Source of the DNA: Chloroflexota bacterium
GTDB lineage: Bacteria; Chloroflexota; UBA11872
Reading direction: 5' to 3'
Assembly (NCBI GenBank): GCA_965208215.1
Contig: CBDBOH010000003.1
Coordinates: 1,761,259 to 1,825,258, forward strand
DNA: 64,000 nucleotides
A program made the position numbers and the translations under genes. The notes under the pieces are model-generated. The model was not told where the DNA came from, did not search any database, and saw only the letters and a list, made by a program, of their open reading frames with translations. How positions within the stretch are numbered: position 1 is the first letter of the stretch; the number at the start of each line of letters is the position of its first letter. Positions 1 through 64,000 of this stretch are shown here, one piece after another.

Positions 1-271
1 CCGCCGAAGCTATTGCCAGCGAATATGCTCCGTCACGGGTCGCATCCTCGTGATTGGCATGAACGTCACGGTCCCTAGCTGTTGATGGAGACCAATCTAA
101 TGCATATGGATAATCAGGGCTGCCGTGATTCCCTACCTTCGCAGCAATGGGTGGAAGGTGATGCTGGTCGAGGATCACACTTGCGGCTTGGGCAAAAAAC
201 TCGGCTGCTTGCTGGTTTAGCCCTCTATGGCGTTCGTGAAGTAGGTCTAGATTGGGAATTCTGCCTTGCAC
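1..271 (-). CDS. Partial hypothetical protein running off the left edge; resembles a putative PD-(D/E)XK-fold family with an 'N-x-x-D-A-T-x-x-G-A-Y' motif
   Basis: Not in the ORF track. GTG at 271 has GAAGGA 7 nt upstream. The frame is open to the edge: MQGRIPNLDLLHERHRGLNQQAAEFFAQAASVILDQHH...HANHEDATRDGAYSLAIASA. Family resemblance is from memory. Confidence 0.6.
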   Translation of the reverse strand, partial: MQGRIPNLDLLHERHRGLNQQAAEFFAQAASVILDQHHLPPIAAKVGNHGSPDYPYALDWSPSTARDRDVHANHEDATRDGAYSLAIASA

Positions 272-302
272 CGTAAGGTCCTTCGAGTACGCCCGACGTC
301 GC

Positions 303-788
303 TTAGTCCGTGGGGCATTTGTCGGCCGCTCGTGCGCTAGCTGGTTTTGTCGTCATCAAGCGGCAGCGAACTTCGAATCGCTTCGCGTGACTCCCTTGGA
401 ACTGGGTAGTTCGACGATCATCGAGTCCGTTACTGATGCCTTTGAAGGCTGCCCTAAGCGCGGACGCAGCCAGGGACCACTGCGATGTTAATTCGCCTAC
501 GGACTGCTCTTGCATGAGGCTAGTGACCCGAGACACTTCTCGCCATGTCCTGTCGCCGTCCGGTGGGGGCTGGGCAGCGCCTAGTGAAACATAGTAGTTC
601 ACGATGTCAAGCGCGAAATCGTTAGTCGCATCTACTGAAGTGTTGCCGCTGGGACGGCAGCTGGAAAGTCTTCGAGTCATTGACTGGCTGGCCGGCCCTG
701 ACGGATCGCGTTTCGACAGTTCGCCTTCAGCAAGAATCCATCGGGGCGACTCGGTCTGTGATCCGACAGCCCGCCTGAACGATTGCAT
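303..788 (-). CDS. Hypothetical protein, 161 aa
   Basis: Longest ORF in the AT-richer stretch, co-oriented with the edge gene; no motif recognised. Confidence 0.3.
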   Translation of the reverse strand: MQSFRRAVGSQTESPRWILAEGELSKRDPSGPASQSMTRRLSSCRPSGNTSVDATNDFALDIVNYYVSLGAAQPPPDGDRTWREVSRVTSLMQEQSVGELTSQWSLAASALRAAFKGISNGLDDRRTTQFQGSHAKRFEVRCRLMTTKPASARAADKCPTD

Positions 789-789
789 C

Positions 790-901
790 CCGGCCTGCGC
801 GACACATCCAGGCCCTGACCGTCCGCATGGCCCGCATTGAGGAGTTCTTCGCGAGCTACTTCGCCGCCGGCGGCCGCCTCGACAGCTGCGACGCCTGCTG
901 A
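790..901 (+). pseudogene. Orphan 3' end of an unidentified gene (copy 1)
   Basis: Reads RPARHIQALTVRMARIEEFFASYFAAGGRLDSCDAC*, which aligns with the reading at 2050-2199. No start or 5' part. Confidence 0.4.
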
Positions 902-1144
902 CCGACCCAATTCGATCTGCTAGCGCCGTCTCGAGACCAGCTTGGGCTATCCGTGCGATCGACTGGTCAAGCCCGCTGCCCTGCTTCCGTTTCGCTCACA
1001 CAGGCGGTCCACTTCACAGCCCAACTCCAAAGAGCCGCCCGCGATCCCCGAACTCACAGCAGTCCCCTGCTGCCCGCGATCCCTCGCCTCCACTAACCGA
1101 CGACCGCAAACGCCGACCGCCTAGAACGAGCCGTCGCCACCCGA

Positions 1145-1536
1145 TCACAGCACCCTGATTCCGTCGTCAGGAAACCACTCATCCAACAAGCAGACAGTCG
1201 CGTCCGCCTGTGACCGTGCAGCCGCCCACACCAGCGCGTCGGCAGACGAGACGCGGCCCGCTGGCCGGCAGAGCAGCAGCGCCTCCAGCACCAGGTCCTT
1301 GTCCAGCCGGAAGGTGTCGATGTGGGCCTTCCCCAGCAGGGCAATCAGACCGTCAACAACAGCCGCCCTCGGTACCTCGTATACAGAGATCAGGACCTAA
1401 GCCGTCTCGACGATCACCACATCGGAACCAAGGGCGGAGCGACGCCGTCCTTCACCTCCGCGCTCACGACAGCCAGTTCGGGCGGATCCCCGGTGAGGCA
1501 CCACACGAGCATTGAGGTGTCGAGCCTATTGCTCAC
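1145..1536 (-). pseudogene. vapC: VapC/PIN toxin pseudogene
   Basis: GTG 1536 gives VSNRLDTSMLVWCLTGDPPEL (PIN 'LDT' motif). A frameshift near 1430-1460 leads to SDVVIVETA*VLISVY...SSADALVWAAA...LLDEWFP, with an in-frame TAG at 1399-1397. Confidence 0.8.
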
Positions 1537-1542
1537 CCGGCG

Positions 1543-1812
1543 CTAGGCGCTTAGCGCTCCCCGGCTTGCGGCCTCATGCCAGCCGCGCTCCCGCACCCGC
1601 TGCCACTCGTCGGGCGGCACGCTTGCCTTGATGTGCGGAGCCAGGCTCCCCTTCAGCGACTCGCGGTGCTCGGGGGGCAGGAAGACCATCTCGACACGGT
1701 CGTCCACCGTCCGCTGGATCGCGACCCACCCCGGGCCAATGCCGAGTTGGTCACGAACATGCTTCCCAATCACGACTTGGCCCCTTGTTCCCACCCCGTT
1801 GGCCAACGCCAT
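1543..1812 (-). CDS. AbrB/MazE/SpoVT-family antitoxin (VapB-type), 89 aa
   Basis: ATG 1812 with AGGAGG RBS. MALANGVGTRGQVVIGKHVRDQLGIGPG matches the swapped-hairpin 'GQVVIP..R..LGI' pattern. Lies directly upstream of the PIN remnant. Confidence 0.85.
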   Translation of the reverse strand: MALANGVGTRGQVVIGKHVRDQLGIGPGWVAIQRTVDDRVEMVFLPPEHRESLKGSLAPHIKASVPPDEWQRVRERGWHEAASRGALSA

Positions 1813-2049
1813 ACCTCCTGTCGCCCGTTCAGCAATGCCAGTCTCCGTGTAGGCATCGCTGTGCCCAAAAAGGCGGCGCCACGAAACCCGCCGCCGCCAC
1901 GCGCCAATGCTCCCCGCCTCGTGACGGAGTCCTGCATTCCGCGGCAGATGTCGAGTTGTAACCCTCGGGCTACGCCGGGGGTCCACTGCGAGGTTCCTCG
2001 CGCGCCACGCCGCCGCAGTGCCTTCCCTTCGTACGAACGGTGTGTCAAC

Positions 2050-2199
2050 CACGCCCGGCGCCACTGCTTGGACGGCTCTCGCCTGCCGAACGCGCGCCTC
2101 GGCTTGCTGGGCGCCCAGCGCCTGGCGCGCACCCGGGGATTCCTCGTGCGCTACGTCGCCGCCCGCGGCGCCCTCCGCCGCCACGACGACAGCGCCTGA
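2050..2199 (+). pseudogene. Orphan 3' end of an unidentified gene (copy 2)
   Basis: Reads ...LGAQRLARTRGFLVRYVAARGALRRHDDSA*; the DNA is visibly alignable with 829-901. Confidence 0.35.
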
Positions 2200-2666
2200 A
2201 CCGGTTCGCCGCGAGCCACACACCACCGTTCCACCTCTCGGTCGCAGGCCGGCTCAGCCCGGCCATCCGTTGCCGCGACCGCTCTCACCCAGCCTGCTCC
2301 CTACGGAGCACACCCCAGCGGCCACCGGCCGCTCCCCGACTTGCCCCGCGACCTGATCCAATGTACACTATCTGAGTAAGACTCGCAACTTCCCCCCAAT
2401 GCCCGCAGCCCTTCTGCTCCTTCGTCTCCTTTTCGCTCCCCTTCGGCGCCTCCTCCATACCTGCCGTCCGCACCCAGTCCCCAGCGCCGCATCGTCATGC
2501 CTGCGGAGAGCCTGTCCTGAGCTGGCCGAGGGAGAGAGCCGGCAGCACCCAACAATCCCGGCTCTACTGGCCACCCCGACCTCCCCGGCATCCCGAGCGT
2601 GCGCCTTTCGTACCCCTCCCTGCACAGCCCCGATCTTCGTCGCCAACCCGCCCCAAAATCCGCCAA

Positions 2667-2721
2667 AGCTGTCTCTCGGCAGCCCGAACCCCAGAGGGGT
2701 TCGGGCTGCCGAGAGACAGCT
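2667..2721. repeat. Perfect 26-bp inverted repeat with a 3-nt loop
   Basis: AGCTGTCTCTCGGCAGCCCGAACCCC-AGA-GGGGTTCGGGCTGCCGAGAGACAGCT; arms checked base by base. Confidence 0.95.
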
Positions 2722-3007
2722 CCCCACATCGCCCCCGCCAATTTCCGCCTCTGGCCCAGCCGCACCGCCCTGGCAACACCTCGACCACTCGTCCCCTGCC
2801 CCAACCCCGCCACACACCTTCACCCGCCCACCAACCACCCACCCCCGGACCGCCGCTCTTTCACCTCTCCAGGGGGAAAGGCAGAACCTGTGCACAGCTC
2901 GTCCAGTGGATCCGGCGTCCCCGCCGCAATGCGGCAAGGGCTTCTCCACCCTCATCTGTGCCCTGAACCACCCCTCTCCAGCCGCCCGTCAGACCCACCA
3001 AAAAACC

Positions 3008-3075
3008 ACCCCGCGCCGCCTCAAGAGTTTTTTAGAAAAGACTCTTATTGCGCGCGAGGACGCCCATCTCGCACC
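3008..3075 (+). repeat. Dispersed intergenic repeat, copy 1, with an AAGAGTTTTTT-NN-AAAAGACTCTT palindromic core
   Basis: Aligns with the reverse complement of 19343-19408; core at 3023-3046. Confidence 0.8.
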
Positions 3076-3095
3076 CATTCCCGCCCCCGCCAATC

Positions 3096-3119
3096 GTTCG
3101 TCTCTTGTTCGGTTACAAT
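3096..3119 (+). promoter_or_regulatory. Putative lhr promoter: -10 TACAAT (3114-3119) with a GTTC-N7-GTTC direct repeat (3096-3110)
   Basis: TACAAT ends 8 nt before the ATG at 3128 and there is no SD, suggesting a leaderless transcript. GTTC-gtctctt-GTTC lies just upstream. Confidence 0.45.
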
Positions 3120-3127
3120 GCCCGCCC

Positions 3128-7390
<4,263 letters not shown>

Positions 7391-7393
7391 CTG

Positions 7394-8404
7394 CTAGTGG
7401 TGGTGCCCATTCGCGTAATGCGCCGCCAGCAGATCCTCGCCCCAATCGCCCGCGTAGCTCCGCATCACCGAGTGAATGTGGTTCGCCTCGTTCTGCGTGT
7501 TGTCATACTCGATCACGAAGGAGGGTCCGGCTAGCGCGTAGTAGTGCCCCGCGCCACGGGCTTCCGGACCAGCCCACAGGAACCGGACCCCATCCAGCCC
7601 GTCCTGCTCGATCTTGCGCCACTCGTTGGTCGCCAGGTCCGCAGTCTTCCGCTCGACATAGTGTCGAAGCAGCCCAATCAATCCGTCCCGCTGCCCGTCC
7701 CGCAACTCCGCCAGCGTGATTCCCCCAACGGGAATCTCGTCAGGATCGGCAACCCGATAGTTCTTCGTCAGGATGTCATCCGGCGCCACCGGATCCACCA
7801 TCGCCAGCGCCTTCTGCTCGGCATCCAGCCGACCCAGCAGCTCGCGCGCCAGGTCCTCTTCCTCGGCTAGCGTTCGCACACCCTTGTGCTCGCCGTGCCG
7901 AACCTCCGCCGGATTGGCGCCCAGGAACAGTGGCAGCACCGACACATAGGTATTTGCAATCACCGTGGCATGAATCCCGATGTGATGTCCGCCGGCCCGC
8001 CACCCCCAGGGCTCCTCGCCGCCGGGCTTCCCGAAGACACTGAAGTAGTAGATCTCCGGGTCGCGTAGCCAGTGCATCCGCGAGTTCTGAATGCCCTCCC
8101 ACTCGTCCAGGACGGCCTCCAATTCAATGATCTCCCTGGCCTTCTCTGCTCCGTGCGAACTCAGCGCCGTGTTCATCATTCGGAACGCCGCCGCGCGCTG
8201 CGCCCCCGTCATCTCCTTCAGCCGCAGCCCATTGCGCTCCACGGGCGTGTAGTGCCAGAAATACCGCTCATCGCCAGCAAACGGAAACGTCGCCACCGCC
8301 CGTTGACCGGCATCGAGTGAATCCACAAAGCTGCTGGCCGCCTCGGCCATTTCGGCGGCAACAGCGACGGCGCGCGAGGCCGTGCTGATGTCCGTAGTCG
8401 TCAT
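7394..8404 (-). CDS. DUF3500 domain protein
   Basis: WHYTPVERNGL, WGWRAGGHHIGIH, FLGANPA, IEYDNTQNEANHIHSVMR. Confidence 0.8.
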   Translation of the reverse strand: MTTTDISTASRAVAVAAEMAEAASSFVDSLDAGQRAVATFPFAGDERYFWHYTPVERNGLRLKEMTGAQRAAAFRMMNTALSSHGAEKAREIIELEAVLDEWEGIQNSRMHWLRDPEIYYFSVFGKPGGEEPWGWRAGGHHIGIHATVIANTYVSVLPLFLGANPAEVRHGEHKGVRTLAEEEDLARELLGRLDAEQKALAMVDPVAPDDILTKNYRVADPDEIPVGGITLAELRDGQRDGLIGLLRHYVERKTADLATNEWRKIEQDGLDGVRFLWAGPEARGAGHYYALAGPSFVIEYDNTQNEANHIHSVMRSYAGDWGEDLLAAHYANGHHH

Positions 8405-8437
8405 CGAGTCACGCTCCCTCTCGCCGCCGCCGGCTCG

Positions 8438-9127
8438 CTACCAGTCATACAGGTCAAGTATCCAACGCTGCACCGGCGAAAGCATGCGACAGCGCTCGGC
8501 GCAGTACTCAATCAAATCGGCCGTATGCGCCTGCGGCGGCAGCGGTCCATCGATCCACGCGTGCAGCGCCTTGTACCGCAGCAACTCGCCCCGCGGATGA
8601 TCGGGATCGAAACCCCGCGGAACCCGCTTGTAGTGCTCCCCGCCCACCTCGCCACCGGCTGCTCGTACCTGCTCAACCGCGCGTTCCAGGGCCGCCCCGC
8701 GACGATCATCGGCGACTGCTGCTCGGAAGGACTGCAACGGACCCTTGTCAAACCGATACCGTCCGGCCCCAACCTTCAGGCGATCCGGCTCGAACCGCAA
8801 AAAGTAGCCCGGGCAGTCCCGGCTGTGCCGGTTCCCCTGCCAGAACCACATATCGAAGTGGTTCTTGTACGGCCGCTTGTCCCGGCTGAACCGGGTGTCG
8901 CGATGGATGCGAAATATCGAGCCGCTCACCCGCGGCTCGGCGTGAATCCCCGGCGCAAACTCCGCGAGCGCCATGCCCATCGCCACGACGAACAAGCGCC
9001 CGGGCGCCAGCAGCCCCTCGTCGTAGCCGCGCCGGTTGGCCTCGAACCACGGCTTGTTGTTGTTCGCGGCCAGATCCCGCAGAAAGTCAAAGCCGCTGGG
9101 TGGAAACCCCGCAAACGCGTCCGACAT
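8438..9127 (-). CDS. DUF2461 (TIGR02453-like) protein
   Basis: FDFLRDLAANNNKPWFEANR, IFRIHRDTRFSRDKRPYK, YKRVPRGFDPDHP. Confidence 0.85.
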   Translation of the reverse strand: MSDAFAGFPPSGFDFLRDLAANNNKPWFEANRRGYDEGLLAPGRLFVVAMGMALAEFAPGIHAEPRVSGSIFRIHRDTRFSRDKRPYKNHFDMWFWQGNRHSRDCPGYFLRFEPDRLKVGAGRYRFDKGPLQSFRAAVADDRRGAALERAVEQVRAAGGEVGGEHYKRVPRGFDPDHPRGELLRYKALHAWIDGPLPPQAHTADLIEYCAERCRMLSPVQRWILDLYDW

Positions 9128-9172
9128 CCAGGGACTCCGGGCGCCTCGTGCCCGTCACGGTAGCAGTCCTGC

Positions 9173-10417
9173 TTACGGCTCAGCGGCTGCTGGCGAAGAT
9201 CGCTTCTCCAACGTTTCCGGGACGAACAGGCCGAACGTCAGCGCGCCGCACAGTCCCAGTGCGGCTACGAAGAACGGGGCGAGCATCAGGCCGAAGACGT
9301 CGGCCACACCGCCCACCACCACCGGCCCGCCCATGTCGCCGATCCCACCCACCAGGCGCCACACGGCCAGGAACTCGCCCGGCCGTTCCGACGGCGTCAG
9401 GTCGGACCCCAGCGTCAGCATCGAGCCGGACCCGATCCCATTCGAGAAACCGATCAGCAGCCCGATCAGGATCAGCCCCGTGAAGTCCCTGGCCTGGCTC
9501 AACAACGCCATTGAGGCGCTGAACAGAGCGAACGACGGCACGATGGCGAACTTCCGGCCAAAGTGATCCATCAGGTAGCCGGCCAGCGGAAACAGTGTCA
9601 TGTCAACGGCGGCCGAGGCGCTGACGGCCAGCCCGATCTCCTGCTCGCTTAGGCCCAGTGCAAAGGCGCCATAGAGCGGCAGCACGACCGGCCGTCCGGA
9701 GCGGATGGCCTGGGCGAAGATGTGACCGGTTCCGGCCGTGAGCAGGACGCGGCGGCGTGTCATCAGCGTCTCGCCCAGCCCCCGCAGCAGGCTGATCGCC
9801 GACTGCGTACTTGCCTTTTCGTTGTCAGGAGCATCCCGATAGGCGAGCCCGGGGATAAGCCCCACAGCCATACACGCGCCGGCAATGAGAAACATGGCCT
9901 CGTAGCCCAGCGTGCCCGCCACGGTGCCACCGACGCCGGGACCGACGAACATGCCAATCCGGTTGGTGCCGCCGAAGAGCGACATGATCCGCCCGCGCTG
10001 GTGCCGCGGCGTCACGCGCCGCATGTATTGCATGCGCGACAGTGCCCACAGGCCCATCCCCGCGCCCATCAGCAGTCGGGCGACGATCAGCACCGAGTAC
10101 GGCGGCGAGAGGGCCAGCACCATCACGGCGGTGGCCATCACCACCAGGCCGGCAATCTGACCTACCCACTCGGAGATCCGGTTGAGCAGGAGACCCGACG
10201 GCAGCGTCCAGAGCAGCGTGCCCAGCGCCGCCATTCCCACCGCCAGGCCGACCAGCGTGATGTTCTCCTGGCCGGTTCGCGGATCGCGAACCAGGTCGGC
10301 CACGAACAGCGGCAGCGTGGGCACCAGCATGCCCATGCCGACGGAGGCGGTGAAAATCTGAATGTAGACGCGCGGAACTAGCGCAGTGACGGTGTTTAGC
10401 GCGCGCCCGGAGTGCAC
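9173..10417 (-). CDS. MFS transporter
   Basis: About 12 hydrophobic segments; motif-A-like GYLMDHFGRK and QRGRIMSLF. Confidence 0.9.
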   Translation of the reverse strand: MHSGRALNTVTALVPRVYIQIFTASVGMGMLVPTLPLFVADLVRDPRTGQENITLVGLAVGMAALGTLLWTLPSGLLLNRISEWVGQIAGLVVMATAVMVLALSPPYSVLIVARLLMGAGMGLWALSRMQYMRRVTPRHQRGRIMSLFGGTNRIGMFVGPGVGGTVAGTLGYEAMFLIAGACMAVGLIPGLAYRDAPDNEKASTQSAISLLRGLGETLMTRRRVLLTAGTGHIFAQAIRSGRPVVLPLYGAFALGLSEQEIGLAVSASAAVDMTLFPLAGYLMDHFGRKFAIVPSFALFSASMALLSQARDFTGLILIGLLIGFSNGIGSGSMLTLGSDLTPSERPGEFLAVWRLVGGIGDMGGPVVVGGVADVFGLMLAPFFVAALGLCGALTFGLFVPETLEKRSSPAAAEP

Positions 10418-10493
10418 GGGCGCGCATGGTATGACACAACGCCACGCTCGAACGTGGACAATGGTGCAAGCAGTCGCGCCTTAGGGGAATCCA

Positions 10494-11462
10494 ATGCAGG
10501 CCATTCGCGTCAATCAGCCGGGCGGACCCGAAGCCCTTTCCTACGAGTCCATCGCCGACCCCAGTGCGGCCGCCGACGAGGCGGTCATCCGCGTTGAGGC
10601 CATAGGCGTCAACTACATCGACACCTATCAGCGCAGCGGCCTGTATCCGCTCAATCCGCCGTTCACTCTAGGTATGGAAGGTGCCGGCGTGGTCGAGGCT
10701 GTCGGATCCGATGTCAGCGGTCTTACGGTTGGCGACCGCGTCGCCCACGCCATGCACCTGGGCTCCTACGCCGAGCTACAGGCTGTCCCGGCCGCCCAGC
10801 TCATCAAGCTGCCCGACGCCATCGACACCCGCCAGGCTGCGGCCGCCATGCTCCAGGGCATGACCGCCCACTACCTGGCTCACAGCACCTATCCGCTGGC
10901 TGCCGGGCACACGGCCGTCGTGCACGCTGGCGCCGGCGGCGTGGGACGCCTGCTGAGCCAGATGGCCAAGCGCGCCGGGGCACGCGTCATTGCCACCGCC
11001 GGAACCCCCGCCAAGGCCGAAATCGCTGCCGCGGCCGGTGCCGACGACGTCATCATCTACACGGAATCCGACTTCCTTGCGGAAGTCCGACGTCTGACCG
11101 ACGGCGCCGGTGTCGAAGTCGTCTACGACGGCGTGGGCGCCGCCACTTACGAGCGCAGCTTCGACTGCCTGAAGCCGCGCGGTCTCCTTGCGCTCTACGG
11201 CGCGTCCAGCGGCCCGGTGCCGGAACTGAACCCACAGATCCTTAATGCCAAGGGCTCACTCTTCCTCACGCGTCCCAGCCTGGGCCACTACACGCTCACG
11301 CGCGACGAACTGGAGTGGCGCGCGGGCGATGTCTTGTCCTGGGTCGCGGCCGGCGACTTGACCCTCATGATCGACCGCGAAGTCTCACTGGCAAACGCCG
11401 CCGATGCTCACATCGCCCTCCAGGGCCGTGAAACCAGCGGCAAGGTGCTCCTGATTCCCTGA
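10494..11462 (+). CDS. qor: NADPH:quinone oxidoreductase (MDR/zeta-crystallin family)
   Basis: GVNYIDTYQRSGLY, LGMEGAG, HAGAGGVG, GSLFLTRPSL, GKVLLIP. Confidence 0.92.
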   Translation: MQAIRVNQPGGPEALSYESIADPSAAADEAVIRVEAIGVNYIDTYQRSGLYPLNPPFTLGMEGAGVVEAVGSDVSGLTVGDRVAHAMHLGSYAELQAVPAAQLIKLPDAIDTRQAAAAMLQGMTAHYLAHSTYPLAAGHTAVVHAGAGGVGRLLSQMAKRAGARVIATAGTPAKAEIAAAAGADDVIIYTESDFLAEVRRLTDGAGVEVVYDGVGAATYERSFDCLKPRGLLALYGASSGPVPELNPQILNAKGSLFLTRPSLGHYTLTRDELEWRAGDVLSWVAAGDLTLMIDREVSLANAADAHIALQGRETSGKVLLIP

Positions 11463-12067
11463 GCGCCGAGTCGCCGGACATCGACGCCGACCTGCAACGC
11501 CGGGTCGAGTTCCTGCTGGAGCTCGACAAAGCCAAGGGCGTCCTCCGGCGCAACCTCATCACAGCTGAGGAGCGTCGCGAGAACGACGCCGAGCACGGCT
11601 GGCACGTCACCATGTTCGCCTTGGTTCTGGCCGACTACGCCCCGCCAGACGTCGACATTGCGCGCGTCATCGCCATGCTGCTGGTGCATGACATCGTGGA
11701 GATCGACGCTGGCGATGCCTTCGTCTACGACGAGGAAGCCAAGGCCCAGCAGCCCGCACGCGAGCGTGCCGCTGCGGACCGCCTTTACGGACTCCTCCCG
11801 CCTGGCCAGGGACGCAACCTCCGAAGTCTCTGGGAGGAATTCGAAGCCCGCCAGACGCCCGAAGCCCGCTTCGCCGCCGCCCTCGACCGTCTTCAACCCC
11901 TGCTCCTCAACTTTCACACCAGGGGCCGGGCCTGGCGCCAACACGGCGTCACCCGCGACCAGGTCGTCACCGTCAACGCCCACATCGCCCACGGCTCCGA
12001 GGCTCTGTGGGCCTTTGCTCGCAATCTGATCAACGAAGCCGTGCGGCTGGGCTACCTGCACCCCTAG
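11459..12067 (+). CDS. HD-domain phosphohydrolase (HD_3, 5'-deoxynucleotidase-like)
   Basis: The frame is open from CTG 11459, overlapping the qor stop as CTGA. ELDKAKGVLRR...RENDAEHGWH, LVHDIVEIDAGD, DRLQPLLLN. The ORF track start (11612) omits the first His. Confidence 0.85.
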   Translation: MSAESPDIDADLQRRVEFLLELDKAKGVLRRNLITAEERRENDAEHGWHVTMFALVLADYAPPDVDIARVIAMLLVHDIVEIDAGDAFVYDEEAKAQQPARERAAADRLYGLLPPGQGRNLRSLWEEFEARQTPEARFAAALDRLQPLLLNFHTRGRAWRQHGVTRDQVVTVNAHIAHGSEALWAFARNLINEAVRLGYLHP

Positions 12068-12173
12068 GTTCCAAGAATCCAATCGTGCTCTTGGGCCGAA
12101 CGCCTGGTGAAATGACCGCCAGTTGGTGGCTCGGCACGAGTTCAAGGTCGACGAGCGTGAGGAGTTCGTCGCT

Positions 12174-13145
12174 CTACGTGTCAAACCCAAACAGGCGCGC
12201 TGCGTTCCCCGCATAAACCTTCGCCCGCGCCTCGTCGCTAACCGGTAGGTCGTCCACGATGGAACTGATCACGTCCGGCTCAACCCAGGGGTGGTCGCTG
12301 GCGAACATCAGCTGGTCCGGCCCCACCATCTCAAGGCCGTAGCGCACCGCCTCCGGCCAAGGCGAGACGGTGTCGAACCAGATCTGCCGCAGGTATTCGC
12401 TGGGCGGCTTCGTCAAGTTCTCTGCCCCACGCTTCAGCACCATCGTCTGGTGGTCCAACCGACCGATCAGGTACGGCAGCGCGCCACCCACGTGCGGGCA
12501 CACGATCGTGAGGTCCGGATAGCGGTCCATCAGCCCACTCACGATGATGCGCGCCAGCGCGATCGTCGTATCGAACATCAGGCCCAGCGCGCCGGTCAGG
12601 TTCCGGCCTTCCACCTGGTCGATGGTCACCGGACAGGCCGGGTGCAGGTACAGCGGGATGCCCAGTTCCTCGGCCCGCTCGAACAACCATTCGAACTCCG
12701 GCTCGTCCGGGTGCCGCCCGTCCAAATTGGCGTAGAGCAGCACGCCGCGCATGTCCAGGTCATGTACGGCTCGGTCCAGCTCCTTGCGTGCAGCCGCCTC
12801 CTGATAGAGCGGAAGTACGCACAGTCCGGCAAAGCGTCCGGGATACGCCCGCGTCTGCTCCGCGATGTAGTCGTTGAACAGCCGCGCCACCATCGGTCCG
12901 TCATCCCCAAAACGCTCGGGTCCCGGATCGTTTGGCGAAAGCACGGTCAGGTCGATTCCCGCCGCATCCATCGTCCTCACCTTGGCGTCCATGTCCGAGT
13001 GCCCAGGCATGGCCGTCCGCCGCCACTTGCCGGTATCGATGAAGAGCGTGTCGCCTTCCCGGAATGCCAGCGGCTCCTCGTCGCGGGTTAGCAAGTAGTC
13101 CAGGAACGGTTCCGGCCAGATGTGACTTTGGGTGTCGATTCGCAT
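12174..13145 (-). CDS. Amidohydrolase_2-family protein (decarboxylase/hydratase-like)
   Basis: IDTQSH, LYLHP, CPHVGGALPYL, FASDHPW. Confidence 0.85.
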   Translation of the reverse strand: MRIDTQSHIWPEPFLDYLLTRDEEPLAFREGDTLFIDTGKWRRTAMPGHSDMDAKVRTMDAAGIDLTVLSPNDPGPERFGDDGPMVARLFNDYIAEQTRAYPGRFAGLCVLPLYQEAAARKELDRAVHDLDMRGVLLYANLDGRHPDEPEFEWLFERAEELGIPLYLHPACPVTIDQVEGRNLTGALGLMFDTTIALARIIVSGLMDRYPDLTIVCPHVGGALPYLIGRLDHQTMVLKRGAENLTKPPSEYLRQIWFDTVSPWPEAVRYGLEMVGPDQLMFASDHPWVEPDVISSIVDDLPVSDEARAKVYAGNAARLFGFDT

Positions 13146-13305
13146 TCGGATCCGTGTGTCTGTCCGCGGTCGTCGCGCAACCGCAGGAGGCGCTTACCGG
13201 AGCGCCGACTCCGGCGAGCTGATCGAGCGTCGCTGATTATGCGCGTTTGCCTGCCTCGACACGGACCGGCAGGATTCGGAAACCGCCTGCGCCCGAGACT
13301 GAACC

Positions 13306-14103
13306 ATGGATCCGAGCGTGCTCGAATCGGTCGTGAATCGACCCGTGTTTGACCTCGGCACGCCGTACAACATGGGCATGCCGGTGCACCCGTCGCATCC
13401 CCCCTATGTGTTCACCCTGCAGCGGCGCCACGGCGACACCATGCGCCCGGGTGGACTCGGCTCGGCCAACGAGCTGATCGTCATGTGCGGCCACACCGGC
13501 ACGCACCTCGACGCGCTTGCCCACTTCGCGCGCGACGGAATCATGTGCGGCGGCCTCGAAGCGGCCAAGGTCCAAAGCGGTGGCCGCGGCATGACCGAGC
13601 ACGGCATTGAGCGGGTGCCCCCCATCGTGCGCCGCGGCGTTTTGCTCGACGTCGCCGGCGCCGAGGGCGTGGAAATCCTGCCCAACGACTTCGCCATCAC
13701 CGCCGACGTAGCCCAGGCGGTCGCCCGTGCGCACGGCGTCGACGTCCGCAAGGACGACGCCATTCTCGTCCGTACGGGTCTCATGCAACGCTGGAATGAC
13801 CCGGCCTTCCTGGACCTCGAAAACGGTCAGCCCGGCATCACCGCCGACTGCGCCGAATGGTTGGCCGAGACAGGCGTCTACCTTGGCGGCGCTGACACCA
13901 TGACCTTCGAGTTCATCCCTGCCGGCGACGACCGCCTTCCGGTCCACGGGATTTTTCTCGTTGACCACGGCATCCACATCCTCGAGAACGCCGATCTCGA
14001 ATCCCTGGCCGCCGCCGGCGTCCATGAATTCCTCTTTGTCATGTCCCCGCTCAAGATCGTCGGTGCTACTGCCTCGCCGGTCCGCCCCATCGCCATCGCC
14101 TAG
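13306..14103 (+). CDS. Cyclase family protein (kynurenine formamidase-like metal hydrolase)
   Basis: HTGTHLDALAHF, GVLLDV, ILVRTG, HGIFLVDHGIHILEN, GATASPVRPIA. Confidence 0.9.
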   Translation: MDPSVLESVVNRPVFDLGTPYNMGMPVHPSHPPYVFTLQRRHGDTMRPGGLGSANELIVMCGHTGTHLDALAHFARDGIMCGGLEAAKVQSGGRGMTEHGIERVPPIVRRGVLLDVAGAEGVEILPNDFAITADVAQAVARAHGVDVRKDDAILVRTGLMQRWNDPAFLDLENGQPGITADCAEWLAETGVYLGGADTMTFEFIPAGDDRLPVHGIFLVDHGIHILENADLESLAAAGVHEFLFVMSPLKIVGATASPVRPIAIA

Positions 14104-14138
14104 ATCAGGCAACAGACCTACCAACCTCGGAGCCGCCG

Positions 14139-15155
14139 ATGAAAGCCGCCTACCTCGAATCAGCCCTCCAGGTCCACACCCGTGACGTGCCGCTGCCCGA
14201 TCCCGGTCCCGGCGAGGTGCTCATCCGTATCCGCTCGGTCGGCGTCTGCGCCTCGGATGTCCACTACTACGAACATGGCCGCATCGGCCGCTATGTCGTC
14301 CGTGAGCCGCTCATCCTCGGTCACGAGCCCGCGGGCGAAGTCGTCGCGCTCGGATCCGGCGTCAATTCCCTCACCGAAGGTGACCGCGTCTCCATCGAAC
14401 CCGGCGTTCCCTGCCGCGCCTGTATGCACTGCCGCACCGGCCACTACAACCTCTGCGACGACGTCGTTTTCATGGCTACCCCGCCAGTCCATGGCGCCTT
14501 TGTCGAATACGTTGCCCATCCCGCCGACTTCGCGTACCGCATTCCCGATCACGTCTCGTATGACGAGGCTGCCCTCATCGAGCCGCTCTCGGTTGGCCTG
14601 TTTGCCGCCCGTCGCGGACAGGCCCGCCTGGGCGACCGCGCAGCCATCCTGGGCGCAGGCCCGATTGGCCTCATGACCCTCCTGGCCCTCCAAAGTCAGG
14701 GCATTTGCGACGTCACACTGGTCGACGTTGAACCCTTCCGCCTCCAGAAAGCTCTCGATCTCCACGCCGCCGACGCCATCGACGCCAGTGCCGAAGACGT
14801 CGGCCAGACCCGCGCCAGGCAGTTCGACCTCGTCTTCGAAACCGCCGGCAACTCCACCACCCTCACCCAGACCACCCGCATCGCCCGCCGTGGTGGCCGT
14901 GTCGTGCTGGTTGGTATGACGGACGCCGACTTGACTCCCGTCGACACCAACGAACTGGTCGACAAGGCCCTCGACGTTGCCGGCGTCTTCCGCTACGCGA
15001 ACACCTGGCCGCGCGCAGTCGACTTGCTGTCCCGCGGCGCGGTCGACCTCAAGCCCCTCATCACCGCGCACTACCCGCTCGAAGCCGCCGGCCAGGCCCT
15101 TGAAGACGCTCGCACCCGCAAGGATGCCAACATCAAGGTCATGGTCACGCCCTAG
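14139..15155 (+). CDS. Zn-dependent polyol (sorbitol-type) dehydrogenase
   Basis: GVCASDVHYYEHGRIG, GHE, CRACMHCRTGHYNLC, EPLSVG, GAGPIG, GVFRYANTWP. Confidence 0.9.
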   Translation: MKAAYLESALQVHTRDVPLPDPGPGEVLIRIRSVGVCASDVHYYEHGRIGRYVVREPLILGHEPAGEVVALGSGVNSLTEGDRVSIEPGVPCRACMHCRTGHYNLCDDVVFMATPPVHGAFVEYVAHPADFAYRIPDHVSYDEAALIEPLSVGLFAARRGQARLGDRAAILGAGPIGLMTLLALQSQGICDVTLVDVEPFRLQKALDLHAADAIDASAEDVGQTRARQFDLVFETAGNSTTLTQTTRIARRGGRVVLVGMTDADLTPVDTNELVDKALDVAGVFRYANTWPRAVDLLSRGAVDLKPLITAHYPLEAAGQALEDARTRKDANIKVMVTP

Positions 15156-15226
15156 CGCTCTTGCCCGCCCCGTCGATTCGGTACTACCGTGACCCCGCCG
15201 CCGAGTAGTGACGCAGAATCTCGACC

Positions 15227-15733
15227 ATGCCCCGCGCCGAAGGCTCAACCACATTCGCAACCGGCGATCGCGCACCGGACTTCCACGTGCCCGTGGCGGG
15301 AACCGACGAACACGTCACGTTGCAGGACTTTGCCGGTCGGTGGCTTTGCCTGGTCTTCCTCAGACATACCTGGTGACTGAGCTGCCAGGGCTACCTGGCG
15401 CGGCTCGAGGTCGAGCTGGACGAGTGGACGCGAAGGGGTGCCGCCGTCGCCGGCGTATTCCCACAGGGCCTTGACGCCGTTTCGGGATTCGCCACGCGCG
15501 AAGAGATTCCGTTTCCGATTTTGGCCGATCCCGACCGCCAGATGACTCGCGACTACGGCGTGTACGTCCGGTTCCGCTACGACTCCTGGAACACCGCGCG
15601 GCCGTCTGTGTTCCTTATCGATCCCGCCGGGATGGTGCGCAAGCTGTGGGTCGGTAGTCACCAACTCGACTGGCCCGTGACCGCGGACTTCTGGCAGGTG
15701 ATCGACGGCCATGAAGCGAACGGTGAGCAATGA
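15227..15733 (+). CDS. Peroxiredoxin-like (AhpC/TSA) protein with an in-frame UGA; probable selenoprotein, 168 aa
   Basis: One frame from ATG 15227 to TGA 15733 with a single internal TGA at 15374-15376: GDRAPDFHVP...VFLRHTW-U-LSCQ...FPILADPDRQMTRDYGV...RPSVFLIDPAG. Confidence 0.8.
15379..15406 (+). promoter_or_regulatory. Candidate bacterial SECIS hairpin
   Basis: GAGC-T-GCCAGG-(GCTA)-CCTGGC-GCG-GCTC immediately 3' of the UGA. Confidence 0.5.
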
Positions 15734-15836
15734 CCGCAACGGAAAGTTCAAGCCTTCTATACTCGGAGCGTGGCGCCCGGAAGTACTGAGCACCACATGC
15801 AGCGGAAGGGTGGACCGCTGGCACCGGAGGACCACC

Positions 15837-16040
15837 ATGACCGCAGGCGAGACCAGCGCCGACCCTGGACTTGAAGTTTCACGACTCGGCCACCGCATGA
15901 GCCGGCTCGAAGGCGCCTGCGAACACCTCGCAACCAAGGCTGACCTCAAGGACCTTGAACTGCGTCTTACGCTGCGCGTGCTCAGCATCGTCGGAGCCGC
16001 CACCGGCCTCATCATCGCCGTCGATCGGCTGTGGTCGTAA
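15837..16040 (+). CDS. Small coiled-coil plus TM protein (DUF1640/CCDC90-like), 67 aa
   Basis: GGAGG RBS before ATG 15837; HLATKADLKDLELRLTLR followed by a hydrophobic tail. Confidence 0.65.
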   Translation: MTAGETSADPGLEVSRLGHRMSRLEGACEHLATKADLKDLELRLTLRVLSIVGAATGLIIAVDRLWS

Positions 16041-16052
16041 GCAGTCCGCGCC

Positions 16053-18209
16053 TTAGTCGACGGCTGCCCTGAGCAAGTCGGCCAGATGCACGGGCCGACC
16101 CGCACCTGCGACTGTCGGCCCCTCCTTCAAGTGCATCAGGCACCCGGGGTTGTCCGCACACACCACCTCCGCGCCCGTGGCGGCGAACGCCTCCAGCTTG
16201 CGGGCGCGCATCCGTTTCGCCACCTCCGGGTGATCGAAGGAGAAGGAGCCGCCGAAGCCGCAGCATTCGCCTGAAGGGGCGGCTTCGACGACCGTATAGC
16301 CGGCGTCGGTGAGCAGCTCGCGCGTCTCCGGTCCCAGCCCCAGGCCGTGCTTGGACTGGCAGGCGTCATGGATCGTCACCACGCCGCTTGCGCGACCCAG
16401 CATCTCGTCGGGGATTCCCCGCTCCGCTACATAGCTTGTGAAGTCGCGCACCTTGGCGGCCGCCGCCCGGGCACGCTCGGTCCACGCCGGATCGTCCTCT
16501 GACAGCCGCGCGTAGTCATGCAGCATCGCCCCGGCGCAGCTGGTAGACGTGCTCACGACCGCGTCTACCTCTAGGCATTCAATGGCTTCGACCGTCTGAC
16601 GCATCATCCGCGTGGCCTCATCCTTGTACCCCGCGTTGATCGCCGGTAGCCCGCAGCACGAGGAGAACTGCACCGGCTCCACGGCGACCCCCAACGCCTC
16701 CAAGACCGCCACCGCCGCCTCGCCGGTCTCCGGCGACAGCCAGTCCGTCAGGCAACCGGGGAAGTAAGCCACCTTGGTGGTCGTCTCGGGACTAGTAGTC
16801 GCGGCGTCGCCAATTCGGTCACGGAATGGGCGCCGCTGCACCTTCGGCAGCGGCCGTCGTTTCAGCGGCGACCCCGGCAGCCGGCGGCCCAGCGCCTGCA
16901 GCCACGGAGCCTTCGAAGCCAGCCGCGCTCCGCGCTCCAGCAACCGTTCGTCCGCAAGCGCACCCAGCGCACGTTTCTTGATCGTGTTGCTGGAATGCCC
17001 CTCGGCCACTGCCCGCTCGCGCACGTCAAGGATCAGGTCTGGAATCGATATCCCTGCCGGACAAACGCTCGCGCATGCCCCGCAGCCGGCACAGAGCGAT
17101 TGTGGCCCGGCAATGTGTTCCAGGCCGTGGTGATAGGGCGTCACCAGCAGTCCGATGGGCCCTGTGTAGATGTGCCCCATCGCGTGCCCGCCTACCTGCT
17201 GGTAGACCGGGCAGACGTTCGAGCAGGCTCCGCAGCGCACGCACTGCAGGGCCGATCGCATGCGCGGGTTGCTGCGAATGGCCTCGCGCCCGTTGTCCAG
17301 CAGCACGATGTGGACGTGCCGCGGCCCGTGCACGCCCATCGACAGCGAAAGCTCGATGTCCGCGCTGCGGCTCGGCCCTGAGATGAACGAGACGTACGTC
17401 GAGATCGGCTGACCGGTGGCGCTGCGCGGCAGACTCTCCAGCATCGTCGTGGCGTCGGCCAGGGTGGGCACCAGCTTGTCGATGCCGGCGATCACGATGT
17501 GCACCGGCGGCAGCGCGCTGGCCAGCCGCGTGTTGCCCTCGTTGCATACCAGCATCACGGTCCCTGTTGCGGCCACGAGTGCGTTCGCACCCGTGATGCC
17601 CGCGCCGGCCTCAATGAAGCGGCTGCGCAGGTGGCGCGCCGCCGCGCCCACCAGCACGTCGGGATCCGGCGGCAGGTCTTCGCCGGTGGCCCGGCTGATC
17701 AGTTCGGCCGCGCGCTCGCGGACGATGTGAAGGGCGGGCGCGACGATGTGGGACGGGCGCTCCCCGGCCACCTGGACCAGGAACTCGCCGAGGTCGGTCT
17801 CGACGACCTCGATGCCGTCGTCCTCGAGGGCGGCGTTGAGCTGAATTTCCTCGGTGGCCATTGACTTGCTCTTGACCACCATCTGGACCTCGTGGTCGTG
17901 CAACACCTGCAGCGCCGTCGCCACGGCACCCGCGGCATCGGTGGGCCCGTGCACGACGGTGCCCACGGCCTCGGCCGCGGCTGTGAACTCCTCGATCAGC
18001 TCCGGCATCCGGTCCAGCGCCGCCTGTCGGCGGCCGCCCAGGTCGGCCTGGCTGCTCGGGAAGTCGCGAGCGCTGAAAGCCGCGTCGCGACGCTCGCTCA
18101 GCTGCGGGAGCGAGCGTCCCAGGGCCACCGGCAGCGACTCCGATTCGAGCGCCTCCCGCAGCCGGTCCTTGAACGGCGGAATTGCGTGCGCTGCGCTACC
18201 GGCCGACAT
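16053..18209 (-). CDS. LUD-domain Fe-S protein; fusion of lactate-utilisation LutB-like and LutA-like (CCG) regions
   Basis: KSKSMATEEI, ETDLGEF, GPSRSADIE, CVRCGACSNVCP, CAGCGACASVCP, then CCG, CHDACQ-like HDACQ and ECCGFGGSF. Confidence 0.88.
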   Translation of the reverse strand: MSAGSAAHAIPPFKDRLREALESESLPVALGRSLPQLSERRDAAFSARDFPSSQADLGGRRQAALDRMPELIEEFTAAAEAVGTVVHGPTDAAGAVATALQVLHDHEVQMVVKSKSMATEEIQLNAALEDDGIEVVETDLGEFLVQVAGERPSHIVAPALHIVRERAAELISRATGEDLPPDPDVLVGAAARHLRSRFIEAGAGITGANALVAATGTVMLVCNEGNTRLASALPPVHIVIAGIDKLVPTLADATTMLESLPRSATGQPISTYVSFISGPSRSADIELSLSMGVHGPRHVHIVLLDNGREAIRSNPRMRSALQCVRCGACSNVCPVYQQVGGHAMGHIYTGPIGLLVTPYHHGLEHIAGPQSLCAGCGACASVCPAGISIPDLILDVRERAVAEGHSSNTIKKRALGALADERLLERGARLASKAPWLQALGRRLPGSPLKRRPLPKVQRRPFRDRIGDAATTSPETTTKVAYFPGCLTDWLSPETGEAAVAVLEALGVAVEPVQFSSCCGLPAINAGYKDEATRMMRQTVEAIECLEVDAVVSTSTSCAGAMLHDYARLSEDDPAWTERARAAAAKVRDFTSYVAERGIPDEMLGRASGVVTIHDACQSKHGLGLGPETRELLTDAGYTVVEAAPSGECCGFGGSFSFDHPEVAKRMRARKLEAFAATGAEVVCADNPGCLMHLKEGPTVAGAGRPVHLADLLRAAVD

Positions 18210-18251
18210 CAGTGCCTCGTCGCTTGCGGTACAGCGCGCACACGGGCGGGC

Positions 18252-19256
18252 CTACCAGGGCATGCGGTGGTAGTCGGTCAGGTGCACCTCGCGGCCGGTG
18301 ATGCTGGACGTCTCGGCAGCCTGCAGAACTTCGATGACGTGGCGGCCGTACTCGCTGCTGGTCTGCGGCCGCATGCCCATCTCGATCGATTGGGCGAAGT
18401 GGCGGTACTGCTCGCAGAATCCGTGCCTGCCGTCGTGCTCCACCTCCCGCCACTCGTTCTTCTGGCCGACCCGCACCGATCCGCGGATGGTGTACTGGAT
18501 TTCGCCCAGCGCGCAATGCGCCTCGATTCCGTCGGTCGCGCAGCCGTTGACGCTGCCCACCACCACCAGGAGGCCGGGAACCCCGTTGGCGTACTGCACG
18601 AACGCCGTGGTCACATCGTCGGCGCCCTGATAGTGCATGGAGGTGCTCTGCTTGGCCTTCACGGCCACGGCCCTCGACCCAACGCAGTGGGTCAGCCAGT
18701 CCACGGCGTGGACGCCGTTGCCCATCCACATGCCGCCGCCCATCCAGCGCGTGCGGTACTGGTAGCGGCGTCCGCCGAAGCCCCAGTTCTTGTTGAAGCG
18801 CGACAGCGCCGTGACCACCGGGCCGAGCTCGTTGGAGTCCAGGATCTCGCGCGCCTTGCGCGGCGCCGGGTGGAAGCGGCCGGTCAGCCCGACTTGCAGG
18901 ATCTTGCCGGAGGCCTGCTCGGCCTCGATCATGCGGTCGCATTCCTCCAGCGTGTTGGCCATCGGCTTCTCGACCAGCACGTGACGTCCGGCGTTCAGCG
19001 CGTCGACGGTCAGGTCGGCGTGCAGGTGGTGGCCCAGGATGATGGCCACGGCGTCGACATTGGGGTCTTCCAGCAGCTTGTGGTGGTTGGGGTAGACCGC
19101 CGGGATTTCCCACTCCTTGCGATGGGACTCCCGCAGTTCCTCCACCAGGTCGGCCGCGGCCACGCAGCGCGCGAACCCCTCGTCCTCGGCGATCTTCAGC
19201 GCGGTGAGGTGCGCATTCGCGATTCCGCCCAGTCCGACTACTCCGATACCAAGCAT
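18252..19256 (-). CDS. Gfo/Idh/MocA-family oxidoreductase
   Basis: ATG 19256 with GGAGG RBS; IGVVGLGGIA, HVLVEKPMA, GGGMWMGNGVHAVD. Confidence 0.9.
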   Translation of the reverse strand: MLGIGVVGLGGIANAHLTALKIAEDEGFARCVAAADLVEELRESHRKEWEIPAVYPNHHKLLEDPNVDAVAIILGHHLHADLTVDALNAGRHVLVEKPMANTLEECDRMIEAEQASGKILQVGLTGRFHPAPRKAREILDSNELGPVVTALSRFNKNWGFGGRRYQYRTRWMGGGMWMGNGVHAVDWLTHCVGSRAVAVKAKQSTSMHYQGADDVTTAFVQYANGVPGLLVVVGSVNGCATDGIEAHCALGEIQYTIRGSVRVGQKNEWREVEHDGRHGFCEQYRHFAQSIEMGMRPQTSSEYGRHVIEVLQAAETSSITGREVHLTDYHRMPW

Positions 19257-19342
19257 CGAGCCCTCCGAAATCCGGAACCACTGCCGTGGGCAACCATGGT
19301 GCCAGCGCCCCGCGCAGTCGGCATCCCGGGCCGGCGAGTGCG

Positions 19343-19408
19343 ACTGCGAAGTGGGCGCCTTCGCGCACGTAAGAGTTTTTTCCAAAAAACTCTTGAGCTG
19401 CGGCGGGG
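19343..19408 (-). repeat. Dispersed intergenic repeat, copy 2, with a perfect AAGAGTTTTTT-CC-AAAAAACTCTT palindrome
   Basis: Core at 19371-19394; aligns with 3008-3075. Confidence 0.8.
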
Positions 19409-19635
19409 CGCTCTTGGGCGGCGTTTGGGGTGCGTCGGGCGCCGCGGACAGGAGGCTGATTAGCGCCGGCCTGGAGCGATGCGAGCGGCAGGCCGCGGGG
19501 TGAGGTAACGGCGGCGCGTTGCTCGACAGGCTCAGGTCGCACGGTGGGGTCAGCAGGCATCCGGAAATGGGGTTGCGGAGACATCGGGACTAGTGTACTC
19601 TGAAGGAGAACGAAAGACAAGTGCACTCCCTTGTA

Positions 19636-19835
19636 GCAGCCGGCGAGGTCTGCGGACGAGGGTGGCGGTCAGTGACTCGGAAGGTGGCACGCACTATCGA
19701 CGACGCGGACACGGCTCCAACGAGAGCCAAACAAATCAGCCTCGAGACGGCGTACGGCTCCGTGAAGCCGTCGACCAAGTTCGAGGACTTCCAGGAACCA
19801 GCTCGGATCGCCAAAGACGAGAAGGCCGCGGAGCA
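19636..19835 (+). pseudogene. Degenerate AbrB-type antitoxin remnant
   Basis: RKVARTIDDADTAPTRAKQISLETAYGSVKPSTKFEDFQEPARIAKDEKA aligns with the intact antitoxin at 37099 (DKVAFTIDDTG...TLESAYGSVRPTAQPEDFEQLSRDAKDEKA). The N-terminus is eroded and no toxin follows. Confidence 0.75.
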
Positions 19836-19861
19836 CTTCGCGCGCTTCGACCGGTCCCACG

Positions 19862-20165
19862 GTCGGCGTTCGCGAAAGCTCGGTCATGCGCATGGACGAC
19901 GGCTACCGCGCCTACCGCAACCGATGTCCTCTCCTGCAGGGTCCCGTGTGCACGGGTCCCGTCAGCGGCACCCGGGTCGCCAACGCCAATGCCGACAGGC
20001 TTCCAGTCTGGGACCTGAAAGGCCGCATGCTCATCTGCGCCTGGCACAGCATGAAGTTCGAGCTCGACACCGGACGCTGCCTCCGTGCCCGCGCCGAGCG
20101 CCTGCGCGCATATCCCGTCGAGTTGAGCGAGGATCAGGTGTTTGTGCTGATTGGCCGACGGCCAT
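19862..20165 (+). pseudogene. Degenerate Rieske ferredoxin remnant
   Basis: Colinear with 44315-44710, but CPHQQG has become CPLLQG (first His ligand lost) and the N-terminus is missing. Confidence 0.8.
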
Positions 20166-20269
20166 GTGCCGGACCTGGCGGACAACGCTCTCGGTCTACA
20201 AAAGAACCGCATCAGGGGCTACGATTGGCACCCTGTCCGTGCCAAGCCACGACTAGCAAGGGTCGCCCG

Positions 20270-21421
20270 GTGGTTGAAGTGCCAGTCAGCTCCGCAGACG
20301 CAGCAAACCCTGCCGTTGACGAAGTCGACGATGAGCAGGACCTTGGTGTCGAACCTGAACGAGATGCGTCGCAGATTACGCATCCGTTCAAGCCAGAGCA
20401 GATTAAGATCAGCACCGACCAGACAATTGTCGATCTTATGGTCTCGCGCATTGACCATAAGGCAATTGACTTGTCACCTGACTTTCAGCGACACCGGGGC
20501 ATCTGGAGCTATGAGCGACGGAGTCGGCTAATTGAATCGCTGCTGCTGCGAATCCCAATTCCGGTGTTCTATGTGGCTGCCGATGAATCTGATAACTGGT
20601 CAGTTGTCGATGGTGTGCAACGCATGTCCACAATCTACGACTATGTGACTGGTTCATTTGCACTCAATCGTCTACAGTATTTGACGGACTTGGAGGGGCT
20701 AGTATTTGAAGATCTGCCATGGTCGATGCAGCGAAGAATCAGGGAAACTACATTGATTGTCAATGTGATTCAGCCAGGCACTCCTCCTGAGGTGATGTTT
20801 AATATCTTCCTCCGTATCAATACTGGAGGAATGGTCTTGAATGCCCAAGAGATTCGTCACGCACTCCATCCGGGACCAGTTCGCGAGTATCTGAGCAGAC
20901 TTGTAGAGTCGGAGGAATTCAAGCGTGCGACTGATGGATCAATTAATCCAAAGCGAATGTCGGACCGCGAGTGTGTACTTCGCTTTTTGGCATTTTATAT
21001 CGACGGATGGGAGTCTTATTCGGAGAACAACTTAGATGGTTATCTGGGTTCCGTAATGGAAAAGCTAAATAGGATGTCCATGATAGAACGTGAGAATATC
21101 TTTGTGGAGTTTAAGAAGGCGATGCGGGCGGGATTTGAGATCTTCGGCTTGAATGCGTTCCGCAAGCCGCCCCAAGATGGTAGGTTTCCGATCAATAGAT
21201 CGTTGTTCGAAGCGTGGGCTGTGCAATTCGCGCGGTGCCCAGATTCTCAATTGAGGATCCTTGTCGAACGAAGGGATGCTGTGCAGGCTAGCTTTCGCGA
21301 ATTGATGACTGAAGATGAGGACTTCAATCGGTCGGTTTCGCTCTCAACTGGTGCGCCAGCTCGGGTGAGGAAGAGGTTTGCGGAGATAGAATATCTAGTT
21401 CAGGAGATTGTAGAGTGCTAG
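20270..21421 (+). CDS. DUF262 (GmrSD-N/ParB-like) protein; Menshen NsnA-like
   Basis: PDFQRHRGIW, SRLIESLLLRIPIP, VVDGVQR, FLRINTGG. Probable GTG start at 20270 with AAGGG upstream; the frame is open back to 19886. Confidence 0.85.
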   Translation: MVEVPVSSADAANPAVDEVDDEQDLGVEPERDASQITHPFKPEQIKISTDQTIVDLMVSRIDHKAIDLSPDFQRHRGIWSYERRSRLIESLLLRIPIPVFYVAADESDNWSVVDGVQRMSTIYDYVTGSFALNRLQYLTDLEGLVFEDLPWSMQRRIRETTLIVNVIQPGTPPEVMFNIFLRINTGGMVLNAQEIRHALHPGPVREYLSRLVESEEFKRATDGSINPKRMSDRECVLRFLAFYIDGWESYSENNLDGYLGSVMEKLNRMSMIERENIFVEFKKAMRAGFEIFGLNAFRKPPQDGRFPINRSLFEAWAVQFARCPDSQLRILVERRDAVQASFRELMTEDEDFNRSVSLSTGAPARVRKRFAEIEYLVQEIVEC

Positions 21422-22533
21422 ACAGAATCAAACTCTCGAATTTCAAGTGCTTTGAGCAGTTGGACTTGTCATGTGGTCCACTTAATCTTCTTTGCGGATT
21501 AAACGGTATGGGTAAGAGCAGTGTAGTGCAGGCTTTACTCGTACTTCGCCAGTCCTTTGAGACCCGTGAATTGCTTGAAGGTCGTCTAGTTCTTGGGGGA
21601 GAGCGCGTTGATCTTGGAGCGGGTGCTGACGTTTTATATGAAGATGCCAGACTGGCGTCGATTGGATTTGAAATACGGAGTACCGAGGTCGAAGATCCTC
21701 TGGAGTTGGACTTCAGATACTCAAGGACTTCTGATCAGCTGACAGCGCTCGTCTTTAAGGCCCGGGACTATTTGCCGATCGCGTGGCGTGGTGTTCCGCC
21801 GTTCGGTGGCAATCTCGTGTATGTGAATGCAGAGCGCGTGGGCCCGAGGAAATTGTTCCCACAGTCGGAGGTAATGGCTAACCAAGCAGACTTTGGCACG
21901 AGCGGTGAATTCGCGTGGAATTATTTGAGCAGCCGACAGAACGATGTGCTAGATGTGGATGATCCCCGATGTATGGTCGGAAATGAGCGCAGGCTGCGAG
22001 ATGTCGTTGACCAGTGGATGCAAGACGTGAGTCCCGGGGTGCATTTGCATCTGCAAGAGATTCCAGCTGCTGATGCCATAATTCCTAGTTTCTCATTTGA
22101 CCGTCCTGGTGATGTCCCGACGCGTCCCTTTCGCGCAACGAATGTCGGATTCGGACTGTCATACGTATTGTCGGTGATCCTTGCACTCCTCTCACCGGCA
22201 GGCACACTATGCCTAATTGAGAACCCAGAATCGCACCTACATCCACGTGGACAGACGAAGCTTGCTGAACTAGCGGCTCGGGCAGCGCTTGCCGGAGTTC
22301 AGGTATTTGCGGAGACCCACAGCGACCACTTCATGGACGGCATCCGCATCGCTGTGCGTGATGGACTGATCGCGCCAACGGACGCATATTTTAATTACTT
22401 TGAGCGAGACGGGGGCAAGGCACTTGTGTCGTCCCCCGACATAGACTCGGACGGTCGCTTGTCTCACTGGCCGATCGGCTTCTTCGATCAGCACGAGGAG
22501 AATCTAGCAAGGCTACTCGCGCCGAGATCCTGA
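21415..22533 (+). CDS. AAA_21/ABC-type ATPase with C-terminal DUF3696; Menshen NsnB-like
   Basis: LSNFKCF, GLNGMGKSS, NVGFGLSYVL, IENPESHLHPRGQ, ETHSDH, WPIGFFDQ; overlaps the upstream stop. Confidence 0.88.
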   Translation: MLDRIKLSNFKCFEQLDLSCGPLNLLCGLNGMGKSSVVQALLVLRQSFETRELLEGRLVLGGERVDLGAGADVLYEDARLASIGFEIRSTEVEDPLELDFRYSRTSDQLTALVFKARDYLPIAWRGVPPFGGNLVYVNAERVGPRKLFPQSEVMANQADFGTSGEFAWNYLSSRQNDVLDVDDPRCMVGNERRLRDVVDQWMQDVSPGVHLHLQEIPAADAIIPSFSFDRPGDVPTRPFRATNVGFGLSYVLSVILALLSPAGTLCLIENPESHLHPRGQTKLAELAARAALAGVQVFAETHSDHFMDGIRIAVRDGLIAPTDAYFNYFERDGGKALVSSPDIDSDGRLSHWPIGFFDQHEENLARLLAPRS

Positions 22534-22534
22534 A

Positions 22535-23491
22535 ATGCGCGAGATGATATTAAATCACGCAAGTCTTGATGCGCCAAATAAGAGAGCTGCACTTGGTTGG
22601 TTGAAAGGCATGGCTGCTGGCATGTCCGCACTTTTGTGTGAGAAAGTAGTCTCAAGCCACCTTCGAATGCAAGAGTCTCAAGACGAGATACACTGCCTAC
22701 CTAACTGGACGCTGGCGGAAGCTTATCGAGAACTTCGGCACGAAGGGGCAAGGGACGAGTATCTGTTTCTGGTGAGACTGAGCTCCAAAGTCCCACTCTT
22801 GAGCGATGTTAGTGAGAAGGTTATTAGCCGTTTTCGTGGTTGTGAGGACAGAACTCTACCCGCAGGGACAGGAGATCCACTTGTCTTGTGCGCCATAACT
22901 GATGGAGTGGCGGTAGGGTTTCCGTCAGATTCGACATGGGTTCGCGATGAATTGACTGTCACATTTGATGAGCTGCTCTACGATGGTGAGATTGAGACGG
23001 CAGTAGAGTCCATTGATAATCTGACTAGAGAGTGTCATGCTTGCTCAATCTGCGCAAGACACCGTCAGAATGTACGGCACAAAATAGGCAGTCCAACAGA
23101 TTTGTGGCAGAGCAGGGAGTCTGCCTTTCCCAACCTGCTATTCTCGTCCGACGTGGAGACTCAATTGAATAGTTTGCAGCTGTCGCTACTACAGATTGTT
23201 GTTAAGAGACTGATTGGTTTGGACGAGTCTGTCGGTGAATGGCGGAGGCAGCGGACTGCTATGCCGCGGTGGCGTTCAAAGATAACGTCTGAGAGCAGGT
23301 CGGTGGTGGTAGATAATTCGCTTCGTTCAGCTCGTCGATTTCGGTCAATTGGAGGTAACTTTGAGCTTTTTATGTGGCACGCAAGATATGGAAGCGCAGG
23401 CAGAATTCACTTTCGTGTGGATGGAAGTAGATTTGAGATAGAGATCGGCTATATTGGCAACAAGCTACCGACGGCCAAGTTTCGAACCTGA
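22535..23491 (+). CDS. Hypothetical effector with a putative C-terminal RelE-like domain; Menshen NsnC-like
   Basis: Third gene of a tight AT-richer operon; C-terminal TSES...FMWHARYGSAGRIHF...IEIGYIGNKLPT. Confidence 0.7.
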   Translation: MREMILNHASLDAPNKRAALGWLKGMAAGMSALLCEKVVSSHLRMQESQDEIHCLPNWTLAEAYRELRHEGARDEYLFLVRLSSKVPLLSDVSEKVISRFRGCEDRTLPAGTGDPLVLCAITDGVAVGFPSDSTWVRDELTVTFDELLYDGEIETAVESIDNLTRECHACSICARHRQNVRHKIGSPTDLWQSRESAFPNLLFSSDVETQLNSLQLSLLQIVVKRLIGLDESVGEWRRQRTAMPRWRSKITSESRSVVVDNSLRSARRFRSIGGNFELFMWHARYGSAGRIHFRVDGSRFEIEIGYIGNKLPTAKFRT

Positions 23492-23785
23492 CTAGAGCAT
23501 ATTGGTTGCAAGAGTCTTTCGTATCGGCGGCTTGTGGCGTTGAGTTAGTCAGTTGGTTATCTTGCCGACAACCTGACGATTACGTCAATCGCAACGGGTA
23601 TATTCTTGAAGCATTCCGCCAACTCGACCAGTATCGACGCCGGCACGATTCAGCGATCCGGCTCATTCTGTGCTCGCAACTGTCCGGCCAGCACATACCC
23701 GCGTCTTTGCGAGATGTTGGCGAGCAGAGATTCCAGCAAGGTAATAGGACGTTCGTGACAGACGGCGAGATCGATATGGCGCTGG

Positions 23786-25540
23786 CTATGGTCGCGGGTC
23801 GGCCGCTTCGATCCACTCGTCCGCGGCGCCGGTCAGTCCGGCGGATTCGGAGGCGGCCAGGGCGCGTCCGATCTCGGTGCGGATGGCCGGCGCGTCGAGG
23901 CCGAGCGACCTGAGCACGCGGGCCGACATCTCGGTGCCGCCCTCAAGCTCTTCGCAGACGACGTGGCTGGCGCCGAGCGCGAGAAGACCTTCCCGCTCCG
24001 CGACGTGTCGCGTTCGGGTGAGGATCGGAACGTCCGGCGATTCCGCTCGCGCCGCGGCTATCGCTCGGCGCACCGCGGGCGGGTCGTTGATAAGCACGGC
24101 CAGCACCCGGGCCTGACCGAGGTGTGCGTGGGCTAGCGCCTCCGGGCTGGTGACGTCGCCGTAATAGACGTGCGCCCGCTCTTCCCGCGCGGCCCGCACG
24201 GTCTCGGTGTTGAGCTCCAGCACCAGGTAGGGAATCCCGGCCTGCTCCAGTGTGCGCGCCAGCAGCCGCCCGGCTACCCCGTAGCCGGCGATGACGACGT
24301 GGTCGCTGAGGTTGGCGTCCTGCGCCGTCGGCTCGTCGATGCCGCGGGCGCGCAGCAGGCGTTCCAGCGGTCGCAGCAGCGCCTCGCCGGCGCGCAGCCC
24401 GCCGGTCCAGTGCATCAGCAGCCGCGAGATGAGGATGCTCACGACCCCGGTGGTGACGACGAGGCTCAACTCGGACGACGTGATGAGGCCTTCGCTGACG
24501 CCGAGCAGCAGCACGACGTAGCCAAACTCGCCGAACTGGGCCAGGTACAGCCCGGACCGCCAGGCCACGCTGGCCGGATTGCGCATCGCCAGGGCGGCCA
24601 GCGAGGCCACCAGGGCCTTGCCGAAGACCAGGCCCAGGACGATCAGCACGGCCAGGAGCGGCGTGTCCACGAAGACCCGCCAGTCGAAGATCATCCCCAG
24701 CGAGATGAAGAAGAAGCTGGTAAAGGCGTCGCGCAGCGGGATGATGTCGCTGGTGGCGCGGTGGCTGTAGTCGGTGTCGGCGAGCAGCATGCCCGCCAGG
24801 AACGCGCCCAGCGCCACCGAGAGCCCCAGCTGGCTCATCAGCCAGGCCGAGCCGAGCGCGATGGAGATCACCGTCAGCAGAAACACCTCGCGCGTGCGGG
24901 TGGCGTCCACCAACCGAAAGATGCGCGGGATGACGAAACGCGCGACCAGCAGCAGGGCGCCCACGGCCAGGGTGGCGCGCAGCAGCGCCCAGCCGGCCTC
25001 CAGGACCACGCCGCCGCCGCCACTGCCGCTGGCCAGTACCGGCACCAGCAGCGTCAACGGGATCACCAGCAGGTCCTGGAAGATCAGCGCGCCCACGATG
25101 AAGCGTCCGTGCGGGGCGTCCAGTTCCGCCCGGACCGTCAGCACGCGCAGGACCACCACGGTGCTGGACAGCGCCACGGCCAGTCCAAAGACGACGCCGC
25201 GCTCCAGCGACTGGCCCGCGATCAGCAGGATCGCCAGGGTGACGGCGGTGGTGATGCCGACCTGCAGCGAGCCGCCAAACGCCACGGCTTTCCAGATGTA
25301 GCGCAGGCGCGAGGTCGAGAACTCCAGGCCGATCGCGAAGAGCAGCAGGATCACGCCGATCTCGGCGATCTGCTCGATCCGGTGCGCGTCGCTTACCAGC
25401 CCCAAGCCGTAGGGTCCGGCGATCGCGCCGGTGATCAGAAATCCGGCCGTCGCGGGAAGTCCCAGGCGGTGCAGGCCCAGCGTTGTCGCAACGGCCAGCC
25501 CGCCGATCACCGCGAGTTCGCCGAACAGATCTTGTTCCAG
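23786..25540 (-). CDS. CPA2 cation:proton antiporter (Kef-like) with a TrkA-N domain
   Basis: AEIGVILLLFAIGLEFS, LIFQDL, LGAFLAG, LAQFGEFGYV, VIAGYGVAG, YYGDVT. The start is either GTG 25510 or CTG 25540 (GGAG upstream). Confidence 0.9.
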   Translation of the reverse strand: MEQDLFGELAVIGGLAVATTLGLHRLGLPATAGFLITGAIAGPYGLGLVSDAHRIEQIAEIGVILLLFAIGLEFSTSRLRYIWKAVAFGGSLQVGITTAVTLAILLIAGQSLERGVVFGLAVALSSTVVVLRVLTVRAELDAPHGRFIVGALIFQDLLVIPLTLLVPVLASGSGGGGVVLEAGWALLRATLAVGALLLVARFVIPRIFRLVDATRTREVFLLTVISIALGSAWLMSQLGLSVALGAFLAGMLLADTDYSHRATSDIIPLRDAFTSFFFISLGMIFDWRVFVDTPLLAVLIVLGLVFGKALVASLAALAMRNPASVAWRSGLYLAQFGEFGYVVLLLGVSEGLITSSELSLVVTTGVVSILISRLLMHWTGGLRAGEALLRPLERLLRARGIDEPTAQDANLSDHVVIAGYGVAGRLLARTLEQAGIPYLVLELNTETVRAAREERAHVYYGDVTSPEALAHAHLGQARVLAVLINDPPAVRRAIAAARAESPDVPILTRTRHVAEREGLLALGASHVVCEELEGGTEMSARVLRSLGLDAPAIRTEIGRALAASESAGLTGAADEWIEAADPRP

Positions 25541-25760
25541 GACGCTCGCTCCCAGCCGACGCCGTGCCAGATCCCAATCCTCGGTGCGAGTCTATGGCGG
25601 CCCGCGCCAAACGCCATGTGCCGCCTGACTCGATGGAGAGGCACGCTCGCTTTGCTCGCCAGGCGCTATCCGATGGGACGCCGAGGCGACCGGCGGCGCT
25701 CGTTGCAGGTGCGCCCGAAGCCGCGCAGCCCATTCGGAACAGCTCCGCCGATGCGTCCGG

Positions 25761-26996
25761 TCAGCGAGCGGTGGCGCCCGCTTTTTTTGGCACTCGCCGG
25801 CAACTCAACCGGAGCACCACGTAGGCGGCCGCCGCGGATGCCAGCGAGCCGGCAAGGATGCCCAGCCGGTCGCCGGCAAAGTAGTCGCCGCTGCCGTGCT
25901 CGAACGCGAGTCCCGCAATGAACAGGCTCATGGTGAAGCCGATTCCGCAGGCAAAGGCCACGCCGGCAATCTGCGTCCAGGTGACGCCGCGCGGCAGGGT
26001 TGCCAGGCCAAGGACGGCGGCAATGGCCACAAAGCCAAGAATGCCGATCGGCTTGCCCAGGAAGAGGCCCGCGGCTACGCCCACCGTTACGGGATGCAGG
26101 AGCTCGTCCGGGCCAATGCCGGATAGCGCGAGCCCGGCGTTCACAAAGGCGAAGACAGGCAGGATCACGAACGCCACGGGCGTGTGCAGATCGTGCTCCA
26201 GCTTTCGCAACGGCGATTCGCCTTGCGGGTCACGCATGGGAATGCAAAAGGCGATCAAGACGCCGGCCAACGTGGCGTGCACCCCCGACTTCAACACGGC
26301 GACCCACAGGACAATCCCGACGAGAAGGTAGGTCGACACCCGAGTCACGCCCAGCCTGTTGAACACGACCCCGGCCGCCAGCGCGGCCGCGCCGATCAGG
26401 AGCGCCGGAACAGCCAGGTCACCCGAGTAGAACATGGCGATGATCACGATTGCCGCCAGGTCGTCGAAGATGGCTAGGGTGAGCAGAAAGGTCTTGAGCG
26501 GCGTCGGGATCCGGCGGCCGAAGACGCTCAACAGCCCCAAGGCGAAGGCGATGTCGGTGGCGACCGGGATTCCCCAGCCGTCCAGCGCGATGGGGTCCTG
26601 CCAGTTCAGGGCAAGGTAGATCGCCGCCGGCACCAGCATGCCGCCCAGCGCGCCGAATCCGGGTAGGGCAATGGCCCGCACAGACGAGAGCTCGCCTTCG
26701 AGGATCTCGCGCTTGACCTCCAGGCCGATGACGAAGAAGAAGAGGGCCATCAGGCCGTCGTTGACCCACAGCAGCAGCGGCTTGTTGATGACCAGGTCCG
26801 CGACTTGCACCGCCACGACGGTGTCCAGCAACGAGGCATAGACGCCTGATAGCGGTGAATTGGCCGCGATCATGGCCGCCACCGCAGCCCCGAACAGCAG
26901 GATCCCGCCGGCCGACTCCAGCTTGATGAAATCGCGGATCGTGAAGGCCGGCCCGCCCGGCGTGGCGTTCGATTCCGCGGATGCGTGGACTGTCAA
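25761..26996 (-). CDS. nhaA: Na+/H+ antiporter NhaA
   Basis: ESAGGILL, WVNDGLMALFFFVIGLEVKRE, GWGIPVATDIAF, LAIFDD, SGVHATLAG, GIGFTMSLFI. Start placed at TTG 26996; the ORF track uses 27083. Confidence 0.95.
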   Translation of the reverse strand: MTVHASAESNATPGGPAFTIRDFIKLESAGGILLFGAAVAAMIAANSPLSGVYASLLDTVVAVQVADLVINKPLLLWVNDGLMALFFFVIGLEVKREILEGELSSVRAIALPGFGALGGMLVPAAIYLALNWQDPIALDGWGIPVATDIAFALGLLSVFGRRIPTPLKTFLLTLAIFDDLAAIVIIAMFYSGDLAVPALLIGAAALAAGVVFNRLGVTRVSTYLLVGIVLWVAVLKSGVHATLAGVLIAFCIPMRDPQGESPLRKLEHDLHTPVAFVILPVFAFVNAGLALSGIGPDELLHPVTVGVAAGLFLGKPIGILGFVAIAAVLGLATLPRGVTWTQIAGVAFACGIGFTMSLFIAGLAFEHGSGDYFAGDRLGILAGSLASAAAAYVVLRLSCRRVPKKAGATAR

Positions 26997-27056
26997 GAAG
27001 TGACCCTGCGCTACTCCCGTCCCAAGCGAGCTTAGCCTCCGGCGATTCGCGCGGCC

Positions 27057-27101
27057 CGGCCCGACTTCCGGGCGCTTGACCATGGCGACTGATCAGCACC
27101 C
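27057..27101 (-). ncRNA. Candidate nhaA-I-like cation riboswitch
   Basis: GGGUGCU-GAUCA-GUCGCCA-UGGUC-A-AGCGCCC hairpin followed by GGAAGUCGGGCCG, about 60 nt upstream of nhaA. The match to the motif consensus is from memory. Confidence 0.45.
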
Positions 27102-27317
27102 GGCGTGCGGGGCCGCTCCGCCCGCTGTGCTGGGACGCCACATCGCTGCATTTGGACGGTTATCGTCGCTTGTGCGTGAACCCGCGCCGGCCATACGAGA
27201 CCCTTGCGTAACCCGAGTCTTGTGTGGCCTGCGGAGAGACTTGCGCGGCGCCCGCTTGTCACAATTGGCCTGCCTTTCGGCGTGCGAGTGGCGTGAGACA
27301 GAGAGCGCAAAAAAGCG

Positions 27318-27923
27318 ATGGCTGGTTGGTATGGGTTTGCGAGATCCCAGAACGCGGAGCCGCCTGAGGACCCGGCGTACAGCCGCGTAACCAACCCCGA
27401 GCGCTTTCGACCGTTGCATGCGGCCATGCTGGAGATTGTCGAGCGGCTGGAGACCGACTTCGATGTCGAGCGCACCGAGGGGTACGGTCTGGAATCGGAA
27501 CTGGAGCGCGGACTCGAGCCTGCACGTCCGCATGTGCGGCTCATGCCCAGGGATCCCGAGGCCGCCCCAATTGCCGTGGTGTTCTCCACGTTTCCGGGAC
27601 TCAACGTGCGGTTTGGGCGTTGGTTCAGCGAACCGTTTCCGAGCTGTGGCTGCGACGCGTGCGATGAGTCAGCAGAAAGCGAGATCGAACGACTCAACGA
27701 GGTGGTCGACGACGTCGTCGCCGGGAGGTTCCGCGAGGCGATCCGACGTCCCCTGATTTCCTTCCGGGGGACTGGCTGGAGGGAAACGAGGTTCTGGTCG
27801 TCTGACGGGAGACGCACAAACAGATCCCGCGTTGACGGATTGCGCGCGCGTGAGATGACCGGTGGTCGTCGTCGACTGGACCTGAACTGGAAGCCGTGGC
27901 GCCGGAGACGGACCATCAGCTAG
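27318..27923 (+). CDS. DUF6226-like protein
   Basis: AYSRVTNPERFRPLH; FPSCGCDACDES. Confidence 0.7.
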   Translation: MAGWYGFARSQNAEPPEDPAYSRVTNPERFRPLHAAMLEIVERLETDFDVERTEGYGLESELERGLEPARPHVRLMPRDPEAAPIAVVFSTFPGLNVRFGRWFSEPFPSCGCDACDESAESEIERLNEVVDDVVAGRFREAIRRPLISFRGTGWRETRFWSSDGRRTNRSRVDGLRAREMTGGRRRLDLNWKPWRRRRTIS

Positions 27924-27980
27924 CGTTTCGCCTGCGGCCACGCGCCACGCGAGCCTTCGAGTCTCACGAGGCCCGGCGAA

Positions 27981-28709
27981 ATGGAGAGCTTCAGCGTGGA
28001 CTCTCCCGACCGAAAGTTTGCAGCACAGTCCGTCGTGAGTACGCCTGAGCTTCAGTTGCGGACGTTGTTTGTGTTGGATGGGGCGAGGCGGATTGTCGGG
28101 ACGCGGGAGGCAGTGCCTGGGTTAGGGCCGTTGTTCTCGCTGATTCGGGATTGGGAAAGTTGCGCGTGGGCGGTGCGGGCGGATGTGGCTCGGGATGTAG
28201 CGGATGAACTGGATGGGCTGGCCGGGAAGGAGCCGCCGGTGGCGGATTTGCGGCAGGTGCCGGTGTATGCGGAGCGGTACAAGTCCCTGCTGGAAGGTCG
28301 AGTGGATTCAGGGCCTTCGTTCGCGTTCCCAGAGACGATCACCCGGCCTGCTGGCGTTGTTGTGATTGAGGACATTGACGTTCTTTCCCGATATTTTTCG
28401 GGGTGGGCGGCGAGTGAGATTCCGGGGTGCGCGCCGATTGTCGGGGTGCTTGAGGGCGGATATGCGGTGAGTGTCTGTTTTAGCGCGCGGCGCTCCGATG
28501 AAGCGGCAGAAGCGGGGGTTGAGACGGCGGTGGATTGGCGGGGGCGTGGGCTGGCGCCGCGGGTTACGGCTGCATGGGCATCGGCGGTTCGAGGGTCGGG
28601 GCGGATACCGCTGTACAGCACGTCGTGGTCGAACGGGGCGTCGTTGGCGGTGGCGCGGAAGTTGGGGTTGGTGGGGTTTGGGTGTGTGTGGAGTGCTTGG
28701 GCGCCGTAA
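27981..28709 (+). CDS. GNAT-family acetyltransferase
   Basis: EAGVETAVDWRGRGLA, PLYSTSWSNGASLAVARKLG. Confidence 0.85.
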   Translation: MESFSVDSPDRKFAAQSVVSTPELQLRTLFVLDGARRIVGTREAVPGLGPLFSLIRDWESCAWAVRADVARDVADELDGLAGKEPPVADLRQVPVYAERYKSLLEGRVDSGPSFAFPETITRPAGVVVIEDIDVLSRYFSGWAASEIPGCAPIVGVLEGGYAVSVCFSARRSDEAAEAGVETAVDWRGRGLAPRVTAAWASAVRGSGRIPLYSTSWSNGASLAVARKLGLVGFGCVWSAWAP

Positions 28710-29440
28710 TGGTCGATCGTCTGTTTGCGGAGCCCAGTCTGGCGGAGTTGTATGACGCGTTTTGCGTGGGGAGGCGGGACTTTGGGTTTTACCTTCCGTT
28801 GGTGATGTCAGCGAGAAGCGTGCTGGATGTGGGATGCGGTACGGGTGCGCTGCTGCACCTAGCGCGTGAAGCGGGACACACCGGACGGCTGTGCGGGCTC
28901 GATCCCGCCGCGGCGATGCTTGGGCAGGCGCGGAAGCGTCCGGATATCGAGTGGGTGCTGGGCGACCTGGCCTCGGTCGAGTGGTGTCGCGAGTTTCACC
29001 TCGTCGTGATGACTGGTCATGCATTTCAAGTGTTGCTCGACGACGACGAACTGCGAGCGTCGCTGGCTGCAATACGGTCGTCTCTTAGCGACGATGGGCT
29101 CTTCGCGTTCGAGACTCGCAATCCGCTGGCTCGGGCGTGGGAGACCTGGACTCCCGACCATGCGGTGGAGGTTGTGCACGAAGGCCGCGTCGTCCGAATG
29201 GCGCATCAAGTGGAGACGCCGATTCGCGGCGACCGTGTCTCGTTCACCATTACGTTCACAAGCCCAGCCTGGGACCAGCCGCAGGTCAGTCGAAGTACGC
29301 TGAGATTCACTAGTGCTGACTCGCTATCCTCATTTCTTTCGGGTGCGGGCCTGGCAATCCACGAGCAGTTTGGGGACTGGGACCAGAGCGTACTGCGAGA
29401 TTCGAGTCCTGAGATCATCACAGTGGCAGGTCGGGCCTGA
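28709..29440 (+). CDS. Class I SAM-dependent methyltransferase
   Basis: ATG 28709 (TAATG overlap); VLDVGCGTG, GLDPAAAML, MTGHAFQV, FETRNP. Confidence 0.9.
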   Translation: MVDRLFAEPSLAELYDAFCVGRRDFGFYLPLVMSARSVLDVGCGTGALLHLAREAGHTGRLCGLDPAAAMLGQARKRPDIEWVLGDLASVEWCREFHLVVMTGHAFQVLLDDDELRASLAAIRSSLSDDGLFAFETRNPLARAWETWTPDHAVEVVHEGRVVRMAHQVETPIRGDRVSFTITFTSPAWDQPQVSRSTLRFTSADSLSSFLSGAGLAIHEQFGDWDQSVLRDSSPEIITVAGRA

Positions 29441-29451
29441 CCGGGGATTCG

Positions 29452-30132
29452 ATGCACTGGAAGCCAGGCGATCAGATCGTTCTCTATGAGATGTGGGGGC
29501 GCGGCATCGGAGGCGTCCGGCCCGTGACTGTGGTTGAGGACGTGCCGGCTCACCTGGCGCTGTACTCGCACCCGGGCGTGACGATTGCCACGCGAGGCAA
29601 CGCGCATTTCAGGTCTCTGAGCTTCTCGGACCGGATTGACCTGATGATCCGGGGGGTTGACCCGAACCTGGGAGAGTTCAGAGACGTCGTCACGCCGTTG
29701 CATAGCCATGTGCTGACGCTCACTCCTCCTGAGTCCGGGCATGCGGTGTGGCTGTTCTGGTCTTCGGATTGGGAGTTCAAGCGCTGGTACGTGAATCTGC
29801 AGTCGCCGCTGCGTCGAGTGCGTCACGGTGTTCAGCTTCACGACTATGTGCTGGACATTGTCGTGAGCCCGGATATGTCGTGGGCCTGGAAGGACACGGA
29901 CGAGTTTGAGGCGTTGATCGCCCACGGGTTCTTCAGTGCAGAGCAGGCAGCGTCGATACGAGACGAGGCGGCGCGGGTGGTGCGCACCATCGAGAGCGGT
30001 GGCCGACCGTTTTGCGACGGCTGGCCGGACTGGCGGCCGGATGCGAGTTGGGCTGTCCCGCGGCTACCGGACGACTGGTTTGATGTGGATGGCGGAGAGG
30101 CGGCACGAGGGACTAACACTGGGAAGCCATAG
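29452..30132 (+). CDS. DUF402 domain protein
   Basis: RWYVNLQSP, DYVLDIVVSPD, WKDTDEF. Confidence 0.85.
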   Translation: MHWKPGDQIVLYEMWGRGIGGVRPVTVVEDVPAHLALYSHPGVTIATRGNAHFRSLSFSDRIDLMIRGVDPNLGEFRDVVTPLHSHVLTLTPPESGHAVWLFWSSDWEFKRWYVNLQSPLRRVRHGVQLHDYVLDIVVSPDMSWAWKDTDEFEALIAHGFFSAEQAASIRDEAARVVRTIESGGRPFCDGWPDWRPDASWAVPRLPDDWFDVDGGEAARGTNTGKP

Positions 30133-30202
30133 GGTGGCTCGTCCTGTGAGCGAAGGGCTGGGCCAGGACCTGTTCGGTGTAGGCAGTGGAATGAGGCGCC
30201 AG

Positions 30203-33031
30203 CTAATTTCGCCTGGGGAGCTTCTGGGTGTTGGTGCAGGGTTGGTCGGAGGCGAATTGGGAGCAGCCGAGGAACCAGCCGGGGCGGCCCTGGCGGATGA
30301 CCATGACGCCGGCGCGGCAGGACTCGCAGACGGGCGGGCTGGCGTTGCAGGAGGGGTTGGTGCAGCGGGACGAGCGGCCGGAGATGACCGAGAAGCCGCG
30401 TCGACAGGTCTGGCAGCGGGGGGCGCGGTAGCGGCAGAAGGGAGCGTTGAGGCAGCTCATGCTCTGGCCCGTACTGGACACGTCGAGCCTCCCGGTGCGG
30501 CAGCGGGGGCAGGTGGGCGTGCGATCCCGTTTGAACTCGCCGAGGCGGCGCAGGCCGGGGGATTCCCGGAGCAGTTCGTTTATGAACGTGGAGGGTCGCT
30601 GGGCGTCGGCCACCAGGTAGGTCCCTCGACGCGCGCGCGTCATGGCGACGTAGAAGAGGCGCCGCTCCTCGGCGTGCCGAAACGAGCCACCGGGCGGAGG
30701 CGGCAGCACAAGGTCGAGCAGCGGATCTTCCTCGTGCTGGGCCGGAAAGCCGAGGCGGGCGTCCCTGAGGTCGAGCACGACCACGTAGTCGGCCTCGCGG
30801 CCCTTGGCGGCGTGCACCGTGCTGAACTCGAGGCGCAGCCGCCCGCGACGTGACGCGGGGAGCGCGCCCTTGCTGCTGCGGTAGCGGCCGAGGACGAGTA
30901 CGGAGACCGGCGGGCCGCCGGCGTCCTCGCACGTCTCGATGTCGCTCAGGGCGTCCCGCAGTCCGCGGGCGGGCGCATCGCTGGCGATGACGGTGACACC
31001 GCCGTCGCGCACGCCCTGGGCCGGGCGCAGCGTGCGCTGCGTCTGGGCGGGGTTGCGCACCACGAAGGCTGTGGAGGGTTCCATGATTCCGCCGGCGAAG
31101 CGAAAGGTGCGGCTGAGCGCCCGCTCGCGAACGTGCCCGAGGTACTGCCCGCACTCGCGCACGAGGGCGACATCGCTTCCGGCGAAGCGGTAGATCGACT
31201 GCCAGTCGTCGCCGACGAGGAAGTAGGCGACGCCGGGGCGCTTGAGCGCCTGGAGCAACGCCATTCGGCCCGCCGAGATGTCCTGGAACTCGTCGACCAT
31301 CACGTAGCGGTAGGGCGACTGCCAGCGGCTGTTGCGGATGTGAGCGGCGGCGTGGTTGCTCAGGTCGTGGAAGTCCTTGTCCTCTCCCAGCAGGCGGTCG
31401 TAGCGCGCGCTGACCTGCTCGAAGAGGTCGACGAACGCCTCGCCGCGGGTGGGATCACGCGACTCACGCGCACGTTTGCGGAGCGTCTCGGCGGCGACGC
31501 CGCTGGTCTTGACGTGGTTCAGGAACGCGGCCATCAGCTGCGCCAGCCATGAAATCAGCCAGCGTCCCAGCTCCAGGAGGAGCGTGCGGATTGGGACGCG
31601 CTGGAACGTGACGCCCGCCTCCTCGAGTTGCTGGCGCAGGCTCAGGCGAAGCACGCCCTCGCGCTGCTGCCAGCTGTAGGTCTCGATCAGCTTCGTGCCG
31701 TACTGCTGGTGGATGTCGCGCTTCCAGCCGACGCCCTCGGCGTACCCGGTCCATCCCTCCGGCGCGCGGCCCTGCCGGTCCAGGGCCAGGTGTTCGATGT
31801 AGATGTCGTGGTCGGGGAGGTAGAAGTCGGGCCGGTACTGGCGATGCCACGGGGTGACGGTCTTAACCGGATAGGGCCGCTCGTAGTTGAAGCTGACGCC
31901 GTTCTGGGTCAGGAAGTTCGCGATCTCCAGTTCTTCGAAGCTCTTCACCAGGTCGCCGCTGAGCGTGCGCAACTCGGAGCGCCGAACGTGGTCGTAGTAC
32001 TCGCCGGGGGTCTTGAAATCGAAGTGCGAGCGGTAACCCGAGCGATGGCGCGTGATGAAGTCCGCGATCGCCCGGCTTTGCCGCGGATCGTCGAGCAGGT
32101 CGACGAGGATGCGATCGATGGCCACGGGGAGCATCGCCTCGTCTTCCGCAAGCCTTGCGATCGTCGGCGCGGCTTCGACGTCGGCGATGACGCGGCGCCC
32201 GAAGGCGTGGAAGGTGGAGACGTGGGCGCCGGCGAGGTCGTCCGGCAGGCGCTGGCGGATCTCCCGAGCGGCCTTGCGGTTGAAGGCGAGCACGAGGATC
32301 TGACGCGGCGGGACGCCCCGGTTGCGGACGAGGTGGGCGATCTTGCCGGTGATGACGGCGGTCTTGCCCGTGCCCGCGCCGGCGAGCACCAGGGTGGTGT
32401 CCTCGTCGGTGGCGATCGCCTCCGCCTGCTCGGCCGTGGGCGGCGAGGCAAGCACGTCCTGGGCGGCTCGAGCCACGGCGGGAGCGGCGGCGGCGACGAA
32501 GCGAGTGTTGGCCGCTTCCCTGGCCGCCTCATACGTCTCAAGGCGCGCGACCGGCTGGATGCGTGCGAGCGCCTCGGCCACCTGTGCGGGCAGGAAGCCT
32601 CGTGTCAGGGCGCCACCTCCGCGCTCCACGGTGCTCGCAATGTCCGCCTGGAGCCCGCTGGCCTGAGATTTCCGGGCATAGCGGCGACTGGCGTGGAGAC
32701 GGTCCAGGCGGTCGTCAAGTTGCGTGAGTTGCGACGCCAGCGCCCGGGCTATATGGGCGACCTCCGCAAGTACCGCCGCCTGGAGCCGCTCGGCTTCCTT
32801 GCGGGCGAGCCCGCCGATGGCGCGCTCGGCGCCGCCGGCCTCGCGCACGGTGAGTTGCGTCCAGAACCACGAGCGACGCGTCCGGATGCTGTCGATTGCG
32901 CCAACCGGCGTGCCCTGAGAGTCCCCGAAGCGCAGCACGCCGTCGTCGAGCGCGACATGTGCCGGGCCGGAGCCAAGCAGCCGAACGAGAGGTGCGCTGG
33001 TGGCTTCTACCCGGGTGGTCCTTGGGGGCAT
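30203..33031 (-). CDS. helD: DNA helicase IV-like UvrD-family helicase with an inserted PD-(D/E)XK-like segment and C-terminal Zn ribbons, about 942 aa
   Basis: LAGAGTGKT, VDEFQD, GDDWQSIYRFAG, EERRLFYVAMTRA; N-terminal RRSWFW; insert KSFEELEIANFL...YRPDFYL...IYIEH; CPRC, CQTC and CESC repeats. Start at ATG 33031. Confidence 0.85.
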   Translation of the reverse strand: MPPRTTRVEATSAPLVRLLGSGPAHVALDDGVLRFGDSQGTPVGAIDSIRTRRSWFWTQLTVREAGGAERAIGGLARKEAERLQAAVLAEVAHIARALASQLTQLDDRLDRLHASRRYARKSQASGLQADIASTVERGGGALTRGFLPAQVAEALARIQPVARLETYEAAREAANTRFVAAAAPAVARAAQDVLASPPTAEQAEAIATDEDTTLVLAGAGTGKTAVITGKIAHLVRNRGVPPRQILVLAFNRKAAREIRQRLPDDLAGAHVSTFHAFGRRVIADVEAAPTIARLAEDEAMLPVAIDRILVDLLDDPRQSRAIADFITRHRSGYRSHFDFKTPGEYYDHVRRSELRTLSGDLVKSFEELEIANFLTQNGVSFNYERPYPVKTVTPWHRQYRPDFYLPDHDIYIEHLALDRQGRAPEGWTGYAEGVGWKRDIHQQYGTKLIETYSWQQREGVLRLSLRQQLEEAGVTFQRVPIRTLLLELGRWLISWLAQLMAAFLNHVKTSGVAAETLRKRARESRDPTRGEAFVDLFEQVSARYDRLLGEDKDFHDLSNHAAAHIRNSRWQSPYRYVMVDEFQDISAGRMALLQALKRPGVAYFLVGDDWQSIYRFAGSDVALVRECGQYLGHVRERALSRTFRFAGGIMEPSTAFVVRNPAQTQRTLRPAQGVRDGGVTVIASDAPARGLRDALSDIETCEDAGGPPVSVLVLGRYRSSKGALPASRRGRLRLEFSTVHAAKGREADYVVVLDLRDARLGFPAQHEEDPLLDLVLPPPPGGSFRHAEERRLFYVAMTRARRGTYLVADAQRPSTFINELLRESPGLRRLGEFKRDRTPTCPRCRTGRLDVSSTGQSMSCLNAPFCRYRAPRCQTCRRGFSVISGRSSRCTNPSCNASPPVCESCRAGVMVIRQGRPGWFLGCSQFASDQPCTNTQKLPRRN

Positions 33032-33368
33032 AACAGGGCGGGATGCGGGGACAGTTGGAGTAACCGCAACAGCATAGTGAGGTTCGGGCGGGAAAAGCCC
33101 CAACGTGCTGTGCAGGGTCGGGTCGACCGTGATCGCCTCGATCGCGGCTAGCGAGTCTCCCACCAGCGGCTCATGTCTGACGGCAGGTCGTCCAAGCCGA
33201 ACTGCGTCGCCCGCATGCGCTAGCTGCCGGCTGCCCGAGGCAGACCGCGTGACAGCCGCGCATGGCCAGGCGCGTGGCGTTAAAACTTCCGTCGGCGGCG
33301 ACATATTTGCGCCACATTTCGTCCCTACCGTCATTCGTGTGAGAGGCACAGCACGAAGGCGGAGAACG

Positions 33369-34835
33369 ATGACTGGGATGAAGCTGACGACGAGGACGAC
33401 GCAGGTGTTGGCGGGGACAGTCCTGGGGGCCGTCCTCGGGGCGGGCGTCCTGGTGGGCTGCGGCCAGGCAGGCCCCGGTACGGGCGCGGAGATCCGCGGC
33501 GGCGAGGTCGCCGGGGAGCACGGCGCGGGCGGCGAAGGGGCCGGCGGCGAGGGTGGAGCCCCCGCCGCGGGCAGCGAGGAAGCCAGCGGCGCCACGCTGG
33601 CGCCGAACGCGACGTTCGACGCGGTGCGCAGCGGCGCACGGCTGGTCCTGAACTACAACGCGGCGCAGCAGGCGTTCACGGGTACGGTCGAGAACACGAC
33701 CAGCAACGTCCTGGGGCAGGTGCGGATCGAGGTGCACCTGTCGAACGGGGTGGAGCTGGGGCCGACGACGCCGATGGACCTGCAGCCGGGCCAGGTGCTG
33801 CCGATCGAGTTGCCGTCGACGACGGGGTCGTTCACGGGCTGGATTGCCCACGCGGAAGTGGGCAGCGGCGGCGAGGGCGGCCAGGCCGTCGGCGAAGGTG
33901 GGGGCGAAGGCGGAGCGGCCGGCGCGGAAGCCGCGCGGGAAGCCGCGATGTCGAGCCCGATCACGCCGCTGGACCAGCCCTGGAGCGGGGTGCTGGGCGG
34001 GATCGCGGTGGACGCGCGCTACGACGCGGCGACGCAGACGATCCACACCACGGTGCGCAACACGCTGGGCCAGACGCAGTGCTACGTGCAGGTGGAACCT
34101 CACCTGAAGGCGGGCACGCAGACGGTCGGCGAGTTGGGGCCGGGCCAGGTGGGCGACCTGCAGCCGGGCCAGCAGGCCACGTCGAGCCTGGGGCTGGCGA
34201 GTGAGCCGAGCCTGGCCGGGGTGGCGTTCGACGGCTACGTGATCCACGTGGAGGTGTTCGACTGCGGCGGGCCGGGGCCGGTGCCGCACAGCGGCGGGGA
34301 AGGCGGCCAAGGCTCCGGCGAGGGCGCCGGGGGCGAGGGCCACGGTCCCGGCGGCGAAGGCGGGAACGAAGGCTCCGGTGGTGAAGGTGCGGGCGCCGGC
34401 GGCGCGGCAGGCAGCGAAGAAGGCAGCGGCGCGAACCTGGCGCTGGACGAGACCTTCGACGCGGTGCGCGGCGGGGCGCGCCTGATCATGAGCTACGACG
34501 CGGCGAGCAACGCGTTCACGGGGACGGTGGCGAACACGACCGACGCCATCCTGCGGCAGGTGCGGATCGAGGTGCACCTGTCGAACGGAGTGGAGTTGGG
34601 TCCGACGACGCCGGTGGACCTGCAGCCGGGCCAGGTGCTCGCGGTGGAGCTGCCGGCGACGGCGGCGCCGTTCAGTGGCTGGATCGCTCATGCCGAAGTG
34701 GGCAGTGGCGGCGAGGCCGGCGGCGAGCATGGCAGCGGCAGCCAGAGCGGTGACGGCCGCGGCGAACACGGCAGCGGCCGCGAAGGCAGCGGCGGCGAGC
34801 ACGGTGATCGCGGCGAGGGCGGCAGTGGCGGCTAG
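33369..34835 (+). CDS. Lipoprotein with three FxLYD/Ig-like domains and Gly/Glu/His-rich linkers, about 488 aa
   Basis: GGAG RBS; lipobox-like LVGC. Each domain has a TGTV-x-NT-like strand plus ExH and HxE motifs. Confidence 0.75.
   Translation: MTGMKLTTRTTQVLAGTVLGAVLGAGVLVGCGQAGPGTGAEIRGGEVAGEHGAGGEGAGGEGGAPAAGSEEASGATLAPNATFDAVRSGARLVLNYNAAQQAFTGTVENTTSNVLGQVRIEVHLSNGVELGPTTPMDLQPGQVLPIELPSTTGSFTGWIAHAEVGSGGEGGQAVGEGGGEGGAAGAEAAREAAMSSPITPLDQPWSGVLGGIAVDARYDAATQTIHTTVRNTLGQTQCYVQVEPHLKAGTQTVGELGPGQVGDLQPGQQATSSLGLASEPSLAGVAFDGYVIHVEVFDCGGPGPVPHSGGEGGQGSGEGAGGEGHGPGGEGGNEGSGGEGAGAGGAAGSEEGSGANLALDETFDAVRGGARLIMSYDAASNAFTGTVANTTDAILRQVRIEVHLSNGVELGPTTPVDLQPGQVLAVELPATAAPFSGWIAHAEVGSGGEAGGEHGSGSQSGDGRGEHGSGREGSGGEHGDRGEGGSGG
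33570..33876 (+). repeat. Intragenic direct repeat (domain 1); partner at 34410-34716
   Basis: Colinear at an exact 840-nt offset with long identical runs, e.g. CAGGTGCGGATCGAGGTGCACCTGTCGAACGG. Confidence 0.9.
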
Positions 34836-34919
34836 GGTTAGCCTAGACGGCCCAACCGTGGGGAGCCGCGGTACCTCATCGAGGTCCCGCGGCTCCGTCG
34901 GTCGCGCGGAGGATCCGAC

Positions 34920-35597
34920 GTGAGCCAGACCGTCTTGATCGTGGAAGACGATCCACGCATCGCGCGGTGGGTGCAGGTGTATTTCGAGCGAGCGGGGTAT
35001 GCAGCCGAGATCGCGCACGATGGGGCTGCGGGGCTGGCGCGAGCCCGCGAGCTAACGCCGGACCTGATCATCCTGGATCTGATGCTGCCCCGCCTGGACG
35101 GGGTGGAGGTGTGTCGAACGCTGCGGCGCGAGTCCGACGTTCCGATCATCATGTTGACGGCCAGGGAAGCGCACACGGAGCGAGTGATCGGGCTGGAGAG
35201 CGGCGCGGACGACTACATCGTCAAGCCGTTCGATCCGGGCGAGTTGATTGCGCGGGCCGAGGCGGTGCTGCGCCGGGTCAGGGGCCGGGTTCAGCAGGTG
35301 CTGAGCGGCGGCCATATCAGCCTCAATGAGACCACCGGCAGCGTGACCATCGATGGAGAACCCGTCTCGCTGAGCCAGCGGCAGGTTTCGCTGCTGGCCA
35401 CCTTCATGCGCCATCCCAACCAGGTGCTCACCCGCGATCAGATCATTGCGTTGACGTTTGATCACGAGTTCCAGGGGTTCGACCGGGCCATCGACAGCCA
35501 GATCACGCGCTTGCGAAAGCAGATCGGTCGAGACGGGCGCCAACCCATTCAGACGGTTTACGGCGCCGGCTACAAGTTCGTTGTCGAGGACGCGTGA
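34920..35597 (+). CDS. OmpR-family response regulator
   Basis: VEDD, ILDLMLP, PIIMLTA, GADDYIVKPF, IQTVYGAGYKF. Confidence 0.95.
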   Translation: MSQTVLIVEDDPRIARWVQVYFERAGYAAEIAHDGAAGLARARELTPDLIILDLMLPRLDGVEVCRTLRRESDVPIIMLTAREAHTERVIGLESGADDYIVKPFDPGELIARAEAVLRRVRGRVQQVLSGGHISLNETTGSVTIDGEPVSLSQRQVSLLATFMRHPNQVLTRDQIIALTFDHEFQGFDRAIDSQITRLRKQIGRDGRQPIQTVYGAGYKFVVEDA

Positions 35598-37003
35598 TGT
35601 CGCTGCGCTGGCGAATCATGGCCTCCATCGTCGCGGTCATCCTGCTTACGGTGGTCGTCAGCGTGGTGGTGGGCTATGTCACGACGCAGGCGCGGCTGGG
35701 CGCGTTTGTGGAGGAGCTTGGCGATTCCCAGGCGAGCCGGCTGGCGCTGAATCTGAGCCGGGAGTACACGACGTCCGGCGGCTGGCAGACGGTGGATCGC
35801 CCGCTGGCGGAGGCCGGCTATTTCGTGGAGCCCGGCTCCCGGAGGGAACGATCCGGCGAGCATGGGGCTGAACGGGCCGAGTCCGGCGATGACGATTCGC
35901 TCCGAGTGGTCGTGGTGGGCATCGATGGACGCGTCGTGACGGACAACGCCGGCGAACTGTCAGCGGGCGCCACGGCGCCGGAGCTCGCCGGGCGCCGCGA
36001 GACGCTGTTCGATCTGACAACGAATCAGCCGGTCGGCCACGTCTATGTGGACGTCAATCATGAGTTTCTGTCGACGGAGTCGCACGGGTTTCTCAGCACG
36101 CTGTTGTTGATTACCGGGATTGGCGGCCTGGTGACGGTTGGCGTGGGCGCTGGGCTGGCCGCCTGGCTGTCGAGGCGGATCACCGGACCCGTGGCGGCCC
36201 TGACGAAGGCGACCCAGGCGATTGCTCGAGGCGATACGACCAACCTGCCGGTCACGTCGGGCGACGAGTTGGGGCGGATGAGCGCGGCCTTCAACCGCAT
36301 GGCGTCCAGCCTGGCGACGCAGCGCGAACTCCGCCGGCGGCTGGTCAACGACGTGTCGCACGAGCTGAATACGCCGCTGAGCGTGATCCAGCTTGAAGCG
36401 CGAGGGCTGCGGGACGGGCTGCAGACGCCGGAAGAGTCGTCGGACCACATCATCCAGGAAGTCGACCGGCTGCGCGGCCTGGTAACCGACCTGAACTCGC
36501 TGGCGGAAACCGAGCACGGGGAGCTAGGTCTCTCGCGCGAACAGATTTCGATTCGCGAGCTGCTCGCCGCCGAGATGGAGCGCTGGCGGCCGCAGGCCCA
36601 GGCGAAGGCGATTGAATTGCGGCTTGACGCAAGCGCACATCTCCCGGAACTGCGCCTCGACCGGATGCGGATGAGCCAAGCCATGGGCAATGTTCTGGGC
36701 AACGCCATCGAGAGCGCGCGGGACGGGGGGAATGTCGTGCTGAGAGTGGAACTGGAGGACGACGCGGTAGTGGCGATCTCCGTGACTGACGACGGAGTCG
36801 GCATTGACGAGGCCGATCTGCCCCACGTCTTTGACCGCTTTTACCGGACCGAGGACTCGCGCCTGCGCCGCAGGGAAGGTCGGGGGTTGGGGTTGTCAAT
36901 TGCTCGATCGATCGTCGAAGCGCACGGCGGAATGGTTGACATAACTAGTGAGGGGCTTGGGCAAGGAGTCACGGTGACGATTTGTTTTCCCATTGACAGT
37001 TGA
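35594..37003 (+). CDS. HAMP-domain sensor histidine kinase (BaeS-like)
   Basis: Two TM segments, DELGRMSAAFNRMA, DVSHELNTPL, NVLGNAI, DDGVGI, FDRFYR, GRGLGLSI. Confidence 0.95.
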   Translation: MMSLRWRIMASIVAVILLTVVVSVVVGYVTTQARLGAFVEELGDSQASRLALNLSREYTTSGGWQTVDRPLAEAGYFVEPGSRRERSGEHGAERAESGDDDSLRVVVVGIDGRVVTDNAGELSAGATAPELAGRRETLFDLTTNQPVGHVYVDVNHEFLSTESHGFLSTLLLITGIGGLVTVGVGAGLAAWLSRRITGPVAALTKATQAIARGDTTNLPVTSGDELGRMSAAFNRMASSLATQRELRRRLVNDVSHELNTPLSVIQLEARGLRDGLQTPEESSDHIIQEVDRLRGLVTDLNSLAETEHGELGLSREQISIRELLAAEMERWRPQAQAKAIELRLDASAHLPELRLDRMRMSQAMGNVLGNAIESARDGGNVVLRVELEDDAVVAISVTDDGVGIDEADLPHVFDRFYRTEDSRLRRREGRGLGLSIARSIVEAHGGMVDITSEGLGQGVTVTICFPIDS

Positions 37004-37098
37004 GTGCCGGCGTGTCCAGCCCGTCGTGTCTACTGAGTGACTTTTTCCAATGATAAACTTAGGAAGCATTGATTCTCTCTTGAGGCATTGCTTGACAC

Positions 37099-37368
37099 AT
37101 GAAGGAATACACTGCGACCACCACCCAGCGCAACCAGGTCACCATCCCGGCCGCGGTTCGACGACTGCTGGGCATCAAACCCAGGGACAAGGTGGCCTTC
37201 ACCATCGACGACACGGGCACGGTTCGGCTGGCCGCCGCTCAATTCACCCTGGAGTCCGCCTACGGCTCCGTCCGGCCAACCGCGCAGCCAGAGGACTTTG
37301 AGCAGTTGTCCCGAGACGCCAAGGACGAAAAGGCCATGGCCACGGCACGCGAATTGCATGGGGAATGA
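37099..37368 (+). CDS. AbrB/MazE/SpoVT-family antitoxin
   Basis: TQRNQVTIPAAVRRLLGIKPRDKVAF; ATGA overlap with vapC. Confidence 0.9.
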   Translation: MKEYTATTTQRNQVTIPAAVRRLLGIKPRDKVAFTIDDTGTVRLAAAQFTLESAYGSVRPTAQPEDFEQLSRDAKDEKAMATARELHGE

Positions 37369-37778
37369 AGTTCCTGGACACCAATGTCATCCTGAGATTC
37401 CTCACCCGCGACGACGAGGAGAAGGCCGCGGCATGCTTCCGGCTCTTTCAGCGGGCGCAGCGCGGCGAAGAGGAGATCCTGACCTGCGAAGCGGTCGTCT
37501 GCGAAGTCGTGTATGTCTTGTCGTCGCGGCGTGCGGGCTATGGCCTCAGCCGCGAGGCCATCCGCGGTCGCCTGGCGCCGATCCTCACGCTTCGAGGACT
37601 CCGGCTTGCCCAGAAGCGTGTCTACCTGCGGGCGCTGGACATCTATGCGGCGTCGCCGTTCCTTGACTTCGAGGACGCCCTGGCGGCGGCTCACATGGAA
37701 CGGCACGGTATTTCGGAGATTGTGAGCTACGACTGTTGCTTTGACCGGGTGCCTGGCCTGCAGCGGGTCGAGCCGTGA
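37365..37778 (+). CDS. vapC: VapC/PIN toxin
   Basis: FLDTNVILRFL, VVCEVVYVL, DFEDAL, SYD. Confidence 0.9.
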   Translation: MKFLDTNVILRFLTRDDEEKAAACFRLFQRAQRGEEEILTCEAVVCEVVYVLSSRRAGYGLSREAIRGRLAPILTLRGLRLAQKRVYLRALDIYAASPFLDFEDALAAAHMERHGISEIVSYDCCFDRVPGLQRVEP

Positions 37779-37902
37779 GGGAGCACCGAATCTGGCCGTC
37801 GCAGGCGTCTTGACTTAGCGACCCGGTAGAGCCTGCAGGCGCGGTTGTGAACCATGGCTTGCAGTCTCCCAACTGCGGGCCAAGCAAAGGTAGGAGGGCC
37901 AC

Positions 37903-38685
37903 ATGATCGGCGCGATCATTGGCGACATCGTGGGGTCGGTGTACGAGTGGCGGCGGATCAAGACCAAGTCGTTCGAGTTTTTCGTCGACCAGTGCGAGTG
38001 CACGGACGATTCGATCTGCACGGCCGCCGTGGCCGACATCCTGATGCACGACCGTCCGCCCGCCCAGACGCTTCAGCGGTGGTGCCGGGAGCACCCGCGC
38101 GGCGACTACGGGGGCAGGTTTGCCGAGTGGATCTGGATGGATCCGCCGCGTCCGTACGACAGTTTTGGCAATGGCGCGGCCATGCGGGTTTCGCCGGCGG
38201 CTTACCTGAACCGCGACGGCGACTTGTCGATTGCGCTGGAGGCGTCAGACCTGGTGACCGCCGTCACCCACAACCACCTGGAGGGAATCAAGGGCGCCCG
38301 CGCCACCGTGCACGCGATCTGGCTGGCCTTCCAGGGCGAGCCGGCCGCTGCCATTCGCTCGGCAATCACCGATACCTACGACTACGACCTGTCCCGCAGC
38401 GTCGACGACATCCGCCCCGGCTATCGCTTCAACGAGATCTGCCAGACGACAGTGCCGGAAGCCATTACCTGCGCCCTGGAGTCCGAGAGCTTCGAGGACG
38501 CCATTCGCAATGCCGTCTCGCTGGGCGGCGATTCCGACACCCTGGCGGCCATCGCGGGTCCGATTGCCGAGGCGTTGCACGGAATTCCCGCCGACATCCA
38601 GACCGAGGCCGAATGCCGGTACATCCCAGAGGACATCCTGACCATAGTCCGTGAGCTGTACGGCATAGCCAAACGCCATTCCTAA
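37903..38685 (+). CDS. ADP-ribosylglycohydrolase (DraG/ARH family)
   Basis: GAIIGDIVGSVYE, TDDS, SFGNGAAMRVSP, THNH, GGDSDTLAAIAG. Confidence 0.92.
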   Translation: MIGAIIGDIVGSVYEWRRIKTKSFEFFVDQCECTDDSICTAAVADILMHDRPPAQTLQRWCREHPRGDYGGRFAEWIWMDPPRPYDSFGNGAAMRVSPAAYLNRDGDLSIALEASDLVTAVTHNHLEGIKGARATVHAIWLAFQGEPAAAIRSAITDTYDYDLSRSVDDIRPGYRFNEICQTTVPEAITCALESESFEDAIRNAVSLGGDSDTLAAIAGPIAEALHGIPADIQTEAECRYIPEDILTIVRELYGIAKRHS

Positions 38686-38784
38686 CGTCACTGTTAAGAC
38701 TCTAAGGTCTCTTATCTATTCAAACTTACTTGCCACATTGGTAATACGTGTATTAGGTATCTAGATTCGACAGATCCAAACTGA

Positions 38785-40371
38785 CTACGGATGACGTCCA
38801 ACCCAACCGACAATAGTTTTATTCAAATTTCTGTCTAGGCAGAAGTATATGCGAACCAGACGATTGGGTGACGTACTGTCATTCGGTTTTAGATGATCTT
38901 CAAACTGGCGCTTCATTGCTGAGCCGTCATCCCACGTTCTCTTCCTCATCTCCGCTGGCGAGTTTCGAATTGTATCACTCTCCGGTGAATAAGTGACATT
39001 TCGCTCTTGGAGCCACTGTCGCATTGACATCCCGAGCGAGCCATTTCCTCGAAGAAGTGCGGTCAATGTGTCAAGTTCGTCAAGATAACGCGCAATTTTC
39101 TTCGGCGGCCCAGCGTCCGAGTCCAAATCTTCGATGCCTCTTAGTACGTCGTCTCCAAAGGTCAAGTGCTTACAAGTGTCCATTGCACCATAAACAACCT
39201 CCTCAACGGTTAGATCATCTTCGTCAACTTCCTCCACTAAGTCAGGAGTGCTTGACTCGCTTCCCTCTTGCTGTTGCCACCTGATCGTGATCAGCAGTTG
39301 GCGATTCTGGTCTTTAAGTCTATCTATTTCATCGTTCAATTCCTTACTTTGATCTTGGATGTGATCATGTAACTTCTCGATCATTTCTTCGCGTTCCTCC
39401 AATTCTGTCCGGAGGGAATCATTTTGTCGTTCATAGTCTTGAGCCAACTTCATAAAGCCATCAGCGTCTCTGGCTTGCCTGCGCTGATCAACAAAATACT
39501 GTTCTCTAATTCCGGCGATAAGTTTATGCGATGTTTGGAATGCCGATTGCTCGAAAACTATGCGGCGAATCTCATTCCGTATGCGAGTGGCTGCTTCGGC
39601 TGAGCTAACGCCGCCGCGATGTAGGCCATAGTAGGTCCAGAAGCGGTGAGTAAAGGGATGATTAATGGTGTCGCGGAAAGGCCAATAGAGTCGAATAGCA
39701 CCCGCGTAGCAAGACCAGACGCTTCCTTTTGATTGCGAGAGCACCCAGGAAGCATCGCGGTCGATCTCGACCACGTTTGCGAGACCTTCTAGATCATAGG
39801 CCAAGTCTCTTGAAAGAGTAGGGTGTAGAGCAGAACCATAACGGTGGGAGATCACGACTATCGGCAATCCTCGGCTGACACTCCAGATTGCGTCGATAAG
39901 ATCGCGACCATCGTCGCGCCCGGCACAAAGGACGTGCTTCGATAATGCGTGGCTTGCACCTGATTGCCAGGTTCTTGATTGAACGATGTTCCGGACAGCT
40001 CGAGGGCATCTCACCTCGAAAGAGACTGGCGCAAGTGCGGAGGCTGACGTCACCGTGCCAAGTCGACAAGAAAGGACGAGTTGGCTAGAGCTGCAGGCTA
40101 AGTCTATATGCGTCTCAAATGCGCCGTCTTTGATAGGTTCAGTTAGCACAAATGATTCTAGAGTTCCGTCCGCAGTCTGGAGTTGCTCTCTAGTTAAGTG
40201 TGCGACTCGGCCATCTGGAAAGGCTACGTCTCGACGTCCGAGGCTCGTGTCCTGTGCGCCTTTCCAGTTAAGCCAATCTTCCACCATTCTGACACTGGCG
40301 GCCAATTCCGTTGAAGCTGTTCCATCGTCCTGAACAGAGCTACCAAGCGAGTATGAACCGACGATCCGCAT
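38785..40371 (-). CDS. Hypothetical 528-aa protein with a coiled coil and a putative C-terminal RelE-like domain
   Basis: AT-richer, AGGAG RBS. LPIVVIS...SCYAGAIRLYWP; coiled coil from LAQDYERQ to DQNRQLL; C-terminal SPES...FEDHLK...RIYF...IVGWVGRHP. Confidence 0.8.
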   Translation of the reverse strand: MRIVGSYSLGSSVQDDGTASTELAASVRMVEDWLNWKGAQDTSLGRRDVAFPDGRVAHLTREQLQTADGTLESFVLTEPIKDGAFETHIDLACSSSQLVLSCRLGTVTSASALAPVSFEVRCPRAVRNIVQSRTWQSGASHALSKHVLCAGRDDGRDLIDAIWSVSRGLPIVVISHRYGSALHPTLSRDLAYDLEGLANVVEIDRDASWVLSQSKGSVWSCYAGAIRLYWPFRDTINHPFTHRFWTYYGLHRGGVSSAEAATRIRNEIRRIVFEQSAFQTSHKLIAGIREQYFVDQRRQARDADGFMKLAQDYERQNDSLRTELEEREEMIEKLHDHIQDQSKELNDEIDRLKDQNRQLLITIRWQQQEGSESSTPDLVEEVDEDDLTVEEVVYGAMDTCKHLTFGDDVLRGIEDLDSDAGPPKKIARYLDELDTLTALLRGNGSLGMSMRQWLQERNVTYSPESDTIRNSPAEMRKRTWDDGSAMKRQFEDHLKPNDSTSPNRLVRIYFCLDRNLNKTIVGWVGRHP

Positions 40372-40394
40372 TTAGGCTCCTCTTTTCGCAGGCG

Positions 40395-40620
40395 TTACCG
40401 TTGCTTATTGGCGTCCGATTGCCCTACGGCTGGCCAAGTGTGACCGTAAACTTTGATCTCTTCGAGCAGGCATCCAAGCAGGTCGGCATCCTGCTGGGCG
40501 TAAGGGACGAGGCGCGCGATTGGTTCGCCTTGAATGGTGGTAGTCAGACCATTGGTCTCAAGTTGGGTCCGACAGTGTCATCCACTGGGACTTGAGCCGC
40601 GCAGCCGCAATCGTGCGCAT
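40395..40620 (-). pseudogene. Frameshifted Phd/YefM antitoxin (second copy)
   Basis: Not in the ORF track. GGAG-ATG gives MRTIAAARLKSQWMTLSD, then a +1 shift gives QLETNGLTTTIQGEPIARLVPYAQQDADLLGCLLEEIKVYG. Colinear with 41091-41315. Confidence 0.8.
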
Positions 40621-40782
40621 GCAGCTCCTGCCTCGAGGGAAACGTGTCAATTCACACTATATGACTCGTGGAAAAAGCTGTCCATGTAGCATGTGCTAAT
40701 GGCCCTCACTGCATTGTTTCGCCTGCCGGAGCGTGTAGCCGTTGTACTTGCGTCGTGTGTCCCTGGAGGCGGTGGTGTTGAC

Positions 40783-40948
40783 CGCTTCAGCGCGTCAAGC
40801 ACCTCATGCGCAGCGTTGTGCCCCTGCGCGCCCGTGACCTCGCCGCCGGGGTGGGTGCCGTCGCCGCAGAGGTAGAGGTTCTTGATCGGCGTCCGGTAGT
40901 CCGACCACCCGGGCAGTGGCCGGCGCGACATGATCTGCTGCGGCACCA
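40783..40948 (-). pseudogene. Duplicated 3' end of the FAD oxidoreductase at 41477-43024
   Basis: PQQIMSRRPLPGWSDYRTPIKNLYLCGDGTHPGGEVTGAQGHNAAH is nearly identical to the C-terminus of the full gene. Confidence 0.9.
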
Positions 40949-40949
40949 C

Positions 40950-41066
40950 TTCGCCGAAGCCCTCCACGGTATCCTGACGGACATTGGAGCCCAAGCCGAA
41001 AACCGCTACGTGCCGAACGACATCCTCGAAGCGGTCCGGAAGATGTATTGCGAGGCGAGCGGCTAA
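40950..41066 (+). pseudogene. Duplicated 3' end of the ADP-ribosylglycohydrolase
   Basis: FAEALHGILTDIGAQAENRYVPNDILEAVRKMY aligns with IAEALHGIPADIQTEAECRYIPEDILTIVRELY at 38563-38685. Confidence 0.85.
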
Positions 41067-41090
41067 CGCCGAGGATAAGCGCGTGGGATA

Positions 41091-41315
41091 TCAAGACTCG
41101 GCGTCGGCGTTCCACCGGACTCCGGTTGTCAAGATGTCACCCGTAATCCTGATCTTGTCCCGCAGGCTCCCGATTAGTTCTGCATCCCCCTCGGCATAGG
41201 GCACGACCCGCGCGACGGGCTTGCCGCCCTTGGTAATGATCAGGCCATCGGAGTCGAGCTCGTCCAGCAACACGAGGCAATGAGCCTTGAACCACGCGGC
41301 CTCAATCGTCCTCAT
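41091..41315 (-). CDS. Phd/YefM-family antitoxin, orphan; only a 'LDTHALI'-like vapC stub follows at about 41065-41095
   Basis: MRTIEAAWFKAHCLVLLDEL...IITKGGKPVARVVP; downstream gtcttgatatcccacgcgcttatc reads as a frameshifted LDTHALI. Confidence 0.85.
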   Translation of the reverse strand: MRTIEAAWFKAHCLVLLDELDSDGLIITKGGKPVARVVPYAEGDAELIGSLRDKIRITGDILTTGVRWNADAES

Positions 41316-41476
41316 GCCGTTCCTCAGTCAACCGGAATTCAGCCGGATCGCACATTGTGTCCGGCGACAAGACCAGCGATCGACGCCGCTCCAATGCCCG
41401 GCCTCGCAGACCTTCGCAGCTTCCGCGCCGCTCGAATCCCGCGCTGGGCAGAGGACGGCAACTGGCCGACTCGCGC

Positions 41477-43024
41477 CTACCGCCCCAGCTCATCCAGCAC
41501 CACATGCGCCGCGTTGTGGCCTGGGGCGCCGGTTACCTCGCCGCCGGGGTGGGTGCCGGCGCCGCAGAGGTAGAGGTTCTTGATGGGGGTGCGGTAGTCG
41601 GACCAGCCGGGGAGGGGGCGGCGGGACATCATTTGTTGGGGAATCATGTCCACGTGGCGGATGTTGCCGTCGGTCAAGCCGATGCGGTCCTCGATGTCCT
41701 CGGGCGTGAGCATGGTCCAGTCGATGATGGCGTCCCTGAAGTTGGGGGCGTAGCGGCAGAACTCGTCGATCAGCTTTTCCCCGAACTCCTGCCGCTTCTC
41801 CGACCACGTGCCTTCCTTGAGGTGCGCCGGCACGAAGAATACCCACATGGACAGCACGTGCTGTCCGTCGGGCGCCACGGATGGGTCGTAGACGGTCGGA
41901 ATCTGCACCTGGATGACCGGTGTTTCGGGAAGCCGGCCGTTCGTGGCGTCGAACCAGCTCGACTCGCAGTAGTCCGTTGAGGGGGCGAGATTGATCATGG
42001 ACAGGTGTTTGGGGTCGTAGTCGTCGCCCAGGTGGCGCGAGAAGTCGGGCAACTCGCGCAGCGAGCAGAGGAACTTGACCGAGGCGGACTGCGTCTTCAG
42101 CGCTTCGACTTCGTCCACGACGTCCTGGTCCACGTCGTCCCCGTCCAGCAGCTTGGTGAAGGTGCGCTTGGGGTCGGCGTTCGAGAGGACCAGGTCGGCC
42201 TCGATTACCTCGCCGTTCGCCAGCTCCACGCCGGTGGCCTGGCCGTACTCGGTCAGGATGCGGGACACCTCCGCACCCGTGCGGATCGACACCCCCACCG
42301 ACTCGGCGGAGCGGGCCATGGACTGGGTGATGGACCCCATTCCGCCGCGCACGATGCCGTAGTTCTCCGTGTCCTCGCGGTAGGCGCTGAAGCGGTAGAG
42401 CGCCATGATGTAGGCGCTGCCGGGCGCGCTGAGGTTGCCCATGTCGATCGCGCCGATGCTGGCCATCGCCCGCATCTCGTCGGAGACGAATGTGCGGTCG
42501 ATCAGGTCACGAACCGGAACCGTGAGAAGCGTTTCCAGCAGCTCTTCTTCCTCCTCGTCCCTGAATCGCTCGGTGAGCTCGGCCAGGGAAGGCGGCGGCT
42601 GCAGGTAGTAGTCGCTCAGAATCCGCACAGCGCGGTGCCAGAAGTTGGCCCAGTCCAGCCAGGCCTCGGCGTCCTCGGGCGAGAACTGGCGAATCTCTTC
42701 CGCCGTCTTCTCGTCGTCGTGCCACAGCCTGACGGCGCGCCCGTCGGGAAACGGGTGCAGGCGGCCCGGGTCCAGGGGGTAGACGTGGAACCCGTGGTTC
42801 CGCAGCTCCAGCTCGTCGATCACCTTCTGCTGCAGGATGTGGCACACGTAGGAGCAGGTGGAGATGTGAAAGCCGGGAAACCACTCCTCGGTCACGGCCG
42901 CGCCGCCCACCACGTCGCGGCGCTCCAGCACCTGCACGTCCAGCCCGGCCCGGCCGAGATACCCGGCAGCCACCAGCCCGTTGTGCCCGCCGCCGACGAT
43001 TACGACTTTCTTGTTCCCGGCCAT
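41477..43024 (-). CDS. NAD(P)/FAD-dependent oxidoreductase, phytoene dehydrogenase-like
   Basis: VIVGGGHNGLVAAGYL, LERRDVVGGAAVTEE, GGMGSI, NLYLCGAGTHPGGEVTGAPGHNAA. Start at ATG 43024. Confidence 0.92.
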   Translation of the reverse strand: MAGNKKVVIVGGGHNGLVAAGYLGRAGLDVQVLERRDVVGGAAVTEEWFPGFHISTCSYVCHILQQKVIDELELRNHGFHVYPLDPGRLHPFPDGRAVRLWHDDEKTAEEIRQFSPEDAEAWLDWANFWHRAVRILSDYYLQPPPSLAELTERFRDEEEEELLETLLTVPVRDLIDRTFVSDEMRAMASIGAIDMGNLSAPGSAYIMALYRFSAYREDTENYGIVRGGMGSITQSMARSAESVGVSIRTGAEVSRILTEYGQATGVELANGEVIEADLVLSNADPKRTFTKLLDGDDVDQDVVDEVEALKTQSASVKFLCSLRELPDFSRHLGDDYDPKHLSMINLAPSTDYCESSWFDATNGRLPETPVIQVQIPTVYDPSVAPDGQHVLSMWVFFVPAHLKEGTWSEKRQEFGEKLIDEFCRYAPNFRDAIIDWTMLTPEDIEDRIGLTDGNIRHVDMIPQQMMSRRPLPGWSDYRTPIKNLYLCGAGTHPGGEVTGAPGHNAAHVVLDELGR

Positions 43025-43199
43025 GGCTTGCTCCTTCTCCCGCTGCCGCAAAAGCTCGCCGTCGTACGCTCTAAGTTCCATCCCGAACGGCCGCTGCATG
43101 CCTGCGCCCCTCCTACGTGACGCAGCGCGCGGTTACGCGCCACCTCACCGGGGTCACCGGGCTAGAATCTCAGGCCGTTCGGAGGACGGGTCTGAGCTT

Positions 43200-44315
43200 A
43201 TGACACGGGACTCCAGGAAGCCGCTCGGTCTGGACGATGTGTTCATCGTCGACTGCGATGTGCATGCCAACGAACCGCCCGAGGCGCTGGCGCCGTACAT
43301 CGACATGCCCTGGCGCCGCTCGCTGGAGCTGCTGGGCCGCGGCCCGCAGCGCTACCTGGACATTCCCGGCTACGCGCCGATTCTCAACCTCGATCCCCCG
43401 TTTCCCGACCGTGGGTTGGGCAACCGCACCGTCACCACGGCCCGGCAGATGCGTGACGACCTGGACGAGCTATCCATCGACGTCGGCATCCTCTTCCCCG
43501 ACAACCTGCTCAAGATCGCCGTATTCCCGCACGTCGACTACGCGGCGGCGCTTGGGCGTGCCTATAACGCCTGGCTGGCCGACGCGTGGGTGAGCCGCGA
43601 ATCCGGCCTGTACGGCGCCGTGCTTGCCGTTCCCCAGGACCCGAAGGACGCCGCGGAGCAGATCCGCACCTACGGCGCCGACGACCGGTTCGTGGCCGTC
43701 TACCTGCCGGTGGCCGGCCTGCGTCCGCTCTGGGGCGACCGCATGTACGACCCCATCTACGAAGCGGCCGAGGAGATGGGCCTGCCGGTCATGCTCCACA
43801 GCGTCGGCATCATCCACCCGCACTTCCCGTTCAACCTGGAGCACGTGGAATCGCGCATCGTGCGTCACCCCATCAACCACGAGTTCGCGCTGATGGCCAA
43901 CCTGTTCACCATGCTCACGTCCGGCGTGCCGGTCAGGTACCCGGACCTGGAGATCGTCTTCACCGAGGGCGGCGTGTCCTGGGTGCCCTTCTGCATGTGG
44001 CGCATGGACAAGGAATACGCCGAGATTCCCACCGGCGCCCCCTTCCTGGAGCGCCCGCCGAGCGAATACATCAAGGAGATGTACTTCTGCACCCAGCCGA
44101 TCGAGGAGCCGGAACGCTCCCGCGATCTGCTGACCATGATCGACCTGTTCGATGGGCGCGATAAGGTCATATTTGCTTCCGACTGGCCGCACCACGACTT
44201 CGACCATCCGCGCACGGTGCTGAACATGCCGTTCGACGCCGAGCTCAAGCGCAACGTCATGGGCGAGACCGCCCGCCGCCTCTTCAAGCTGCCGGTCCCA
44301 GTTCCCGTCGCCTGA
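43200..44315 (+). CDS. Amidohydrolase-fold protein with a DxDxH motif; candidate dinuclear oxygenase
   Basis: VDCDVH, MLHSV, FTEGG, FASDWPHHDFD; TGATG coupling to the Rieske gene. Confidence 0.85.
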   Translation: MTRDSRKPLGLDDVFIVDCDVHANEPPEALAPYIDMPWRRSLELLGRGPQRYLDIPGYAPILNLDPPFPDRGLGNRTVTTARQMRDDLDELSIDVGILFPDNLLKIAVFPHVDYAAALGRAYNAWLADAWVSRESGLYGAVLAVPQDPKDAAEQIRTYGADDRFVAVYLPVAGLRPLWGDRMYDPIYEAAEEMGLPVMLHSVGIIHPHFPFNLEHVESRIVRHPINHEFALMANLFTMLTSGVPVRYPDLEIVFTEGGVSWVPFCMWRMDKEYAEIPTGAPFLERPPSEYIKEMYFCTQPIEEPERSRDLLTMIDLFDGRDKVIFASDWPHHDFDHPRTVLNMPFDAELKRNVMGETARRLFKLPVPVPVA

Positions 44316-44710
44316 TGTCCCGCATCCGGGTGGGGCCGGCGGACGAGATCCAGCCCGGCCAGCCGGCCTTCGTGAAGCACGGCGACATCGAGATCGCGGT
44401 GTTTCGCGTGGACGACGGCTTTCGCGCTTACCGCAACCGCTGCCCCCACCAGCAGGGACCGGTCTGCACGGGTCCCGTCAGCGGCACCCTGGTCGCCACC
44501 GCCGATACCGACTGGCGCCTGGCCTGGGTGCTCGAAGGCCGGGTGCTGATCTGCCCCTGGCACAGCATGGAGTTCGACCTCGACACCGGCCGGCGCATCC
44601 GCGCCCGCGCGGAACGGTTGCGCGCGTTTCCCGTCGACGTCGATAACGGCGACGTCTTCATCCAGGTCGGCCCGCGTTCGGTCCCAGCGGCTACTGGTCC
44701 GTCCGCCTGA
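44315..44710 (+). CDS. Rieske [2Fe-2S] ferredoxin
   Basis: NRCPHQQG...ICPWHSMEFDLDTG. Confidence 0.92.
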   Translation: MSRIRVGPADEIQPGQPAFVKHGDIEIAVFRVDDGFRAYRNRCPHQQGPVCTGPVSGTLVATADTDWRLAWVLEGRVLICPWHSMEFDLDTGRRIRARAERLRAFPVDVDNGDVFIQVGPRSVPAATGPSA

Positions 44711-47231
44711 CGACGACCTCAATCTCCACCGGCTCGTTTTCGAACCAGGCCACCAACTCGACAAGCACCGACGCCCGCACGACATAGCGCCCCGGCTCAT
44801 CGGGCGCCCGCAGCTGCCCGGTAAACGCATAGCCGCGTCCCGGCGGGATGTCGTTGTACAGGTGTCCCAGCAGGGGAACGCGGCCTTCATACGTCGGTTG
44901 CTCGGTTTCGCTCCCGTCCTCGTTGAACTTCCACCAGCGCCAGCCCAGGCGGATGTTGGCTTCGTCGGTCCAGCTCTTGCGTCCGGTATTCGTCGCGTCC
45001 ACGTGCAGCGGGAGCAACTCGCCGGGCGCCGCCGCGAAGCTGGCCGGGGTTCGCAAGCGAAGGCTGGCCAGCATCCCCTCGGCGCTGCCTTCGAACGCCG
45101 CCGGCTCTACCTGGGCCACGAGGACCGCGCGTTCGAACAGCAACTCGCCGTCCGCTGTCGCGCGCACCACGTAGTTCCCGAGCGCTACCGGTGTGAACCC
45201 GTGCATCGTTGTCGCGTACACCTGGCCCGGTCTCAGAAACGGCGGTGGCAGCACGTCGGTCGCGTACTCGAGCTCCACCGATCCGTCATCTCGAATCCAC
45301 TGGACGTTCACGCGGCGAACCCTGGAGTCCCCGGGCGGAACCCACGCTGTCGCGGCCGGATTGCCCGTCACCAGGGTGCCGACGAACCCGACCTCCGGCT
45401 CGGCCACGTCCACCAGAAACGTGATGTCCGGATCGGCCCAGCGATTGGCGGTTGGCTCGGTGGGATCAGCCAGGGTGATGAGCAGGTGCCGGTCGGCACG
45501 GTTGACTTCGGCGACCCACGGGCCGTTGGCGAAGACCTCCCACGCCGCGCGGTCCCGGTCGCTGAGATGGCGCAGGTCCACCGCTACGGTTCGGATTCCG
45601 AAGGCCTGCAAGCCTTTCGCCAGGCCGCCAAGTTCGCCAGACATCAGCTTGCGTGTCGAGTCGTGAAAAAACCAGTACTGCTGCCAGATGTGTCCCGAGT
45701 ACCCATTGACGAGGGGGCCCACGCCGCTGTCAGTCGCCATCCACATCCGCCAGATCTCGTCGGCCTGTGAGACGGGAACCAGCAGCACGGGGCCGTCCGG
45801 CGTTTCCCTCAGGGCGGCTTTGAGCGTGGCATCGGTTGGAATCGGATAGGTCACAAGCGGCCGCGGCAGCGCTTCCAGCAGGACAAGCCCCGTCGCCAGC
45901 AGTCCGATAAGCGGCGCGGCCAGCCAGCGCTGCGTCAATCGGCGCGTGATCGCGTATACGCCGAGGCCCGCCAAAACGGCGAGCGCAAAGTGCGCCATTA
46001 GCGAGAACCGCGCCACGACGCGGATCGCGCGGAATACCGGAACGTGCTCGAACAGCAGCAGATAGGGCAGCTGGTGCTCGCTTACGACCTCATGACGTTT
46101 CCAGTGGGTGCCCAACGAGAACAACACCGCCAGCGCGGCAAGCGCCAGCAGCAGGACGCTCACCGCTCGCAGCTCCCGGCGCCTGCCCGTCCAGCCCAGC
46201 AACCCGGCCCCCGCGCCCAGGGCCGCGAGAGCGGGCGGCACGAAGCCGGGAAAAATCCGCCGCTCGCCACTTGGGACCGGGAATCGATCCATCAGCGCGT
46301 CGTACCACTGCAGCCGTCCGTTCGGCGACAGGTAATCGCGAAGCTGCGGCGCAAAGTTCTGAACTTCGGTGATGTCGCGGTTCGCGCGCCAGGCGTCGGC
46401 AAAGCTCAGATACCCATACACGATCGGCACGAACGGCAGGCTGGCCACGATACCCGCGCCAACCATCGCGACCCCCAGCTTCACGTCGCGGCGGACCGCC
46501 ACCCGGTACACGGCCGGGGGGATGACGAATGCCGCGTACACCATCGCGGCGATCACCCCCAGGTGTACCGCCGTGGCGAACTGGGTCCAGACCATCAGCG
46601 TCGCCAGCCCGAAGTCCAGCCAGCCGCCGCCTCGCCAAAGGCGGATCCCGAACAGGAGCACCAGCGGCAGGTACCACGCGCCCAGGAACTGGAAGTGATT
46701 GGCATACGCCAGCTGCAACGGTCCAAAGGCATACACCGCCCCGGCCAGCAGCGCCCCGGGACGTGAGCCCGTCAGAACCAGCACCATCGCGTACATCGCG
46801 CCTGCGTTCAGGGCGAAGGCCGCGATGTGCGTGATGCTGTAGGCCAGCACCGGGTTCTGAACTACCCAGGCAATCGGACCGTAGATGGGCAGGAACCCAA
46901 GCAACAGATCCGACCCGAACAGCGCCCCGCCGGACCCGTAGTAGAAGTTGCCTACGAAAAAGTCGCCGGGTCTGGCAAACAGCGCCGTCCGGGTCCACTC
47001 CAGAATGCTGAGGATGAACAACTGATCGCCGCTGGGCTTGTAGGCGATGTGCGTGCCGGCGACCAGCAACAGCGGGTGTGTGAATACCAGCGCGGCGGCC
47101 ACATACAGCAGCGCAGCCGCCGCGTGCCACCAACGCCGATCCGCGGCCAGCCACGTGGCGAGCGTGCTCAAGCGGCCGTTCGCATGGCTGGCCAAGTGAA
47201 CCTGTGACGTTGTTGCCGCGGCCCTCGTCAC
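44691..47231 (-). CDS. Polytopic membrane protein, YfhO/GT-C-like, with C-terminal Ig-like domains
   Basis: About 12-13 TM segments in the N-terminal half (SGDQLF, VRVVARF, PLVNGYSG); soluble tail with ATNTG...W...IRLGWRWW...LRAPDEPGRY. Confidence 0.7.
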   Translation of the reverse strand: MTRAAATTSQVHLASHANGRLSTLATWLAADRRWWHAAAALLYVAAALVFTHPLLLVAGTHIAYKPSGDQLFILSILEWTRTALFARPGDFFVGNFYYGSGGALFGSDLLLGFLPIYGPIAWVVQNPVLAYSITHIAAFALNAGAMYAMVLVLTGSRPGALLAGAVYAFGPLQLAYANHFQFLGAWYLPLVLLFGIRLWRGGGWLDFGLATLMVWTQFATAVHLGVIAAMVYAAFVIPPAVYRVAVRRDVKLGVAMVGAGIVASLPFVPIVYGYLSFADAWRANRDITEVQNFAPQLRDYLSPNGRLQWYDALMDRFPVPSGERRIFPGFVPPALAALGAGAGLLGWTGRRRELRAVSVLLLALAALAVLFSLGTHWKRHEVVSEHQLPYLLLFEHVPVFRAIRVVARFSLMAHFALAVLAGLGVYAITRRLTQRWLAAPLIGLLATGLVLLEALPRPLVTYPIPTDATLKAALRETPDGPVLLVPVSQADEIWRMWMATDSGVGPLVNGYSGHIWQQYWFFHDSTRKLMSGELGGLAKGLQAFGIRTVAVDLRHLSDRDRAAWEVFANGPWVAEVNRADRHLLITLADPTEPTANRWADPDITFLVDVAEPEVGFVGTLVTGNPAATAWVPPGDSRVRRVNVQWIRDDGSVELEYATDVLPPPFLRPGQVYATTMHGFTPVALGNYVVRATADGELLFERAVLVAQVEPAAFEGSAEGMLASLRLRTPASFAAAPGELLPLHVDATNTGRKSWTDEANIRLGWRWWKFNEDGSETEQPTYEGRVPLLGHLYNDIPPGRGYAFTGQLRAPDEPGRYVVRASVLVELVAWFENEPVEIEVVVRRTDQ

Positions 47232-47418
47232 GCGCCGTCAAACCTTTCGGAACTCAGGTCGTCATCCATCGCCATCAAACGCGAGCGGCCACCATAGTGG
47301 CAGACACCGCGATCGACGCTGCTGCAGCCACGCAGCACCGGGGGCCCACTCGCACCTCGGCGCCCCGGCGCGCCGCTTCCGCCGCCGTGTACGCTGGAAG
47401 TGTGAGGGCCGCCCGGAG

Positions 47419-48567
47419 ATGCGCCGTATGAAGTTCGTCTCCGCCATCTCGCTCGAGACCGACCCCGGTCGCATCGCCCAGGACATCCACGACCAGCTGG
47501 CCGCTGACAGTCCATTCGACCTGGCGATTGCTTTTGTGCGCCCGCAGACCGATCCCGCCGGCGCCGACATCCTGGCCGGCCTGCACGCCCAGCTTGCTCC
47601 AGAGCGATTCATTGGCTGCACCGCCGGCGGCGTCGTCGGAGCCAGTCGTGAAATCGAGGATGATGCGGCCACCGCCGTCCTGGCTGCTCGCCTTCCCGGC
47701 GTTCGAGTCGATCCCCTCCCGGATCTGGACGACGCCGAGATCAGTCTTGAAACGCAGGACCTGCAGGCCTGCGTCGTCTTGGTCGATCCCTTTTCGACCG
47801 CGACCGAAGCCTTGCTGCGCCGGCTCGAACAGCTGGCCCCGGGGATTCCCGTGATCGGCGGCGTGGCTAGCTGGGCGTCGGCGCCGGGACGCAATCGGCT
47901 GGCGCAGGATGGTGAGATCGCGAATTCCGGCCTCGTCGGCGTGACGCTCCGCGGCAACGTTCAGGTCAGCACCATCGTGTCCCAGGGTTGCCGTCCGGTG
48001 GGCGACTGGTTCACCGTTACCGGCAGCCGCAGCAACCTGATCCAGGAGCTTGACGGCAAGCCGCCGCTCGAGGTCCTTCAGGAGGTCTTCGCCGAAGCCA
48101 GTCCCGCCGACCAGAAGCTCATGCGCTCCGGGATTCTCATCGGGCGCGGCGTCGCCAAGCAGCCCGACAATCTCGGCCACGGCTCATTCCTCATCCGCGT
48201 GGTTCTGGGCGCCGACCGTGAGTCCGGCGCCATTAGCGTGGCCGACCGCGTGCGCGAGGGAGAGTACGTGCAGTTCCATGTGCGCGACGCCCAGAGCGCC
48301 CGCGACGATCTTGAGATGCTGCTGACCCCGCAGGTCTTCGAGGAAACCGCTGCCGGCGCCTTGCTATTCACTTGCAACGGCCGCGGTGAACGCTTCTTCG
48401 GTGAGCGCGATGCCGACATCGCGATCATCGGCAACGCCCTGGGTGAGCAGGTGCCGGTGGCCGGCTTCTTCTGCGGCGGCGAAATCGGCCCCATCGGCTC
48501 AGCCAACTTCGTCCACGGCTACACCGCCAGCCTGGCTGTATTCCGCCCGGGTTCCGGCCTGGCATAG
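47419..48567 (+). CDS. FIST-domain (NosP-like) protein
   Basis: FIGCTAGGVVG, VIGGVAS, VSQGCRPVG, VQFHVRD, LLFTCNGRG, AGFFCGGEIGP. Confidence 0.88.
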   Translation: MRRMKFVSAISLETDPGRIAQDIHDQLAADSPFDLAIAFVRPQTDPAGADILAGLHAQLAPERFIGCTAGGVVGASREIEDDAATAVLAARLPGVRVDPLPDLDDAEISLETQDLQACVVLVDPFSTATEALLRRLEQLAPGIPVIGGVASWASAPGRNRLAQDGEIANSGLVGVTLRGNVQVSTIVSQGCRPVGDWFTVTGSRSNLIQELDGKPPLEVLQEVFAEASPADQKLMRSGILIGRGVAKQPDNLGHGSFLIRVVLGADRESGAISVADRVREGEYVQFHVRDAQSARDDLEMLLTPQVFEETAAGALLFTCNGRGERFFGERDADIAIIGNALGEQVPVAGFFCGGEIGPIGSANFVHGYTASLAVFRPGSGLA

Positions 48568-48697
48568 ACCGCACACCGAAGGGAACTCGATCGAGTTCCC
48601 GTGCGAGTATTCCCCTGGCGAATGTCGCGTCTCCACGGCAAGTAGGGGGTGGGAATACAATCGCCTGGATGAAAGCCATGGTTGTGGAGTTCGTCAA

Positions 48698-50020
48698 CTG
48701 ACACAGGCGCCGCCTGAAACTCCGGATACCGGTGCACGCTCCCAGGTCACTGCCGGGCGCCGCGCCTGGGAAGCGCTTCTCGCCGCCACCGGCTCGGTAC
48801 TTCGCCCCCTGGTCATTCACTCGCTGCTGGCCTGGGAGCGTCTTGAGTCGGGCGTCAGCTACAACCCCACGTCCAGGGAAGTCCAGCGTGATCCCTACCC
48901 GACCTACGAACGGCTGCGGCGCACGGACCCGGTACACCGGATGCGGCTGGTCGACGCGTGGGCGATCACCCAGCACCAGGACATTGACGCGATGCTCCGC
49001 GACAGCCGGCGGTTTTCGAACGGCGGGCGGGAATACGGATACGTCGACTACGTATCGATGCTCGACATGGACCCGCCGGACCACACGCGCTTGCGGTCGC
49101 TGGTGGTCAAGGCGTTTACGCCGCGGGCCGTTGCCGAGCTTGCGCCCAGGATCCGGCAGACCTGCGACGAACTCCTCGATGACGTCGAGGGAACGACCCG
49201 ATTCGACCTGATCGGAGCCCTGGCGTTTCCGTTGCCGGTGATTGTCATTGCCGAAATGCTGGGGGTTCCGCCCACGGACCGGGATCGGTTCAAGGACTGG
49301 TCGCAGGACGCAGCGCTCTCGGTCGAGCCGGCGCTCGATCACGGACAGGTGCGGCGAGTCCAGCGCGCCTTCGGGAGTCTGCGCGAGTACCTCGGTGCGC
49401 TGATCGAGCGCTATCAGCGGGATCCGCAGGACAACATGATTAGCGCGCTGGTGGCCGTCGAGGAGGCCGGCGACCGGCTGACGCGTGAAGAACTGCTGAT
49501 GACCTTGATGTTGCTGCTGGTGGCAGGACACGAGACCACGCGCAACCTGATTGGCAACGGCATGCTGGCGCTGCTCAGGAATCCCGACCAGTTGCAGCGG
49601 CTGCGCGACCATCCCGAGCTGATGGAGCCCGCCATTCACGAGTTGCTGCGCTACGACGCACCCGTGCAACTCGACAGCCGAGTCGTGCAAGAAGACCTCG
49701 AGATCGGCGGCAAGCGGATTCGCAAGGGCCAGCGAGTCATTGGCCTGATCGGCGGTGCCAATCGAGATCCGGAGGCGTTTGCCAGGCCGAATACGCTGGA
49801 CATTGGCCGTGATGACCGCAGTCATCTGTCGTTCGGCCGGGGCATTCACTATTGCCTGGGATCATCGCTGGCGGTGTTGGAGGGGCGAATCGCCCTGGCC
49901 GCGCTCTTGCGGCGATTCTCCTCCATTCAGCTGGCGGCGGAGCCCGAACACATCGATGTTGTCGTCCTGCGCGGCGTCCGCGAACTGTGGATTGACGTCG
50001 AGCGTGCGACCGGCGCATAG
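48698..50020 (+). CDS. Cytochrome P450
   Basis: DPPDHTRLR, AGHETT, ELLRYD, HLSFGRGIHYCLG. The start is uncertain; CTG 48698 follows a GGAG. Confidence 0.92.
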   Translation: MTQAPPETPDTGARSQVTAGRRAWEALLAATGSVLRPLVIHSLLAWERLESGVSYNPTSREVQRDPYPTYERLRRTDPVHRMRLVDAWAITQHQDIDAMLRDSRRFSNGGREYGYVDYVSMLDMDPPDHTRLRSLVVKAFTPRAVAELAPRIRQTCDELLDDVEGTTRFDLIGALAFPLPVIVIAEMLGVPPTDRDRFKDWSQDAALSVEPALDHGQVRRVQRAFGSLREYLGALIERYQRDPQDNMISALVAVEEAGDRLTREELLMTLMLLLVAGHETTRNLIGNGMLALLRNPDQLQRLRDHPELMEPAIHELLRYDAPVQLDSRVVQEDLEIGGKRIRKGQRVIGLIGGANRDPEAFARPNTLDIGRDDRSHLSFGRGIHYCLGSSLAVLEGRIALAALLRRFSSIQLAAEPEHIDVVVLRGVRELWIDVERATGA

Positions 50021-50101
50021 CCCCGGCACGCTTTACCTGCCCCGAATCCCTCGATAGATAAAGCCGGTTTCCGCCAGGCGACCGGTCTGGAGGCCAGTGC
50101 G

Positions 50102-51616
50102 TCAGACGTGCGCGGGCTGTCCTTGCACCACGCGGTCAAACTCCCGCGTGCTTTCGTCGGCCGGCGGCGAGGTCACCACCGTGCCGAGCACGGCCGCCGC
50201 GGTTCCGGCAACGAATCCCGGTAGCGCCGGCATGATGTCGAACATTCCCTGGGGACCGCCCGCCAGCACGAACTGCCAGAGCGAGGCGACCACAAATCCG
50301 ACCACGACCCCTGCCAGCGCGCCGCCGACGTTGAATCGCCGCCAGTACAGCGCCAGGATCACCGCGGGACCAAAGGTCGCACCCATTCCGCCCCACGCGT
50401 AGGCCACGAGGTTCAGCACCGTGTCCGGGAAAGCGATCGCCAGGTACGCCGCCAGCGCCCCGATCACCACGAGCAGTCCCCGCCCCAGACACACTCGTCG
50501 CGAGGCGTCTAGGGAGCCGGCGAACCTGCGTAGGAGCGGCAGATCACCGGCCGCGATGGCCGACGACAGCAGCAATTGCGAGTCCGCCGTGCTCATCACC
50601 GCCGCGATCACCGCCGTCAGGAGCAGGCCCCCGATGACCACGGGAAAGAAGTACTCCGCGACCAGGAAATACACGCGCTCCGCATCCAGGATGGTGATCC
50701 CGGCTTCGTCAAGCGCGGGCCGCGCGAACAGCCCCAGCAGGAAGCTCAGCGAGTAGACCAGGCACAACCACAGCGTCGAGAGATTGCGGCTCTGCTTGAT
50801 CATGTCTTCCCGCTCCACGGCCATGAAGCGCTGCAACACGTGCTGCGCGCCAAAGAATCCAAGCCCCCAACCCATCATTCCGATTACGAACACCGGCGTG
50901 ACCACCTGGCCCTGCGTGTCGGTAAACGGGTTCATGAAGCCCTCCACGCCGCCGCCCACACCACCGAGGGGATCCTCGGCCGCAATGATTACGGTCGCCA
51001 GCATGATCACGAAGCCAACCAGGATCAGCAGCGCCTGGAAGACGTCCGTCCGCGAGACGGCCAGGAAACCGCCGATGAAGGTGTACGACGAGACGGCGAT
51101 CAGCGTGAGGATCAGTCCCAGGGTTGAGTCCAGTCCGAATTGCGTATTGAGCAGCTTGGACCCGGCGACCAGGCCTGACGTGATGTAGAAGACGACGAAG
51201 AAAATGGTGAACGCCGCGCTGATTGCCCGTAGAACCTTCGTTTCGTCCCGCAGCCGGCGTTCGAGGAATTCAGGCAGCGTCAGCGAGTCGTCCGTCGAAA
51301 TGGTGTAGCGACGCAGCCGCTTCGCCACGATCGTCCAGTTGATCCAGGCGCCGATCACCAGGAAGACGACAAGCCACAGCTGATTCGCGCCGCTGGTGAA
51401 CGCCAGCGCCGGAAACACCAGCATGGTCCAGCCGCTGGTGGTCGACGATCCGGCGCTTAGCGCGGTCGTGAAGCTGCTCAGCCGCCTCCGCCCCAGGACA
51501 TAGTCGGACATGGCCGACATGCTTCGAACGCGGACGATGGCGATGCCAATCAGGATCGCGAAATACGCGATGAACACTGCGATGGTCCACGCGGTGCTCA
51601 ACGCGTCCTGCGTCAT
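50102..51616 (-). CDS. putP: Sodium/proline symporter (SSS family)
   Basis: DYVLGRRRL, SGWTML, GGFLAVSRTDVFQ, GAQHVLQRFMA, AAVMSTADSQLL, AYAWGGMGATFGP. Confidence 0.85.
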   Translation of the reverse strand: MTQDALSTAWTIAVFIAYFAILIGIAIVRVRSMSAMSDYVLGRRRLSSFTTALSAGSSTTSGWTMLVFPALAFTSGANQLWLVVFLVIGAWINWTIVAKRLRRYTISTDDSLTLPEFLERRLRDETKVLRAISAAFTIFFVVFYITSGLVAGSKLLNTQFGLDSTLGLILTLIAVSSYTFIGGFLAVSRTDVFQALLILVGFVIMLATVIIAAEDPLGGVGGGVEGFMNPFTDTQGQVVTPVFVIGMMGWGLGFFGAQHVLQRFMAVEREDMIKQSRNLSTLWLCLVYSLSFLLGLFARPALDEAGITILDAERVYFLVAEYFFPVVIGGLLLTAVIAAVMSTADSQLLLSSAIAAGDLPLLRRFAGSLDASRRVCLGRGLLVVIGALAAYLAIAFPDTVLNLVAYAWGGMGATFGPAVILALYWRRFNVGGALAGVVVGFVVASLWQFVLAGGPQGMFDIMPALPGFVAGTAAAVLGTVVTSPPADESTREFDRVVQGQPAHV

Positions 51617-51649
51617 GCCCGGGCTTTCAGGTAGCCGCGATGTTCAGGT

Positions 51650-52900
51650 TTACGGCGACGGCGCTGGTCCGAGGACGACGTACTTTCGATCCTCCGTTCG
51701 CTCAGCCGTCGGCAGGACCTCAACGACCACCCGCGACAGCCCCACGACCTCGCCCTGCTCGTCAAAGCTGTACTTGTCGCCGATCGCGCCGCTCCAGGTG
51801 ATCTCATACATGCAGTCGCGGAATCCGTCCGCGTCCTGATCGTCGCCAGTCTGCTTCAGGCACTCGGCCGCAATGTAGACATCGTCGTACGCCGACCCCA
51901 GGTGCCACGGCAGCGTGACGTAGTCGTAGCGCTTCCTGAAGTTGGCCAGCACTTCCTGGCCCTTGGCGTTGTCGAGATCCAGGTCGGCCGTGATTGCTTT
52001 CATGCCCGTCGCCGCGTCGCCCGCGATTTCCAGCGCCGTCGCGCCCACGGACACGGTTTCGGCATAGATGGGACCCTCGTAGCCAAGCTCGCGAGCCTGT
52101 TTAATGATGGTCCCGGCCGCGAATTCCGATTGCGGCGCCAGGTGCAGCGCGTCCGGATTCGCCGCCAGCAGCTTCTCCAGCTGCGACCGGAAGTCCGTCA
52201 CGTCCGTGGCGTAATGCTCTTCGGCCACGATCCGCCCGCCGCGCTTTTCGAATTGGGCCGCCGTCGTTCGCCGCACGCCCTCGGCGTAGTCGGTCGTTTC
52301 GGTGATGGTGGCCAGCGCGCGAATCCCGTCGGCCCACAGCACGTTGCCCGTGCCGATGCCGACCTGGATGTCGCTGATCTGCGTGCGGAAGATGTAGTCG
52401 CCGGCGTTGGCAATGTCGGGGTTGCTGGCCAGGCCGGAGAACAGGATGACCCCGTCCGCCTCGGCCAGCGGCGCGACGCCCAGCATCGCGCCGCTGCACG
52501 AGGTGCCCAGGATGATTTTCACGCCGTCCACCTCGGTGAGCTTTCGGTAGGCCGTGATGGCGTCCTGCGCGTTGCACTTGGAGTCCTCGACGATGAACTC
52601 CAGGGGGCGTCCGTTGACCCCACCTGCCGCGTTGATCTCGTCCAGCGCCATTTGCTTCGCCTGGCTGGCCACCGTGCCGTAGGTCTCGCCGGCGCCCGTC
52701 AGCGACTCCATGACGCCGATGCGGAAGGGCTCCGACGATTCGCTGGCATCCTCGCCGCAGCCCTGGAGCGTCAGCGCCAGGACCGTCAGTAGCCCAAGGA
52801 CAAGAAGCCGTCGCCTAAACGGTCGGCGCATGGTGCGCTCCAGTGGGCCACGTGCAGTTGGCCTGCGAACCTCTGCGGCCCCGCCCTTGGTGAATCCCAT
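51650..52900 (-). CDS. ABC-type substrate-binding lipoprotein (branched-chain amino acid/Peripla_BP_6 family)
   Basis: Lipobox LQGC; SLTGAGETYG, INAAGGVNGRPLEFIVEDSKC, DFRSQL. No cognate permease or ATPase genes are adjacent. Confidence 0.88.
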   Translation of the reverse strand: MGFTKGGAAEVRRPTARGPLERTMRRPFRRRLLVLGLLTVLALTLQGCGEDASESSEPFRIGVMESLTGAGETYGTVASQAKQMALDEINAAGGVNGRPLEFIVEDSKCNAQDAITAYRKLTEVDGVKIILGTSCSGAMLGVAPLAEADGVILFSGLASNPDIANAGDYIFRTQISDIQVGIGTGNVLWADGIRALATITETTDYAEGVRRTTAAQFEKRGGRIVAEEHYATDVTDFRSQLEKLLAANPDALHLAPQSEFAAGTIIKQARELGYEGPIYAETVSVGATALEIAGDAATGMKAITADLDLDNAKGQEVLANFRKRYDYVTLPWHLGSAYDDVYIAAECLKQTGDDQDADGFRDCMYEITWSGAIGDKYSFDEQGEVVGLSRVVVEVLPTAERTEDRKYVVLGPAPSP

Positions 52901-52924
52901 TTCAGAAACGCCGGGGCGCTGCCG

Positions 52925-54661
52925 TCAGCCCTGCTGATCCACGGTTACCGTGACGATATCCACGCCGTGATATTTCTGGTGCTGGACCGAGGCCGCGTAG
53001 TGCCACAACAGCCTGAACGACACCTCGCGCTCGTCGGGAGCAGGCGGCAATTGGTTCAGGTAGGCGAGCTGGTCTTCCATGTTTGCGCCTTCGAGCGCCG
53101 TCACGAATTCCATCTCGGCCGTGCGGTCGTTCATCTGCGTGGAAATGGACAACTGCCGCCCTTGCTCGGCCGCATCACCGCTCTCCTGCAGCAGGATGGA
53201 CAGCGTCTCCTCGCCGGCCGACGCCAGTCGATCCGTTGAAGCGGTGTTCCATCCATGCTTCGCCGCGAAGCCGCGCAGGAACTCGTCGATTTGCGGCAGC
53301 GCGTCCATTCCCAACGCCACCTGCAGCCGCCGGCGCCGCGGGCTGGTCAGCTCCATGAAGACCATCATGATGATGGCCACCAGCGCGCCGGAGGTCATCC
53401 CGTTGCCGAGCAGGACGCCAATGAACCCGTCGCCCAGCAAGTCGGGGAATATCAGCTGACTTTGAAACCCCGCACCGATCCAGAACGAGAGGCCGACGAT
53501 TGCCGCCGTCCGGTGATTAACCCCGCCCTGCACGACGATTCGCATGCCCTGGACGAAGAGGATCCCGATCAGGAACGCGATGTACGCGGCCGCAACCGGG
53601 GCGGGAATCGCGATCAGGAGGGCTGCCACCTTGGGCAAGAACGCCAGCGCGACGAATATGGCGCCAATCACGACTCCCACACGTCGCGCCGCGATGCCGG
53701 TGACCTCGGTGAGCGGAATGCTGCTGGAATAGGTGGTGTTGGGCAGCGTTCCCAGCAGGCCGGAGAGCAGGTTTCCAACCCCGTCCGAGTTCAGGGCGCC
53801 CTGCACCACCCGGAAGTCCGTCGCGCGGGGCCGTCGACGCGAAACGCGCTGAATGGCCACGCTGTCGCCAATCGTCTCAATGGCGCCCACGATCGTCACC
53901 ATCACGAAGGCTGGCAGCAGGGCCCAGAACTTCACGTCCGGGGTCACGTCGAATCCCGGCCAGGCGCCCCACGGAATGCCGATCCAGTCGGCGTCCAGCA
54001 CGCCGCTCAGGTCGTAGATGCCAAAGAGCGCCGACACCACGCATCCCACCACCAGGGCGATCAACGGGGACCACAGGCGCCAGGCCGGAGGCGCGCGTAG
54101 TACCAGCGCGACCACCGTGGTCAGCGTCAGCAGGGCCGCCACCGGCGCGGCTGCGTCGGGTGAACCCTCGGGCACGTCGGCCAGGGCATCGAAGAGCAGC
54201 GGCACGATCGTTACGGCAATCAACATGATGACCGTGCCGGTCACCGCGGGCGTGAAGATGCGTCGCAGCAGAGCCAGGCGCGAGGCCAGCAGGAATTGGA
54301 TGAGTGACGAGATGACGACCAGGCTTGCCATCGTGGCCGGGCCGCCAACCGACAGCGCGCCGATGCAGACCGCGATGAATGCGCCGGACGTTCCCATGAA
54401 TAGGATGTGCCCGGACCCGATCCGTCCCACCCGAACGGCCTGCAGAATTGTCGAAACCCCGCTCACCAGCAGCGCCCCAAACACGGCCCACGCCGTGTAT
54501 TCCGCGGGCTGTCCGGCGATCTGGAGCACGATGACCACGCCCAGCACCACCGGGGCCAGCATGATCAGGGCGGCCTGAAACCCGGCGCCAATGGCCAGCG
54601 GTGCGGGCGGCTGCTCGTCCGGCTCGTAGCGGATGTTCTCGTTCACATGCTCTGTCGCCAT
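52925..54661 (-). CDS. NCS2/NAT (xanthine-uracil-ascorbate) permease with a C-terminal GHKL-like domain (paralogue 1)
   Basis: YEPDEQPP, VGRIGSG, FTPAVTG, ETIGD, DGVGNLLSG, FLPKVAALL; about 130-aa soluble tail. Start at ATG 54661. Confidence 0.88.
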   Translation of the reverse strand: MATEHVNENIRYEPDEQPPAPLAIGAGFQAALIMLAPVVLGVVIVLQIAGQPAEYTAWAVFGALLVSGVSTILQAVRVGRIGSGHILFMGTSGAFIAVCIGALSVGGPATMASLVVISSLIQFLLASRLALLRRIFTPAVTGTVIMLIAVTIVPLLFDALADVPEGSPDAAAPVAALLTLTTVVALVLRAPPAWRLWSPLIALVVGCVVSALFGIYDLSGVLDADWIGIPWGAWPGFDVTPDVKFWALLPAFVMVTIVGAIETIGDSVAIQRVSRRRPRATDFRVVQGALNSDGVGNLLSGLLGTLPNTTYSSSIPLTEVTGIAARRVGVVIGAIFVALAFLPKVAALLIAIPAPVAAAYIAFLIGILFVQGMRIVVQGGVNHRTAAIVGLSFWIGAGFQSQLIFPDLLGDGFIGVLLGNGMTSGALVAIIMMVFMELTSPRRRRLQVALGMDALPQIDEFLRGFAAKHGWNTASTDRLASAGEETLSILLQESGDAAEQGRQLSISTQMNDRTAEMEFVTALEGANMEDQLAYLNQLPPAPDEREVSFRLLWHYAASVQHQKYHGVDIVTVTVDQQG

Positions 54662-54858
54662 TGACACCACCTGAGCATTCTTCCGTCCCGGTAATGCTGC
54701 CACACACGCGCTGGCATTCCACTCACGGCGTTCGGTCTCAGGCGTCGCGCCTCAGACCGTCGTCCTATCGTTTAACTCAAGTCGGTGGTAGGGTGAGCGC
54801 CTTTTTCCTCGGTCTTCGCGCCAACGCCGAGCCACGCGGTGCGAGCACAAGTGCGTGT

Positions 54859-55242
54859 ATGAATGAAGAACTCCGCGAGCGGGCCACCTGTGTCCTGATC
54901 CGGGACCGAAAACTCCTGCTCGTCGCGGACCACTCGATGAGGTACTTGCTCCCCGGCGGCGGCGTAGATCCCGGCGAAACGATTGAAGCCGCCGCCGTGC
55001 GCGAACTGCTCGAAGAGACAGGCCTGGCCGCAACCCGCACTGAGTACCTGTACGCGTTCGAGACGGCAAGCAACCGGCATCACGTCTTCGCGGTCGAGGC
55101 CGATGGCCCGCTGGACGAAGACAAGGTCAGGTCCGCCGGTGAAATCCATGGATTCCTGTGGTGGGACATGGAATCCGACGTGCCCGTCTATCCAAGCGTC
55201 ACGTCGGTACGAGCCTGGCTGCGCGCCTCAGGTTGGGAGTAA
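54859..55242 (+). CDS. NUDIX hydrolase
   Basis: LPGGGVDPGETIEAAAVRELLEETGL. Confidence 0.92.
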   Translation: MNEELRERATCVLIRDRKLLLVADHSMRYLLPGGGVDPGETIEAAAVRELLEETGLAATRTEYLYAFETASNRHHVFAVEADGPLDEDKVRSAGEIHGFLWWDMESDVPVYPSVTSVRAWLRASGWE

Positions 55243-55314
55243 CTCCAACGCGAGAGGTGGATCTGGCAGCCTGACCGGCTCGCGGCCGCCCTCGACACGA
55301 GCCAGTGGCCGGCT

Positions 55315-57042
55315 CTAGCGTGAACCCTTGACCTGCACGGTCACGATGTCGATGCCGTGGTACTTCCGATGGCGCACCGCCGCCGCGTAATGCCGCAGCA
55401 GGCGCAGCGAAATCACCTCTTCGTTCAGCGTTTCGGCCTGATCGCCCAGGTGCGCCATCCAATCCTCGATGTTCTGCTCTTCCAAGACCGCCAGGAACTC
55501 CATCTCCACCGCGCCGTCGCCGGGACGCGCCAGCACGATCAGGCGCGGGGCGCTTTGCGTCTCGTCGGGAGCGTGAAGCTGCGTAAGGCTCGCAAGGGTT
55601 TCTTCTCCGGCGGCGCGCAGGCGATCCCGCGACGCGTCATTCCAGCCAATTCGTGCGGCGAGTTTGCTCAGAAAGGTATCGATTTCCGGCAGCGCCGCGG
55701 TCGACACCTCGGCGTCCAGCCGTCGGACTCGCGGGCTGGTCAGTTCGATAAACGCGGTCAGCAGAATGGCTGCCACGATTCCGACCGTCATGCTGTTGCC
55801 GAGCGACGCGCCCAGCGTTTCGCCCAGCAGTTCCGCGGCCACATTCCGATGCTGGAGTCCCACGCCCAGCCCCAGCGCGACACCCGCGACCAGCGCCTTG
55901 CGGTGATCCAGCCCGTCCTGCACGACCATCCGCATACCTTCCACGAAGAGCAGCCCCATGATGGTCAGTAGAAAGACCCCCATGACCGCGCTGGGAACGG
56001 CCAGCAGGATCGCCGCGATCTTGGGCAGGAACGCCAGCCCGACCAGCATGATCCCGATCGCATAGCCAACGCTCCGCGCCGCCACTCCGGTGAAATTGAT
56101 CAGCGAGATGCTCGACGGCGAATAGGCCACCGTCGGCGGCGTCCCCGCCAGGCCGGCGAGCAGGCTGCCGACCCCGTTGGCGTTGAGCGTGCCCTGAACC
56201 AGGCGAAAGTCGATCGCGCGCGGCCGGCGCCGTGAGACGTTCTGGATCACCACGCCGTCCCCGCTCGTCTTGATCGCCACCACCAGGGTCACTGCCACGA
56301 ACACCGGCAACAACGCCCAGAACTGCTCGGTCGGCCGCAGGTCCAGCCCCGGCCACGCGCTGACGTCCGGCAGGGCCATCCACGGGGCGTCGAGCACACG
56401 TTGGGCGTCATACAGGCCGGCCAGCGCGGCGGCCGCGCTCCCAACCGTGATGCCGATCAGCGGCGCCCACAAGCGCCAGACGCCGGACGCGCGCATCGCC
56501 AGGGCCGCGCTGGTCGCCAGCGTCACGCCGGCCACGGCCAGGCTCGCGCCCAGCGACTCGCCTTCGTTGACCTCGGTCAGCCGGTTAAACGCCACAGGCA
56601 TGACCGTGAGCGCGATCAGCATCAGCGAGGTCCCCGCCACCACCGGCGTGATGATTCGGCGCAGCCGCGGCAGCCAGGCCGCCAGGGCGAACTGAAACAG
56701 CGACGAGACCACGATCAGCAGCACCAGCAGGGATTGCCCGCCATTCGTCAGCGCCAGGACGGAGATGGCGACAAAGTGCGGGCTGGCGCCCGACATCAGG
56801 ATGTGTCCGGCGCCCAGCCGCCCGACCCGAGCCGCCTGCAGCGCCGTCACGATGCCGCCAATGATCATCGCTGCAAAGACCGCCCACGCCAGGTAGCGCT
56901 CGCTCTGGTCGGCCGCCCGGGCCGTGATGGTGACCATCAGCACCGTGTTGGCCAGGACCAGCATGATCCCCTGCAGCGCCACGCCGATCGTTACGACCGG
57001 CGGACACCGCTCGTCCGGCTCGTAGCGGATGTGCTCGTTCAT
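55315..57042 (-). CDS. NCS2/NAT permease with a C-terminal GHKL-like domain (paralogue 2)
   Basis: Colinear with 52925-54661, including the tail (EETL...SLRLLRHYA...KYHGIDIVTV). Confidence 0.88.
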   Translation of the reverse strand: MNEHIRYEPDERCPPVVTIGVALQGIMLVLANTVLMVTITARAADQSERYLAWAVFAAMIIGGIVTALQAARVGRLGAGHILMSGASPHFVAISVLALTNGGQSLLVLLIVVSSLFQFALAAWLPRLRRIITPVVAGTSLMLIALTVMPVAFNRLTEVNEGESLGASLAVAGVTLATSAALAMRASGVWRLWAPLIGITVGSAAAALAGLYDAQRVLDAPWMALPDVSAWPGLDLRPTEQFWALLPVFVAVTLVVAIKTSGDGVVIQNVSRRRPRAIDFRLVQGTLNANGVGSLLAGLAGTPPTVAYSPSSISLINFTGVAARSVGYAIGIMLVGLAFLPKIAAILLAVPSAVMGVFLLTIMGLLFVEGMRMVVQDGLDHRKALVAGVALGLGVGLQHRNVAAELLGETLGASLGNSMTVGIVAAILLTAFIELTSPRVRRLDAEVSTAALPEIDTFLSKLAARIGWNDASRDRLRAAGEETLASLTQLHAPDETQSAPRLIVLARPGDGAVEMEFLAVLEEQNIEDWMAHLGDQAETLNEEVISLRLLRHYAAAVRHRKYHGIDIVTVQVKGSR

Positions 57043-57213
57043 GAACGCTGCGTCCGCTGCGCTTCAGGCAACGGTTCGGCTACGAGGTCCGAATTGGGGC
57101 GCGCCGGCCAACGGCAGCCTCCGATCGCCTGGAGTCGGTGGCATGTCGCAGCGCATCCGTCGGCATCGGCGAGGCTGCCGGCGGCGCCGAACGGGTCGTC
57201 CCGCGGCCCGGGG

Positions 57214-57501
57214 CTATACGCCCTCCACGACGATCACGTTGGCCGTTGCCGACCTGTGCCGAATCTCTCTGAGGTCGGTGAATTCGGGCGAGGCCAGCCA
57301 CGTCTTGACCTGCGCCACGCTGTCGAATTCCATCACGATGAGCCGATTCGGCACCCAGTCGCCCTCGATGGCCTCGGCGGACCCACCGCGCACCAGGTAC
57401 TTGCCGCCGTGGGCCTCAACGGTCCCCGCCACCTTTTCGCGAAATTCGGCGTAGACCTCGGCGTCCGTCACCTGAAGATCCACAATCACATAGCCAGCCA
57501 T
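57214..57501 (-). CDS. DUF1330 protein
   Basis: HGGKYLVRGG, EGDWVPNRLIVMEFDS, VIVVEG. Confidence 0.9.
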   Translation of the reverse strand: MAGYVIVDLQVTDAEVYAEFREKVAGTVEAHGGKYLVRGGSAEAIEGDWVPNRLIVMEFDSVAQVKTWLASPEFTDLREIRHRSATANVIVVEGV

Positions 57502-57734
57502 TTGGCCCTCCGCTTGCGTCTTTTGCTTGGACTTAAGCCTCCCGATCTTCCCAGAGGTGAAAGTACGGCCGCAACCGGCGTATCGCCGACACCTGGGTTC
57601 CCGGTTCAGTTCCGTCTTGGCTGCTGAACGCTATGCAAAAGGCGGGGACATCGTGGTAGTCAACGTTGCTGCGTCCCGGCTCAGCCCTGAGCAAGCGAAA
57701 GCTCCAGAACACGCGGCGGTAGGCTGACCGGACC

Positions 57735-58877
57735 ATGGCCGAGAGCGTCAGCCTTGCCTCGCTCCGCTACGCCTCCGTCGCCGTCAACGACCGCATCTGC
57801 TGGAACTTCGCGGAGATTGGCGACGATCAGGGCCTGACGGCCGTCGTCGAGACCACCTCCGGCGGAGACGTCGTCAGCTACCTCACGCCTCTCATGCAGG
57901 CTGTCGCGGGCCGCCCTATCCAGGGCGAGGCCGATGCTGTGGGCATCGCCGGACTCACGCCGCGCCAACTCACGAGGGACTTCGCCCTCGCCACCGCCGT
58001 CAGCGCCGTGCGCACCGCCGTTGTCGACATCCAGGCCAAGCGCGACGGCCTCTCGCTCACCCAGGCCCTGGGCGGTCAGCCTGTCGAAAGCGTTGAGCTC
58101 TACGCCAACACCAATCGCCACCTGCTGACCACCGACCGCCGCCCCCGCGACTTCGCCGCCGTCGCCGAACGCGCCGCTCGCGACGGTTTTCGCACCATCA
58201 AGTGCACCCCGTTTGACGAAGTCGATCCCAAGGATCCCGGTGCCGACTTTGTCGAGGCGGCCCGCCCCGGACTCGACCGGCTGGCCGCCGCCCGCAGCGC
58301 TATCGGCCCTGGCGTCACCCTCCTGGTCGACTGCCACAGCCGCTTCGACCTCTGCTCTGCGCTGGACGTGGCCGATGAACTGGCCAAGCTCGACGTCGGC
58401 TGGTTCGAGGAGCCCGTCAATCCGGAGCGAGACCCGGAAGCCCTTGCCGAGATTGCGTCCCGTGTCTCCATGCCCGTCGCAGGGGGCGAACACGCATACG
58501 GCGCCAAGTTCTTTCAGCGTCTGGTCGCCTTACGCGCCGTCGACGTTGCCATGCCCGACATCAAGCACTGCGGCGGTGTCCGCGAGGCCGTCCGGGCCGC
58601 CAAGTTGGTGGCGGATCAGGGCGGCCGGACCTCCCTCCACGGCCCCAGCGGTCCCGTCTCCATTCTCGCCGGCGCGCACGTCACCGCCGCCATGCCGGCC
58701 GCCCTCCCGCTCGAATTCGGTGCCTACGAATGTCCCTGGCGAGCCGATCTCATCGACCCGCCTGAACGCGTTCACAACGGCCGCCTGCACCTCCCTACCA
58801 CCCCCGGCCTCGGCGCCCGCCTCAACCCATCGCTCCTTCGAACCCACGGCCATGGTTGGAGCCCCGTGTCACTCTGA
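57735..58877 (+). CDS. Mandelate racemase/muconate lactonising (enolase superfamily) enzyme, dehydratase-like
   Basis: IKCTPF, LLVDCHSRF, WFEEP, VAGGE, MPDIKHCGG, HGPSGP. Confidence 0.9.
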   Translation: MAESVSLASLRYASVAVNDRICWNFAEIGDDQGLTAVVETTSGGDVVSYLTPLMQAVAGRPIQGEADAVGIAGLTPRQLTRDFALATAVSAVRTAVVDIQAKRDGLSLTQALGGQPVESVELYANTNRHLLTTDRRPRDFAAVAERAARDGFRTIKCTPFDEVDPKDPGADFVEAARPGLDRLAAARSAIGPGVTLLVDCHSRFDLCSALDVADELAKLDVGWFEEPVNPERDPEALAEIASRVSMPVAGGEHAYGAKFFQRLVALRAVDVAMPDIKHCGGVREAVRAAKLVADQGGRTSLHGPSGPVSILAGAHVTAAMPAALPLEFGAYECPWRADLIDPPERVHNGRLHLPTTPGLGARLNPSLLRTHGHGWSPVSL

Positions 58878-58949
58878 GTCTCGGTCGCTCCCTCCACCCG
58901 GAGCCCGTCAAGCGATATTCATCCAAGCGCGACGTTGCTTCACGGAGGT

Positions 58950-58992
58950 GTGAGGCATCGCATGAGTCATAATGACTCATACCGTGACTCAC
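58950..58992. promoter_or_regulatory. Operator array upstream of the RHH-VapC module
   Basis: ATGAGTCAT-A-ATGACTCAT perfect inverted pair (58962-58980), flanked by GTGAGGCAT (58950) and GTGACTCAC (58984), overlapping a CATAAT -10-like box. Confidence 0.65.
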
Positions 58993-59005
58993 CGGGAGGG
59001 TATTC

Positions 59006-59269
59006 GTGCGCCAGTTGACCGTCCGCGGCTTCGACGACGAACTCAGCTCGGCAATCCAGGGGCTCGCCCAGCGCGAGGGCATCTCCCTCAACAAGGCCGC
59101 GCTCCGGCTCCTTCGCAAAGGCGCCGGGCTGGCCGACGGCACCGAGGGGCGCCAAAAGATTGGATCTTCTTTGGACCATCTGATCGGAACCTGGACCCAG
59201 GAGCAAGCCGACGAGTTCGACGCCGCACTTCAGGAGTTCGAGAAGATTGACGAGGAAATGTGGAAGTGA
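59006..59269 (+). CDS. Ribbon-helix-helix (FitA-like) antitoxin
   Basis: MRQLTVRGFDDELSSAIQGLAQREGISLNKAALRLL; GGGAGG RBS. Confidence 0.85.
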   Translation: MRQLTVRGFDDELSSAIQGLAQREGISLNKAALRLLRKGAGLADGTEGRQKIGSSLDHLIGTWTQEQADEFDAALQEFEKIDEEMWK

Positions 59270-59664
59270 GGCTCCTGCTTGACGCGAACGCTTACTCCCT
59301 GCTTCTTCGTGAACAAAGGCAAGTTGCGCGGCTTGTGCGGGGCGCCGAGGAGATTCTCCTCTCGGCAATCGTCGTCGGTGAGTTGCTCGCCGGGTTTCGG
59401 CGCGGCTCGCGCTTTGAGCAGAACCTTGCCGATCTGCAAAACACGCTGGACAACCCGCGCGTGACATTCGTTCCCGTTGGGTTGGTCACGGCTGATCGCT
59501 ACGCCCGGATCGTGGCTTCCTTGCGAGACAAGGGCCGTCCCATCCCAGCAAGCGACGCGTGGATCGCCGCGCATGCCATGGAAACCGGCGCCGACCTCGT
59601 CTCCGCCGACCGCCACTTCGAACACGTCGATGGCATCGCCTGGGTACGCCTGGCGGCGACCTGA
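59266..59664 (+). CDS. vapC: VapC/PIN toxin
   Basis: GTGA overlap; LLDANAYS, VVGELLAG, SDAWIAAH, SADRHFE. Confidence 0.92.
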   Translation: MRLLLDANAYSLLLREQRQVARLVRGAEEILLSAIVVGELLAGFRRGSRFEQNLADLQNTLDNPRVTFVPVGLVTADRYARIVASLRDKGRPIPASDAWIAAHAMETGADLVSADRHFEHVDGIAWVRLAAT

Positions 59665-59837
59665 CTAGGCGGCGCCCGGCGTTCTCCAAGCCAATCGCGC
59701 AGAGCCTTCCGATCGCCGGCGACGCCAGGCTTTGTTCGCTCCACGACGGTCTGATAGCGGCCATCCAGGACCCGCGCGTTGTCGCGAACGCCGGTCAGCG
59801 CTAATCGGCTTCCGAGAACTCCGTACGGTCCTTCGGT

Positions 59838-60146
59838 TCAGGCCGCTGGCGGAGCCAGGCGCTCGAGTATGCGCTGCACGTCCCGACGGACCTCACGCAC
59901 ATCCTGCCGAACGTCGCTGACTTCCTGCCGCACGTCACTGACTTCCTGCCGCACGTCCCGAACGTCCTTGCGAACCTCGCGAATGTCGGCGCTCAGCCGC
60001 TGATCGAGAGCCCGGATATCGGCTCTAATCTGCTCGTCCGCCTCCTCCAGGTTCGCGATGCCCTTCTCGACCTTCCCGAACCGCCAGGCTGCCCCAGCAA
60101 CGATTCCAATAAACCCGAGCATCAGGCCAAGCATTGCCCAATCCAT
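59838..60146 (-). CDS. N-terminal TM plus heptad coiled-coil protein, 102 aa
   Basis: Hydrophobic N-terminus followed by (DVRQEVS)n heptads. Confidence 0.75.
   Translation of the reverse strand: MDWAMLGLMLGFIGIVAGAAWRFGKVEKGIANLEEADEQIRADIRALDQRLSADIREVRKDVRDVRQEVSDVRQEVSDVRQDVREVRRDVQRILERLAPPAA
59890..59973. repeat. 21-nt tandem repeat, two near-identical and two degenerate units
   Basis: ACGTC(G/A)CTGACTTCCTGCCGC at 59911 and 59932. Confidence 0.85.
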
Positions 60147-60376
60147 AGCGTACCCTCAGATCGCTCGTGCTCGGCAGCCGCCCTCCAACCGATGGAAATA
60201 CCCTGTAGACACTCTAGTCTGCACGCGCGGGGGCATCAAGAGCCTGTGGGCCGGCCGACGACCCTTACCGACGACGGCACAGGCGGCGTCACGCTCCCCG
60301 GCCGGATGTTCTAGCCAATCCGTAACGCGACAGCGGCCACAACAAGGGGATCGCTCAATGGAAGGCGAGCCGGAAG

Positions 60377-61213
60377 TTGTCTAGCCCCCGACTGTGGCAA
60401 GTGTTCAAGGGAGTTGACCTGCACATCGAGGACGTCTACCTGCTCGAACCGTTTCAGATCGAGTACTTCCCGGGTTGGGTCCCGGAGCGCGAGCTTGCCA
60501 CGGTGCTCCGGGCCCATCCCGCAATCGACCGCTTCCTCAGAACCAGGGCGCCGGCAATCGCACCATTCCTGGACGCAACAAAGGCTCGGCATCGGTTGTC
60601 GGCCGGCCGGAGTGATCTTGCTCAATCCGAGGAAACGCTGATCTGGACGATTGCCGACCTGGTCGTCTACAACAAGTGCCCCGAGGTTTATGACGGTCTG
60701 GACTTCCATGACTGGGACTTCGCCGCGGTCACCAGCATCACGCCCCTGGAGGGCCGGGTGGTCCTCGACGTCGGTTCCGGAACCGGTCGTGTTGCCTTGG
60801 AAGCCGCCACCATCGCTTCAGCCGTCGTTGCCGTGGAACCGGTCCCGCGGCTGCGCCACTTCATCAGGGACAAGGCGGCGAAGTCGGGCCGGCGCAACAT
60901 CCGCGTCGTAGCTGGCTTTGGCCACCACATACCGCTGCCCGATGATTCCGCCGACGTGGTCATAACGTCGCACGCCCTCGGCTGGCGCCTTGAAGACGAA
61001 CTGGCTGAGTTCGAGCGCGTCGTAGCCCCCGCCGGCTACATCATTCACTGCCCGGGCACGGCCGAAATCGCCGCCGAGGAGCAACAGCACAGGCGCCTGA
61101 TCGAGCCGGCGTGGAACTATCGGTTCGCCAGGTTCCGCGAAGCCGACGGCTGGAAGCGAAAGTACTGGAAGCAGCTTCCGGCGACCGGTTCAATGGGGCG
61201 ACCGGCTCCTTAG
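60377..61213 (+). CDS. Class I SAM-dependent methyltransferase
   Basis: VLDVGSGTG, VAVEP, LPDDSADVV; TTG start. Confidence 0.85.
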   Translation: MSSPRLWQVFKGVDLHIEDVYLLEPFQIEYFPGWVPERELATVLRAHPAIDRFLRTRAPAIAPFLDATKARHRLSAGRSDLAQSEETLIWTIADLVVYNKCPEVYDGLDFHDWDFAAVTSITPLEGRVVLDVGSGTGRVALEAATIASAVVAVEPVPRLRHFIRDKAAKSGRRNIRVVAGFGHHIPLPDDSADVVITSHALGWRLEDELAEFERVVAPAGYIIHCPGTAEIAAEEQQHRRLIEPAWNYRFARFREADGWKRKYWKQLPATGSMGRPAP

Positions 61214-61282
61214 GGTGGGTTGCCGCTCCGCCTTCAGGCTCGCCGCATTCGATAATCCGTCAGGCAGCGCAGGGAGAAACCC

Positions 61283-61924
61283 ATGAACGTCAACGTCGAG
61301 GAGAACCTGGGCGCCGTCGATCGCTCCGTCTGCGCACTCCAGCGCGATGGGCAGCCTGCCCACGCGGTCATCCTGGCCCGCACCTACACCACCACGCATG
61401 AGGACCTGTGGGACGCCGTGACCAGTGACCAGCGCATCCCAAGATGGTTCCTGCCCATTAGCGGGAGCCTCGAACTCGGCGGCAGCTACCAGTTGGAAGG
61501 CAACGCCGGCGGCCGTATCACCGCCTGCCAGCCGCCGTGGAGTTACGCCATCACCTGGGAGTTCGGGGGTTTCGTGACGTGGGTGGACGTCCGGGTATCG
61601 GCCGAAGGCCCCCACAACGCCCGATTTTCGATCACGCACACCGCCCACCACTCCGAGCACTGGGACACCTTCGGTCCCGGAGCAACCGGCGTCGGATTCG
61701 AGATGGGGCTACTGGGGCTGCACCTGCATCTCACGGACCCGGACCAGCCCAGGCCCGATCCGCTCGAATTCGCTATGTCGCCCGACGGCAAGGCCCTCCT
61801 CATCGGCAGTGGGCGGGCCTGGGGCGAAGCCGCCATCGCCGCCGGAGCCGACCCGGAACTCGCCCGAGCTTCCGCCGCGCGCACGATCGCTTTCTACACC
61901 GGCGAAGAAGCCGATGCCGGCTGA
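61283..61924 (+). CDS. SRPBCC/AHSA1 domain protein
   Basis: DLWDAVT...RWFLPISG.L..GG.YQLEGNAGG, GPGATGVG. Confidence 0.88.
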   Translation: MNVNVEENLGAVDRSVCALQRDGQPAHAVILARTYTTTHEDLWDAVTSDQRIPRWFLPISGSLELGGSYQLEGNAGGRITACQPPWSYAITWEFGGFVTWVDVRVSAEGPHNARFSITHTAHHSEHWDTFGPGATGVGFEMGLLGLHLHLTDPDQPRPDPLEFAMSPDGKALLIGSGRAWGEAAIAAGADPELARASAARTIAFYTGEEADAG

Positions 61925-61967
61925 CCCGGGACTGCTACCCGGAACGCAACCGGCGAGGACCTAGCCG

Positions 61968-62336
61968 ATGCGAATCGTCATGCTCGTGCTGGCCTTCATC
62001 TACGCAGCCCTGGCCATGTTCACCGCGGCCGTGGGTTCCCTTGCCGACGGCGGCGACGTCTGGTCGCGGCTCGTGCTGGTGCTGCTCCACCCCCTGGCCG
62101 CCGGTGCGCTCCTGCTGCTGGTCTTCCGGCCCACAGCTTCGCGCAAGCTCGTGGCGGGCATCGCGATCGTGCTGCTGGCCACCGTGGCCGCGGACCTGTC
62201 GCTCGCCGCCGCCATCGCCGGTGGCGCCATGAAGGGCGACTGGGAACTCCCCGTCATCTTCGCCGTCATCCCCGCCCTTGGCGTGCTCTATGCCCTGGGA
62301 CGAGCCTTGAAGTCGACCCGCTCAAGTCCGCGCTAG
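61968..62336 (+). CDS. Small four-TM membrane protein
   Basis: Four hydrophobic segments; typical high-GC codon usage. Confidence 0.7.
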   Translation: MRIVMLVLAFIYAALAMFTAAVGSLADGGDVWSRLVLVLLHPLAAGALLLLVFRPTASRKLVAGIAIVLLATVAADLSLAAAIAGGAMKGDWELPVIFAVIPALGVLYALGRALKSTRSSPR

Positions 62337-62920
62337 CGCCGCCGTCGAGTCGCGTAGGCCAGGATCCCGCCCAGCAGGCCTACCGTAACGGCCGTCACCA
62401 GCAACGCAACCCAAACGCCCGCGGCAAACGAGTCCGGAGTCGGCCCCGGCGGAACTCCCGCCGTCCCGGCCCGCGGCGCCCGCCCTGCGCCCAGCGCCTC
62501 CAGGTCGGCTTGCGCGTCCCGTAGAAGAGCTGTCCGACTGCAGATGCTCACCTGGTAGCCACTGTCGGTTGAAGCGCTTACGAAGGCGTACACGATGTAC
62601 TGCCCACCCTCGCTGAAGGCAAACCCGCAACTCCCGCCCGTCGGCGGCGTGGTGATGTACATGCGCTCGTGCACCACGCCCTTCCAGACGGTGCTGACGT
62701 CAATGCCAACGGTCGTGTGATCGCCAGGCTTGTATGGCGTGACGTTCGAGTCAAAGGAATGGCTGACTGATACCACTTTGCCCGCGAATACCGCGTCAAA
62801 CTTCTCAAGCTCTTCGGTCGGCGAGCCGGGTACCACGCACTTGCACGCGTGGACTGCGGCCAGGCTCCCGAGGAACCACAGGGCGGCAAGCACGAGCGCG
62901 ACACCCACGACGCGCGTCAT
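62333..62920 (-). CDS. Secreted, membrane-anchored TIMP/NTR-like protein
   Basis: Signal peptide ending AVHA, then CKC, FDAVFAGKV, GGSCG, YIVYA, SICSRT; C-terminal TM plus RRRR. Confidence 0.7.
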   Translation of the reverse strand: MTRVVGVALVLAALWFLGSLAAVHACKCVVPGSPTEELEKFDAVFAGKVVSVSHSFDSNVTPYKPGDHTTVGIDVSTVWKGVVHERMYITTPPTGGSCGFAFSEGGQYIVYAFVSASTDSGYQVSICSRTALLRDAQADLEALGAGRAPRAGTAGVPPGPTPDSFAAGVWVALLVTAVTVGLLGGILAYATRRRR

Positions 62921-62963
62921 CGAACTCGTCACGTGCGCGATTCCCCTCTGGTCGCCGGAGGGA

Positions 62964-64000
62964 TCAGTCAATTATCGGCCAGTCCCCGGTCAGGTCGACG
63001 CCGAGCCGCTTCGCTCGCTCGGCCACCGATGTCGACACGGCCTGGCAGACCGTGTGTTCGTCAACGCGGGTCGAGCGCCCGCCGCTGAACACGACTTGGC
63101 CGTTAACCAGCACCGTCTCCACGCTGCCGCTCCCCATCGTCAGCGCCAGCTGATGCACCGGATGGTTGTCGGGATACGCCTCGACCGCGGCGGGGGATCT
63201 CACCACAACATCGGCGCGTCTCCCCGCCTCCAGGCTCCCCAGTTCCGCCTCCTGGCCGGCCGCCGCCGCCGCATTGACGGTCTGCATTTCCAGCAACGCC
63301 TCGGCCGAAATGGGATCCGCATACGTCTGCGCCGCGAAATGCGCGGCCTGCATCGTGTCCCCCGGCGTGCCGTCGAAGGACCCGTCCGTGCCCAGCGATA
63401 CGCGCACTCCCCGCCGGAGGCGCTCCGCCATCTTGAAATGGGTACGCCCGCCGATCCCCAGCGAGAAGAATGCCGTCGGGCACCACACGATCTGGCAGCC
63501 CGACTCGCGAACCGCCGCTTCCTCGGCGTCATCCAGCGCGTTCGCGTGCACCACCACCGTCTGCTCGTCCAGCACCCTCAGCTCGTGCAGGTGCACCAGC
63601 TGGCTGGTGCCGTTCAAGGCCCGATAGATCTCGGCTTCCTCGGGAACGTATCCGGCGTGCAGGTGCAGCGGCACGTCATTCGCGCGAGCGCACGCGTGGG
63701 CCGCCTGCACGAGCTCCGGCGAGCCGGTTCCAACCCCGTACACAAAGACGTACCCGCGAACCGGCGCGTCAGGGTCCGCATTGCGGTGAAGCTCCTGGTC
63801 CAGTTGAGCCAACGAACGGTCGAGGTCGATGGGCGCCCGAGCCATCAGGCATTGGCTCTCCAGGGCCGGCATCGCCTCAAAGGCCTCCCGCCGATCCCAG
63901 AGATACGTCGGCGCCACCAGCGCCCGCAGCCCCACGCGCTCGATCGCCGCCGCTGCCGCCGCCGTCGCAAACAGCGACCCCGGCTCAATGAACATCGTGA
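62964..64000 (-). CDS. Amidohydrolase (MTA/SAH-deaminase-like), 5' part outside the window
   Basis: LHLHAG, VVVHANAL, SLGTDG, GSLEAGRRADVV; the frame continues off the right edge. Confidence 0.88.
   Translation of the reverse strand, partial: TMFIEPGSLFATAAAAAAIERVGLRALVAPTYLWDRREAFEAMPALESQCLMARAPIDLDRSLAQLDQELHRNADPDAPVRGYVFVYGVGTGSPELVQAAHACARANDVPLHLHAGYVPEEAEIYRALNGTSQLVHLHELRVLDEQTVVVHANALDDAEEAAVRESGCQIVWCPTAFFSLGIGGRTHFKMAERLRRGVRVSLGTDGSFDGTPGDTMQAAHFAAQTYADPISAEALLEMQTVNAAAAAGQEAELGSLEAGRRADVVVRSPAAVEAYPDNHPVHQLALTMGSGSVETVLVNGQVVFSGGRSTRVDEHTVCQAVSTSVAERAKRLGVDLTGDWPIID

Follow-up and report, generated by a model that had tools for sequence, protein, structure and literature searches.

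Positions 15227–15733 of the window (the whole 64-kb stretch of DNA that was analysed) very probably hold a single gene for a cytoplasmic AhpC/TSA redox protein of 168 amino acids, in which UGA codon 50 is decoded as selenocysteine (Sec). What lies far beyond chance is conservation: every orthologue has a TGA at this codon, and silent-site variation reaches its minimum in a segment that begins at codon 51. The gene belongs to an already known selenoprotein class, and its occurrence in sponge-associated Chloroflexota is newly reported. Its annotation is wrong in every public genome that we checked.

One reading frame across an in-frame TGA

The reading frame opens with an ATG at 15227, meets an in-frame TGA at 15374–15376 (codon 50) and ends at a terminator TGA at 15731–15733. 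A mechanical listing of open reading frames divides it into a 49-amino acid piece (15227–15376) followed by later fragments, a split that had already been recognised in a first-pass annotation of this DNA. That annotation had also proposed that reading through the TGA at 15374 yields a complete protein of 168 amino acids, and the read-through product, which contains the sequence VFLRHTW-(TGA codon 50)-LSCQGY, bears this out: with Cys written at the TGA, the Pfam AhpC-TSA model (PF00578) matches residues 13–139, across the TGA, with a score of 93.9 bits (E 9e-27; gathering cutoff 26 bits). The features discussed below are as follows.

15227–15733, + strand: complete candidate selenoprotein coding sequence, 168 amino acids including Sec50, with an AhpC/TSA thioredoxin-fold domain (read-through translation)
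15371–15385, + strand: redox motif W49-U50-L51-S52-C53, a thioredoxin-like WCxxC with putative Sec in first position
15374–15376, + strand: in-frame UGA, codon 50, putative Sec codon (aligns with the first Cys of CxxC)
15377–15427, + strand: zone of suppressed synonymous change, codons 51–67 (diversity 0.11, dS 0.18)
15383–15400, + strand: hairpin H1, with a stem of 6–7 bp and loop GCUA at 15390–15393 (RNAalifold)
15401–15418, + strand: hairpin H2, with a 7-bp stem (CGGCUCG/CGAGCUG) and loop AGGU at 15408–15411 (RNAalifold)
15731–15733, + strand: true terminator TGA (read-through translation; the terminators of orthologues are TGA, TAG or TAA)

TGA terminates 10 of the 29 confident long genes of the window and is this gene's own terminator in several genomes; we therefore rejected a genome-wide reassignment of TGA. 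The same use of TGA as a normal terminator in this genome would fit a genuine stop at codon 50, in which case the locus would encode a 49-amino acid peptide and a separately initiated C-terminal fragment, with the hairpins serving translational coupling or attenuation. Two stable hairpins do lie directly after the TGA, and gene callers annotate the split in every genome examined. However, the downstream piece has no conserved start (the callers' starts differ between genomes, and an ATG at codon 57 exists in one subclade only), one AhpC/TSA domain extends over both pieces, neither of which would be a viable thioredoxin fold alone, the TGA coincides with the column of the invariant catalytic Cys, and relatives of only ~36% identity, whose downstream sequence is unrelated, are split at this very column too. 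We consider a genuine stop very unlikely. All the public genome annotations that we checked give a ‘47–49 aa plus ~100 aa’ pair at this locus, as is typical of gene callers that meet a Sec codon, and in a database of 5.8 billion proteins the clade is represented solely by C-terminal fragments of 92–117 amino acids.

When the 118 amino acids that follow the TGA were used, unaltered, as the query of an exhaustive HMMER search, many similarly shortened proteins were retrieved together with full-length relatives of 155–177 amino acids. The motif F-x-R-G-T-W-C-x-x-C, whose positions correspond one to one with those of F-L-R-H-T-W-U-L-S-C, is present in 10 of the 12 full-length relatives retrieved; the full-length relative P0013 has the first Cys only (WCPHA), and in P0044 both are lost (WWPNS). 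Cys also occupies the codon-50 column in the distant homologues L029–L034. Across our alignments (A2 and A3), W49, C/U50 and C53 do not vary within the clade, and R46 and F44 do not vary in the whole family. The first-pass annotation had placed the stop on the catalytic Cys and had proposed an alignment of homologues, with Cys or TGA expected at that column; this placement is upheld, with TGA in all orthologues and Cys in the relatives just described. Since the aligned full-length relatives have Cys here, we infer that residue 50 is Sec and that it replaces the first Cys of a thioredoxin-like W-C-x-x-C centre. The exhaustive search suggests that there are many further shortened relatives, probably also of the Sec type.

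Conservation of the TGA and selection on either side

A protein-guided scan, with one genome per species, identified 28 loci in Chloroflexota metagenome-assembled genomes (MAGs) that match the full 168 amino acids at 61–98% amino acid identity. Codon 50 is TGA in all 28 orthologues, while their terminators vary between TGA, TAG and TAA. The same TGA is found at the codon-50 column in L037 (56% identity, on a closed 3.0-Mb chromosome), in L160 (46% identity), in L161 and L162 (~36% identity) and in four further Chloroflexota species (L183, L184, L188 and L198), so that it is now documented in 33 Chloroflexota orthologues (28 plus 5) and three distant relatives. None of these ~36 TGA-type genes has TGC or TGT at codon 50.

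More than 35 independent assemblies, built from short as well as long reads, share the identical TGA, and the metagenome assembly graphs of independent DNA runs contain no variants at the TGA. Because assemblies and raw-data graphs agree on this point, sequencing error is excluded. These observations also weigh against a Cys codon that has mutated, or has been mis-called, to TGA in a pseudogene or an assembly or sequencing artefact, an explanation for which it might be said that the orthologue in L028 is frameshifted (by a long-read indel or as a real pseudogene) and that the gene is annotated intact nowhere.

Selection on the coding sequence speaks to the same question. With the Nei–Gojobori method applied to all 378 pairs, dN/dS is 0.20 for codons 2–49 (dS 0.72) and 0.26 for codons 68–168 (dS 0.74); for codons 51–67, in which dS is 0.18, the ratio was not used. 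The gene is under purifying selection on both sides of the TGA, and its downstream half is clearly not decaying. The first-pass annotation had named neutral decay downstream of the TGA as a finding that would tell against its claim; a dN/dS of 0.26 at a dS of ~0.74 rules such decay out, and the claim stands. In addition, orthologues of the gene are transcribed: RNA contigs from four sponge metatranscriptomes show continuous coverage across the TGA, and one contig of 691 nt begins ahead of the start and continues past 15603, this evidence consisting of assembled contigs of orthologues in which DNA carry-over is possible. We assign a pseudogene or artefact a negligible probability. The ‘hidden selenoprotein’ that the first-pass annotation had proposed is thus supported by an invariant TGA, by Cys at the same column in relatives and by purifying selection in both halves of the gene.

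Silent change is unevenly distributed along the gene. Per codon, synonymous diversity amounts to 0.11 over codons 51–67 and to 0.35 elsewhere (Mann–Whitney p = 5e-6), and the 16-codon interval with the lowest synonymous diversity of the whole gene has codon 51 as its first codon. This suppression of silent change points to an RNA element laid over the coding sequence. The metagenome assembly graphs give a similar picture: co-occurring strains that differ elsewhere collapse onto an identical segment, and depth rises 2–4-fold over 15363–15430.

Hairpins downstream of the UGA

A consensus fold calculated with RNAalifold from 20 distinct sequences consists of two adjacent hairpins, H1 and H2. The core of H1 comprises GCCAGG (15384–15389), the loop GCUA (15390–15393) and CCUGGC (15394–15399), and its loop begins 13 nt past the UGA. 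The first-pass annotation had described a hairpin after the UGA at this distance, and both its position and its sequence were confirmed, along with one pair that shows compensatory change: one subclade has U-A in place of G-C at the pair 15388–15395, apart from a single U-U mismatch. This change is coupled to the substitutions Q54H and L57M, and the compensatory evidence for H1 probably amounts to one pair and one evolutionary event. The neighbouring pair, 15389–15394, changes from G-C to G-U. As a single sequence, the region folds no better than chance (z = -1.2; 24 of 200 shuffles were equally stable).

The published model of the bacterial SECIS (bSECIS) describes an apical loop of 3–9 nt on an upper stem of 4–16 bp, with a G in the first two loop positions, a distance of 16–37 nt from the UGA to the apical loop and a free energy of at most -7.5 kcal/mol (PMC13188914). 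H2 agrees with this model in every respect: its loop has 4 nt with a G at position 2, its stem has 7 bp, and it lies 31 nt past the UGA with a free energy of -9.7 kcal/mol. The loop and stem of H1 also conform in most genomes, although its distance of 13 nt falls outside the range of 16–37 nt. In L184 the H1 loop is CCUA, which lacks a G; in L188 it is GACCAA; and in L160 and L183 H1 has degenerated while H2 is intact. The idea, put forward in the first-pass annotation, that H1 may be a lineage-specific SECIS is weakened by these comparisons, given its spacing, its loss in L160 and L183 and the G-less loop in L184. A further part of that idea, an extension of the H1 stem by pairing of GAGC with GCUC, is possible on paper (GAGC at 15379–15382 with GCUC at 15403–15406, in a pairing zone of 15379–15383 and 15402–15406), but it competes with H2, is broken in 3 of the 20 distinct sequences and is disfavoured by RNAalifold relative to H2; we rejected it.

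The stem of H2 shows no covariation, since it is invariant except for a G-C to G-U change in L014 and L188, two genomes in which its free energy is borderline (-7.2 and -6.8 kcal/mol, respectively). In L037 and L160, which were retrieved by protein similarity and not by an RNA pattern, the H2 stem is unchanged and the codons of its loop have changed from E-V to A-G, which turns AGGU into CGGG. Conservation of H2 in L183, L184, L188 and L198 follows by construction from the search pattern. The distant Sec-type relatives L161 and L162, whose sequence is unrelated in this region, each have a hairpin of 7–8 bp whose loop, GGG(G) or GGC, lies 21 nt past the UGA, and a compliant hairpin is absent in four of six Cys-type homologues. 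In this window, with a GC content of 65%, a compliant hairpin that matches H2 in strength can be found after about 6% of codon positions taken at random; at that chance rate the hairpin alone is weak evidence, and the argument is carried by conservation.

We also searched ~185,000 species genomes with a pattern consisting of TGA, 24 nt and H2. It gave 42 matches, 33 of which are this gene in Chloroflexota; the other nine are in other phyla and have no coherent open reading frame. The pattern occurs once per complete target chromosome, which indicates that there is no second gene with this SECIS. H2 is the best SECIS candidate, and from its agreement with the model it is most likely the site at which SelB would bind; H1 is probably an accessory element and not the SelB-binding SECIS.

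A different reading of the same structures, which we regard as doubtful, would treat the recoding signal as a bipartite, lineage-specific class of SECIS, formed by two coaxially adjacent hairpins that fill nt +7 to +45. With such a signal, H1 may pace the ribosome or hold off RF2, or it may present H2, at its long distance of 31 nt, to a Chloroflexota SelB that uses an 8/4 tRNASec. In a more radical variant, the UGA may be read by a Cys-inserting mimic of tRNASec.

Decoding, host and relation to known systems

Neither ARAGORN nor Rfam (at the gathering threshold) found a tRNA, a tRNA-Sec or a member of any other RNA family in the whole 64-kb window, and tblastn with E. coli SelA, SelB and SelD gave no matches in the window or in L001–L034 (~400 kb of orthologous flanks). 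A motif scan of the genome collection for the SelA PLP site yielded at least 120 loci; the target MAGs are absent among the matches listed, which do include SelA genes of over a dozen Chloroflexota, with the sponge-derived MAGs L092 and L118 among these. Within the matches listed, the SelAs of Chloroflexota are 50–60% identical to each other and to those of other phyla alike, and across the 120 SelA loci listed ARAGORN identified 26 tRNA-Sec genes adjoining selA, none of them in Chloroflexota. Both L092 and L118 come from the same studies as the target MAGs; with SelA divergence this even, a similarity search starting from them would not lead to the target clade, and this route was rejected. 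GC content is high in 72 of the 120 listed SelA matches, with the result that codon-biased SelA patterns gave no enrichment. Selenoproteins have been recorded in Chloroflexi (PMC1794560), as has an unusual 8/4 tRNASec (PMC5389517).

These results bear on whether UGA-50 might be recoded to something other than Sec, namely to Cys by a tRNA-Sec-like tRNA(Cys)UCA and a SelB paralogue, or to Trp or Cys by near-cognate read-through that the downstream hairpins would stimulate. A conserved TGA, a constrained downstream frame and a conserved RNA element would be equally compatible with every kind of programmed recoding; some bacteria have SelB* and a selC* tRNACys with a UCA anticodon, and 8/4 tRNASec occurs in Chloroflexi (PMC5389517); and the window and the ~400 kb of orthologous flanks contain no selA, selB, selD or tRNA-Sec. 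Yet the selC*/SelB* systems have been reported from Deltaproteobacteria and Nitrospirae, always beside a full Sec system (PMC5389517), and for the insertion of Cys a TGC or TGT would serve, a one-base change made by none of the ~36 TGA-type genes. Moreover, pfam00578 with UxxC is a recurrent, bona fide class of Sec proteins, and H2 fits the SelB-type bSECIS model. We therefore hold recoding to another amino acid to be unlikely and retain Sec as the preferred reading of codon 50.

If codon 50 is read as Sec, a SECIS stem-loop within the coding sequence would bring SelB-GTP-Sec-tRNASec to the ribosome at UGA-50. This SECIS would most probably be H2, 31 nt past the UGA, with H1 as a clade-specific accessory structure. 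In the W-U-L-S-C centre of the product, the selenolate would attack a disulfide or peroxide as its oxidised substrate, a selenenylsulfide would then form with Cys53, and a thiol reductant would recycle the enzyme.

We examined the window and its relatives for other genes of this kind. Four further selenoprotein candidates came out of a GC3-frame screen of the window, but all proved to be antisense frames or a two-gene junction and were discarded, and a second pair of open reading frames in L037 (‘48 aa plus 123 aa’) belongs to an unrelated repeat protein.

The organism is a sponge symbiont, since both sponge metagenomes and host-labelled runs contain the locus. Its genomic context takes two forms. 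In L001–L017 and L028 the order is as in the window, with an amidohydrolase, a cyclase, a Zn-ADH, the Sec gene and a small ORF, beyond which lies a LUD/4Fe-4S/CCG fusion on the opposite strand. In L018–L027, L037 and L160 an ABC ATPase and an ABC-2 permease stand immediately before the Sec gene, which in L037 and L160 is followed by a MarR gene and ABC exporters. The TGA has been kept through this change of context, from an ABC-2 transporter operon to a position downstream of an ADH gene; the survival of the TGA and H2 through relocation argues that the function is independent of the neighbours in the window. A promoter and terminator scan over 14900–16200 detected nothing.

The gene leaves general knowledge of selenoproteins unchanged. 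Its significance is more local: the redox repertoire of these sponge symbionts, which are an abundant group, is under-described as a result of mis-annotation (as an ORF of 47–49 amino acids and a shortened ‘AhpC/TSA’ fragment), and the gene indicates that selenocysteine is used by an uncultured lineage of Chloroflexota with at least 33 species. The orthologues also form a comparative data set, in which one gene in two genomic contexts carries two hairpins that evolve differently, and which could be used to ask which RNA features a non-model SelB needs.

Prx-like thiol:disulfide oxidoreductase selenoproteins are characterized by pfam00578 together with UxxC or UxxU (PMC9312934, PMC13188914), and bacterial selenoproteins that combine pfam00578 with UxxC are established as a class (PMC1794560, PMC2398784, PMC9312934). 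By this definition of domain and motif, the predicted product is a ‘Prx-like thiol:disulfide oxidoreductase’ selenoprotein. It shares pfam00578 and the UxxC position of Sec with the Prx-like oxidoreductases (‘Prx-like 1’ of the GOS survey, PMC2398784; reference WP_010940744.1 from Geobacter sulfurreducens), and the two are alike in their abundant Cys homologues, their marine setting and a function assigned by inference alone. In contrast to those proteins, it forms a subfamily of its own, placed by domain and motif, with the signatures R-[GH]-T-W-[U/C]-x-x-C and Y-G-V-Y-V-R-x-N-F-E-S-W-N-x-A-R-P. We found no report of this subfamily in sponge-associated Chloroflexota in the literature, and none of the curated NCBIfam models reaches its cutoff with the gene product.

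The first-pass annotation had called the gene ‘peroxiredoxin-like’, a description that is apt for its AhpC/TSA fold but not for its active site, which is of the thioredoxin-like W-U-x-x-C type and lacks the peroxiredoxin signature. BCP/PrxQ peroxiredoxins (PDB 5enu, 3hjp and 2ywn) have the same fold and AhpC/TSA domain and are the best matches among solved structures (E ~1e-10). Unlike BCP/PrxQ and PrxU, however, the gene has no peroxidatic P-x-x-x-T/S-x-x-C; its corresponding sequence, F-L-R-H-T-W-U, has no Pro, and its Thr is at position -2 and not -3. Known Prx selenoproteins carry TxxU, whereas this gene carries UxxC. The absence of the P-x-x-x-T-x-x-C motif places the product outside the peroxiredoxins sensu stricto, and its scores against NCBIfam equivalog models all fall below the cutoffs (BCP, 41.2 against 140 bits; PrxU, 38.7 against 270; PrxQ, 32 against 260; AhpC, 28 against 272). 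R125, in the sequence N-x-A-R-P-S-V-F-L-I-D, is nearly invariant and is offset by one residue from the conserved catalytic Arg that precedes the F-[LV]-I-D strand of peroxiredoxins in the pairwise alignment with 5enu.

ResA/TlpA oxidoreductases likewise have the same fold and a W-C-x-x-C-type site, with a profile similarity (E ~5e-10) as strong as that to BCP; the profile of the gene is equidistant from the BCP and ResA structures. It differs from ResA/TlpA in having no visible N-terminal membrane anchor or signal sequence and in scoring 40.7 bits against a cutoff of 170. The top NCBIfam match is the SelL-related model NF040769 (eukaryotic SelL is Prx-like with UxxU), with which the gene shares the layout F-x-R-x-x-x-C/U-x-x-C/U, although its score of 55.1 bits is below the cutoff of 120 and it has UxxC rather than UxxU. 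The Cys-type relatives score 45–62 bits against the same model.

The putative SECIS, finally, resembles the bSECIS consensus in being a stem-loop within the coding sequence that has a 4-nt loop with G-G/U at loop positions 2–3. It differs from the consensus and from the SECIS of E. coli fdhF in that it is one of a tandem pair, in which H1 occupies the interval from the UGA to H2, rather than one long hairpin. The loop of the E. coli fdhF SECIS lies roughly 20 nt past the UGA. At 31 nt, H2 is near the upper end of the bSECIS range, and the corresponding distance is 21 nt in the relatives L161 and L162. Tandem hairpins and a long distance from UGA to SECIS are the sole feature that sets the gene, mildly, apart from known systems.

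Distribution and variants of the Sec-type family

A protein search of a 1.8-billion-protein library, from which the best 150 relatives were considered (P0012–P0160), indicated that about half of these are pieces of 80–120 amino acids that start right after the Sec/Cys column; in the short pieces examined at the DNA level (three of three), a TGA was found. Because so many of the relatives begin after this column, mis-annotated Sec-type members of the subfamily would appear to be widespread, well outside the Chloroflexota clade.

Two distant Sec-type relatives carry the motifs W-U-P-N-Y and W-U-P-N-A, respectively, in which Sec is present and the second (resolving) Cys is absent:
L161, 2839–3339: distant Sec-type relative
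L162, 2839–3342: distant Sec-type relative
The full-length Cys-type relative P0013 displays the same pattern (WCPHA). The absence of a second Cys from all three sequences suggests a one-Cys/Sec mechanistic subgroup within the family.

The orthologue L028 (OZ253587.1), located on a closed long-read chromosome, contains a 1-nt frameshift near residue 70 (positions 6191–6216); the TGA and both of the hairpins that follow it are retained. Either the frameshift is a sequencing error in a homopolymer or the gene has recently become a pseudogene.

In metagenome assembly graphs from sequencing runs X1, X3 and X5, depth increases 2- to 4-fold exactly across the post-TGA segment (window 15363–15430). 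The post-TGA stretch is identical among co-occurring strains, with 15 differences found within the 165 nt upstream.

Other genes of the window

The window also encodes the following features:
2357–7390, + strand: large Lhr-type helicase, about 1660 aa
16053–18209, − strand: 718-aa fusion protein with a LUD (LutB-like) domain, a 4Fe-4S dicluster domain and a pair of CCG domains; convergent neighbour downstream of the Sec gene
19886–23491, + strand: three genes in a row matching PADLOC models NsnA, NsnB and NsnC
about 40650–41330, − strand: antitoxin-like ORF and oxidoreductase fragment, with an in-frame TGA at 41091 between them
41477–43132: full-length amine oxidase, adjoining that pair

The three consecutive genes, located approximately 4 kb from the Sec gene, match the PADLOC defence-system models with E-values of 2e-137 (NsnA), 8e-99 (NsnB) and 7e-56 (NsnC), and their Pfam domains comprise GmrSD_N and AAA_15/AAA_21/DUF3696. 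We consider them a candidate complete anti-phage system.

The locus at TGA 41091 does not look like a selenoprotein gene: a small ORF resembling a Phd/YefM-like antitoxin terminates at this TGA, the same frame continues directly into the C-terminal piece of a FAD oxidoreductase of the CrtI/amine-oxidase type, and the full-length amine oxidase adjoins them. The region looks like a gene remnant next to a toxin-antitoxin insertion.

Gene context in divergent lineages

In the more divergent lineages (L018–L027, L037 and L160), the Sec gene comes third in an operon, behind genes for an ABC ATPase and an ABC-2 permease, and starts 1–20 nt after the permease gene ends:
L037, 8010–12953: example of this operon context
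In L037 and L160, a MarR gene and two fused ABC exporters lie 3′ of the Sec gene. Unlike the window's own neighbours, which give no such indication, the operon context in these lineages hints at a role in export or stress response.

Follow-up and report, generated by a model that had tools for sequence, protein, structure and literature searches.

The gene at 38785..40371 on the minus strand of the 64,000-nucleotide stretch of DNA analyzed here (the window) most probably encodes a HEC-07-type single-polypeptide anti-phage protein with an RNase tail, beside which a frameshifted phd gene (hereafter phd') is a mere decaying neighbor; we put the probability of this reading at about 0.78. The open reading frame call bears out a minus-strand frame of 528 amino acids, with its ATG at 40371, its stop at 38785-38787 and an AGGAG 7 nt 5' of the ATG. 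On sequence grounds the gene is intact and belongs to HEC-07 (Hma-embedded candidate 07; models PDLC04158-04161 of PADLOC-DB v2), a single-gene anti-phage family described before. The gene should be labeled HEC-07-like rather than as part of a Phd/toxin pair, and with it the window would contain two anti-phage systems, the other being Menshen.

Assignment to the HEC-07 family

The best of the PADLOC HEC-07 models, PDLC04161, matches aa 95-527 of the protein to model positions 119-547 of 553 with an E-value of 6.5e-42, the first 94 residues falling outside the match; PDLC04159 follows with an E-value of 2.5e-14, and PDLC04160 and PDLC04158 match more weakly. These profile matches place the window protein as a distant member relative to the PADLOC seed. 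The earlier note could not assign the protein to a named system and had suggested a PADLOC search; that search returns HEC-07, present in PADLOC-DB v2 and in a 2024 preprint, and because the protein matches an already described family the claim of novelty fails. Searches of Pfam and NCBIfam with the full 528-aa protein gave nothing useful. Homologs align over their full length with 34-74% identity, and species genomes of bacteria and archaea contain 56 loci that encode them. A profile built from 16 homologs retrieved 5023 cluster representatives, 766 of them with E <= 1e-30, the full-length architecture being mostly retained.

HEC-07 was described by Payne et al. 2024 (bioRxiv 10.1101/2024.01.29.577857) as comprising AdoMetDC-like, thioredoxin-like and RelE-like domains, the N-domain being the one called AdoMetDC-like. 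Seven of the nine HEC candidates cut plaquing in E. coli, the failures being HEC-01 and HEC-09; defense by one HEC-07 representative, a different member of the family from the window protein, is implied by this count. The preprint reports no HEC-07 catalytic mutant. The HEC-07 proteins and the window protein have in common a single gene of ~510-550 aa, a beta-rich N-domain, a thioredoxin-like domain without CxxC, a predicted RelE-like tail and, two residues before the end of the chain, a conserved histidine. This C-terminal histidine is H543 in the tested protein (Payne et al. 2024) and H527, within the motif GWVGRH-P, in the window protein.

Domain architecture

The full-length AlphaFold model has a pLDDT of 82. 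Its N-terminal domain (aa 1-108; 40048..40371, minus strand), the presumed sensor, is an antiparallel beta-sheet packed on one helix, in blocks with pLDDT of ~79-95; Foldseek matched it weakly to PsbP, DcrB and EagT6-type folds (E 5e-3 to 0.07) and did not match it to AdoMetDC. A thioredoxin-like alpha/beta domain (aa 124-250; 39622..40002, minus strand) follows, recognized from AlphaFold and Foldseek, with matches to 5nyo_A (TM 0.57) and 1thx (TM 0.62) that have probabilities of 0.97-1.0 and weak E-values of 0.011 and 0.10. The only cysteines of the 528-aa protein are C148 and C221; CxxC is absent. Homolog alignments locate the most conserved motif of the family, W-S-C221-Y-x-G-A-I-R227-L-Y-W-P231, in this domain.

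Next comes a helical region with a long coiled coil (aa 257-370; 39262..39603, minus strand), delimited by DSSP and the pLDDT of the model, in which aa 307-370 form one unbroken helix of ~64 residues leading into a disordered linker (aa 368-385). The coiled coil claimed previously is upheld by this continuous helix, the Pfam coiled-coil evidence (TPR_MLP1_2) being weak. The chain ends in the C-terminal effector module (aa 389-528; 38788..39207, minus strand), a RelE/BECR-like domain that belongs to one family with the 'PB-BECR1' domain of NsnC; aa 385-528 modeled alone reach a pLDDT of 92.5 and a pTM of 0.88. The AlphaFold and Foldseek results recover the three parts of the HEC-07 architecture, i.e., the beta-rich N-domain, the CxxC-less thioredoxin-like domain and the RelE-like tail. 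The earlier description of a self-contained sensor-effector defense protein is supported.

The C-terminal module and its homology to Menshen NsnC

The four top Foldseek matches of the C-terminal module in the PDB are RelE toxins (2khe, 9g12_B, 3g5o_B and 4fxe_E), weakly matched with E-values of 0.27-1.7 and TM of 0.43-0.49. HigB 5ycl and HigB2 5ja8 are also among the matches listed, which together span E 0.27-4.6 and TM 0.32-0.49 and are not statistically significant; Foldseek against viral structures found nothing. At the sequence level, the module gave no match in Pfam, NCBIfam and PDB sequences, whether single sequences or family profiles were used. Pfam searched with 13 C-terminal modules at E <= 10 returned no RelE-type family, and querying the PDB sequences with a single sequence and with two profiles gave helical-repeat noise only. 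The RelE-like tail proposed at first reading is borne out in part: RelE toxins rank first, weakly, in the structural comparison, and there is a family link to NsnC, but no curated RelE, ParE, YafQ, HigB or Gp49 model or solved toxin was matched by sequence (Pfam up to E 10, NCBIfam, PDB). The predicted small alpha/beta RNase fold resembles that of the RelE/YafQ/HigB toxins (HP0892, 4LTT; YafQ, 4NRN; RelE, 4FXE), although the HEC-07 module has no detectable sequence similarity to them and is ~50 residues longer owing to insertions. Whereas those toxins are neutralized by a separately encoded antitoxin, the HEC-07 tail is fused to a ~385-aa sensor. The histidine near the HEC-07 C terminus recalls YafQ and HP0892. 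In Payne et al. 2024 (bioRxiv 10.1101/2024.01.29.577857), the HEC-07 tail is compared to HP0892, a toxin of the RelE family. Across 29 diverse C-terminal modules, invariance is limited to H493 and H527, and some subfamilies have Ser in place of Arg507; H493, R507 and H527 are candidate catalytic residues.

A second carrier of the effector module is encoded in the window 15 kb from the HEC-07 gene. It is the NsnC protein (22535..23491, plus strand) of the Menshen system NsnABC (19886-23491), which PADLOC identified with E-values of 2e-137 for NsnA, 8e-99 for NsnB and 7e-56 for NsnC. The PADLOC NsnC models also match the HEC-07 protein, at aa 368/388-527 with E of ~1e-10, i.e., in the tail only. 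Pairwise BLASTP between the HEC-07 protein and NsnC was not significant, and hhalign gave a weak match when the NsnC side was a single sequence. The link is clear only with family profiles on both sides, hhalign then giving 97% probability and an E-value of 1e-10 over 123 columns. The last ~135 residues of the two proteins are homologous, with the H-R-H positions aligned and the motifs LxFGxDV ... ES ... F-x-x-H ... R-I-(Y/H)-(F/L) ... (V/I)-G-(W/Y)-(V/I)-G-x-H in common. The earlier note had quoted parallel C-terminal motifs in the two proteins and proposed one effector family in two architectures; hhalign aligns exactly those motifs, and together with the PADLOC NsnC models it confirms both points.

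The architectures differ outside the module. In NsnC the N-terminal domain is an inactive PIN, and the protein works with the partners NsnA (ParB/DUF262) and NsnB (ABC ATPase), whereas the HEC-07 protein has its own N-terminal domains and coiled coil and lacks conserved partner genes. Neither an inactive-PIN N terminus nor adjacent nsnA and nsnB genes are found at the HEC-07 locus, where the neighbors are phd' and an ADP-ribosylglycohydrolase gene. The NsnC effector domain was assigned, as the 'PB-BECR1' family, to the RelE/YafQ-type BECR superfamily by Li et al. 2025 (NAR, PMC12065111).

Alternative tails on the HEC-07 scaffold

One homolog (L055) carries, in the tail slot of the HEC-07 scaffold, a Pfam Gp49 (HigB/RelE-family) domain with an E-value of 3.9e-9, above the curated cut-off. 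The homology to NsnC PB-BECR1 and this Gp49 swap lend indirect support to a RelE-type fold for the HEC-07 tail. In a sizeable subfamily of ~450 aa, the tail is instead a ~75-aa Cys/His-rich domain, GExRFYKK...DCGH..W...DKAxKG...HCxxCTGGGxWKVxW, for which searches of Pfam and the PDB gave no match. It appears fairly likely that the HEC-07 scaffold is a polymorphic single-chain platform that swaps effector cassettes with other defense systems, the tails being the His...His RNase in most cases, as in Menshen NsnC, a Gp49/HigB domain in at least one, and an undescribed Cys/His-rich domain in the ~450-aa subfamily. The main texts of the HEC-07 preprint and the Menshen paper mention neither the effector link between the two systems nor the polymorphism of the tails.

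An alternative is a defense protein whose tail is not a nuclease. The C-terminal module would then bind or signal, and toxicity would come from elsewhere, e.g., from the thioredoxin-like domain, in which Cys221 is invariant; the strongest family motif does lie in that domain rather than in the tail, the RelE fold matches are weak, and Arg507 gives way to Ser in some subfamilies. Such a protein seems quite unlikely to us, since both histidines are retained without exception in very diverse tails, and L055 has a bona fide Gp49/HigB-family domain, and a subfamily a different small domain, in place of the tail, which is the pattern expected of effector slots. With an RNase tail as the preferred reading, the module common to HEC-07 and Menshen and the alternative tails provide H493, R507 and H527 as mutational targets, together with a natural domain-swap series. 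Such targets would help to work out how the mechanistically uncharacterized HEC-07 family is switched on.

Proposed mechanism

Structure prediction and homology suggest that the N-terminal beta-sheet domain and the CxxC-less thioredoxin-like domain form the sensing or regulatory part of the protein. The ~64-residue helix would form a coiled coil that probably dimerizes it, and a flexible linker would connect this to the ~140-aa C-terminal module, a predicted RNase of the RelE/YafQ-type BECR superfamily with a putative His493-Arg507-His527 set. In uninfected cells, the RNase would be held inactive by autoinhibition. The N-terminal half may release it on sensing a phage cue, and the freed RNase would then cut RNA required for translation, perhaps ribosome-bound mRNA as RelE, YafQ and HigB do, or another translation RNA. 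The RNA cutting would halt phage production, possibly at a cost to cell growth. We infer the RNase activity, its target, the trigger and the autoinhibition.

The phd genes at the insertion site

The pseudogene phd' (40395..40620, minus strand) opens at an ATG at 40620, reads MRTIAAARLKSQWMTLSDPT up to a TGA at 40560-40558, and resumes in another frame as LETNGLTTTIQGEPIARLVPYAQQDADLLGCLLEEIKVYG..., ending in a TAA at 40397-40395. The spacer to the HEC-07 ATG is exactly 23 nt, as previously described along with the frameshift. The read-through product reached no Pfam model; in tblastn, the second part of phd' and the intact phd at 41315-41091 share 44% identity (E 5e-11). The frameshift and the surrounding junctions show zero differences among four per-run assemblies made separately from one sample, for which reason we rejected an assembly artifact behind the frameshift and the duplication. 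A sigma-70-like promoter match, TGGACA-17-TATAGT (40656..40684, minus strand), lies 5' of phd'. It is a match to the consensus only, in a region where three such sites were found and 1.7 are expected, and it may drive transcription of the HEC-07 gene.

The region also contains a duplicated 3' fragment of a FAD amine-oxidoreductase gene (40782..40952, minus strand), comprising the last 57 codons, with a weak Amino_oxidase match and 84% protein and 83% DNA identity to 41479-41641. It abuts, at ~40951, a 3' fragment of a second ADP-ribosylglycohydrolase gene (40950..41066, plus strand), of which 33 residues match the full copy, at its aa 221-253, with 61% identity. The intact orphan phd of 74 aa (41091..41315, minus strand; Pfam PhdYeFM E 1.3e-5, NCBIfam phd_fam), which is the 'sister copy', is followed by 24 nt and then by the stop of this convergent fragment, with no toxin or PIN gene. 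The HEC-07 gene had been said to occupy the very position of vapC in the sister copy. The sister phd has no adjoining PIN gene, and the single vapC of the window (37365-37778, plus strand) has a PrlF/MazE-type antitoxin as its partner, not Phd; no vapC beside a phd and no third phd were found in the window. The full-length ADP-ribosylglycohydrolase gene (37903..38685, plus strand; Pfam ADP_ribosyl_GH E 6e-33) is convergent with the HEC-07 gene, forms the left border of the hotspot and is syntenic in the related loci L001, L002 and L007.

The arrangement of phd' and the HEC-07 gene recalls a type II toxin-antitoxin pair, in which the 528-aa protein would be an enlarged RelE-type toxin neutralized by the upstream Phd, as YefM neutralizes YoeB, the frameshift having left the toxin unguarded or silenced the operon. 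In favor of such a pair, RelE-fold toxins such as YoeB are known to partner with Phd/YefM antitoxins, phd' and the HEC-07 gene share a strand with 23 nt between the end of the one and the ATG of the other, and the promoter-like site lies 5' of phd'. An intact upstream antitoxin conserved with the toxin across genomes was not found, however. The phd' gene is frameshifted in all four per-run assemblies of the one sample, and its read-through product has no Pfam match. In L001 and L002, which are syntenic and have HEC-07 proteins 74% identical, what is left of phd is degenerate and uncalled (31% identity, E ~2e-4); in L007, also syntenic, the HEC-07 gene is upstream of an intact phd. When both phd sequences were compared with 62 loci by tblastn, the sole match at E <= 0.01 was in L007, besides the weak remnant in L001 and L002. 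No gene family recurs beside the homologs, and the identical orphan phd/ADP-ribosylglycohydrolase junction occurs without HEC-07 in the sister copy of the window. We rejected the pairing, which we regard as highly improbable, because the position of phd varies in the three related loci, phd is broken or degenerate when upstream, and the distant homologs are without it. The reading of this site as the 'toxin slot of a phd operon' is not supported: phd' is a decaying orphan antitoxin resident at the insertion site and not the partner of HEC-07. It would at most lend HEC-07 a promoter, and the function of HEC-07 would not require phd'.

Mobility and genomic context of the homologs

The HEC-07 gene is a horizontally acquired cassette at an insertion hotspot. 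Its GC content is 0.50, compared with 0.65 in the flanks, and in all eight loci examined the HEC-07 genes have a GC content of 0.50-0.60 against 0.64-0.70 in their flanks. Between syntenic loci the HEC-07 proteins are 54-74% identical and the flanking proteins mostly 79-94%, the exceptions being the oxidoreductase of L007 at its 3' end (68%) and the ADP-ribosylglycohydrolase copy in L002 (57%). The three related loci differ in the position of the HEC-07 gene relative to phd. The locus illustrates how a cassette lands at varied places in one chromosomal hotspot while a resident orphan antitoxin decays beside it.

Embedding in Hma systems was the discovery criterion of HEC-07 and is not required by the PADLOC model. 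There are Hma-embedded relatives, one between HmaA and HmaB (L050) and another with HmaB immediately upstream (L032); around the window copy, no Hma genes were found. In contrast to the HEC-07 of Payne et al., the window copy stands alone, in a chromosomal hotspot between oxidoreductase and ADP-ribosylglycohydrolase genes of a high-GC genome, probably one of Chloroflexota. A conserved neighbor gene was sought next to the homologs in ~56 loci and none was found, and many homologs lie among ordinary metabolic genes; several, those in L005 and L006 among them, have exclusively metabolic neighbors. This absence of a conserved partner and these metabolic surroundings would also suit a stress-response or RNA-turnover enzyme that was acquired horizontally, plays no part in phage defense and is carried as a selfish or neutral cassette. 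We consider this unlikely, given that family members are embedded inside Hma systems, that one member defends E. coli according to the preprint count, that the effector module is common to Menshen, and that the hotspot behavior and allele divergence are typical of defense genes. Models of other defense families are also matched among the genes flanking homologs: PADLOC gave matches to HmaA/HmaB and an HKD+Snf2 helicase in immediately adjacent genes, and to HerA, DrmMI, IetA and type IIG restriction-modification further out. In L003, a GmrSD-type gene lies upstream of the homolog.

Identity of the 528-residue protein

The minus-strand open reading frame running from the ATG at 40371 to the stop at 38785-38787 encodes 528 amino acids, and an AGGAG sequence lies 7 nt 5' of its initiation codon. 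Pfam and NCBIfam scans of the protein returned only a weak coiled-coil match. The PADLOC model PDLC04161 for HEC-07, a single-gene anti-phage family, matches residues 95-527 with an E value of 6.5e-42, and three more PADLOC HEC-07 models also match. The earlier note had proposed a self-contained sensor-effector defence protein that could not be assigned to a named system. It is a real defence gene, and the system had already been named, so that the window gene adds a member to a described family. Payne et al. (2024, bioRxiv 10.1101/2024.01.29.577857) listed HEC-07 among nine "Hma-embedded candidates", seven of which lowered plaquing in E. coli; only HEC-01 and HEC-09 failed, and therefore HEC-07, represented by another family member, was active in that host. 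The preprint describes an AdoMetDC-like N-terminal domain, a thioredoxin-like domain lacking CxxC, and a C-terminal domain with a conserved histidine that is like the RelE-family toxin HP0892; it reports no HEC-07 catalytic mutant.

Relatives recovered by a word-indexed search numbered only 16 (24-74% identity), and a profile built from them retrieved 5023 proteins from 1.84 billion cluster representatives (766 at E <= 1e-30), mostly full-length and colinear. Scanning one genome per species gave 56 loci with homologues, from many bacterial phyla and several archaea. Two genomes retrieved with the window protein's profile bear on its identity: at L050:2969-11122 the gene order is HmaA, homologue, HmaB (E = 0 for both Hma proteins), and at L032:4819-9218 HmaB is directly upstream of the homologue. 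These arrangements show that the family of the window protein is indeed the Hma-embedded one. The L032 homologue ends in another, unclassified C-terminus (...YEGKRSWQVRI).

PADLOC scans, with matches given per family, covered 92 proteins encoded right next to homologues, which matched HmaA/HmaB and an HKD+Snf2 helicase, and 59 proteins from the far flanks, which matched models of HerA, DrmMI, IetA, type IIG restriction-modification and PDC-S65. A GmrSD-type gene lies upstream and a vapBC-like pair downstream of the homologue in L003. Each of the only two low-GC islands in the 64-kb window is a defence locus, one (20-24 kb) being the Menshen (NsnABC) system and the other (38.7-40.7 kb) HEC-07. 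An enzyme with no part in defence is a very improbable alternative.

A rearranged hotspot and a decaying phd

The surroundings of HEC-07 are a rearranged hotspot. On the minus strand, a full FAD amine-oxidoreductase gene (43099-41477) is followed by an intact 74-codon phd (41315-41091), which matches Pfam PhdYeFM and NCBIfam phd_fam, and then by a convergent plus-strand 3' fragment of a second ADP-ribosylglycohydrolase (ARH) gene (40950-41066), whose stop is 24 nt past phd. At about 40951 this fragment directly abuts a minus-strand oxidoreductase 3' fragment (40952-40782; DNA 83% identical to the full copy), after which come a broken minus-strand phd, HEC-07 and, convergent with it, full-length ARH (37903-38685, plus strand). 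Segments 40782-41066 and 41091-41641 form a homeologous tandem duplication marking the insertion site, and the locus reads oxR-phd-ARH' | oxR'-phd'-HEC-07-ARH (oxR, oxidoreductase). A relative's version of the locus seems to have been integrated here through one homologous and one illegitimate join. The interval 38600-41500 was identical, with zero differences, in separate assemblies of four sequencing runs from one sample, so the frameshift and junctions are not a one-off assembly error.

The broken phd begins at 40620 with MRTIAAARLKSQWMTLSDPT and meets a TGA at 40560-40558; it continues in another frame as LETNGLTTTIQGEPIARLVPYAQQDADLL... to a TAA at 40397-40395, and this second part is 44% identical to the intact copy (tblastn E 5e-11). 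Its stop lies 23 nt upstream of the HEC-07 ATG; the earlier note had read the gene as occupying the toxin slot of a phd operon, which it gave as the place of vapC in the sister copy. The sister phd is an orphan with no vapC, and the sole vapC in the window belongs to a different antitoxin type: directly past ARH, on the plus strand (37099-37778), a PrlF/MazE-type antitoxin gene overlaps this PIN-domain vapC by 4 nt, and the pair retains 79-94% protein identity in syntenic loci.

Relatives supply three syntenic loci with further variants. L001 and L002, whose HEC-07 is 74% identical, run oxidoreductase, degenerate phd remnant (uncalled, 31% identity), HEC-07 and ARH. In L007, from a Chloroflexi MAG with HEC-07 54% identical, it is oxidoreductase, HEC-07, intact phd and, 23 nt beyond, ARH; HEC-07 can thus lie on either side of phd. 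Neither phd nor a recurrent neighbour was found beside more distant homologues; the 23-nt spacing thus arose by chance, when HEC-07 inserted next to an orphan antitoxin gene now decaying. A toxin neutralised by Phd is given a chance of one in ten at best. Across syntenic loci HEC-07 is 54-74% identical, whereas flanking proteins are mostly 79-94%, the two exceptions being L007's oxidoreductase 3' end (68%) and L002's ARH copy (57%); in 8/8 loci measured, HEC-07 has a GC content of 0.50-0.60 vs 0.64-0.70 for its flanks.

The window (41091-41315) and L007 (2375-2599) each keep an intact orphan phd that no toxin gene follows; the two copies are 79% identical and lie 23-24 nt from the stop of convergent ARH. 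A phd that has HEC-07 inserted after it is frameshifted or degenerate. Ahead of the broken phd is a promoter-like site (40684-40656), a consensus match only, which may still drive HEC-07.

Predicted structure and mode of action

A full-length AlphaFold model built on the 16-sequence alignment (pLDDT 82) places a beta-sheet-plus-helix domain at residues 1-108, an alpha/beta domain at 124-250, helices at 257-302, a single unbroken helix at 307-370, a disordered linker at 368-385 and a compact C-terminal module at 389-528. In Foldseek searches with the whole model, the first domain weakly matched PsbP/DcrB/EagT6-type proteins and the second matched thioredoxins (5nyo_A, TM 0.57; 1thx, TM 0.62); CxxC is absent from the 528-residue sequence. 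The best-conserved motif is WSC(221)YxGAIR(227)LYWP(231).

The earlier note had also called the C-terminal domain RelE-like. Modelled by itself, the segment 385-528 (pLDDT 92.5, pTM 0.88) has RelE toxins as its top four PDB matches (2khe, 9g12_B, 3g5o_B and 4fxe_E), with HigB and HigB2 lower in the list. This ranking of the predicted fold is suggestive, although the matches are not significant (E 0.27-4.6, TM 0.32-0.49) and no RelE-type relative came out of Pfam or PDB when these were searched with sequences or profiles. The note's proposal of one effector family in two architectures holds: four PADLOC NsnC models match the last 125-160 residues, two at ~1e-10 and two weakly.

The evidence establishes family membership, domain layout, conserved residues, homology of the effector and mobility of the gene. 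The reading adopted here is a single-chain sensor-effector, whose N-terminal half would sense infection, the presumed trigger; the coiled coil would dimerise the protein and relay the signal; and the tail, presumably autoinhibited until then, would act as a His-Arg-His RNase (H493, R507, H527), cutting translation-related RNA and so halting phage production. An HEC-07 protein with a non-catalytic tail is an unlikely alternative, again given a chance of one in ten at best.

Effector slot and the Menshen island

The effector homology between HEC-07 and Menshen and the polymorphic effector slot are by-products that may deserve a separate look. A subfamily of ~450 residues (L011-L018 and L024, e.g. 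L011:7908-9293; P0015, P0138 and P0147-P0157) retains the N-terminal scaffold and coiled coil and carries, in place of the RelE-like module, a ~75-residue Cys/His-rich tail, GExRFYKK..DCGH..W..DKAxKG..HCxxCTGGGxWKVxW, with no Pfam or PDB sequence match. In Anaeromyxobacter oryzae (L055:7740-9194) the tail on the same scaffold is Pfam Gp49, of the HigB/RelE family (E 3.9e-9), which shows the effector slot to be interchangeable.

In the window NsnC (22535-23491), residue 310, the third position of the proposed His-Arg-His catalytic triad and His in 28/30 homologues, is Lys, a difference that may alter or weaken the effector of this Menshen system. The frame that contains NsnA (19886-21421) opens with ~90 residues weakly similar to Rieske [2Fe-2S] proteins; residue 149 is the first that the NsnA model covers, and GC begins to fall at around 20200. 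The Menshen island appears to have inserted within the end of a Rieske-protein gene or right beside it.

What the first reader, a model, noticed from the sequence alone, without database searches (positions are those of the whole stretch)
41477..44710. DxDxH amidohydrolase-fold protein plus Rieske ferredoxin: candidate dinuclear C-H hydroxylase
The protein has D-C-D-V-H, H, E(GG) and D-W-P-H-H-D instead of the hydrolytic HxH set, and is translationally coupled (TGATG) to a Rieske ferredoxin. A hydrolase needs no electron donor. This pairing matches, as I recall, amidohydrolase-related dinuclear oxygenases such as PtmU3 and AibH1H2 with its Rieske partner AibG. A divergent FAD oxidoreductase could act in the same pathway or supply electrons. 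The substrate is unknown, and only one subunit gene is present.
Basis: partly seen in the sequence, partly recalled or inferred. Interest (0 to 1): 0.65.

Follow-up and report, generated by a model that had tools for sequence, protein, structure and literature searches.

The report
Amidohydrolase-fold dinuclear oxygenase with Rieske partner
A sponge-symbiont Chloroflexota gene annotated as an "amidohydrolase" is almost certainly an oxygen-activating two-metal oxygenase fed by the small Rieske ferredoxin encoded next to it; this enzyme class was described in 2023-2026, so it is a new, uncharacterised member and not a new kind of system.

Summary
Window 43200-44315 (+) encodes a 371-aa PF04909 protein. 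It has D18-C-D20-V-H22, H200, E256 and D328-W-P-H331-H-D333. Its stop codon overlaps (TGATG) the start of a 131-aa Rieske ferredoxin gene (44315-44710).

These are the published defining motifs of amidohydrolase-related dinuclear oxygenases (AROs): an N-terminal D-x-H and a C-terminal D-x-P-H-x-D/E. The closest solved structures by sequence and by predicted fold are all AROs (D3EI84, SfbO, AibH2, PtmU3). Decarboxylases and hydrolases come far behind. A small Rieske gene follows the oxygenase gene in 70 of 82 informative related loci.

A single subunit is normal, because SfbO is a homotetramer. The divergent FAD gene belongs to the CrtI/CrtO desaturase family. It is found only in relatives with at least 91% identical oxygenase, so it is neither a conserved partner nor a ferredoxin reductase. 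No reductase gene lies in the window.

Substrate and metal are unknown. The protein belongs to a subclade with the signature DWPHHDFDHP (γ1 Val, γ2 Phe, γ4 His). This combination fits neither published rule for Mn or Fe2 preference. Distant orthologues sit among genes that suggest sugar-acid catabolism.

Verdict: a new member of a known kind, of moderate-to-low interest.

The parts
43200..44315 (+). ARO gene: a 371-aa PF04909 TIM-barrel protein. Predicted dinuclear-site ligands are D20 and H22 (D-x-H on strand 1), H200, E256 (bridging), D328 (bridging) and H331, with D333 in the second sphere. γ1 = V21, γ2 = F99, γ3 = A326, γ4 = H332, γ5 = F334.
   Evidence: start codon and RBS; Pfam, E 1.3e-35; alignments to 8SM7, 8SM6, AibH2; invariant columns; model and Foldseek; ligand and γ columns.
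44315..44710 (+). Rieske-type [2Fe-2S] ferredoxin, 131 aa, translationally coupled to the ARO gene (TGATG). It has C43-x-H45 ... C80-P-W82-H83 with a conserved 34-35-residue spacer. It is the inferred electron donor to the ARO.
   Evidence: closest solved relatives are the BphF, CarAc and T4moC ferredoxins; invariant C43, H45, C51, W67, W71, C80, W82, H83 in 71 orthologues; adjacency in 70/82 loci.
43025..43199 (.). A 175-nt divergent intergenic region between the FAD gene and the ARO gene. It is the presumed promoter region, and a GGAGGA ribosome-binding site lies 12 nt before the ARO ATG.
   Evidence: No sigma-70-like consensus was found, so the promoter is inferred only.
41477..43024 (-). 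CrtI/CrtO-family FAD-dependent oxidoreductase, 515 aa. It lies inside the finding's coordinates but is probably not part of the oxygenase system.
   Evidence: CrtO profile 318 bits and crtI_fam 150 bits, both below cut-off; best PDB hit is CrtI 4DGK; present only beside AROs of at least 91% identity, plus one 39% relative 6 kb away in L085.

Best explanation
The 371-aa protein is an amidohydrolase-related dinuclear oxygenase (ARO).

Cofactor (inferred from homology): a TIM barrel would hold two redox-active metal ions (Fe/Fe, Mn/Fe or Mn/Mn). Site 1 would be bound by D20, H22 and H200. Site 2 would be bound by H331. E256 and D328 would bridge the two metals, and D333 would hydrogen-bond a metal-bound water.

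Catalytic cycle (inferred from SfbO, AibH1H2 and PtmU3):
1. The co-translated Rieske ferredoxin docks over the C-terminal loop. F334 (γ5) of the oxygenase would stack on W82 of the ferredoxin.
2. The ferredoxin delivers single electrons.
3. The reduced cofactor binds O2.
4. A high-valent intermediate oxidises a C-H bond of a small-molecule substrate, most likely by hydroxylation.

Other points:
- The enzyme is probably homomeric, like SfbO.
- The NAD(P)H-ferredoxin reductase is encoded elsewhere in the genome.
- The substrate is unknown. It is tentatively a small anionic metabolite of sugar-acid type in a catabolic route, which neighbouring dehydrogenases would then oxidise.

Shown here: gene structure, motifs, homology, predicted fold and conserved gene pairing. 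Inferred: metal content, electron transfer, O2 chemistry and substrate.
For: - Defining motifs: D-x-H on strand 1 and D-x-P-H-x-D after more than 300 residues are present and invariant.
- Ligand columns: they are identical to SfbO, D3EI84 and AibH2 in pairwise and multiple alignments.
- PDB sequence ranking: four Rieske-associated AROs and AibH1/H2 score E 1e-57 to 1e-36, PtmU3 1e-14, and decarboxylases 4e-14 or weaker.
- Fold: the model (pLDDT 89.2, pTM 0.91) hits SfbO, D3EI84, AibH1H2, B6JH23, W7L2Y2 and PtmU3 as its top 21 Foldseek matches.
- Gene pairing: a small Rieske gene lies directly downstream on the same strand in 70 of 82 related loci from Chloroflexota, Rubrobacter, Thermomicrobiales and others. 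In many loci the inferred gap is no more than about 8 nt or the genes overlap.
- Docking residues: γ5 is an invariant Phe, and the Rieske protein has an invariant Trp inside C-P-W-H. This matches the docking pair proposed for SfbO/SfbR.
- Internal contrast: the window's other PF04909 gene (12177-13145) has neither motif and no Rieske neighbour.
- Possible transcription: a metatranscriptome contig from a close relative spans the ARO/Rieske junction. This is weak, because DNA carry-over is possible.
- Precedent: O2-dependent C-H oxidation by relatives is shown in PMC10811679, PMC10401708 and PMC13154177.
Against: - There are no biochemical data for this protein or for any member of its DWPHHDFDHP subclade.
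- Model coordinates could not be exported. Ligand superposition therefore rests on alignment columns and global fold match, not on measured metal-site geometry.
- No reductase gene is present in the 64-kb window.
- The determinants of metal choice are mixed. γ1 Val is Mn-type, while γ2 Phe and γ4 His are Fe2-type under the published definition. The cofactor therefore cannot be predicted.
- AROs also catalyse oxidative decarboxylation and dealkylation, so 'hydroxylase' is only the most likely outcome.
- Neighbourhood clues to the substrate are weak and differ between lineages.
Confidence: 0.8

Rival explanations
1. It is an ARO with a Rieske donor, but the reaction is not a simple hydroxylation. 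It could be an oxidative decarboxylation (as in BarH/LynB7/DolJ/E0U9F9), an N- or O-dealkylation (as SfbO does on its surrogate substrates), or a desaturation.
For: Characterised AROs already cover these outcomes. The substrate is unknown. A nearly invariant Arg (R222) would suit a carboxylate-bearing substrate.
Against: The known oxidative decarboxylases lie in the high-potential cluster, which largely lacks Rieske partners. This protein is far closer to the Rieske-associated hydroxylase-type members. Dealkylation by SfbO is itself initiated by C-H hydroxylation.
Confidence: 0.2
2. It is an ordinary PF04909 metal-dependent hydrolase or decarboxylase, as public annotations say ('amidohydrolase'). 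On this reading the Rieske gene is an unrelated neighbour, perhaps serving the nearby P450 or another enzyme.
For: The Pfam family is Amidohydro_2 and database names say amidohydrolase. A P450 gene lies 4 kb downstream.
Against: - Characterised hydrolases and decarboxylases of this fold lack both D-x-H and D-x-P-H-x-D/E.
- They are much more distant in sequence and fold.
- Rieske adjacency, mostly with tiny or overlapping gaps, holds in 70/82 loci, nearly all without a P450.
- The P450 is separated by an oppositely oriented gene and a FIST gene.
Confidence: 0.04
3. The divergent CrtI-like FAD protein is the third component. It would be either the NAD(P)H:Rieske-ferredoxin reductase or an obligatory pathway partner of the oxygenase.
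For: It is adjacent and divergently transcribed, sharing a 175-nt intergenic region. AibH1H2 uses a flavoprotein, AibF. A 39%-identical relative lies 6 kb from the ARO in one distant locus, L085.
Against: - It belongs to the phytoene desaturase/ketolase (CrtI/CrtO) family of substrate-oxidising flavoenzymes, not to ferredoxin-NAD(P) reductases.
- It is found beside the ARO only in 12 loci whose ARO is at least 91% identical. It is absent from all loci at 52-80% identity except L085.
- In two close relatives it is displaced by about 2.4 kb.
- In the 80%-identical orthologue an MFS transporter gene occupies its place, and the window's stretch 19.4-43.2 kb looks like a lineage-specific variable region.
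Confidence: 0.08
4. It is a degenerate, non-catalytic ARO-like subunit, as AibH1 is. It would have a structural metal site and need a catalytic partner encoded elsewhere.
For: AibH1 is about as similar to it (E 1.1e-36) as AibH2 is. Some nearest cluster representatives (P0122, P0126) have lost ligands.
Against: All six ligands plus the second-sphere Asp are intact and invariant. AibH1 has P-H-K-H in place of P-H-x-D. No second ARO-like gene is adjacent. The homomeric relatives SfbO and D3EI84 are closer.
Confidence: 0.03

Closest known systems
D3EI84 (PDB 8SM7, from 'Geobacillus' sp. Y412MC10), a Rieske-associated low-potential ARO
   Same: It is the best sequence match in the PDB (E 3.7e-57, about 34% identity over the full length). 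It has the same fold, the same six ligands plus the second-sphere Asp, γ1 Val and γ5 Phe, a homomeric single gene and a Rieske ferredoxin neighbour.
   Different: D3EI84 has γ2 Thr and γ4 Trp, the canonical Mn-type signature. The window protein has Phe and His. The native substrate of D3EI84 is also unknown.
SfbO (PDB 8SM6/8SMA/9BUA, Litorilinea aerophila, Chloroflexota), a cambialistic Mn/Fe or Fe2 sulfonate β-monooxygenase with the Rieske partner SfbR
   Same: It comes from the same phylum and has the same D-C-D-V-H start and the same ligand set. It has a Rieske partner docking at γ5, is a homotetramer, and is the top Foldseek hit.
   Different: Identity is 31%. SfbO has γ2 Thr, γ4 Trp and γ5 Trp. 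Its sulfate-binding Asn67 aligns to Asp54 here. One of its two Arg (R235) aligns to the conserved R222 in the HMMER alignment but not in the MAFFT alignment, so the pockets are probably different.
AibH1H2/AibG/AibF, the 2-aminoisobutyrate hydroxylase of Rhodococcus wratislaviensis (PDB 6M1W, 8FUL-8FUO)
   Same: AibH2 carries the same D-x-H, His, Glu and D-x-P-H-x-D site. It works with a Rieske ferredoxin (AibG) and hydroxylates an unactivated C-H bond.
   Different: AibH1H2 is an (αβ)2 heterotetramer with a degenerate AibH1 subunit, and its operon encodes a flavoprotein reductase. Here there is one subunit gene and no reductase gene. Identity is about 28%.
PtmU3 (PDB 6OMP-6OMR), the diiron hydroxylase of platensimycin/platencin biosynthesis
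   Same: It has the same fold and the same dinuclear-site architecture.
   Different: It is much more distant (E 1.2e-14, 21% identity). It is of the high-potential Fe2 type, with a hydrophilic γ1 and Glu in the last motif position, and this class typically has no Rieske partner.

Membership tests
Amidohydrolase-related dinuclear oxygenases (ARO; Liu et al. 2024, 2026) | PF04909 (amidohydrolase_2) TIM-barrel fold | tested here: met
   Pfam PF04909, E 1.3e-35. The AF2 model has pLDDT 89 and alternating strands and helices. Foldseek TM-scores to solved AROs are 0.77-0.86.
Amidohydrolase-related dinuclear oxygenases (ARO) | N-terminal D-x-H motif on the first β-strand (two ligands of metal site 1) | tested here: met
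   D20-V21-H22 lies within predicted strand 17-23. It is invariant in 59 homologues and aligns to the D-x-H of SfbO, D3EI84 and AibH2.
Amidohydrolase-related dinuclear oxygenases (ARO) | C-terminal D-x-P-H-x-D/E motif preceded by about 200 or more residues | tested here: met
   D328-W-P-H331-H-D333, preceded by 327 residues. It is invariant. The definition is from PMC13154177.
Amidohydrolase-related dinuclear oxygenases (ARO) | Remaining site-1 ligands: a His after strand 5 and a bridging Glu after strand 6 | tested here: met
   H200 and E256 are invariant. They align to the His and Glu columns of SfbO, D3EI84 and AibH2.
Amidohydrolase-related dinuclear oxygenases (ARO) | Binds a redox-active dinuclear Fe2, Mn/Fe or Mn2 cofactor | not testable with these tools
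   This needs ICP, EPR or anomalous diffraction on purified protein.
Amidohydrolase-related dinuclear oxygenases (ARO) | O2- and reductant-dependent substrate oxidation | not testable with these tools
   This needs an enzyme assay, and the native substrate is unknown.
Rieske-associated (low-potential type) ARO subgroup | A small Rieske ferredoxin gene in the same transcription unit | tested here: met
   TGATG overlap. The pairing is present in 70/82 related loci.
Rieske-associated (low-potential type) ARO subgroup | Hydrophobic or aromatic γ5 residue for ferredoxin docking | tested here: met
   F334 is invariant. The role of γ5 is described in PMC13154177.
Predicted Mn-dependent ARO (Table 1 of PMC13154177) | γ1 hydrophobic | tested here: met
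   V21.
Predicted Mn-dependent ARO (Table 1 of PMC13154177) | γ2 hydrophilic | tested here: not met
   F99 ends strand 2: IDVGILF aligns without a gap to SfbO IDIAILT and to D3EI84 ...AVLT. It is invariant in the clade.
Predicted Mn-dependent ARO (Table 1 of PMC13154177) | γ4 aromatic (Phe, Trp or Tyr) | tested here: not met
   H332 is invariant in the clade.
Predicted diiron-dependent ARO (Table 1 of PMC13154177) | γ1 hydrophilic (with γ2 hydrophobic and γ4 non-aromatic) | tested here: not met
   γ1 is Val. γ2 Phe and γ4 His would fit, so the protein matches neither class completely.
AibH1H2-type three-component hydroxylase | Second (AibH1-like) subunit gene and a flavoprotein reductase gene in the operon | tested here: not met
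   No second ARO-like gene is adjacent. The only other PF04909 gene is 30 kb away and lacks the motifs. No ferredoxin-reductase-type gene was found in 64 kb.
CrtI/CrtO phytoene-desaturase family (for the neighbouring FAD gene) | Score above the curated cut-off of a named NCBIfam equivalog or subfamily | tested here: not met
   CrtO scores 318 bits against a cut-off of 1000. crtI_fam scores 150 bits against 238. It is a superfamily relative only, and the best PDB hit is CrtI 4DGK, E 2.9e-21.

The most novel reading that the evidence does not exclude
The protein represents a distinct, widespread ARO subclade found in Chloroflexota, Rubrobacter and Thermomicrobiales. Its signature is D-W-P-H-H-D-F-D-H-P.

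The subclade combines a Mn-type γ1 (Val) with an Fe2-type γ2 (Phe) and a His at γ4, while keeping a Rieske partner. It therefore breaks the published sequence rule for metal choice.

It may have an unusual cofactor potential or metallation, and it may act on a substrate class new to the family. That substrate is possibly a sugar-acid-like metabolite used by sponge symbionts.
Probability: 0.25. Interest if true: 0.5.

Novelty: new member of a known kind. Interest (0 to 1): 0.3.

Why it matters
- Annotation: thousands of genes like this one are still labelled 'amidohydrolase'. This gene should be re-annotated as a putative dinuclear oxygenase with a Rieske ferredoxin partner.
- Enzymology: the subclade is a natural test of the 2026 rule that γ1, γ2 and γ4 decide between Mn-containing and diiron cofactors, because it mixes the two signatures.
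- Sponge-symbiont biology: it points to an O2-dependent C-H oxidation step in an unidentified catabolic route.
- Limits: it does not open a new class of system. The pairing with a Rieske gene is exactly how the family was discovered.

Tried and rejected
- Third component: I tested the CrtI-like FAD gene as a third component. I rejected it on family assignment and on lack of conservation.
- Reductase: I annotated essentially all long ORFs of the 64-kb window looking for a ferredoxin reductase and found none.
- Substrate from neighbourhoods: clustering of neighbours in 88 loci gave only weak, lineage-dependent themes.
  - An SDR lies directly upstream in about 8 Rubrobacter or Thermomicrobiales loci.
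  - GFO_IDH_MocA is divergent in mid-distance relatives.
  - GntR/FCD, sugar transporters, MR_MLE and ILVD_EDD appear elsewhere.
  - The first crude ORF caller also produced antisense artefact clusters, which I ignored.
- SfbO pocket residues: mapping of the SfbO sulfate-binding residues was only partly possible. HMMER and MAFFT disagree in the 201-230 loop, which is also the least confident part of the model.
- RNA and signals: the Rfam scan of the window found nothing. The promoter and terminator consensus scan was uninformative.
- Expression: the only metatranscriptome hit is from a relative of about 94% identity, stored as contigs. It is weak evidence of expression.
- Geometry: model coordinates are not exposed to scripts, so I could not measure ligand geometry directly.
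Full report
**What is there**

The finding's interval holds three genes.

- A divergent FAD gene on the minus strand, 41477..43024. The start is ATG at MAGNKKVVIVGGGHNGL. The longer ORF to 43099 is not supported by homologues, which align over 515 aa.
- A PF04909 gene at 43200..44315 on the plus strand. An ATG is preceded by GGAGGA, and the product is 371 aa.
- A Rieske gene at 44315..44710 whose ATG overlaps the preceding TGA (TGATG).

In an alignment of 59 homologues of 54-98% identity, every one of these residues is invariant.

**What family it is**

A phmmer search of all PDB sequences ranks the hits as follows.

| PDB entry | Protein | E-value |
|---|---|---|
| 8SM7 | D3EI84 | 3.7e-57 |
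| 8SM6 | SfbO | 3.7e-46 |
| 8SM9 | W7L2Y2 | 1.2e-39 |
| 6M1W chain B and 8FUL-8FUO | AibH2 | 7.5e-37 |
| 6M2I chain A | AibH1 | 1.1e-36 |
| 8SM8 | B6JH23 | 1.6e-36 |
| 6OMP | PtmU3 | 1.2e-14 |
| 4ICM and later hits | LigW, γ-resorcylate and ACMSD decarboxylases | 3.6e-14 and weaker |

The identities of the 8SM entries come from the supplement of PMC10811679.

An AlphaFold2 model built on the 59-sequence alignment is confident (mean pLDDT 89.2, pTM 0.91). Its 21 best Foldseek matches in the PDB are SfbO, D3EI84, AibH1H2, B6JH23, W7L2Y2 and PtmU3, with TM-scores of 0.75-0.86. The decarboxylases follow.

**The defining features, taken from the literature and then tested**

Liu et al. (JACS 2024, PMC10811679) found new AROs by looking for PF04909 genes beside small Rieske genes. 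They showed redox-active diiron sites in four of them, and O2-dependent C-H oxidation by SfbO with an Mn/Fe preference.

Liu et al. (JACS 2026, PMC13154177) define the superfamily by an N-terminal D-x-H on β-strand 1 and a C-terminal D-x-P-H-x-D/E. Neither motif is found in characterised hydrolases or decarboxylases of this fold. They count about 17,000 UniProt members, of which 3,307 were previously found by Rieske association.

The window protein has D20-V-H22 inside predicted strand 17-23, and D328-W-P-H-H-D333 after 327 residues. Pairwise HMMER alignments put D20, H22, H200, E256, D328, H331 and D333 opposite the same residues of SfbO, D3EI84 and AibH2. AibH1, the non-catalytic subunit, has P-H-K-H instead of P-H-x-D.

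All sequence-testable membership criteria are therefore met. Metal content and activity cannot be tested in silico.

There is a useful internal control. The window's other PF04909 gene (12177-13145, minus strand) reads IDTQSH... and ...SDHPW..., has no ARO motif, and has no Rieske neighbour.

**The Rieske partner**

The 131-aa protein matches PF00355. Its nearest solved relatives are the soluble ferredoxins of biphenyl, carbazole and naphthalene dioxygenases and of toluene-4-monooxygenase.

I fetched 88 loci from public genomes and metagenomes that encode relatives of the oxygenase at 52-99% identity. Of these, 82 have enough downstream DNA to judge. In 70 of the 82, a small Rieske gene follows directly on the same strand, usually with an overlap or a gap of a few bases.

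Eight of the twelve exceptions form one paralogous clade (61-63% identity; seven of them carry a weak Rieske match, and gene calls were available only for L003, which has a convergent 581-aa Rieske-domain protein).

Across 71 Rieske orthologues, C43, H45, C80, W82 and H83 are invariant. So are C51, W67 and W71. The spacer between the two cluster-binding loops is always 34-35 residues.

The oxygenase's γ5 residue (F334) is an invariant Phe. In SfbO the equivalent aromatic residue is proposed to stack on a Trp of the ferredoxin, and mutating it abolishes the EPR perturbation. The pairing is a conserved functional unit and not a chance adjacency.

**The FAD gene**

This gene is a CrtI/CrtO-family flavoprotein.

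- NCBIfam CrtO scores E 9e-95 but only 318 bits against a cut-off of 1000.
- NCBIfam crtI_fam scores 150 bits against a cut-off of 238.
- The best PDB hit is CrtI 4DGK.

These are substrate-oxidising desaturases and ketolases, not ferredoxin reductases.

The gene sits next to the ARO only in the 12 loci whose ARO is at least 91% identical. In two of those it is displaced by about 2.4 kb. It is absent from all loci at 52-80% identity, apart from a 39% relative 6 kb away in L085.

The 80%-identical orthologue (L001) has this order: LUD/CCG, NmrA, GFO_IDH_MocA, a 187-aa gene, MFS, ARO, Rieske, FIST. In the window, the LUD/CCG and GFO genes lie at 16-19.4 kb. The 24 kb between them and the ARO hold defence genes, antiporters, a UvrD helicase, a two-component system, a toxin-antitoxin pair, an ADP-ribosylglycohydrolase and the FAD gene. 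That stretch is a lineage-specific variable region.

I conclude that the FAD gene is not a conserved partner. No reductase is encoded in the window.

**The single subunit**

SfbO crystallises as an α4 homotetramer, and the other Rieske-associated AROs are single-gene enzymes. The AibH1H2 heterotetramer is the special case.

**Which metals?**

The 2026 paper predicts the cofactor as follows.

| Predicted class | γ1 | γ2 | γ4 |
|---|---|---|---|
| Mn-dependent | hydrophobic | hydrophilic | Phe, Trp or Tyr |
| Diiron-dependent | hydrophilic | hydrophobic | non-aromatic |
| Window protein | V21 (hydrophobic) | F99 (hydrophobic) | H332 (non-aromatic by the paper's definition) |

The paper's MSA numbering (γ3 #2386, γ4 #2392, γ5 #2394; γ2 #1407 next to pCore residue #1406) agrees with my assignments:

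- γ1 = V21
- γ2 = F99, at the end of strand 2. IDVGILF aligns without gaps to SfbO IDIAILT.
- γ3 = A326
- γ4 = H332
- γ5 = F334

The protein therefore matches neither class. By overall similarity it sits with the low-potential, Rieske-associated proteins.

I also examined 116 full-length representatives of the nearest 50%-identity clusters, taken from an exhaustive search of 1.84 billion proteins. That search found 334 clusters at E ≤ 1e-30. Of the 116, 95 carry both motifs. Most of these show V/T/W, V/N/W or V/N/F at γ1/γ2/γ4. About seven clusters share the window's DWPHHDFDHP signature, with γ2 Phe, Tyr or Val and γ4 His.

This subclade signature is the only feature I found that goes beyond what is published. 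My guess is that the cofactor is Mn/Fe-capable or cambialistic, given the Val at γ1 and the Rieske partner, but I hold that with low confidence.

**Substrate**

The substrate is unknown. Neighbours differ by lineage.

- In about eight Rubrobacter or Thermomicrobiales loci, an SDR gene lies immediately upstream on the same strand.
- In mid-distance Chloroflexota, a GFO_IDH_MocA gene is divergent.
- Elsewhere there are GntR/FCD regulators, sugar-type ABC or MFS transporters, and MR_MLE or ILVD_EDD dehydratases.

Together with a nearly invariant Arg (R222), this hints at a small anionic metabolite of sugar-acid type. It would be hydroxylated and then dehydrogenated. I rate this at about 0.2.

**Origin and expression**

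The window comes from a sponge-associated Chloroflexota.

- The oxygenase is 99% identical at protein level to that of MAG SB0662_bin_61.
- The DNA is found in sponge metagenomes.
- A sponge metatranscriptome holds a 350-nt contig, 94% identical, that crosses the ARO stop and the Rieske start. This is weak evidence that the pair is transcribed together in a close relative.

**Verdict**

However, this is an uncharacterised member of a family that has been defined, structurally characterised and enumerated. It was identified by the very criterion used to discover that family. The only new angle is the mixed metal-determinant signature of its subclade.

Novelty: new member of a known kind. Interest: 0.3.

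Noticed in passing
window 19886-23488 (+): A low-GC (52-54%) three-gene block matches the PADLOC defence system NsnA (E 2e-137), NsnB (8e-99) and NsnC (7e-56). By Pfam the first two are GmrSD_N and AAA_15/AAA_21+DUF3696. It is probably a horizontally acquired defence island.
   Followed up: partly
window 38665-41450: This is a window-specific ~2.8-kb low-GC insert between the ADP-ribosylglycohydrolase gene and the CrtI-like FAD gene. It is absent from relatives L005, L008, L010 and L013. It carries a 528-aa ORF (38785-40371, minus strand) that matches the PADLOC candidate HEC-07 (E 6.5e-42), with an NsnC-like C-terminus.
   Followed up: partly
window 40444-40948 versus 41141-41646: There is a decayed direct repeat with about 698-nt spacing. 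An 83%-identical copy of the last ~165 nt of the FAD gene lies at 40781-40948, giving a C-terminal pseudogene fragment. A 66%-identical copy of its downstream spacer lies beside it. A short peptide at about 40998-41066 (+) resembles the C-terminus of the ADP-ribosylglycohydrolase. The pattern looks like a local duplication associated with the insertion.
   Followed up: partly
window 12177-13145 (-) and 13306-14100 (+): A second PF04909 gene (323 aa) lacks D-x-H and D-x-P-H-x-D/E and sits beside a cyclase-family (PF04199) gene. It is an ordinary hydrolase or decarboxylase-type member and serves as an internal contrast to the ARO.
   Followed up: partly
window 37099-37368 and 37365-37778 (+): Two overlapping small ORFs look like a toxin-antitoxin pair: an AbrB/MazE-like antitoxin followed by a PIN-like toxin (VapBC type). 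This was judged by eye from the translations, and by the PIN/MazE pairs seen in related loci.
   Followed up: no
window 44691-47231 (-), 47419-48567 (+), 48836-50017 (+): Downstream of the Rieske gene lie an 846-aa protein with no Pfam or NCBIfam match (hydrophobic, apparently membrane, judged by eye from the translation), a FIST_N/FIST_C sensor-domain protein and a cytochrome P450. The 846-aa protein is present in some close relatives and missing in others. ARO-Rieske-FIST synteny extends to orthologues of 64-80% identity but not beyond.
   Followed up: partly
loci L003, L028-L033 (related genomes): A paralogous ARO clade (61-63% identical, often in the same genomes as the orthologue) has no small Rieske gene. 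In L003, the only one with gene calls, a convergent 581-aa protein with a Rieske domain lies about 200 nt downstream, and six other loci of the clade show a matching weak Rieske hit about 1.6 kb downstream on the opposite strand. This may be a different way of supplying electrons.
   Followed up: no
proteins P0122 and P0126 (nearest 50%-identity cluster representatives): Some close relatives have lost metal ligands. P0122 has Ser in place of E256 and a DWPHDG motif. P0126 has DMEVY at the N-terminal motif and GSGWPHSN at the C-terminal one. These resemble the degenerate AibH1 subunit and suggest repeated evolution of non-catalytic paralogues.
   Followed up: no
window 44315-44710 (Rieske protein): The Rieske partners of this clade share invariant features. 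There is a third invariant Cys (C51, in C-P-H-Q-x-G-P-x-C), and two invariant Trp (W67, W71) lie inside a conserved 34-35-residue spacer between the cluster-binding loops. That spacer is about twice the length of the one in dioxygenase ferredoxins. The function of these features is unknown.
   Followed up: partly
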